Part shown: positions 1-18,588 of the stretch, piece by piece | Layout: each line of letters opens with the position of its first letter | Numbering within the stretch: the stretch's first letter is position 1 | NCBI GenBank assembly: GCA_040905465.1 | Contig: JBBDRK010000070.1 | Coordinates: 1 to 18,588, forward strand | DNA from: Trueperaceae bacterium | Lineage (GTDB): Bacteria > Deinococcota > Deinococci > Deinococcales > Trueperaceae | Length of the DNA stretch: 18,588 nucleotides | Direction of reading: 5' to 3' | The notes under the pieces: generated by a model | Database searches by the model: none | Seen by the model: only the letters and a program-made list of their open reading frames with translations | Told to the model about the DNA's origin: nothing | Position numbers and translations under genes: made by a program

Positions 1-223
1 AGTGACGCCGGTAGGTGTCGATCTTGCGCCTGAGGAGCTCCTTGGAGTAGAGGGCAGCGGTTCCGACGGCGACCTTGGCGAGGTCGATAGCGTCGTGGGC
101 AAGCTCGAGCAGGTCCTCGGCTGCCCCCAGGGGCAGTCCGAAGTCGACCATCATGGTGAGTTGGTTGTCGCGTGGTTTGGGGGTCTTCTCGCGTACGGGG
201 ATGTTGGGGTAGGCGCGATTCAT
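1..223 (-). CDS. comA: Phosphosulfolactate synthase (ComA family), N-terminal 74 aa; continues past the window edge
   Basis: Manual translation from ATG at 223: MNRAYPNIPVREKTPKPRDNQLTMMVDFGLPLGAAEDLLELAHDAIDLAKVAVGTAALYSKELLRRKIDTYRRH. It fits the ComA N-terminal pattern KPR-x3-LTM-x2-D-x-G ... EDLLE ... ID-x2-K-x3-GT-x2-LY ... LRxKI-x2-Y-x2-H. Absent from the ORF track. Confidence 0.88.
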   Translation of the reverse strand, partial: MNRAYPNIPVREKTPKPRDNQLTMMVDFGLPLGAAEDLLELAHDAIDLAKVAVGTAALYSKELLRRKIDTYRRH

Positions 224-242
224 CGGTAGCCAGAGCGGTTGC

Positions 243-264
243 GGGGCGGGCTCTCGCCCGCCCC
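243..264 (-). other. GC-rich stem-loop 3' of tctC (mRNA stabiliser or partial terminator)
   Basis: Minus strand GGGGCGGGC-GAGA-GCCCGCCCC: perfect 9-bp stem, GNRA tetraloop, 7 nt after the tctC stop, no U-tract. Confidence 0.7.
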
Positions 265-271
265 CACGAAC

Positions 272-1219
272 CTACTCCTGAATGAACCCCTGAAGGTCGG
301 CGGCCTCGCCCAGTACCCGGTCGACGATCTCAGCGTATTCGTCGCTGGGCATGAACCTGGGCGTGAGGTCGACGGCCTCGAGCTTGGCCACTACTTCCGG
401 GTCGGTGACGACATCTTCCATCGCCGCCTCGAGGCGAGCGCGGATCTCCTCGGGGACATCGGGTGAAACGGCCCAGCCGTAGTACATCCTCACGACGTGG
501 TCGTAGCCGAGGTCTTCGAGGTTGGGCACATCGTCGAAGCCGAATGCGGAGAGGTCGCCATCGGTGATGACGGCCAGCATGTTCAGCTCGCCGTTCTTGG
601 CGGCCTGCCAGGCGGGGGTACCCACGCCGGTCTCGCCGATCTCGACGTGACCTCCCAGGAGTGCGGCCGAACCTTCGGCACCGCTCTCGAACGGGATGTG
701 TACGATATTGACCCCATCTTCCTTGGCCATCGCCTTGACTACGTTGCCGGCCCAGAGCGCGCCACCGTCGGCGAAGCGCACGCGATTCTCCGCGGCGTGT
801 TCGATCAGGCCTTCGAAGTCGGAGAACGGGGCGGAAGGGTGTCCGAAGAGCACCCGCTCCTGCGGCATGTAGCTACCCAACAGGGCGACGCCGTCCATGG
901 TGAAATCGCGGTCAAGCAGGACGGTATTGGCGAAGATGTCGGTAGTTACCGCGACAATGGTGTGGCCGTCGTTCTCGCGCATGGCTTCCGAGAAGCCCAG
1001 GTAGCCGCCTGCTCCGGGCCGGTTGACTACGTCTACCCGCCCACCCAGCCTCTGCTCCAGGGCGGTGGCGAGGATCCTGTTCGACAGGTCGGTCATTCCT
1101 CCGGCGCCGTAGGGGATGACTACCGTGATCGGTTTCGACGGGAAGCCGTCCTGTGCCAGCGCCGACGGGAAAAGCAGCGTGGCCAAGGCCAGCAGGGCGA
1201 TCGAGGTTCTCTTCAACAT
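272..1219 (-). CDS. tctC: Tripartite tricarboxylate transporter substrate-binding protein (TctC/Bug family)
   Basis: Signal peptide ending ALA-Q. Motifs FPSKPITVVIPYGAGGMTD, VVNRPGAGG, DGHTI, HIPFESGAE-x3-ALLGGHV, DVPNLEDLGYD. SD AAGGAG upstream. Confidence 0.93.
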   Translation of the reverse strand: MLKRTSIALLALATLLFPSALAQDGFPSKPITVVIPYGAGGMTDLSNRILATALEQRLGGRVDVVNRPGAGGYLGFSEAMRENDGHTIVAVTTDIFANTVLLDRDFTMDGVALLGSYMPQERVLFGHPSAPFSDFEGLIEHAAENRVRFADGGALWAGNVVKAMAKEDGVNIVHIPFESGAEGSAALLGGHVEIGETGVGTPAWQAAKNGELNMLAVITDGDLSAFGFDDVPNLEDLGYDHVVRMYYGWAVSPDVPEEIRARLEAAMEDVVTDPEVVAKLEAVDLTPRFMPSDEYAEIVDRVLGEAADLQGFIQE

Positions 1220-1282
1220 GAATCTCTCCTTCGAAAAGTGAGTCGTAGTTGCGTGAGGCGTGAACCGGTTCCTGTTACCTCC

Positions 1283-2821
1283 CTATGGCTCCATTGTGGC
1301 AGGGGAGCGGGATTTTCTCTGGCGCCTGATCGACTGGTAACCCAGAAAGAGCAAGGCGAGCGCCGTCAGGATGAGGAAGGCGAGTGAAATCGGTTGCTGC
1401 AGGAATACGGTGAGGTCGCCGCCTCCCAGCAGCAGCGAGCGGCGTACCGCGGTCTCCAGCAGGGGGCCCAGGAAGAACGCGATGACCACGGGAATCACCG
1501 AGATCTTCATGAGCCTCAGGAAGTAGCCGAAGACACCGAACAGGAACATCATCGTTACGTCGAACATGTTGGTCCCGACAGCGTAGGCGCCGATCGAACA
1601 GAACATGACGATGAGCGGGAAGATGACCTCCCGGGGCAAGGTCTGGACGCGAGTCGCCAGCTTTATGTAGAAGTGCCCGACGAACAGGATGACGATGTTG
1701 GAGACGATGAGCGTGAGGAAAAGGGCGTACAGCAGGTGACCCTGGTCGCGCATCAGGAACGGTCCGGGCGTGAGGCCGTGGATCATGAAGGCGCCCAGCA
1801 GCAAGGCCGCAACGAGATTGCCGGGAATCCCGAGGGTCACCAGGGGAATAAGGTTGGCGCCCTGCACGGCGCTGTTGCCCGCTTCCGGGGCGGCGATACC
1901 TTCTTCGATCCCGGTGCCGAACTTCTCCGGCTGCTTGGACATGCGGCGCGCCGTCTCGTATGACAGGAAGGCGCCGACCGTCGCTCCGATACCGGGCAAG
2001 GCACCTATCCCGGTGCCCAGCAGGCCGGAGCGGAGCATGGTGGGGAAGAGCCTGCGGTAGTCGCGCCAACTGACGTGGCTCGTGTCGCCTGCGAGTGTCG
2101 CATCGTCTCTTGGTGGCGGCGGCGGTTCCCGGTAACGCAACTGGCTGAATGCCTCTGAGAGCACCAGCAGCCCCAGGAGCAACGGCACCAGGTTGATTCC
2201 GTCCTCGAGCGTGAGGAGCCCGAACGTGAACCGCTCGGTGGCCAGAAAATCGTCCCTGCCGACCGTTCCCAGCAGCAGGCCGATACCGATACCTATCATG
2301 CCCCGGACGGGGAACGCCCCGGTTGCCGTGGCGATGACCACCAGCGAGAACAGGATTATGGCCGAGTATTCGATCGGACCGATCTTGAGGGCGATCGCCG
2401 CCAGCGGCGCTGCCACCAGGAGGAGGATGAAGTCGCTGATCAAGTCGCCGGTTGTCGAGGCGTAGTGCGCGATCTCGAGGGCCTTCTTGCCCTCCCCCTT
2501 CTTCCGCATGGGAAACCCGTCCAAGGCGGTCGCCGTGGCTTGCGGTGTTCCCGGCATGTTGAAGAGGATCGCGGGGATACTCCCGCCAAAAGAGCCGCCC
2601 TTGGCGACGGCCATCAGCGCCACGATCCCGGTCAAGGGGTTGAAGAAGAAGGTGAACGGCACCAGCAGGGCGATTGCCATGTCGGCGGTGAGACCGGGTA
2701 TGGAGCCGAGGACGATGCCGAGAGTGACGCCTATCATCACGGCGATCAGGTTTTCGACGGTGAAGACGAGCGATAGTGCTAGTACGAGATCAGGCATCGA
2801 AGCGGGGCTTTCGCCCTCCAA
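1283..2821 (-). CDS. tctA: Tripartite tricarboxylate transporter large permease (TctA)
   Basis: Polytopic ~500 aa with repeated TctA motifs GSIPGL...GGSIPAILFNMPGTP and GALPGIGA...GIAAPEAGN...IPLVTLGIPG. Start is TTG 2821 or ATG 2797. Confidence 0.95.
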   Translation of the reverse strand: MEGESPASMPDLVLALSLVFTVENLIAVMIGVTLGIVLGSIPGLTADMAIALLVPFTFFFNPLTGIVALMAVAKGGSFGGSIPAILFNMPGTPQATATALDGFPMRKKGEGKKALEIAHYASTTGDLISDFILLLVAAPLAAIALKIGPIEYSAIILFSLVVIATATGAFPVRGMIGIGIGLLLGTVGRDDFLATERFTFGLLTLEDGINLVPLLLGLLVLSEAFSQLRYREPPPPPRDDATLAGDTSHVSWRDYRRLFPTMLRSGLLGTGIGALPGIGATVGAFLSYETARRMSKQPEKFGTGIEEGIAAPEAGNSAVQGANLIPLVTLGIPGNLVAALLLGAFMIHGLTPGPFLMRDQGHLLYALFLTLIVSNIVILFVGHFYIKLATRVQTLPREVIFPLIVMFCSIGAYAVGTNMFDVTMMFLFGVFGYFLRLMKISVIPVVIAFFLGPLLETAVRRSLLLGGGDLTVFLQQPISLAFLILTALALLFLGYQSIRRQRKSRSPATMEP

Positions 2822-2883
2822 TTCAAGAAATAGGCAGCGGGTTGGCCGCTGCTACCGTCAGGCTAAATTGCCGACACGACGCA

Positions 2884-2892
2884 TTTATACCA
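2884..2892 (-). promoter_or_regulatory. Putative extended -10 promoter for tctA-tctC-comA
   Basis: Minus strand TGG-TATAAA (TGn + TATAAA) about 60 nt upstream of the tctA ORF, in an AT-rich patch. No clear -35. Confidence 0.45.
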
Positions 2893-3335
2893 TTGTGGCC
2901 CGAGCGCTCGCCTTGGCTTGGGCGGGTGGTCAGCGGCGTCACAGCCACGTCTCATCCGTGAAGCGACGACCATACAAACGCACAGGTCCCTCCCGCGCAC
3001 CTTCAGGTAACCCGCCGATACTTCGTCGGCAAGAACAGTGCGTCGCGATGATCGAGAGGGTTCACCGCATGTTTCATGACGACTTATGGCGTCGATTTGA
3101 CACTCGTATCGTACGACGCCCACTGAGACGTCCGGCGCTCTGGTTGCCGGCCGAGCAGATCGTGCTCGTCAGGGGCGCGCAGGCTACTGTTCGCGCCGGA
3201 GTCACTCGTGAACCGGGTTTCGAGGAACCCGTAGACATTACCGCCATTCTCCTGCCAGACGGCGGACAGCTCGGTTGCCCCTCAGTCATCGAGAACGTGA
3301 AGCGAGCGTGCGTGCGATGCTCGCGAATCTACGAA

Positions 3336-4106
3336 TTACCCCAACCCGGTAATCATCGATACGATCTCGTTCTTGTCGACCGAGCTGGTCTCCCGCTCGC
3401 CCACCTGCACGCCTCGCCTGAGGACCGAGACACGGTCGGAGATGCGGAAGACCTGGTCGAGGTTGTGACTGACGACGAGTATCGCCAGGTTGCGCGCGCG
3501 TAGCGACTGGATGATCGACTCGACCTTGGCGGTCTCGGCCACGCCCAGCGCCGCCGTTGGTTCGTCCATGAGCACCAGTTTGCTGGCCCAATGGGTGGCT
3601 CTGGCTATCGCGATTCCCTGGCGCTGGCCACCGGAGAGACCCAGGACGAGCGCCTGTGCCGACGGTATCCGCACGTCCAGGTCCCTCACCTGCGTCTCTG
3701 TCTCGGAGATCATCCGCGGGCGGTCCAAGCGGCCGAAAGGTCCCTTGCTCAACTCCCGGCCGAGGAACATGTTCATGTAGACGGGCTGGTTGTCGGCCAG
3801 CGCCAGGTCCTGGTAGACGACCTCGATGCCCAGGTCGCGGGCGGAACTGGCGCTAGAGAGGGTCACCTCTTCGCCGTCGAGGAACATCTGGCCGGAGGTC
3901 GGCTGGTAGACCCCGGAGATCATCTTCACCAGGGTCGACTTGCCGGCGCCGTTGTCCCCGACAAGTGCGACTATCTCGCCGGGATAGAGGTCGAGGCTGT
4001 ACTCCTGGATGGCCACCACTCCGCCGAACGCCTTGTGGAGCTTGCGCAGGTGGAGGGTCGGCTCTCCGGACGCTACCGCTGCGGCCGCCGCTTCAGCCGT
4101 CGCCAC
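3336..4106 (-). CDS. Monosaccharide-type (CUT2) ABC transporter ATP-binding protein, single NBD
   Basis: Walker A GDNGAGKST, Q-loop VYQDLAL, signature LSGGQRQ, Walker B LVLMDEPTAALG, H-loop VSHNL. Overlaps the upstream gene by 14 nt. Confidence 0.95.
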   Translation of the reverse strand: MATAEAAAAAVASGEPTLHLRKLHKAFGGVVAIQEYSLDLYPGEIVALVGDNGAGKSTLVKMISGVYQPTSGQMFLDGEEVTLSSASSARDLGIEVVYQDLALADNQPVYMNMFLGRELSKGPFGRLDRPRMISETETQVRDLDVRIPSAQALVLGLSGGQRQGIAIARATHWASKLVLMDEPTAALGVAETAKVESIIQSLRARNLAILVVSHNLDQVFRISDRVSVLRRGVQVGERETSSVDKNEIVSMITGLG

Positions 4107-5328
4107 GGTCCCCCTGCCGGTCCGCGGGGACGCCCTGCAATTCGACGCGGTTGCCGAGTCCGTCGTAGATGCCTTCGATCTTCGCCTCGCCTCGCGATAT
4201 CCCGCTAACGCCTGCGGTGTTGGCCCTGGTGACGAAGGCCTGGGCTCGGAAGCCGAACACCACCGAGTCGCCCGGCGCCGGTCTGGAAGGACCGGAGGAA
4301 CTGTCGATCATCCCGTAGTAGTCGATAGCCGAGGGCGGGGGGATCTCCACGTCGTAGAGTCGCTCTGCCGCGACCGTTGGCTCGGAGGAAACGAGCGCCT
4401 TGACGTCGTAGGCGGGAAAGACCGGGTCGATGTAGAGGCCGCCACCGAAGCAGAAGGCGTCGCCGTGGTGCAGGTGCGAGACCTCACTCAGATAGAGGGC
4501 GGCAGGCACCTCGGGCAGATCCTCGAGGGCGTGCCAGGGGGTGGTGCCGGTGAGCCCGTGCCCCGGCTCGCACTGGGTCGCCCCGGCGGCTCGGAGAATC
4601 TCGAGAACGCTCATCGAGCTGGTGCCGGGGGCGTTGATCTCGAAGCCGGAATAGCCGGCCTCGACCAACGCCGCGGCCGCCGTCTGCAGGGTGGCGAGGT
4701 TCGGCGTCGGCTTGACCGACCGCGACTCCTGGTCGAAGAGGAGAGCCGGGAAGGTGGTGATTCCCGCGAACCGGCCGCCGGAGACACCGTCGAGCATGGC
4801 GGCGACCTCGACGATGTCGTACGCCGGGAAACCGCCTTCGTGGCCCCGGTAGAAGGTGTCTCCGGGAGCGTGGATGCGGGCCATCAGAGGCTGGTTGCGG
4901 CCGACGTCCTGGCTTGCCTGCGCCGCGGCCCTCGCTTTCTCCTCGCTGTAGACGGTCCAGTAGTCCGGCTCGAGGCGCGCCGCTTCAGCCGATTCGCTCC
5001 TCGGTATTTGCACCAGGTGGCCGAGGTGGCCTATGCCCAGTCCCGCTCGCTTGCAGGCCCGTGCTCCTGCCATGTCGACGGCGACGACCTTGTCGATGCC
5101 TCCGCGGATCAGGGCTCGGGCGAAGGCCGGGTTGCGGCCCATCTGCTTCGTCATCGCCAGGACCTCGAGGCCCAGCCGGCCTGCTTCCACCTTGATCACT
5201 CGGGCGTTCGCCTCGACGCTATCGAGGTCGATGACGAGGGTATTGGGCGGGAGCAGTCCCTGCTGGTGGAGGGATATTGCAGTTTCGACGAAGCGAGGGT
5301 TACGCCGCCTGAGGACTTCGAGGAACAC
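4093..5328 (-). CDS. yhfX: YhfX-like fold-type III PLP-dependent enzyme (alanine racemase N-terminal domain family)
   Basis: MFLEVLRRRNP...LHQQG...VIDLD...AMTKQMGRNP (predicted PLP Lys), VAVD, GHLVQIP, EPGHGLTGTTP, LYLSEVSH, CFGGG, IDYY and FRAQAFVTR all resemble E. coli YhfX as recalled. Confidence 0.88.
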   Translation of the reverse strand: MFLEVLRRRNPRFVETAISLHQQGLLPPNTLVIDLDSVEANARVIKVEAGRLGLEVLAMTKQMGRNPAFARALIRGGIDKVVAVDMAGARACKRAGLGIGHLGHLVQIPRSESAEAARLEPDYWTVYSEEKARAAAQASQDVGRNQPLMARIHAPGDTFYRGHEGGFPAYDIVEVAAMLDGVSGGRFAGITTFPALLFDQESRSVKPTPNLATLQTAAAALVEAGYSGFEINAPGTSSMSVLEILRAAGATQCEPGHGLTGTTPWHALEDLPEVPAALYLSEVSHLHHGDAFCFGGGLYIDPVFPAYDVKALVSSEPTVAAERLYDVEIPPPSAIDYYGMIDSSSGPSRPAPGDSVVFGFRAQAFVTRANTAGVSGISRGEAKIEGIYDGLGNRVELQGVPADRQGDRGDG

Positions 5329-5334
5329 TGGCGA

Positions 5335-6300
5335 TCACCTTCCTGTCTTTTCGCGGAGCGTCAGGGAGACGGCGATGAGGATGATTGCTCCGCGCACGAT
5401 CATCTGCTGTGACACCGACAGGCCCATCAGGATGAGTCCGTTGTTGAGCATGCCCATGAGCAGGGAGCCGACAAGGGCGCCCACAATCGAGCCCTTCCCA
5501 CCGAAGAGCCTGGTACCGCCCACGATCACGGCGGCGATCACCGTCATCAGGTCGGTTTCGCCGAGGGTGTAGCGCGCCGCCTGCAAGCGGCCCGCGTAGA
5601 GAAGGCCGGCCAGGGCCGCTGAGCTCGAACTGATCACCAGCACCAGGATCCGGATCCGGTCCACCCGGATCCCCGACACCCGGGCGGCTTGGCGGTTGTC
5701 CCCCGTAGCGAGGACATGGGCGCCGAACTTCGTCTCCCTGTAGACGAGGTGCCCGACGGCGACGATGCCGACAGTCCAGATCACCAGCGATGGGATGCCG
5801 AACAGCGAGCCCGAGCCGAACAGGTTGTTGAAGGTGGAGTTCAGGACGGATACCGATCGCAAGTCCGTCAGGGTACGAGCGACTCCGGCGATGAGCCCCA
5901 TCATCGCCAGCGTTACTAGGAACGACGGGAGCCGGAGCTTGGTCACGAACAGTCCGTTCACCAGGCCCACCGCCGCACCGGCGCCAAGGCCCGCCAGTAC
6001 GCCGACGATGAGTGGATAGTCCTGAAGGACGACTGCAGATATCAGGGCAGACAGTGCTACGACCGAGCCGATGGAGAGGTCGATCTCACCGGCGGTGAGT
6101 ACGAAGGCGAAGCCGACGGCCATGACGGTTATCGGTGCGGCCTGCCGCACGATGTTGAGCAGGTTGCGTGTAGTCAGGAAACCGTCGTCCCAGAGGACGG
6201 CGGCGAAGAATGCCAACACCAGCAGGAACCCTACGTACACTACGTAGCGGCTGGGGTCGATACGTCTGAGTCGGCTTCCCAACACTCCTGCGCCCTTCAT
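5335..6300 (-). CDS. Sugar ABC transporter permease (RbsC / BPD_transp_2 family)
   Basis: FLTTRNLLNI, GEIDLSIGS, GLVNG, LPSFLVTL, GDNRQAARVSGI, IAAVIVGGT-x2-FGGKGS; many transmembrane segments. Confidence 0.95.
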   Translation of the reverse strand: MKGAGVLGSRLRRIDPSRYVVYVGFLLVLAFFAAVLWDDGFLTTRNLLNIVRQAAPITVMAVGFAFVLTAGEIDLSIGSVVALSALISAVVLQDYPLIVGVLAGLGAGAAVGLVNGLFVTKLRLPSFLVTLAMMGLIAGVARTLTDLRSVSVLNSTFNNLFGSGSLFGIPSLVIWTVGIVAVGHLVYRETKFGAHVLATGDNRQAARVSGIRVDRIRILVLVISSSSAALAGLLYAGRLQAARYTLGETDLMTVIAAVIVGGTRLFGGKGSIVGALVGSLLMGMLNNGLILMGLSVSQQMIVRGAIILIAVSLTLREKTGR

Positions 6301-6398
6301 GTGTGCGCTCTCGAGGAATGCGCTCCTAAAGGATTCGCCTTCGAAGGATATCTGTGCCGCGGGCTGGACATGAGAGCGGAAACGCTAAATAGGTGAGT

Positions 6399-6424
6399 TG
6401 GGGCGTCCTAAGACGGACGCCCCA
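6399..6424 (-). other. Stem-loop between binding-protein and permease genes
   Basis: Plus strand TGGGGCGTCC-TAAGAC-GGACGCCCCA: perfect 10-bp stem 9 nt after the binding-protein stop. No U-tract on the minus strand. Confidence 0.7.
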
Positions 6425-6433
6425 GGAATGCGA

Positions 6434-7495
6434 TTACTCTATCGCGCGAAGGATCGACTGGGGCGGCTCGCGGTTGAGCGACTCCTGATAGCCTTCCTCG
6501 ATGTTCGCGGTGGTGATGGTCAGCGCCGGAGCCACGATGAAGGGTGGTGCTTCCTTGTCGAGCAGGCCGTAGGCCGCCGTGGTGGCCATGGTGCGGCCGA
6601 GCTCGTAGGCGGCGTCCGCCACGATGGCAACTACGTTTCCACCACGGACCATGTCGAGTGCGATCGGCTCGCTGAGGTCGAGGGTAACTATCTTGGTCGA
6701 GGCGTTGCCCTGAGAGCGCAGTGCGGCCAGGAAGCCCTCGGCCGGCTCCGCCCAAGTGACGTAGATGCCGCCCAGGTCCGGGTTGCGGATCAGCAGCGCC
6801 TGGGCGATCTCCTCTGCCCGGGCGGGGTCGGCGATTCCCGCGGAGTCGACGATCTCGATGTTCGGGTAGTCGTTCTCGATGGTCGTCTTGAAGGCGTTGT
6901 CCCGCTGGTTGGTCACGTAGTACTCGGCGTCGTGAAAGACGAAGGCGACCTCGCCCTCCTCGCCCATGGCGCTCGCCAGGGCGTCCGCCGCCTGCTTGCC
7001 CATCTGGAAGAGGTCGTCGGTTACGGTTGCGACGAAATCCTCACCCTGCTCGTAGCCGGCGGCGGTGTTCGACAGGAATACCAGTTGAACACCCTCCTCT
7101 ACCGCCTCGCGGAACGCCTCGGCGGCAACGACGGCATCGAGCGGAAGCGAGAGGATGACGTCCGGACCGCGGGTCATCACCGTCTCCACGTCGCTCCTCT
7201 GCCGGGCGGCATCGAACTGGGCGTCGGTCGTGGCGACTACCTCGATGCCCAGGCGCTCGAACTCGTCGGTCGCGCCCTGCGACACCGCATTTATGAAGTC
7301 GGACGAGGTGTGCCAGACGAATGCGGCGGTGTAGTCACCCTCCCTTACCTGGACGACCTCCTCCTCGGTGAGGGTTATCTCGGCCGAAAGTGTGGCCGGC
7401 TCTCCGTTAGGGCCGGTGGTCTCGGTCTGCTGGGCGAGTGCGGCGGCAAGCGTGCCGGCGAGGAGCAATGCAACAAGATGCCTGAAGAGTTTCAT
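6434..7495 (-). CDS. Sugar ABC transporter substrate-binding protein (RbsB-like periplasmic binding protein type 1)
   Basis: Signal peptide ending ALA-Q; TDAQFDAARQ, PDVILSLPLD, MGKQAADAL, RDNAFK, NPDLGGIY; adjacent to the permease. Confidence 0.92.
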   Translation of the reverse strand: MKLFRHLVALLLAGTLAAALAQQTETTGPNGEPATLSAEITLTEEEVVQVREGDYTAAFVWHTSSDFINAVSQGATDEFERLGIEVVATTDAQFDAARQRSDVETVMTRGPDVILSLPLDAVVAAEAFREAVEEGVQLVFLSNTAAGYEQGEDFVATVTDDLFQMGKQAADALASAMGEEGEVAFVFHDAEYYVTNQRDNAFKTTIENDYPNIEIVDSAGIADPARAEEIAQALLIRNPDLGGIYVTWAEPAEGFLAALRSQGNASTKIVTLDLSEPIALDMVRGGNVVAIVADAAYELGRTMATTAAYGLLDKEAPPFIVAPALTITTANIEEGYQESLNREPPQSILRAIE

Positions 7496-7510
7496 GCCAA
7501 TACTTCCTCT

Positions 7511-8761
7511 CTACTGCTTAGAAGGAACGACACCGCAATAGTCGGCCATGAAGGCGGCAAGTGCGACAATTCCGGAACTGTAGTCGGCCAGATTCACCCT
7601 CTCCTCTAACGTGTGGCAGTTTCGGATATCACCGGGCGCGAAGTAGATGGTAGGAATGTCGAGGTTCGTCAGGAAGGGCGCTTCCGACCAGTAGGGGGCG
7701 CCGGAAACGCCAGCGCGGCCCTCTGCCGCCTCGTTTACCGCTTGGAGGAGCTTTGTGATCGCCGGATGCCGCGGGTCGACCTCCGTGGGCGTCCCCCCGA
7801 ATCGGTTGTCCCTGCCAGCGGGAAACCGGATGTCCACCGAGATCTCGGGGTCGTTCACGGCCGACCTGACCACCTTCTCGAGCTCTGCTGCGGCGGAACC
7901 CAGGTCCTCGCCGGGGAGAAGCTTGCGGATCAGCGAGAGCCTGCACTCGCCCGGAACGGCGATGTAGCCGCCGGAGTTCATCTCCGTCACCAGCAGGAAC
8001 GACTTGCCGACGAGCTCGTGCTCGGCCCGACCTGCCAGGTCGTCCGAGTGCGCCCAAAGGTGGTCGAGCACGGCGTGACCCGCCCTGAGGGCGTCCCTGC
8101 CCAGCTCGGGAAACCCGAAGTAGGCGGACCGGCCCTTGATCTCGATCTCGGTGATGAAGAATCCCATCTGGGCGCTGTAGACCTCCAGGTTGGTGGGTTC
8201 TAGATAGATGGCGAAGTCGGGTCGGCGGAGTTTGCCCTTTTCGATCAGGGCCGCGAACTCCTTCATTCCGGCGCTCACTCCCATGCCCGGCTCGCCGCTC
8301 TCCTCGTCGCCGATGAACGCGAGCTGCACGTCGCCGGCCAGTTCGATGCCGGCTCGCTCGAGGAGCTTCACGGCCGATATGGCGGCGCAGATTCCCGCCT
8401 TGAGGTCTCCGGCGCCGCGTCCCCAGATCTCTCCGTTCTCGATCGCTCCGCTGAAGGGGTCTTCGCGCGTGGTGCCCGCCCAGCGCTCCTTCCAGCCGTC
8501 GACGTGAACCGTGTCGGTGTGGCCGACGAGAAGGAGGTCCTTTCCGCCACCTTCACTGCGGACCACGCCCCAGACGTTGGGCCGCCCGGCTTCGAACTCC
8601 CGTTGCTCGATTCCCGACGCGGGAAGATTCTTCAGTTCATCGGCGAGGAACCCGGCGAAGCCGGCCTCGGTCCCGGTGATGCTGGGGGTGGCGATCGCTC
8701 GCCTGAGCAGATCTACCGCCTCCGCTTCATCCAGGTGCCGGCGAAGTTCCGAAGCGTTCAT
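7511..8761 (-). CDS. M20 family metallo-amidohydrolase (ArgE/DapE-like deacylase)
   Basis: Metal-site motifs GHTDTV, GRGAGDLK, DEE, LEPT and C-terminal CHTLEE; TPSITGTE; ATGA overlap with the ROK stop. Confidence 0.92.
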   Translation of the reverse strand: MNASELRRHLDEAEAVDLLRRAIATPSITGTEAGFAGFLADELKNLPASGIEQREFEAGRPNVWGVVRSEGGGKDLLLVGHTDTVHVDGWKERWAGTTREDPFSGAIENGEIWGRGAGDLKAGICAAISAVKLLERAGIELAGDVQLAFIGDEESGEPGMGVSAGMKEFAALIEKGKLRRPDFAIYLEPTNLEVYSAQMGFFITEIEIKGRSAYFGFPELGRDALRAGHAVLDHLWAHSDDLAGRAEHELVGKSFLLVTEMNSGGYIAVPGECRLSLIRKLLPGEDLGSAAAELEKVVRSAVNDPEISVDIRFPAGRDNRFGGTPTEVDPRHPAITKLLQAVNEAAEGRAGVSGAPYWSEAPFLTNLDIPTIYFAPGDIRNCHTLEERVNLADYSSGIVALAAFMADYCGVVPSKQ

Positions 8762-9969
8762 CCGCTGCTACTGACTGGCGCCATGGTCAGAGTCGGTACC
8801 GCCGGTACCGAGGTGATCAGGCCGCTGCCGTGGGTGAGCCGGTGGAGCTCTTCGATGCCGTAAGCGAGGGCTCCTTCGATCCCGGCGCGCCTTCCCAGGC
8901 TGCTCGCTTCGACGACGGGGGGTCGGCGCATGCACTCCTCCAGCTTCCTCCTGATGCGCTCGAGCAGCTCGGGTCTGCCGCCGATGCTGCCGCCGAAGAT
9001 CACCTTCTCGGGGTCGATCAGGGCGGCGGTAGCGGCTACCCCCAGAGCCAAGCGGGAGCCGATCTCGTCGAGCACCAGGGCGGCTCTCCTCTCTCCGTCC
9101 TCTGCCCGCTGGAACAGCTCCCGGACCGTCTCGCACTCGCCACCCTCGTCCCGGTAGAGGCGGAGTATGGCCTTGCTGCCGACGGCCGACTCGAAAGCGC
9201 CGACCGATCTCGCCTGTTCGGTGAAAGGATCGGTGCAGAGCGGCAGGTAGCCTATCTCTCCGGCCGTGCCGCTCGCGCCGCGGAGCAGCTTGCCGTCCAG
9301 CATTATCCCCTGGCCGATTCCAGTGCCCAGGGCGATGAAGACGAGGTCGTCGACCCCCTGCCCTGCGCCGCGCCACCTCTCGCCGATGACCGCGAGGTTC
9401 ACGTCGTTCTCGACGATGACCGCGATGCCCAGGACATGGCGCAGCTCGTCCTCTACGCGTAGTCGATCGAAGCCGGGTATGTTGGGTGCGAACTCGATAA
9501 AGCCGCTGACAGGATCTACGACACCTGGCGTGCCTACCACGGCCAGACGTACCTTCTCCCAGCCGGCAGCCGGCCGTTCCGCCAACCTCCTGCATATCTC
9601 CGCAATCTGGGCGATTATCTGCGGGCCGCCCCGAGGGCTGGTGGGTACGGTCTCCTGCGCGACCAGATCGCCCGTCATGTCGGCGAGGGCCACGGTCAGG
9701 CTGGTTCCACCCAGGTCGACTCCGACGATGTAGGCGGAGTCGGGGACGATCTGGTAGAGGACGGCGGAGCGGCCGACCTTCCCCTTCGACAGGCCGGTCT
9801 CCTCGATCCAACCGGTCTCCTCAAGCAGCCTGACGATCTCGGACGACGTCTGCTTGGACAGGCCGGTCTCGCGCGAGATTCCGGCTCGAGAGATCGGTCC
9901 CTTCTCGAGGATCGCCGTCATCACTGCGTGAGTAGAAACCTGCCTTGAGATCGAGTTGCGCCGCTGCAA
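8758..9969 (-). CDS. ROK family transcriptional repressor (HTH + sugar-kinase-like domain)
   Basis: N-terminal HTH (GPISRAGISRETGLSKQT), VGVDLGGT, VENDVN, GTGIGQGI, AGEIGY. TTG start with GGAGG 6 nt upstream. Confidence 0.95.
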   Translation of the reverse strand: MQRRNSISRQVSTHAVMTAILEKGPISRAGISRETGLSKQTSSEIVRLLEETGWIEETGLSKGKVGRSAVLYQIVPDSAYIVGVDLGGTSLTVALADMTGDLVAQETVPTSPRGGPQIIAQIAEICRRLAERPAAGWEKVRLAVVGTPGVVDPVSGFIEFAPNIPGFDRLRVEDELRHVLGIAVIVENDVNLAVIGERWRGAGQGVDDLVFIALGTGIGQGIMLDGKLLRGASGTAGEIGYLPLCTDPFTEQARSVGAFESAVGSKAILRLYRDEGGECETVRELFQRAEDGERRAALVLDEIGSRLALGVAATAALIDPEKVIFGGSIGGRPELLERIRRKLEECMRRPPVVEASSLGRRAGIEGALAYGIEELHRLTHGSGLITSVPAVPTLTMAPVSSSG

Positions 9970-9988
9970 GCGGAGCCTCCAATGCGAA

Positions 9989-10013
9989 TTAGTTCGGTTG
10001 TAGAACGAACTTT
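9989..10013. promoter_or_regulatory. Putative ROK operator (XylR-like palindrome)
   Basis: TTAGTTCGGTTGTAGAACGAACTTT contains AGTTCG-N9-CGAACT. It overlaps the -10 box and predicted start site of the ROK operon. Confidence 0.7.
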
Positions 10014-10037
10014 AGCGCTGAGGCTCTCGGATGTCAA
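10009..10037 (-). promoter_or_regulatory. Sigma70-type promoter of the ROK operon
   Basis: Minus strand TTGACA (10037-10032), 17 nt, TAAAGT (10014-10009); about 40 nt upstream of the ROK start. Confidence 0.75.
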
Positions 10038-10164
10038 CTGCTGCTTTGGCTGGATCTGGAGTCCGTCGTTAGCTGCCAGGATTCGAAAGGCGCCCCAGCC
10101 TTCGGATGGTTTCGCCGTAGAGTTCGTAAGGCCGCAACCGACACCGGACGCCATAGACTGGATC

Positions 10165-11157
10165 ATGAAATCGCCGATCCCGCGCCAGGCAGTGCTCTCT
10201 CTGACGCTCCTCCTGCTGGTGTCGGCAGCGCTGGCTCAGCCGAGACAGCCGAGCGATGGAGCCCTCTACCTAAGAACCAGTGAGCGCGGTCGTGCCCTGC
10301 TGGCTTCTCTACACCTCTATCCACCGGATGGCGCCGAACTGCGGCTGCTCGAGGCGCCCGCCAGGCCCAATGGAGAGGCGAGCGAAGAGTCGAGCGTAGA
10401 GTTGACCCTCACCGCCCCGTACCTCGAGCACGAGACGCAGATCGAGGTCAGCGCTGAAACTTGGACGTTCATCGCCGGCAACTTGCGCGACGGGACCCTC
10501 GATCCGCACGGAGAGGCTGTGCTTCACCTTTACGATCTCGAACCGCTCGAGTTCGAGGCAATAGGCACCGTGATACTTGGCGGTTTGCGCTTCGCCGACG
10601 GTTCCTTCGCGGTGCAGCGCTGGGCGCCGTTCTTCTACTCGGATCCCTGGGCCGGGGCGCTCTTCGATGTGTCGGTCGATGAGTTTGCCCGCGCAGGGCT
10701 GGAGCAACGTAGGGAGTTGCCCGAGAGCCCGGTAGGCACCTTCACAGAGTCTCAGACAGTGTTCGTTACGGCGTTCGACTGGGATCTGCTCAGCTACTAC
10801 ACCCTGATCGATACATACACGGGCGGTGCTCATCCCAACAGTTGGCGGGAGGCCACGACCTTAATGACTGATGGAACCGGTAGCTGGGCGGAGGTCGGCG
10901 ATGTCTGTGCGGCGGTCCTACGCATCGGCTGGGAGTGCGAAGAGTCGTCCTTGAGATTGGACGTTGTCGACGAGTTGCGGCTGCAGGAGGCGGTCTGGGT
11001 GGAGCAGGGCGAGGTGACCCACCAGACGGAGTGGCTGCTGGATACGTTCGTCCTCACTCCCGGAGGGGTGCGCTTCCTGTTCGATCCGTACGACGTGGGG
11101 CCGTACGCGCAGGGGCCGTTCGAGGTGGACATACCCTATGGGGAGCTGGGTGAGTGA
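10165..11157 (+). CDS. Exported protein with C-terminal DUF3298/RsiV-like domain (~330 aa)
   Basis: ATG 10165 gives signal peptide MKSPIPRQAVLSLTLLLLVSAALA-Q. YTGGAHPN and FVLTPGGVRFLFDPYDVGPYAQGPFEVDIPY are typical of DUF4163/DUF3298. The track start 9982 lies in the ROK promoter region. Confidence 0.8.
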   Translation: MKSPIPRQAVLSLTLLLLVSAALAQPRQPSDGALYLRTSERGRALLASLHLYPPDGAELRLLEAPARPNGEASEESSVELTLTAPYLEHETQIEVSAETWTFIAGNLRDGTLDPHGEAVLHLYDLEPLEFEAIGTVILGGLRFADGSFAVQRWAPFFYSDPWAGALFDVSVDEFARAGLEQRRELPESPVGTFTESQTVFVTAFDWDLLSYYTLIDTYTGGAHPNSWREATTLMTDGTGSWAEVGDVCAAVLRIGWECEESSLRLDVVDELRLQEAVWVEQGEVTHQTEWLLDTFVLTPGGVRFLFDPYDVGPYAQGPFEVDIPYGELGE

Positions 11158-11202
11158 GCCGACGCCGGGAACCGAAGGCTTCCGTTAGCCGGCCGACAGC
11201 AA

Positions 11203-11397
11203 CTACTCACTTTTCGGATCGTCGCCTTCGCTCGTGTCGCTCACCGATTCCGGCTGGCGCTTTCGGCCGGAGGCGCTGAAGGCGGCTCCGAGAGCCACGC
11301 CTATCGCCACGCCGGCGCCGACGTTGTCCATGGCCACGCCGATCGCTATGCCCACGCTCAGGCCTACCGGCAGCCCCAGCATTTTCTGTCGCGTCAT
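11203..11397 (-). CDS. Small glycine-zipper membrane protein (64 aa)
   Basis: Repeated GxxxG (GLPVGLSVGIAIGVAMDNVGAGVAIGVALG) forming a helical hairpin, then a charged tail; starts 8 nt after the upstream stop. Confidence 0.75.
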   Translation of the reverse strand: MTRQKMLGLPVGLSVGIAIGVAMDNVGAGVAIGVALGAAFSASGRKRQPESVSDTSEGDDPKSE

Positions 11398-11405
11398 GCC
11401 GCAGC

Positions 11406-12104
11406 CTACTGTAGAGACGAGTCTGCCGACGCGTACTGGAGTGCGGAGGGCGTTTGGCGACCGACGATCGCCGGAGCCTCATGGATCAACGCGTCGTTCG
11501 TCAGGACCTCGACCATAAACAAGGCAAAGTCGACGCGACGAGTGATGTTGCTCGCCAAAACGGGGTCGCCTACGTGGCGGCTCCAGACGGGCAGACCCTG
11601 GCTGTCGCCCTCTTCGAGATCGCTTCCGCGCACGACCGTCCAGCGAGCGTCGCTCGCGAACACCCGCCGGCATGCCTCCACCTGATCGTCGATTTGCATG
11701 ATGCCGAGCATGCGCGCAAGCCACGTAACGAGCGCAGCGAACCGCTTGAAGCCTCGTGTGTAAATGTCCTGACCGTCGCGGGTGATGTGCCACCCGCAAG
11801 AGAAAACCAGGCGCGCGCCCGGAGGCGAATAGTCGAGCACCGCCTGGGCCGTCCCCGACGCGTATTGCTGCATTCCCCACGGGACCAGCACGGTGAGCAC
11901 GCCGTCGCAGCTCACTACCGCTCTTTTGATGACTGCGCGGTCGTTTGTGGCGCCGGGAACGACGGTGATGCGCTCCTTGAACCGCTCGAGCCTTTTGACG
12001 CTCTTCTCGCGGCACACCCCTACGACCTCGTACCCACGATCCAGGGCGTGCTGCACCATGTACTGCCCCAGCTTGCCCGAAGCGCCGACGATGCATACTC
12101 TCAT
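11406..12104 (-). CDS. NAD(P)-binding oxidoreductase (atypical SDR, flavin/biliverdin reductase B-like)
   Basis: N-terminal Rossmann motif VCIVGASGKLG, ALDRGYEV, WTVVR, ITRRVDFALFM. Confidence 0.85.
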   Translation of the reverse strand: MRVCIVGASGKLGQYMVQHALDRGYEVVGVCREKSVKRLERFKERITVVPGATNDRAVIKRAVVSCDGVLTVLVPWGMQQYASGTAQAVLDYSPPGARLVFSCGWHITRDGQDIYTRGFKRFAALVTWLARMLGIMQIDDQVEACRRVFASDARWTVVRGSDLEEGDSQGLPVWSRHVGDPVLASNITRRVDFALFMVEVLTNDALIHEAPAIVGRQTPSALQYASADSSLQ

Positions 12105-12463
12105 CGCGGTCGTCCCTCGCGTGGCGATCCGGTCAAGCCTGGCGATATGCCGTGTTTCAGGGCGTTGGGTTTCATACGGGGCTCTCCATATCTGGGAGGA
12201 CGCTCGACTTTATACTCTCTGCCGATCTGACGACGTTACGGGCCAAGTCGGCGATGCCCGTGAGGCGGCGGCGGCTGGCTGTCTTGCCGCGGCGTCTTGG
12301 AGTATGCCGGGGCTAACGCTCACCCAATTTCCTCCGCCTACTAACGGCCGGACTTCCATGTCCAAGGCAGACTATTCGGCTTGTGCCGGATCTCATATCC
12401 ACAAGTATGGTGGGTAACGATACTTAAGGACCATTATCGGCGGCGGAGTCCTGGAGGTCGAAG

Positions 12464-12868
12464 ATGCAAGCGAGCGGACTGCGGTCAGTCGCAACACCAG
12501 CGAAGAGGCTGGGCGGATACGTGCTTGACGTACTCTATTCAACTCTAGCCATGGGTGTGCTTTCGGCTCTGGTGCCGGCCGAGGGCGATGGCGGTGGCCA
12601 AATTTTTCTCCTGTTCTTAGGCTACGTAATCGTTGGAGTCTACTTCTGGTCCAAGGGCACGAGCCCGGGAAAGATGACTCTCGGTATGTACGTGTACAAC
12701 CGGGCTACGAGTGAGCGACTCGGCTTCTGGAGCATGCTTCTGCGCGAAACCATCGGGAAATGGTTGAGCGGTTTTGTTCTTGCGCTCGGTTACCTCTGGA
12801 TTCTCTTCGACGACGACAATCAAGGCTGGCACGACAAGCTGGTGAACTCCGTCGTGCTCGAGGGGTAG
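12464..12868 (+). CDS. RDD family membrane protein
   Basis: KRLGGYVLD, GTSPGKMTLGM, LLRE, QGWHDKLVNSVV; GGAGG SD upstream. Confidence 0.9.
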   Translation: MQASGLRSVATPAKRLGGYVLDVLYSTLAMGVLSALVPAEGDGGGQIFLLFLGYVIVGVYFWSKGTSPGKMTLGMYVYNRATSERLGFWSMLLRETIGKWLSGFVLALGYLWILFDDDNQGWHDKLVNSVVLEG

Positions 12869-13201
12869 TAGGCCCGGATCCGCCGCTGGCTGGGCACGTT
12901 CAGCTCCCGGACCTTCCCCCGGTCTGGTTACCAGTCGCCGGCGCCGTCGACGAACGTCTACCTCAGGTCGGCGTGTCGACCCTGGCCATCATCTTCATCC
13001 CGTTCGACTTGGCCGGTCGACCGGGTGTATGTTAATCTCAACAGCTGCACCCGAAAAGCCAATTGTGCCCCCATTCCAGTGATCACGGGAACACGTGGCG
13101 GAGAAACCGCGACCCAGCCGCGACACGCGTCACAAGTTCGTCTCGTGCCACCGTCAGTCGTTCGCTCTCTGAAAGTGGCAGTCGTTACGAGAGGAGACTG
13201 G

Positions 13202-15625
13202 ATGAGCACCTTCGGAATCAGTAACGCGTCGAGATGGTCGTGGAGGCCGAGCGGCAAGCGAGTTCTCTTCGCTTTGTCGCTATCCCTGTTCCTGGTCGCC
13301 TGTGCGCAGGAGGGTGCTTCGGGAAGCGACAGCGACAGCGCGGTCGACGCCGACCACCCGCGGCTCTGGGTCACCGCCGCCGACGTACCCAGGCTGCGGG
13401 CTTGGGCGACTAGCAACAATCCGATCTACCAGCAGGGGCTCAAGCCGTTGGCGGAGGAGGCCAAGGAGGCGATGGACGCCGAACTGGTGCCCGGCGAGGA
13501 TCATGGCGGTAACACCTGGGTGGAGTACCCCAGCGAGATGTACGCCGAACTGTTCGCGTTCATGTCGCTGATAGAGGCCGATCCGGACGATCGGCAGGAT
13601 TATGCGGAACGTGCTCGCACCCTCCTCATGTACGTTATCGACGAGGCGGCCAAGGGTCAGGCGGCGGACCAGCCTTTCAGGGACCCCGAGTTCGCCACCA
13701 GCGACAGGTCGCGCTGGTGGGGCGAGTCCTTCGCGCTCACCACCGACTGGATCTACCCGCACCTGAGCACGGGCGACAAGGCGACCATCCGGCAGGTCTT
13801 CCTCAGATGGGCCGATGAGAACGAGCGTGCCGAGATAACGGCATTCAATCATCCGGAGCCGAGTGGCGTGCTGAACGATCCCGTGCTGGTGGAGGATCCC
13901 ATCGCCGTCCGCTGGGCGGCCAACAACTACTACACCGCCCACATGCGGAGCATCGGCCTGATGGCGATGGCGCTCGATCCGGAGGACGATCCGGGCGGCG
14001 AGTTGCGCTCTCACCTGGCGAGCGCCACCGGTGCCTGGCTGTACGTGATCGATCACCTGTTGCGCAACGACGGCAGCGGCGGGCTCGGCGCCGAGGGGTT
14101 CGAATACAGCCCGCAGTCGCTGGGCTACGTGGCGCAGTTCATGCTGGCGTTGCAGAGTGCCGGGGAGGATGCCAACGCAACCGAATGGGGACCGCAGGTG
14201 GTGCTCGCGGACAACCCCTTCTGGGGGCAGGCGGTACCTGCTTACCTGCACTCGCTGAGCCCGGAGCCCACCGTCTTTCCGGAGATCGATTGGCGGGGAG
14301 AGGTGTATCAGCCTGCCTGGTATGGCGAGGGGCAGGATTACCTGGCCGCCGACTTCATGGAGTTGTTCGGCCCGTTGGGCCTGTACCGGATGGCCGAGGG
14401 CGACCAGGATGGCCTGGAGGCGATCCGCTGGCTGCAGACGCACGTTCCGCCGGGGGGCGAGGGTACGTTGGTCGAGCGGGTGGAAGACGCTGAAACCTTC
14501 CGCGACGCCATCCTCTACTTCATGCTCTTCGACACGTCGGAGGCGGCGCCGTCAGATCCACGGCCGGCACTGGATACCACCCACTACGCAGAGGGAATCG
14601 GAAGGTTGCTCGCTCGCACCGATTGGAGCGAAGAGGCCAGTTGGTTCACCTACTCGCTGGGCTGGACCACCATCGATCACCGGCACGGCGACGGAAACAC
14701 GTTCGAGTTCTACCGGAATGGCGAGTGGCTGACCAAGGAGCGCACCGGTTACGGGCCCAATATCAGCGCGTCCGATTACCACAACACCATCGCTCTGGAG
14801 AACGATGCCCCGGATCACAACTCGCCGTCGGACTACCGGCACAGTCTGTGGCAGCGTGGATCGCAGTGGGTCTACGTAGCGAGCGGTGACGGGCGAGTCG
14901 TGGACATGAGCCTGGCGGACGACTTCGTCTACGCGCTGGGGGACGCCACCGATCTCTACAACTCCGAGTACGAGTTGTCCACCGACATCCTCCACGCCAG
15001 CAGGTCGATAATCTGGCTGAAGCCCGACCGGATCGTGGTGTTCGATCGTGCGCGGTCCCGGACGGCTGAGCGGTTCAAGCGCTTTTGGCTGAACCTTCCC
15101 ACCGATCCGGTGATCGACGGCAAGCTGTCGGTGGCGACTACCGAGCAGGGTCAACAGCTCTTCGTCACCACGCTGCTGCCTGCCGACGCAGTGGTCACGG
15201 GCGAGCCGGCGGAGGCGCTGGAGGAGGACGGCGAGCCCGCGAACAACGAGCCGATGAACTACCGACTGCGGGTGGAAGCGCCCGGTGGACCGCAGGAGGC
15301 GAACTTCCTGCATGTTCTTCAGGGAGCCGATGCGGGAGCGGTGGCCGACGCAGTCGAACTGGTGCAGAGCGAGTCCGGAACCAGCTTCACAGGTGCCGTG
15401 TTCGGCGAGACCGTCGTGCTGTTCCCGGTCGACCTGGACGAGTCCTTCGACCGGCTCAGCTACCTGGTCCCGGCGGGCACGGTGCGGCATCTGATTACCG
15501 GGCTCACTCCCGGCGCTGCCTTCGAGGTCAGCAGCGAGGCGACCGCGCAGGGCCTGCGGGTGATCGTGCAGCCCGGGGCTGGGTCGAGTGCGGATGACGG
15601 TGGGGTGTTGGACCTGGGGTTCTGA
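13202..15625 (+). CDS. Lipoprotein with heparinase II/III-like polysaccharide lyase architecture (~807 aa)
   Basis: ATG 13202 after GAGGAG; lipobox LVA-C; HPRLW; helical region with NNYY and EGFEY; beta region ARTDW, DHRHGDGNTF, WLTKERTGY, YHNTI; C-terminal FLHVLQ and LITGLTPG. Confidence 0.7.
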   Translation: MSTFGISNASRWSWRPSGKRVLFALSLSLFLVACAQEGASGSDSDSAVDADHPRLWVTAADVPRLRAWATSNNPIYQQGLKPLAEEAKEAMDAELVPGEDHGGNTWVEYPSEMYAELFAFMSLIEADPDDRQDYAERARTLLMYVIDEAAKGQAADQPFRDPEFATSDRSRWWGESFALTTDWIYPHLSTGDKATIRQVFLRWADENERAEITAFNHPEPSGVLNDPVLVEDPIAVRWAANNYYTAHMRSIGLMAMALDPEDDPGGELRSHLASATGAWLYVIDHLLRNDGSGGLGAEGFEYSPQSLGYVAQFMLALQSAGEDANATEWGPQVVLADNPFWGQAVPAYLHSLSPEPTVFPEIDWRGEVYQPAWYGEGQDYLAADFMELFGPLGLYRMAEGDQDGLEAIRWLQTHVPPGGEGTLVERVEDAETFRDAILYFMLFDTSEAAPSDPRPALDTTHYAEGIGRLLARTDWSEEASWFTYSLGWTTIDHRHGDGNTFEFYRNGEWLTKERTGYGPNISASDYHNTIALENDAPDHNSPSDYRHSLWQRGSQWVYVASGDGRVVDMSLADDFVYALGDATDLYNSEYELSTDILHASRSIIWLKPDRIVVFDRARSRTAERFKRFWLNLPTDPVIDGKLSVATTEQGQQLFVTTLLPADAVVTGEPAEALEEDGEPANNEPMNYRLRVEAPGGPQEANFLHVLQGADAGAVADAVELVQSESGTSFTGAVFGETVVLFPVDLDESFDRLSYLVPAGTVRHLITGLTPGAAFEVSSEATAQGLRVIVQPGAGSSADDGGVLDLGF

Positions 15626-15639
15626 GTCCGGTCAAATGC

Positions 15640-15756
15640 ACTTGTGAGGTGTGGCAGAGACTCACTGGTGCAGCGATGCATAGATGCGGTAACGAAGTGG
15701 TGCACCCGGAGGGGTGCACCCAACGGCAGTGAGGATTCATCTGCAAATCCGCAAGT
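15640..15756 (+). ncRNA. Candidate structured RNA or inverted-repeat element between convergent genes
   Basis: Nested pairings ACTTGTG/CGCAAGT, GCAGA/TCTGC, CTCACTG/CAGTGAG enclose GTGCA-GCGA-TGCAT and GGTGCACCC-GGAG-GGGTGCACC. Folded by eye only. Confidence 0.35.
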
Positions 15757-15761
15757 AAGAT

Positions 15762-16340
15762 TCAACCCAGAATTTCGTCGATCTTGAGCCGCAGGTGTGT
15801 AACCGAAGCGGACTCGACTCCCTCTCCAGGATGCATTTCCTCGACGAGTTCATAGCCTTGGGCAGAGGGGGTCGAGTGAACAGACACCAACTGCGCCTTC
15901 AGATCTACCAGCCAGGCCTCGGGAACTCCTGCCCGGGCGTAGAGGGGAAGCTTTATCTCGCGGTCGTAGGTTAATGAGCTTTCGGCTACCTCGATGACTA
16001 GCAGGGTATCTTTGGCTGACGGGTGGGCGCCTGAGTAGAAATCAGCCCTCGAGCGAACGGTTGCTACGTCTGGCTCGAACTCCGTCATCTCGCTCAATAT
16101 CAGTGGCTCCTGAACACGTACCAAGAACGACTCTTCGACTCGGCTGACGAGTAGCTGAGTCAGTCGTGTAACGCAGGCGGAGTGCCGGCTGCCCTTCGGA
16201 GCCATGGTAACGACCTCGCCCTCTACCAACTCGACACGTTCGTCGTCGAAGATATTGCTGGTGCCCATCCTGTGGTACTCCTCGACTGTGAAGGTTCGCT
16301 TGATGAGGTCAATTGACACGACTGCAGCCTCCTCTGACAC
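15762..16340 (-). CDS. Uma2 family (DUF820) putative restriction endonuclease-like protein
   Basis: FTVEEYHRM, ERVELVEGEVVTMAP-x3-RH, EPDV, LLVIEVAESSLTYDREIKLPLYARAGVPEAWLVDL. Start is more likely GTG 16340 (6 nt after TATACT) or GTG 16319 (after GGAGG) than 16454. Confidence 0.92.
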   Translation of the reverse strand: MSEEAAVVSIDLIKRTFTVEEYHRMGTSNIFDDERVELVEGEVVTMAPKGSRHSACVTRLTQLLVSRVEESFLVRVQEPLILSEMTEFEPDVATVRSRADFYSGAHPSAKDTLLVIEVAESSLTYDREIKLPLYARAGVPEAWLVDLKAQLVSVHSTPSAQGYELVEEMHPGEGVESASVTHLRLKIDEILG

Positions 16341-16564
16341 GCCAAAAGTATAGCGGGGACCAGCATGGATGTATGTGGACGAACGGGCAAACCTATTTCC
16401 ACGGTCGAGGAGAGAAAACTCTCCGCCTCGATATATTGCCCGTACTCCCCCCACTGCAACGTGCGTGAGTACTACTTCTCGGGGCAGGACGCCGCTATCT
16501 CATGCTGACGCGTGGCATAATCGAATCCCGTCCCGGGGAAGCTGGCATTTGAGAGGAGAGGGTT

Positions 16565-17008
16565 ATGAGAAGACCGATCGTTCTGGCATTCATCGTCGCT
16601 CTGACCGTGCTTATGGCCGGGTGCGCTCCCGCCACGGTGGGCAACGGTTTCGCTGCCGACCTGACCGCGTCCGCCGAGTTTCCCGCACCGACCCTCGATG
16701 GCGCGACTCCTTCAGGCAGCGCAACGGCCGTGCTCGACAGTGCAAACAACACGCTCACCCTGTCAGGAACATTCTCCGGCCTCACCGGCCCGGCAACCGG
16801 CGCTCACATCCATGGGCCGGCGGGTGTCGGCGAGACGGCCGGCGTACTGTTTCCGTTGCAGGTGGACACGGCCGCGAGCGGCAGCATCTCGGGAACCTGG
16901 ACCGACATGACCGCGGAACAGGTCCGGCAACTGCGCGACGGCTTGTACTACGTGAACATCCATACCGAAATGAACGCCGCCGGCGAGATTCGGGGACAAC
17001 TCAGATAG
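16565..17008 (+). CDS. CHRD domain-containing lipoprotein
   Basis: Lipobox MAG-C; AHIHGPA and GLYYVNIHT-x2-N-x2-GEIRGQL are CHRD hallmarks; GAGGAG SD. Confidence 0.93.
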   Translation: MRRPIVLAFIVALTVLMAGCAPATVGNGFAADLTASAEFPAPTLDGATPSGSATAVLDSANNTLTLSGTFSGLTGPATGAHIHGPAGVGETAGVLFPLQVDTAASGSISGTWTDMTAEQVRQLRDGLYYVNIHTEMNAAGEIRGQLR

Positions 17009-17019
17009 CAGACCCTTGG

Positions 17020-17474
17020 CTAGTGCGAGCGGGCAGTCTTGCGCTGCCGCTCCTCGGCCTGCTCGACCAGGATCTCGAACGGCAACCGGTGCTCGGAGTA
17101 CTGCGAGAAGCTCATCTCCGGATGCCACTCGATGCCGAGCACGAACCCGCCCTCGGAAGCCTCTACCGCCTCGATCACGCGTCGCGCTGCGGGTCGACCT
17201 TTCCCAGGCCTCGCGCCGGCTGCTGACCGTAGCTATCGGGGTCCAGGTCGACCCCGCCGGTGAACAGGACCCCGTCGACGTTGTCTAGATAGGTGTCGAC
17301 CAGACCGGGATCGAGGTTGGCGACCATGAACCGCAAGCCTCCGGCGCGAATCACCCCCTCCGAGTAGTTGCTGCCGGTCGTGCTGTCGCGTCGGCGCACG
17401 TCCTCGTCGCGAAACTCGGTCGAAGTAGTTACCAGGATACGAGGTCTTTCCACCTCAGAGGCTCCCGTCGTCAT
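17020..17474 (-). pseudogene. Gamma-glutamyl-gamma-aminobutyrate hydrolase-like (peptidase C26) pseudogene with internal deletion and frameshift
   Basis: N-part ...RPRILVT...NYSEGVIRAGG...DGVLFTGGVDLDP-x2-YG...DPQRDA* ends at 17175. C-part VIEAVEASEGGFVLGIEWHPE...SH* (17178-17020) is in another frame. The catalytic GICRG segment is absent. Start uncertain (17486, 17474 or 17453). Confidence 0.85.
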
Positions 17475-17717
17475 CCTCCGGGCCATCACTCCGTTACCCC
17501 GGCCGTCAGGAGTGCCCGGCTCCCGCTCGACCCCGGGTCGATAGCCGTCGCTTTCACACGGACAGTATATCGGCCAGGCGGAAAGCCTCCCGTCAGCGAG
17601 AGGGAAGCCCAGCGGGACCAGAGGCACTTTCAGAACCGGCACGGGCGAAGAGCTCGCCCGCCGCCGAACGAGACCCCCACCAAAATCACGAACCTCTTGA
17701 CAATTCGCCTTCTCCGG

Positions 17718-17756
17718 TTGACACTTCACGTAGTCAATGCATAGACTGTGCAGTGA
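17718..17756 (+). promoter_or_regulatory. Sigma70 promoter with overlapping palindrome (putative TetR auto-operator)
   Basis: TTGACA (17718-17723), 18 nt, TAGACT (17742-17747). TCAATGCATAG-A-CTGTGCAGTGA (17734-17756) has 9 of 11 complementary pairs and covers the -10. Confidence 0.65.
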
Positions 17757-18466
17757 AATACGAGAGAAGGCGCAACTTGTCCACCTCAGATAGAGCCGCC
17801 AAGGAACCGGGAAGCGAGCCGCCGCCGGAACCGGATGCCGTCGGCAAGCGCTCCTACGACAATTCTCTTCGTCAGCGACAGCAGGAAGTTACGCGCAGCA
17901 GCATCATGCTGGCCGCCCAGGACCTGGTCCTGGAAGGTCGGCTTCACAACTTCAGCGTTCAGCAGGTGGCGGCGCGAGCCGGCGTTTCACACCGGACCGT
18001 TTACCTGCACTTTTCATCACGCGATGCGATTCTCGAAGGGCTCGTCGACCGGGCACTGGAGGAGACGGCGGACGCAATTCCGCCCTACCCTGAGCGTCTC
18101 GAGGATTTGCCAGCCTGGGTCGAGCGGGCGGTGCCGGCGCTCATCCCCTACCTGCCGCAGGTCAGGGCCATGGATGCGGTCCTCCAGGCCGTCTACCAGA
18201 ACAGAGTTCCCAATCAGGCGCGCAGACGCGACGAGCTCTTCGCCCGGCTGGTTGCCGAAGCGGCCCCCGGCCTGAGCGAAAAGGAGCGGAAGGCCGCGGC
18301 GGCCGGACTGAGGTTGTGGGTGAGCATGCGCACCCTTCTCGAACTTCACACCCGCTATGGACTGGACGAAGAGGAAATCATCCTTGCCGTCACGAGAGGT
18401 GCGCGGGCGCAAATAGAGCAGATCCTCAGCCAAGCACCGGGGCAGCCGAAAGGGAGCGCAAAGTGA
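17753..18466 (+). CDS. TetR/AcrR family transcriptional regulator
   Basis: RSYDNSLRQRQ...TRSSIMLAA...FSVQQVAARAGVSHRTVYLHFSSRDAIL (TetR HTH). Start is GTG 17753 (leaderless) or TTG 17777 (after AGAAGG). Confidence 0.93.
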   Translation: MKYERRRNLSTSDRAAKEPGSEPPPEPDAVGKRSYDNSLRQRQQEVTRSSIMLAAQDLVLEGRLHNFSVQQVAARAGVSHRTVYLHFSSRDAILEGLVDRALEETADAIPPYPERLEDLPAWVERAVPALIPYLPQVRAMDAVLQAVYQNRVPNQARRRDELFARLVAEAAPGLSEKERKAAAAGLRLWVSMRTLLELHTRYGLDEEEIILAVTRGARAQIEQILSQAPGQPKGSAK

Positions 18467-18588
18467 TCGAGCCGAAGCCGGAACTCAAACCGACGCCGGA
18501 ACTCAATTCCGTGATTGAAACAGGAGTCGAGGAGGGAGTCGAAGCTGAAATCGTGTGGTTGCGCGATCTCACCGCGTCGTCGGTCCGG
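18463..18588 (+). CDS. Partial CDS coupled to TetR; possibly a PEP synthase/PPDK N-terminal domain protein
   Basis: GTGA overlap with the TetR stop and GGGAG SD. Open to the window end: MIEPKPELKPTPELNSVIETGVEEGVEAEIVWLRDLTASSVR. The product guess rests only on IVWLRDL. Confidence 0.5.
   Translation, partial: MIEPKPELKPTPELNSVIETGVEEGVEAEIVWLRDLTASSVR
18472..18507 (+). repeat. 18-bp in-frame tandem duplication
   Basis: CCGAAGCCGGAACTCAAA / CCGACGCCGGAACTCAAT (16/18 identical), encoding PKPELK / PTPELN. Confidence 0.7.

Follow-up and report, generated by a model that had tools for sequence, protein, structure and literature searches.

A divergent clade of ComA-family proteins encoded in importer operons, as seen in a TTT locus of a Trueperaceae bacterium

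ComA is known as the sulfonate-making enzyme of coenzyme M and sulfolactate synthesis. On the uptake side, SlcHFG is a 3-sulfolactate importer of the TTT type in Roseovarius nubinhibens, Chromohalobacter salexigens and Taurinivorans muris (PMC5812351, PMC10507020), and the tie between TTT systems and sulfolactate uptake that was invoked for the locus described here is a real one. We analysed an 18,588-nt stretch of DNA from a Trueperaceae bacterium (the window, which is the entire contig C70) in which a ComA-family gene, truncated by the contig edge, lies behind TTT genes. The original prediction held that ComA serves catabolism there, with sulfolactate being imported, phosphorylated and split by elimination to PEP, or else that a divergent ComA acts on another substrate.

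A five-gene operon across two contigs

Positions 1-2821 of the window hold the first genes of a tightly packed operon of five, in the order tctA-tctC-comA-tctB-DUF3604, that runs on into an abutting contig (Table 1): contig C25 of the same genome (G000) ends in the same 55 nt with which the window begins, and in run X1, probably the source sample, a 1538-nt contig spans window positions 1-246 and extends 1292 nt beyond them. As first described, tctA, tctC and the ComA-family ORF point in the same direction, all on the minus strand, and the coordinates agree with the spacers of 63 nt (1283-1219-1) and 48 nt (272-223-1). The absence of comA from the ORF track was also correctly noticed; its reading frame passes the window edge at position 1, so it appears only when open-ended ORFs are listed. 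The start codon of tctA is TTG, with an alternative ATG 8 codons further downstream. Beyond the window, the TTG start of tctB overlaps the TGA of comA by 4 nt, and the GTG start of the DUF3604 gene lies 31 nt past the tctB stop with GGAGG in front; the start region of comA has no clear Shine-Dalgarno sequence. With TctA (PF01970), TctC (PF03401) and TctB (PF07331) together at one locus, the TTT set is complete. Downstream of comA thus lie tctB and the DUF3604 gene, not standard comB/comC genes, as the original prediction required, and a search of the operon (window and C25 part) for comB, comC, a kinase, TauE and a dehydrogenase found none of them, so that the kinase, TauE or dehydrogenase expected past position 1 did not turn up.

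Table 1. Features of the operon in the window and on the abutting contig
Feature	Contig	Coordinates	Strand	Details
tctA, TTT large membrane subunit	window	1283..2821	-	512 aa; PF01970, E 1.6e-138, profile 1-423 of 423
tctA-tctC spacer, 63 nt	window	1220..1282	-	AAGGAG ahead of tctC ATG
tctC, periplasmic binding protein	window	272..1219	-	315 aa; PF03401, E 4.8e-24
G+C-rich stem-loop, begins at tctC stop codon	window	237..272	-	-28.8 kcal/mol, z -2.2, without U tail
ComA-family gene, 5' part	window	223-2, open at window edge	-	first 74 codons; PF02679, E 8.9e-17, profile positions 2-64 of 243
comA, remaining part	G000:C25	8617..8003	-	PF02679, E 4.5e-43, profile positions 47-240
tctB	G000:C25	8006..7527	-	PF07331, E 2.3e-12
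DUF3604 gene, PHP-fold hydrolase	G000:C25	7495..5622	-	PF12228, E 6.2e-12; two runs of N break the gene

Folding of the tctA-tctC spacer gave no stable structure (-9.2 kcal/mol, z +1.9). The stem-loop between tctC and comA was not called by a terminator scan, and L007, a relative from the Trueperaceae, has a different and stronger hairpin at the same site (-47.5 kcal/mol, z -5.5); the window stem-loop, placed behind the gene for the binding protein, may stabilise the mRNA or act as an attenuator.

Type II ComA and its linkage to importers

Both parts of the window ComA exceed the PF02679 gathering cut-off of 25.2 bits (61.8 bits for the window part, 147.9 bits for the C25 part), and the full-length L007 orthologue reaches 166.6 bits on TIGR03849, an archaeal model, versus an equivalog cut-off of 280. 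Strand-end residues (K, E, E-x-S-D, E-x-G-x-K, E, E, N-x-x-N, R) are kept in the group that we call type II, and two sites diverge. After strand 6 the window ComA reads FEAAEFYED and the E-x-R-[EQ]-S-G motif is absent; the Arg of E-x-R-E-S-G occurs in 0 of 46 type II sequences, five of which have Lys, and the loop is deleted in all 46. After strand 7 the FEAPxK site reads FELPGSWIAGISASDVHDMQ, with an 11-residue insert and without Lys, and across the 46 sequences the insert is universal and the Lys never found. Both motifs are kept in the M. jannaschii and B. subtilis enzymes, in XcbB and in the genes found ahead of an annotated ComB in Brevibacillus and Legionella. The AVGT that was noted in place of GxGT is indeed present (KVAVGTAALY). 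A fold model was made on P0002 (76% identical to the C25 part), since the window's own ComA is split over two contigs; it is a (beta/alpha)8 barrel (pLDDT 90.5; TM 0.83/0.86 to 1qwg, rmsd 2.9) that has the divergent sites on its catalytic face, at the C-termini of strands 6 and 7. The nearest folds after ComA structures belong to the PEP mutase/isocitrate lyase superfamily (petal death protein, oxaloacetate decarboxylase, dimethylmalate and methylisocitrate lyases). In type I synthases, the Arg and Lys missing here may bind phosphate. Judged by sequence, the window ComA is not a canonical phosphosulfolactate synthase (EC 4.4.1.19), and type II is a separate ComA clade defined by clear markers.

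The same five genes stand in the same order in L007, where the flanks are different (identities of 75, 67, 64, 34 and 66%, the first for the gene in the position of tctA). A motif-based scan with the two signature motifs of the TctC orthologue group found 46 loci; ComA adjoins TctC in 24 of these, and DUF3604 is also present there in 12 of the 46. By their record titles, the ComA-linked loci come from six phyla (Deinococcota, Alpha-/Betaproteobacteria, Thermodesulfobacteriota, Spirochaetota, Rokubacteria and Methylomirabilota). This genome has four TTT loci only, and the window TctC is its best match for all seven foreign ComA-linked TctC proteins (192-379 bits versus 109-129 for the next paralogue); those adjoining another ComA type, in Paracoccus and Bradyrhizobium, match a different TctC paralogue of this genome. 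On these comparisons, the window TctC is orthologous across phyla and a small orthologue group travels with type II ComA. The distribution of ComA-family genes is patchy (6 of 301 phylum genomes, counting the present one), and type II ComA is also found on plasmids. As the genome has just four TTT loci, ComA is rare in the phylum and the pairing recurs widely, the adjacency goes beyond chance. In the ComA tree, the type II genes with TTT linkage fall into four distinct subclades, each well supported. The tct linkage on which the original prediction depended is thus conserved.

Importers of other families house type II comA as well. The gene is embedded in or heads SBP_bac_5 ABC systems (L053, L038, L040) and a TRAP system (L010), occurs with ABC operons on Chelativorans and Arthrobacter plasmids, and in L008 comA lies inside an SsuA-like ABC system (binding protein, ATPase, comA, permease).

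Partner and neighbour genes of the relatives

Cytoplasmic sulfatases (CxPxR or CxAxR) directly adjoin comA at nine Chloroflexota loci and in L042, L102 and L105, and five sulfatase genes flank the TctC orthologue of L077; sulfatases neighbour one or other of these two genes in five or more unrelated lineages, several of them on the same strand with overlapping or near-abutting ends (L102, Chloroflexota loci). In L048, the nearest relative outside the Trueperaceae of the window's ComA, TctC and TctA, comA is followed by genes for ATP sulfurylase and a PAPS-reductase-family protein. There is a sulfotransferase near type II comA in L053 and a SulP carrier in L008, and in L047 and L045/L088 type II ComA is accompanied by a SuyAB-like split SAF/GD_AH pair. 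In this 95%-complete genome, PAPS-reductase-family and sulfite-reductase (NIR_SIR) searches gave no match and no internal sulfite source was seen, a negative that is weak since the sole ATP sulfurylase gene lies at the end of a 3.8-kb contig. ComA and ComB are adjacent in Brevibacillus and Legionella. Two ComB-family genes of this genome lie on other contigs, and the ComB family is present in Thermus, Deinococcus and Synechococcus, where a ComA family search gave no match.

Regulators of the GntR/UTRA, GntR/FCD and LysR types stand beside relatives, and since GntR- and LysR-type regulators are common at catabolic operons, they fit catabolism better than coenzyme synthesis. Of the 44 loci mapped in the first set, no more than 5 (L009, L022, L030, L031, L037) have kinase-family genes close to comA. 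These belong to the APH-type, PFK and GHMP families: in L030, L031 and L037 a GHMP kinase is at most two genes away from comA, in L009 comA is followed by an APH-type kinase, and L030 has both APH and GHMP. An Arthrobacter plasmid has annotated glycerate and carbohydrate kinases 6 kb from comA. No kinase was found in the window operon, L007 or, as far as annotated, the 24 ComA-linked TctC loci. Genes of other acid metabolism recur: the partner at 19 of the 46 TctC loci is a fumarate-reductase-like flavoprotein, often without ComA (followed in L091 by a GltD-like protein), and LarA-like (malate racemase family), LutABC-like, MR_MLE dehydratase and hydroxyaspartate-type enzymes are found repeatedly. 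In Paracoccus, Bradyrhizobium and genome G012 there is a third ComA type, with PrpD, PrpF, TcuA and TTT genes around it.

DUF3604 is a protein of about 740 aa in which a PHP-fold core (about residues 290-530) is flanked on either side by beta-sandwich domains. A model of the L007 orthologue (pLDDT 91.7) matched 3e38 and 2anu in Foldseek with probability 1.0; an NCBIfam match is partial and below cut-off (E 6.5e-11), and no signal peptide was found, which indicates a cytoplasmic protein. There are at least 4794 homologues, and a literature search made no characterised member evident, and neither of the two papers mentioning DUF3604 appears to be a functional study. The comA and DUF3604 genes are adjacent in L012, L032 and L035, their ends often overlapping or near-abutting, and partners alternate within one ComA subclade (sulfatase in L102 and L105, DUF3604 in proteobacterial sisters, both in L083).

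Function of the module and comparison with known systems

From the position of comA inside TTT and other importers, the co-inheritance of TctC, the sulfur context, the divergence of the active site, the regulators and the patchy, partly plasmid-borne distribution, we infer a substrate class and a reaction direction: type II ComA may be a lyase whose substrate is a sulfo- or sulfato-carboxylate, brought in by the importer and not phosphorylated, a reading that we favour tentatively and rate just short of even. The binding-protein-dependent TTT would most likely bring in an anionic carboxylate bearing a sulfur oxyanion group, candidates being 3-sulfolactate, sulfosuccinate or another C4 analogue, and hydroxy-acids that carry an O-sulfate. 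The ComA-like TIM-barrel enzyme would work as a lyase through the Mg2+-stabilised enolate chemistry of its family, eliminating sulfite (or sulfate) from the unphosphorylated compound and leaving pyruvate or an enoate, and the putative cytoplasmic PHP-fold metallohydrolase DUF3604 may take an ester group off the same substrate or its precursor. It is quite doubtful, in our estimate, that the two together make up an undescribed stripping of sulfur oxyanions from imported acids with Mg2+ only and without organic cofactor, in which ComA-II would be a new sulfo-lyase class that releases sulfite directly, adding a fourth route to those of SuyAB, Xsc/CuyA and glycyl-radical lyases, and DUF3604 a PHP-fold ester hydrolase replacing formylglycine sulfatases. 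Several observations count against the lyase reading. ATP sulfurylase and PAPS reductase normally make sulfite, so comA before such genes in L048 favours the sulfite-consuming, synthetic direction. The PHP and alkaline-phosphatase-superfamily (sulfatase) folds are best known for phosphoesterases and would suit a phosphosulfolactate phosphatase. Much of the context (LarA, hydroxyaspartate-type enzymes, flavoproteins, MR_MLE) is C4-dicarboxylate- or sugar-acid-like, not sulfur-specific; the species known to carry SlcHFG, R. nubinhibens and C. salexigens included, are not represented in the 46 loci of the motif-based TctC scan; and there is the stem-loop between tctC and comA.

If type II ComA still made phosphosulfolactate from PEP and sulfite, DUF3604 or a sulfatase-family protein could replace ComB non-homologously, the pair making sulfolactate and the TTT importing another compound or a sulfur source. 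We consider such biosynthesis or sulfite fixation unlikely, even if it would account for the PHP phosphoesterase core of DUF3604 (3e38, 2anu, probability 1.0), for an adjacency of comA and DUF3604 (L012, L032, L035) that mirrors the canonical ComA-ComB pair of Brevibacillus and Legionella, for the retained core acid/base residues (K, E, E-x-S-D, E-x-G-x-K, N-x-x-N, R) and for L048, where comA lies directly ahead of the sulfurylase and reductase genes, as among the B. subtilis yit genes. Against it stand the embedding of comA in importers of several unrelated families with a co-inherited binding protein, the nearby GntR and LysR regulators, the loss of the type I reference motif set, the ComB-family genes elsewhere in this genome and in the ComA-negative Thermus, Deinococcus and Synechococcus, and, weakly, the lack of a PAPS-reductase-family or NIR_SIR match in the genome. 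The nearest folds after ComA, the PrpD, PrpF, TcuA and TTT genes around the third ComA type, the flavoprotein at 19 of 46 TctC loci and the recurrent LarA-like, LutABC-like, MR_MLE and hydroxyaspartate-type enzymes would suit a lyase, hydratase or isomerase that applies the same enolate chemistry to an imported C3-C6 hydroxy-, di- or tricarboxylate, the sulfur genes being the background of sulfatase-rich phyla. This too is improbable, given cytoplasmic sulfatases in at least five unrelated lineages, the SsuA-like binding protein, ATP sulfurylase/PAPS reductase, sulfotransferase and SulP, all pointing to sulfur, and the use of sulfite by every characterised ComA-family member known to us.

The original route, in which sulfolactate is imported and phosphorylated and ComA runs in reverse on phosphosulfolactate to give PEP and sulfite, is very unlikely. 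It is the formal reverse of the known ComA reaction, the importer linkage holds, and GHMP (L030, L031, L037) or APH-type (L009) kinases lie near comA in relatives; yet no kinase is present in the operon, L007 or, as far as annotated, the 24 TctC-linked loci, the kinases that do occur differ in family and are confined to the 5 of 44 mapped loci, the conserved partner is a phosphoesterase-fold protein, and the two cationic residues and the Arg/Ser-Gly loop of the compared phosphosulfolactate-forming enzymes are missing. The catabolic part of that prediction fared better, as the linkage is real, conserved and even tighter than supposed (comA lies between tctC and tctB) and the regulators fit; its other half, a divergent ComA on another substrate, is the better supported one. 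That comA is a chance neighbour, transcribed alone and unrelated to the transporter, is close to refuted: the stem-loop (-28.8 kcal/mol) and the missing clear Shine-Dalgarno sequence could suggest it, but the hairpin is without U tail and was not called as a terminator, tctB, a gene that the transporter requires, follows comA with an overlap at the stop codon, L007 keeps the identical gene order, and ComA is adjacent at 24 of 46 TctC orthologue loci.

With a type II clade inside uptake operons and a TctC co-inherited across six phyla, a new function in the ComA family can be argued concretely and put to the test, and the pairing points to an undescribed processing of an imported, probably sulfur-bearing, organic acid. 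The module also offers a first functional handle on DUF3604. If sulfite is released, the organosulfur cycle of sediments, soils and sulfite-respiring Desulfobacterota would gain a route; if not, the automatic label 'phosphosulfolactate synthase', carried by every source-named homologue here, would be shown to mislead.

Type II shares its Pfam family and (beta/alpha)8 fold with ComA/XcbB/YitD (PF02679; PDB 1QWG, 1U83), from which it differs in sequence (about 30% identity), in having SDN for SDG, GGQ for GGT and AVG for GWG, and in its neighbours, which are importer genes and hydrolases rather than ComB/ComC or XcbCDE. SuyAB ((R)-sulfolactate sulfo-lyase), Xsc, CuyA and IslA achieve the outcome proposed here, sulfite from a small sulfonate after uptake, with folds and cofactors unrelated to ComA; as a SuyAB-like pair co-occurs with type II ComA (L047, L045/L088), the two are not simple substitutes. 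The DUF3604 core is alike by fold to PHP phosphoesterases (3E38, 2ANU) and CehA/McbA metallohydrolases, from which its length of about 740 aa and its flanking beta-sandwich domains set it apart. SlcHFG resembles the window system as a TTT tied to an organosulfonate pathway, with tctB placed after tctA; it adjoins the dehydrogenases SlcC/ComC and the lyase SuyAB, whereas the window TTT adjoins ComA (PMC5812351, PMC10507020).

The tct-comA operon across the contig edge

The genome holding the window comprises 81 contigs (3.53 Mb, 95% complete), and the window is one entire contig (C70, 18,588 bases) whose first 55 nt are identical to the last 55 nt of another contig of the same genome, C25, in which the comA frame carries on. 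The sequence past position 1 could be recovered via C25, and it holds tctB and a gene for a PHP-fold hydrolase of family DUF3604 (PF12228), not the comB/comC, kinase, TauE or dehydrogenase genes that the original prediction had named as informative; none of these occurs within the operon. A 1538-nt contig from run X1 also spans window positions 1-246 and extends 1292 nt beyond, but it adds no independent support because X1 is probably the source sample. The first in-frame start of tctB is a TTG, and tctB overlaps the comA TGA by 4 nt; the DUF3604 gene begins 31 nt past tctB, and the gene after it converges from the opposite strand. With tctB and DUF3604 behind comA and the next gene converging, the unit is therefore tctA-tctC-comA-tctB-DUF3604. 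The earlier observation of a ComA-family gene behind genes for a tripartite tricarboxylate transporter (TTT) is thus confirmed and strengthened, as comA lies inside a conserved tct operon. The co-orientation of tctA, tctC and comA with gaps of 63 nt and 48 nt was borne out, as were the AVGT variant (KVAVGT in the window gene versus FGWGT in canonical enzymes) and the absence of comA from the ORF track, which misses it solely because the ORF is cut off at position 1.

Features of the operon and its surroundings in the window and in the abutting contig C25
Feature	Contig	Coordinates	Strand	Details
tctA	window	2821..1283	minus	512 aa, PF01970 E 1.6e-138
tctC	window	1219..272	minus	315 aa, PF03401 E 4.8e-24
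comA start, ORF open at contig edge	window	from 223	minus	74 aa, PF02679 E 8.9e-17, profile 2-64/243
comA continuation	C25	8617..8003	minus	PF02679 positions 47-240, E 4.5e-43
tctB	C25	8006..7527	minus	PF07331 E 2.3e-12
DUF3604 gene	C25	7495..5622	minus	two N runs inside, both ends intact
Stretch upstream of tctA	window	2822-3335		514 nt, 86-aa ORF
Terminator-like hairpin	window	2834-2852	minus	T-rich tail, 13 nt upstream of tctA TTG
Gene group	window	3336-9969	minus	ABC ATPase, YhfX-like PLP enzyme (Ala_racemase_N + YhfX_C), BPD_transp_2 permease, M20 peptidase, ROK-family regulator
866-aa ORF	window	13025-15625	plus	no Pfam match at E 1e-6
454-aa ORF, open at contig start	C25	3-1367	plus	GDTHVHF motif, no Pfam match at E 0.01

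A G+C-rich stem-loop without a U tail (-28.8 kcal/mol, z -2.2) begins at the tctC stop codon, and the nearest relative locus, in another Trueperaceae MAG (L007), carries a different, stronger hairpin at the matching place (-47.5 kcal/mol, z -5.5). The stem-loop between tctC and comA may be a stabilising or attenuating element of the type often found behind binding-protein genes. Scanning window 1-3600 returned one promoter-like site (0.8 expected) and four terminator-like sites (2.0 expected), neither kind lying between tctC and comA, and no Rfam family matched across the window and C25.

The stretch upstream of tctA is not conserved with L007, its 86-aa ORF has no relatives, and it holds no convincing gene; the terminator-like hairpin lies at its end. 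In a synteny comparison, two genomes of the same genus matched the flanks of the module over short ABC motifs only. The minus-strand gene group at 3336-9969 may serve in the utilisation of amino acids or amino sugars, with no link to the comA finding. The 866-aa ORF was compared with an 867-aa ComA neighbour of Chloroflexota, and the two proved unrelated. On C25, the 454-aa ORF adjoins a gene of the NIF3 family and an ABC importer of sugar type; its GDTHVHF motif is typical of PHP or amidohydrolase metal sites, and its product would add another PHP-like protein to the vicinity of the DUF3604 gene.

A divergent type of ComA

Five motif blocks were compared in an alignment of 63 family members, and in these the window gene and its relatives (type II) depart from a set of type I enzymes. 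The latter comprises XcbB of Xanthobacter, which is reported to add sulfite to PEP (PMC9457059), the M. jannaschii and B. subtilis structures, three metagenomic proteins, and Brevibacillus and Legionella genes that are each followed by an annotated ComB. The type II set, counted as 46 sequences, consists of the window gene, all 44 loci of a first scan (see below) and two plasmid genes, and none of the 46 carries the type I Arg or Lys.

Motifs that separate the two ComA types
Position	Type I	Type II
Strand 2	K-[LF]-[AG]-[FW]-G-T	A-K-[IV]-A-V-G
Strand 3	GGT	GGQFLE
Strand 4	SDG	SDN
After strand 6	E-x-R-[EQ]-S-G + 6-7 residue loop	E-A-[A/K]-E, loop deleted
After strand 7	FEAPxK, no insert	FELPGxWIxG, 11 extra residues

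In a model (pLDDT 90.5) of a homologue with 76% identity, both altered sites fall where strands 6 and 7 end C-terminally, on the catalytic face of the barrel; the best structural matches of the model are the ComA structures 1QWG and 1U83 (TM 0.79-0.91). The remaining acidic and basic residues at the strand ends are retained in type II, and the full-length L007 orthologue scores 166.6 bits, below the cut-off of 280 of the NCBI equivalog model. Our inference, which extends to the roles of the lost residues, is that type II keeps the enolate chemistry but has a remodelled pocket for one of the anionic groups, phosphate being the simplest choice. The family has few members, with 957 representatives out of 1.84 billion at E <= 0.001 and 66 at E <= 1e-30; crude regular-expression typing of the best 150 library representatives sorted 50 as type II-like and 35 as type I-like and left 65 unassigned.

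A third ComA type has PrpD, PrpF, TcuA and TTT genes as neighbours. Its members (EQSE or other variants, no Arg) occur on Paracoccus versutus pTAV3 (L073), on a Bradyrhizobium guangxiense plasmid (L074) and in a further genome, G012 (L064), together with MmgE/PrpD, PrpF, TcuA and TTT or SsuA-like ABC genes, a context that looks like tricarboxylate catabolism despite the annotation 'phosphosulfolactate synthase'. The same annotation is borne by a 971-aa protein on a Legionella lytica plasmid (L072 3859-6771), in which the type I ComA domain is confined to the C-terminus and behind which ComB follows.

Linkage to importers and to one binding protein

ComA-family genes are rare among relatives, being found, this genome counted, in 3 of 41 genomes by protein search and, across the phylum, in 6 of 301 by family search. 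L007 matches the five-gene operon in content and order (75, 67, 64, 34 and 66% identity) between unrelated flanks. A motif-based first scan, with one genome per species and an alignment of close homologues, yielded 47 loci; neighbouring ORFs up to 5 kb away were picked greedily by length, which gave 401 in 44 loci, including spurious ones, and after clustering the 253 cluster representatives were scanned against Pfam. TTT genes lie beside comA in seven of the 47 loci and DUF3604 in eight. Elsewhere comA sits within an SsuA-like ABC system (L008; order binding protein, ATPase, comA, permease), in or adjacent to SBP_bac_5 ABC systems (L053, L038 and L040) or a TRAP system (L010), and on plasmids of the cultured Chelativorans sp. 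AA-79 and Arthrobacter sp. ERGS1:01 a type II comA heads or ends ABC importer operons.

This genome has four TTT loci, and each of the seven foreign ComA-linked TctC proteins finds its best match in the window TctC (192-379 bits, versus 109-129 bits for the next paralogue). The binding protein is the partner that is conserved with ComA; the TctA proteins of these loci, unlike TctC, give no consistent best-match pattern, and a TctC beside a different ComA type matches another paralogue. A second scan of the whole collection, with an alignment of ComA-linked TctC proteins, returned 46 loci, 24 of which have ComA beside the TctC orthologue (seven of the 24 are contigs also in the first scan) and 12 DUF3604. 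The linkage of comA homologues to tct genes, which the original prediction had proposed to survey, recurs in both scans, and ComA-TctC pairs extend, by record title, over Deinococcota, Alpha- and Betaproteobacteria, Thermodesulfobacteriota, Spirochaetota, Rokubacteria and Methylomirabilota. A maximum-likelihood tree of 77 ComA-family sequences, excluding the partial window protein, three fragments and seven duplicates, places the TTT-linked genes in four separate well-supported type II subclades; the association is thus old or repeatedly re-formed, and in either case it is functional rather than accidental.

A fumarate-reductase-like flavoprotein adjoins the TctC orthologue in 19 of the 46 loci, all from Desulfobacterota or SAR324 and mostly without ComA. 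The one annotated in full, a conserved operon of Desulfospira joergensenii DSM 10085 that lacks ComA (L091 3603-12353), starts with a flavoprotein of fumarate-reductase/AprA type and a GltD-like Fe-S flavoprotein, followed by tctC, tctB and tctA and by genes for a GntR/UTRA regulator and a PLP enzyme resembling Thr/Ser dehydratases. The pairing of flavoprotein and TctC orthologue recurs in 18 further loci among L090-L116, and ComA is inserted into this arrangement in L090, L096, L114 and L116.

Candidate substrates and direction of the reaction

Sulfatase-family genes (13 in 12 first-scan loci) directly follow comA in nine syntenic Chloroflexota loci and in L042, and two further loci, L102 and L105, have the order comA, sulfatase, tctB, tctA, tctC; a ComA-sulfatase fusion was considered for these two and rejected, as the genes lie in different frames. 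The sulfatases read carry CxPxR (CxAxR in L042 and in one gene of genome G004) and lack a signal peptide, and would therefore act in the cytoplasm on something imported. In a Geminicoccaceae MAG (L077 1-13762), a TctC orthologue (52% identical), TctB and TctA are flanked by five sulfatase-family genes with no ComA; CxPxR is present in at least four of the five, and a signal peptide is clearly absent from at least three, which suggests a putative cytoplasmic desulfation of an imported sulfate ester. The DUF3604 orthologue of L007 (743 aa) likewise has no signal peptide, and in its model (pLDDT 91.7, from 44 sequences) the core, flanked by beta-sandwich domains, matches the PHP-family metal phosphoesterases 3E38 and 2ANU with probability 1.0; its match to the CehA/McbA metallohydrolase family (NCBIfam) is partial only. 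DUF3604 has at least 4794 homologues, and no functional study is evident in the searched literature that mentions the name.

Other recurring sulfur-related neighbours are a sulfotransferase (L053), a SulP carrier and SsuA-like binding protein (L008), and a split SAF/GD_AH pair (L047) that resembles the sulfolactate sulfo-lyase SuyAB; regulators near relatives are GntR/UTRA, GntR/FCD or LysR. A LarA relative nearest malate racemases, LutABC-like proteins, MR_MLE dehydratases, a D-2-hydroxyacid dehydrogenase, hydroxyaspartate-type PLP enzymes and a type II haloacid dehalogenase look like C4-dicarboxylate or sugar-acid metabolism. That the substrate is an acid devoid of sulfur seems improbable to us, to the same degree as a biosynthetic role (see below).

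A catabolic or scavenging role of the tct-comA-DUF3604 module would most simply explain its embedding in importers, the co-inheritance of the binding protein, the types of regulator, the loss of type I motifs and the cytoplasmic ester hydrolases as alternating partners. We tentatively favour a scheme in which the TTT system would import a sulfo- or sulfato-carboxylate, type II ComA would act on this acid in its unphosphorylated form and eliminate the sulfur oxyanion, and DUF3604 would handle an ester on the same compound. The original prediction, sulfolactate import followed by phosphorylation and ComA-catalysed sulfite elimination to PEP, gains support for its importer-coupled, non-biosynthetic part but not for its phosphorylation route. 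The TTT-linked loci, as far as annotated, have no kinase; 5 of the 44 mapped first-scan loci have genes of several kinase families in the vicinity of comA, those annotated on the Arthrobacter plasmid are 6 kb from the type II comA, and we regard a kinase-dependent route as very improbable. The only kinase recurring near the type II clade is of the GHMP family, within two genes of comA in L030, L031 and L037, the last with a phosphopantothenate-synthetase-family (PPS_PS) gene between kinase and comA.

In L048, an ATP sulfurylase and a PAPS-reductase-family gene lie between comA and tctCBA. Under importer-coupled elimination, assimilation could be fed in this locus both by sulfate from sulfatases and by sulfite from ComA, but a synthetic direction accounts for the locus no less well, and the partner hydrolases have phosphoesterase folds; for these two reasons we still give a biosynthetic role of type II ComA some weight, while judging it improbable. 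No PAPS-reductase-family or sulfite-reductase match was found in this 95% complete genome; as its single ATP sulfurylase gene is located at the end of a contig, this favours a sulfite producer over a sulfite consumer here but weakly. Elsewhere the genome has ComB-family, TauE and sulfite-oxidase-like genes, but these families are widespread in control genomes and so decide nothing.

Within the main texts of the searched literature, we found no description of a catabolic ComA, of a DUF3604 function or of a tctA-tctC-comA-tctB-DUF3604 uptake module. What is new is a variant of a known enzyme family, ComA, within a conserved, uncharacterised uptake module.

Follow-up and report, generated by a model that had tools for sequence, protein, structure and literature searches.

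A YhfX-family PLP enzyme encoded between the permease and ATPase of a conserved sugar-type ABC importer cluster

What reaction do YhfX-family enzymes catalyze, and why would one be encoded within a sugar importer? A YhfX crystal structure has been on record since 2014. A full-text literature search returned, among the papers listed, no functional study of YhfX and no function assignment, in line with the initial annotation of this locus, which described E. coli yhfX as having no established reaction. Here, we analyze a window of 18,588 nucleotides from a Trueperaceae bacterium (Deinococcota). Domain searches recover six genes on the minus strand of positions 3336-9969, all with the identities first proposed: a ROK regulator, an M20 hydrolase, a binding protein (SBP), a permease, a YhfX-like PLP enzyme, and an ABC ATPase. 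The cluster holds exactly two enzymes, with yhfX between the permease and ATPase genes, both as originally described.

The gene junctions suggest a single transcript. The ROK and M20 genes overlap by 4 bases and the YhfX and ATPase genes by 14 bases, while 6 bases separate the permease gene from YhfX. A putative sigma-70-like promoter (10009..10037, minus strand; TTGACA-17-TAAAGT, 10 of 12 matches) lies upstream of the ROK gene. It is a consensus match only, its edge coincides with the right end of the segment (10037), and the region contains three such sites, compared with an expectation of 0.9 in shuffled sequence. Between the SBP and permease genes, a perfect 10-base inverted repeat (6399..6424, no strand assigned; arms 6399-6408 and 6415-6424, 100% complementary, 6-base loop) might act as an intercistronic hairpin.

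The regulator (8758..9969, minus strand; Pfam ROK, 166 bits) combines an N-terminal winged helix-turn-helix (MarR_2/HTH_24 at residues 13-57) with the ROK sugar-binding domain, the pairing that defines the family. Its start codon, TTG, is tentatively placed. Orthologues that are 42-51% identical form the first gene of the operon in other genomes. Many ROK proteins typically carry a Cys-rich zinc motif; this motif is not visible in the sequence of the window protein.

The importer resembles the CUT2 type. Its periplasmic SBP (6434..7495, minus strand; Peripla_BP_4, 130.6 bits) has a signal-like stretch at the N-terminus. The closest solved relatives are arabinose- and ribose-binding proteins (≤66 bits), and the protein scores under all named equivalogs (≤54 bits). 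Of 74 related loci, 35 encode a further, paralogous SBP. The permease (5335..6300, minus strand; BPD_transp_2, 147 bits) is of the ribose/arabinose type and reaches 202 bits as RbsC-like, below the cut-off. Both components are shared with CUT2 monosaccharide importers of the ribose, xylose, and fructose type. The window differs from these in having one permease gene, an enzyme gene inserted between permease and ATPase, and, in place of a fused double-domain ATPase, a 256-amino acid protein with one ABC_tran domain (3336..4106, minus strand). This ATPase aligns to positions 2-235 of the 492-position YtfR profile, that is, only to the first half of double-domain sugar ATPases. CUT2-like systems with a single-domain ATPase do exist.

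The M20 gene (7511..8761, minus strand; Peptidase_M20 and M20_dimer domains) encodes an ArgE/DapE-like metallo-amidohydrolase. The possibility that it is a housekeeping ArgE, DapE, or LysK, raised at the outset, is not borne out, as the protein falls under every equivalog cut-off. Its top NCBIfam match is TIGR01910 (157 bits against a cut-off of 217.6); it scores 117 bits for ArgE (cut-off 297.7), at most 95 for DapE (at least 284), and 54 for the LysW-lysine hydrolase (363). In an alignment to the solved DapE and ArgE structures, the protein shares the motifs HTD, GD, DEE, EPT, and H, which comprise the metal ligands and the catalytic glutamate. Four further M20 paralogues are found elsewhere in the host genome.

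The second enzyme (4093..5328, minus strand) is a YhfX-family, fold-type III PLP enzyme with the domains Ala_racemase_N (PF01168; 55.2 bits, cut-off 24.1) and YhfX-like_C (PF21279; 82.2 bits, cut-off 27). It matches E. coli YhfX (4KBX) over residues 1-394 (E 2.8e-79, ~40% identity), and its structural model (pLDDT 89) superposes on 4KBX over 382 residues (Z 48.5, rmsd 2.1). Family, full-length fold, and the MTKQ-motif lysine are thus common to the two proteins. This lysine (Lys61), which 100 of the 101 full-length representatives of the family retain, aligns to the PLP lysine of the host's own alanine racemase, although the hhalign match is weak (probability 1.7%). Sources label the protein “alanine racemase” or “predicted amino acid racemase.” The window protein matches neither the alr model nor any other NCBIfam family, and the host alr is a separate gene (contig C4, 326 bits to TIGR00492).

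After YhfX itself, the closest structures are D-threonine aldolases (Z 27.2-25.7), β-hydroxyaspartate aldolase (Z 25.8), D-threo-3-hydroxyaspartate dehydratase (Z 24.2), and D-serine dehydratase (Z 24.1), followed by alanine racemase (Z 24.0). Racemases and decarboxylases trail the aldolases and dehydratases by 1-3 Z units, and most of these rows are within a tie. By language-model features, the closest non-YhfX clusters are likewise D-serine-dehydratase-like. Members of this D-threonine aldolase/DSD1 group perform one-base PLP chemistry on β-hydroxy α-amino acids. Their identity to the window protein is only 14-17%, and the hhalign alignments end before the C-terminal domain, short of the metal ligands. 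By its C-terminal domain, which is PF21279 and not D-ser_dehydrat (PF14031), the window protein falls outside the group.

We find that the YhfX family divides by genomic context into two branches with different signature residues. Proteins of the branch linked to YhfS and Php carry Cys195, Gln163, and Arg301. The window protein instead has Ala195, His163, and Asp301, and all 79 YhfX proteins of the genome set have Ala, Ser, or Thr at 195 together with His163 and Asp301. A YhfS-like gene adjoins YhfX in 8 of 11 Cys-type but 0 of 29 Ala-type metagenome loci, and in none of 76 genome-set loci; conversely, M20 occurs in 10 of 21 Ala-type but 0 of 5 Cys-type metagenome loci. The E. coli yhfS-yhfT-yhfU-php-yhfX cluster, also sugar-flavored in having a PRD regulator and a PTE-family hydrolase, differs from the window in both residues and neighbors, as the initial annotation had stated for the latter: M20 never accompanies its branch, and domain searches of the window detect no YhfS-like, Php, YhfT, or YhfU gene. 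This split, with an Ala195 branch seated between sugar permease and ATPase, is new here and offers concrete residues for mutation.

The arrangement is far from chance. In other genomes, 54 of the 66 loci that can be assessed keep all six genes in this order; a permease gene immediately precedes YhfX in 66 of 76 assessable genome loci, and an ATPase gene immediately follows it in 62 of 70. Of the 71 genome loci in which 4.6 kb or more of upstream sequence is available, 69 have M20 no farther than 7.5 kb from YhfX, and M20 with CUT2 genes is found in two separate YhfX clades. The co-occurrence of YhfX, M20, and ABC genes is thus conserved, as the initial reading of the cluster required. In nine loci of a variant cluster, M20 is immediately upstream of YhfX alongside a different ABC system; this cluster additionally has PfkB kinase and amidase genes. 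Within its own phylum, the cassette occurs in only one of 364 genomes, this one, and was therefore probably acquired. Other carriers include Ruegeria sp. TM1040, Sinorhizobium fredii NGR234, Ensifer, Thalassospira, and Nitratireductor. The route also appears to cross phylum borders via gene transfer. With one importer, one regulator, and two enzymes, the cassette is the simplest setting of the YhfX family. Its presence in cultivable, genetically tractable bacteria makes the function of the family directly testable, and a mobile, widely conserved operon that pairs importer, deacylase, and PLP enzyme provides a practical route to that function.

Genes near family members reinforce the original proposal of a sugar-like amine as substrate. 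These include sugar ABC and MFS transporters, ROK and PRD regulators, sugar kinases, hexosamine-6-phosphate deaminase-like genes, and a GH4 glycosidase; aminocyclitols, also suggested, find no support among any neighbor genes. A NagB-II/GlmS-type (SIS) gene is added in 15 of 80 related genome loci, 14 of them with the seven-gene order ROK-M20-SBP-permease-YhfX-ATPase-SIS (locus L029 is arranged otherwise). The same seven-gene operon is found in L129, L135, L146, L155, and L157. The SIS protein scores 265-318 bits to NagB-II and retains, intact, the phosphate loop (SQSG) and Glu/His motifs of the GlmS type. M20 is replaced by NagK_SO3507-like kinases in the L141-group, L122, and L169, by a PTE/Php-like protein in L177, and by an alpha/beta hydrolase in L121. 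In L109, a NagB-I-like gene adjoins YhfX, and a fructokinase-like PfkB gene is likewise beside YhfX. Otherwise, PfkB occurs in 7 of 80 loci, all in the variant cluster and without SIS; these kinases match fructoselysine kinase, IolC, and ribokinase weakly and almost equally (46-48 bits). The initial annotation had reasoned from the lack of a kinase to a non-phosphorylated substrate. Pfam and NCBIfam searches indeed find no kinase gene in the window, but the NagB-II/GlmS-type genes and the NagK-like and PfkB kinases of sister clusters weaken that reasoning.

How, then, might the two enzymes work together? The explanation that we favor, albeit tentatively, is that M20 frees the α-amine of a sugar amino acid and that YhfX then performs one-base PLP chemistry on it. 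The CUT2-type system, with its SBP, one permease, and one single-domain ATPase, would import a sugar-derived compound, most likely a sugar amino acid. M20 would unmask the α-amine by stripping an N-acyl group or a preceding residue, and YhfX would take up the unmasked amine via Lys61. Acting on a β-oxygenated α-amino acid, it could then catalyze β-elimination with deamination, or aldol cleavage. Such one-base chemistry is expected because the branch lacks the E. coli-type cysteine and is closest in structure to metal-dependent D-threonine aldolases and D-serine/hydroxyaspartate dehydratases. Characterized members of both enzyme families, M20 and fold-type III PLP, act on α-amino acids. It had been suggested earlier that YhfX epimerizes, dehydrates, or cleaves its substrate; elimination or cleavage is expected, while racemization or epimerization is less likely for the Ala195 branch, even though His163 could serve as a second base. 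As part of this tentative explanation, the six genes would be one ROK-controlled catabolic operon, transferred between lineages as a unit. The presence of RidA, after the ATPase gene, in only one of 80 loci weakens it.

Two forms of this explanation are about equally probable. The substrate could be an N-acyl-2-amino-2-deoxy-aldonate, such as N-acetylglucosaminate, yielding a 2-keto-3-deoxy sugar acid and ammonia, or a serine/threonine-type conjugate with a hexosamine, yielding hexosamine, a 2-oxo acid, and ammonia. The aldonate form is disfavored because a search for Eda, KdgK, and DSD1-like homologues (E ≤ 1e-3) up to 10 kb from YhfX came up empty in all 80 genome loci, because the commonest accessory, the hexosamine-6-phosphate deaminase-like gene, would be unneeded, and because the host already has a D-aminoacylase-like and DSD1-like cluster beside Eda/PfkB. 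The conjugate form would account for the occurrence of NagB-II-like and NagK-like genes among related operons; against it, we know of no PLP lyase for glycosylated serine or threonine. The host genome encodes two Eda-PfkB pairs and a NagB-II-like gene, which could take the product of either. If the substrate is an oxidized-chitin product or a glycosylated amino acid, the cassette would represent a widespread route by which marine and soil Alphaproteobacteria scavenge nitrogen and carbon. A broader proposal, which we consider rather unlikely, is that YhfX enzymes constitute a PLP family specialized for amino sugars and conjugates of these, here with a reaction new for PLP enzymes: either β-elimination of hexosamine from O-glycosylated serine or threonine after M20 trimming, or C2 epimerization of free hexosamine. 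Either would feed glucosamine-6-phosphate deaminase, with the NagB-II-like, NagB-like, NagK-like, and GH4 neighbors as downstream steps.

Other explanations use the same genes differently. In an improbable hexosamine epimer route, M20 would deacylate an unusual N-acyl-hexosamine (e.g., N-acetylmannosamine), YhfX would be a PLP 2-epimerase converting the hexosamine or its 6-phosphate to glucosamine or glucosamine-6-phosphate, and the NagB-II-like or NagB-like protein would deaminate the product. All three enzymes of the seven-gene operons would thus be used linearly, consistent with the intact SIS motifs and NagB-II scores, the NagK_SO3507-like kinases in the place of M20, the NagB-I-like gene of L109, and a racemase-like fold in which His163 could be the second base. 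However, characterized M20 members require an α-carboxylate adjoining the scissile amide, no M20 enzyme is known to deacetylate a sugar, and fold-type III PLP enzymes are not known to act on amines that have no carboxylate. The Ala195 branch also does not have the cysteine found in the presumed racemase-type branch, and the window encodes no kinase. An equally small chance attaches to glycated amino acids or peptides (Amadori/Heyns products, e.g., fructoselysine and glucoselysine). Following sugar-type import, M20 would remove an N-α-acyl group or neighboring residue, YhfX would act at the free α-carbon of a glycated lysine- or ornithine-like amino acid, and the kinase and deglycase would be encoded elsewhere or appended. 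Here, the ArgE/DapE/LysK type, to which the M20 enzyme belongs and which acts at the N-α of ornithine, lysine, or diaminopimelate, fits, as do the variant-cluster PfkB kinase, the deglycase fold of the SIS proteins, the PfkB and NagB-like genes of L109, and the frl fructoselysine operon, which adjoins E. coli yhfX. Yet the SIS genes match NagB-II, with no FrlB family among the matches listed, and none of the loci examined has kinase and deglycase together beside YhfX. Known Amadori pathways need neither M20 nor YhfX, the core of the cluster, and we know of no role for a PLP enzyme in them. The window itself, without fructosamine kinase or SIS deglycase, is not a Frl/Fra-type system.

Least probable, indeed very improbable, is that the two enzymes are not coupled at all, YhfX being a plain amino acid racemase and M20 a peptidase traveling with a neutral-sugar importer. 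Database labels and the fold shared with racemases (Z 24) point this way. Against this stand the insertion of YhfX between permease and ATPase genes, the M20 linkage across two clades and two transporter types, the separate host alanine racemase, and the sugar-related nature of all contexts of the YhfX family.

Among described systems, the logic of the favored explanation resembles that of the oxidized-chitin (GlcNAc1A) route of Pseudoalteromonas, as far as set out in the accessible part of its description (PMC9537276). There, OngB, OngC, OngD, and KdgK are a deacetylase, a PLP deaminase (“putative D-amino acid deaminase”), RidA, and a KDG kinase; under the control of a repressor, the amino group of a sugar amino acid is first exposed by a deacylase and then removed by a fold-type III-like PLP enzyme. 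The window operon may share this logic, and in its aldonate form would be a non-homologous counterpart of OngB/OngC. The Ong deacylase is a D-aminoacylase rather than M20, and uptake is by an SSS transporter rather than an ABC system. Compared by that description only, the window YhfX has a YhfX-like C-terminal domain instead of D-ser_dehydrat. KdgK and RidA, present in the ong cluster, are absent from the window and nearly so from related loci (0 of 80 for Eda/KdgK, 1 of 80 for RidA). The window is not itself an Ong-type pathway, as it lacks the D-aminoacylase, DSD-like, RidA, and KDG kinase families.

Ornithine racemase (OrnR), according to the accessible part of its description, is a fold-type III enzyme without the racemase tyrosine that uses a cysteine near the strand-end motif, Cys164 in the Salmonella enzyme (PMC13397332). 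The window YhfX has alanine (Ala195) in its FP(C/A) motif, a position that may or may not correspond to Cys164: the hhalign alignment to the host's alanine racemase has a probability of 1.7% and shifts the motif by one residue. About half of the YhfX family carries a cysteine at the matching stretch.

The six genes at 3336–9969 are co-directional on the minus strand and encode a ROK regulator (8758–9969; winged helix at residues 13–57 and a ROK domain scoring 166 bits), an M20 metallo-hydrolase (7511–8761), a Peripla_BP_4 binding protein (SBP; 6434–7495), a single BPD_transp_2 permease (5335–6300), a YhfX-like PLP enzyme (4093–5328; Ala_racemase_N, 55 bits, and YhfX-like_C, 82 bits), and a 256-aa ABC ATPase with one nucleotide-binding domain (3336–4106). 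Domain matches and coordinates thus confirm the initial annotation of a six-gene operon with YhfX between permease and ATPase. Adjacent genes overlap by 4 and 14 bases or are separated by gaps of 6–15 bases, which is consistent with one transcript except at the 133-base SBP-permease spacer, where a perfect 10-base inverted repeat is found (6399–6424). A TTGACA-17-TAAAGT site on the minus strand (10037–10009) coincides with the right border of the region first annotated. No break in base composition was found at the operon.

On the plus strand, a DUF3298 ORF (9982–11157) is probably called too long, as a signal-peptide-like stretch starts at residue 62; a start there would leave some 195 bases between the DUF3298 and ROK genes as a divergent control region. 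Directly downstream of the operon (272–2821, minus strand) lie a TctC-like receptor and a TctA membrane subunit of a tripartite tricarboxylate transporter. These were rejected as operon members, being absent near the best 80 of 272 genome loci with one exception, a 33% TctA match 8.6 kb away.

The cassette is conserved well beyond this genome. Scanning a single genome per species gave 272 relatives. The 80 best loci were retained; by title, 77 of these are alphaproteobacterial and three are named just “Pseudomonadota/Proteobacteria bacterium.” In tblastn searches with the window proteins, all six genes occur in the window's order in 54 of the 66 loci with sufficient flank. Among the 71 loci that offer 4.6 kb or more upstream, 69 have M20 near YhfX (the misses are loci L006 and L029). 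The co-occurrence of YhfX, M20, and ABC genes, on which the initial annotation had made its pathway depend, is therefore conserved. The permease is directly upstream of YhfX in 66/76 loci, the ATPase is directly downstream in 62/70, and 35/74 loci have a second SBP paralogue. The annotation of Ruegeria sp. TM1040 shows the cassette exactly as in the window, on the megaplasmid (TM1040_RS01745-RS01770), and it is carried on large plasmids in Nitratireductor, Aminobacter, Rhizobium, and S. fredii NGR234. Nine loci (L014, L020, L022, L024, L028, L031, L050, L057, and L062) have M20 immediately upstream of YhfX, preceded, where flank suffices, by a different ABC system whose ATPase is double-domain; among these variants, a PfkB kinase is found in seven and an amidase in seven. 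An expanded cluster in Mesorhizobium sp. WSM3224 (L023) comprises two YhfX paralogues, two ROK genes, three SBP genes, and one SIS gene.

Aligned to DapE and ArgE of solved structure, the M20 protein shows their metal and catalytic motifs. Its best NCBIfam match is a generic ArgE/DapE subfamily (157 bits against a cut-off of 217.6), and it reaches no equivalog cut-off in the NCBIfam comparison. A housekeeping ArgE, DapE, or LysK, which the initial annotation had considered as a counter-explanation, was rejected on this basis. Four further M20 paralogues are found in the same genome (25–31% identity).

The PLP enzyme matches E. coli YhfX (4KBX) across its full length (E 2.8e-79) with the MTKQ lysine conserved, and by this similarity is a true YhfX relative; it has no NCBIfam family match, and the alanine racemase of the genome is a separate gene. 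A structural model built from 39 homologues (pLDDT 89.2, pTM 0.89) superposes on 4KBX with Z 48.5. After YhfX, its best solved fold matches are D-threonine aldolases (Z 27.2, 25.8, and 25.7), along with beta-hydroxyaspartate aldolase (25.8), diaminopimelate decarboxylase (24.7), D-threo-3-hydroxyaspartate dehydratase (24.2), D-serine dehydratase (24.1), and alanine racemase (24.0). Foldseek TM-scores are 0.64–0.65 for aldolases versus 0.54–0.60 for racemases, and the nearest other family by language-model search comprises D-serine-dehydratase-like clusters. The modeled fold thus leans toward the aldolase/dehydratase group, by small margins that fall short of proof. Among the papers listed by a full-text literature search, none appeared to be a functional study of YhfX, and no paper at all was found on COG3457.

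Residues of the family alignment separate distinct YhfX types. An exhaustive profile-free search gave 693 cluster representatives at E ≤ 0.001, and residues were counted in 101 full-length sequences, query included, from the best 150. Position 195 is Cys in 51 of these, Ala in 29, Val in 6, Thr in 5, and Ser in 4, and positions 161, 163, 252, and 301 change together with it. Cys, present here in half of the family, is replaced by Ala in the window's branch. Ornithine racemase (OrnR), another tyrosine-less fold-type III enzyme, is reported to require a cysteine as second base (PMC13397332). We withdrew the equation of Ala195 with this cysteine because hhalign gave the YhfX alignment probabilities of only 1.7% against the genome's own alanine racemase and 2.3% against its DSD1-like protein, the latter alignment ending at residue 292.

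We find that residue type at positions 195, 163, and 301 goes with neighboring genes in a metagenome set, which comprises the best 80 of 493 relatives from a scan seeded by six distant Ala-type representatives (neighbors counted by tblastn, as for genomes; residue types read from the alignment). Cys-type proteins (n = 14) mostly have Gln163 (13) and Arg301 (11). A YhfS-like PLP enzyme adjoins them in 8 of 11 assessable loci, Php, YhfT, and YhfU are often near too (e.g., on a B. thuringiensis plasmid), and M20 is near in 0/5. Ala-type proteins (n = 51), like that of the window, have His163 in 46 cases and Asp301 in all 51; of 21 assessable loci, 10 have M20 nearby, and YhfS adjoins none of 29. 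All 15 Thr-type proteins have His163 and Asp301, and M20 is near them in 0/7 assessable loci. Contexts that combine M20 with CUT2 are found in two separate YhfX clades (FastTree).

Accessory genes of the Ala/Thr branch include hexosamine-type ones. A gene for a protein with two SIS domains lies 3' of the ATPase in 14 of the best 80 genome loci, is on the opposite strand in a further one (L029), and occurs in 8 of the best 80 metagenome loci by tblastn. This protein scores 265–318 bits against NagB-II (cut-off 430) and retains the SQSG phosphate loop, Glu, and His, which we take to be motifs of GlmS-type isomerases. In clusters without M20 (L141 and L122), the ROK and SBP genes flank a BadF/BadG-type kinase that NCBIfam matches to nothing but the Shewanella-type GlcNAc kinase (72–101 bits); the L141 layout is shared by L169 and four near-identical L141 copies (tblastn). 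Another locus (L104) combines an MFS transporter, YhfX, a BadF/BadG-type kinase, and a GH4 glycosidase, while in L109 a fructokinase-like PfkB, a ROK gene, and a NagB-like gene lie beside a Cys-type YhfX. Single loci have a PTE/Php-like hydrolase (L177), an alpha/beta hydrolase (L121), or RidA and DUF1349 3' of the ATPase (L006). On two metagenome contigs (L108 and L112), a Thr195 YhfX clade is found beside a divergent MFS transporter, a Gfo/Idh/MocA oxidoreductase, an aldo-keto reductase (observed in L108), and a 711–759-aa protein without Pfam match.

The simplest synthesis is a masked-amine “sugar amino acid” as substrate, because the M20 and YhfX families work on alpha-amino acids and the importer, regulator, and all family contexts are sugar-related. 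M20 would unmask the amine, and YhfX would then act at the amino carbon. The Ala-not-Cys branch (compare OrnR), the fold lean, and one RidA neighbor favor one-base chemistry, that is, elimination or aldol cleavage, over racemization. The interpretation in the initial annotation is partly supported; the epimerization it had allowed for YhfX is less favored. We consider the general reading, with elimination-type chemistry, to fall a little short of probable. A PLP-dependent hexosamine 2-epimerase route is quite improbable, and a route for glycated lysine is improbable to the same degree. Pathways pairing a deacylase with a fold-type III PLP enzyme are a known kind; here the families are different ones, with an orphan enzyme at the center. 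No related work was found in the literature that brings ROK proteins together with M20, a racemase, and a sugar ABC transporter.

Two substrate classes would fit the M20-then-YhfX reading, each of them unlikely when taken singly. Hexosamine-bearing conjugates of the serine/threonine type explain the neighboring genes, since NagB-II-like, NagK-like, and GH4 proteins would be the next steps, although we know of no precedent for them. N-acyl aminoaldonates, to which we assign a similarly low probability, have a precedent in the Ong pathway for N-acetylglucosaminate from oxidized chitin (PMC9537276). They would leave the hexosamine genes unexplained, and KDG genes are lacking nearby: no homologue of the Eda, KdgK, or DSD1-like type (E ≤ 1e-3) was found within 10 kb of YhfX in the best 80 of 272 genome loci. 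Literature searches on aminoaldonates found no paper about catabolic genes of this kind from bacteria, and of the work found on glucosaminate ammonia-lyase, only that on DgaE appeared relevant.

Downstream capacity of the host does not discriminate between these substrates, because the genome has both three Eda genes, of which two adjoin PfkB kinases, and a NagB-II-like gene (36% identity); it could use the product of either. A cluster with D-aminoacylase-like and DSD1-like genes adjoins Eda/PfkB on another contig (C49:10000–27000), which somewhat lowers the likelihood of a second, redundant route for N-acetylglucosaminate. This Ong-like set consists of an Opp-type ABC system, an Amidohydro_3 protein (D-aminoacylase-like, 529 aa), a fold-type II PLP enzyme, a DSD1-like enzyme (Ala_racemase_N and D-ser_dehydrat), a 2-hydroxyacid dehydrogenase, and a creatininase, with a CUT1 ABC system, KDPG aldolase, and PfkB kinase divergent from it. 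Elsewhere on the contig (C49:112000–127000) are a GntR/UTRA regulator, a Peripla_BP_4 SBP, a double-domain ATPase, a permease, a 395-aa protein without Pfam match, a PfkB kinase (53% identity to that of the variant M20-YhfX clusters), a Cof-type HAD phosphatase, and BtpA.

The simplest reading of the cassette's origin is acquisition by transfer. Among 364 genomes of the phylum (263 at least 90% complete), this is the only one with a YhfX-like_C match. In two genomes of the same genus, the window's right half is matched in part, at 68–84% DNA identity; their matches to 3336–9969 are short and weak (at most 131 bases), nearly all in the ATPase gene. The nearest YhfX proteins are from metagenome contigs (76–83%), and named relatives are alphaproteobacterial (61–69%). 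A FastTree phylogeny (n = 56: the 33 of the best 80 metagenome loci that have 4.6 kb or more upstream, 20 of the best 80 genome loci chosen by hand, the window, L090, and L091) places the window's YhfX with metagenome and alphaproteobacterial relatives in a 24-row clade (support 99), within which unresolved branching leaves no donor nameable.

The right half of the window also includes an 866-aa ORF without Pfam or NCBIfam match (13025–15625, plus strand; 84% DNA identity in a same-genus genome) and, on the minus strand, a putative Uma2-family endonuclease (15762–16454) and a possibly truncated 184-aa ORF (17175–17729) whose Peptidase_C26 match spans only profile positions 15–92 of 219.
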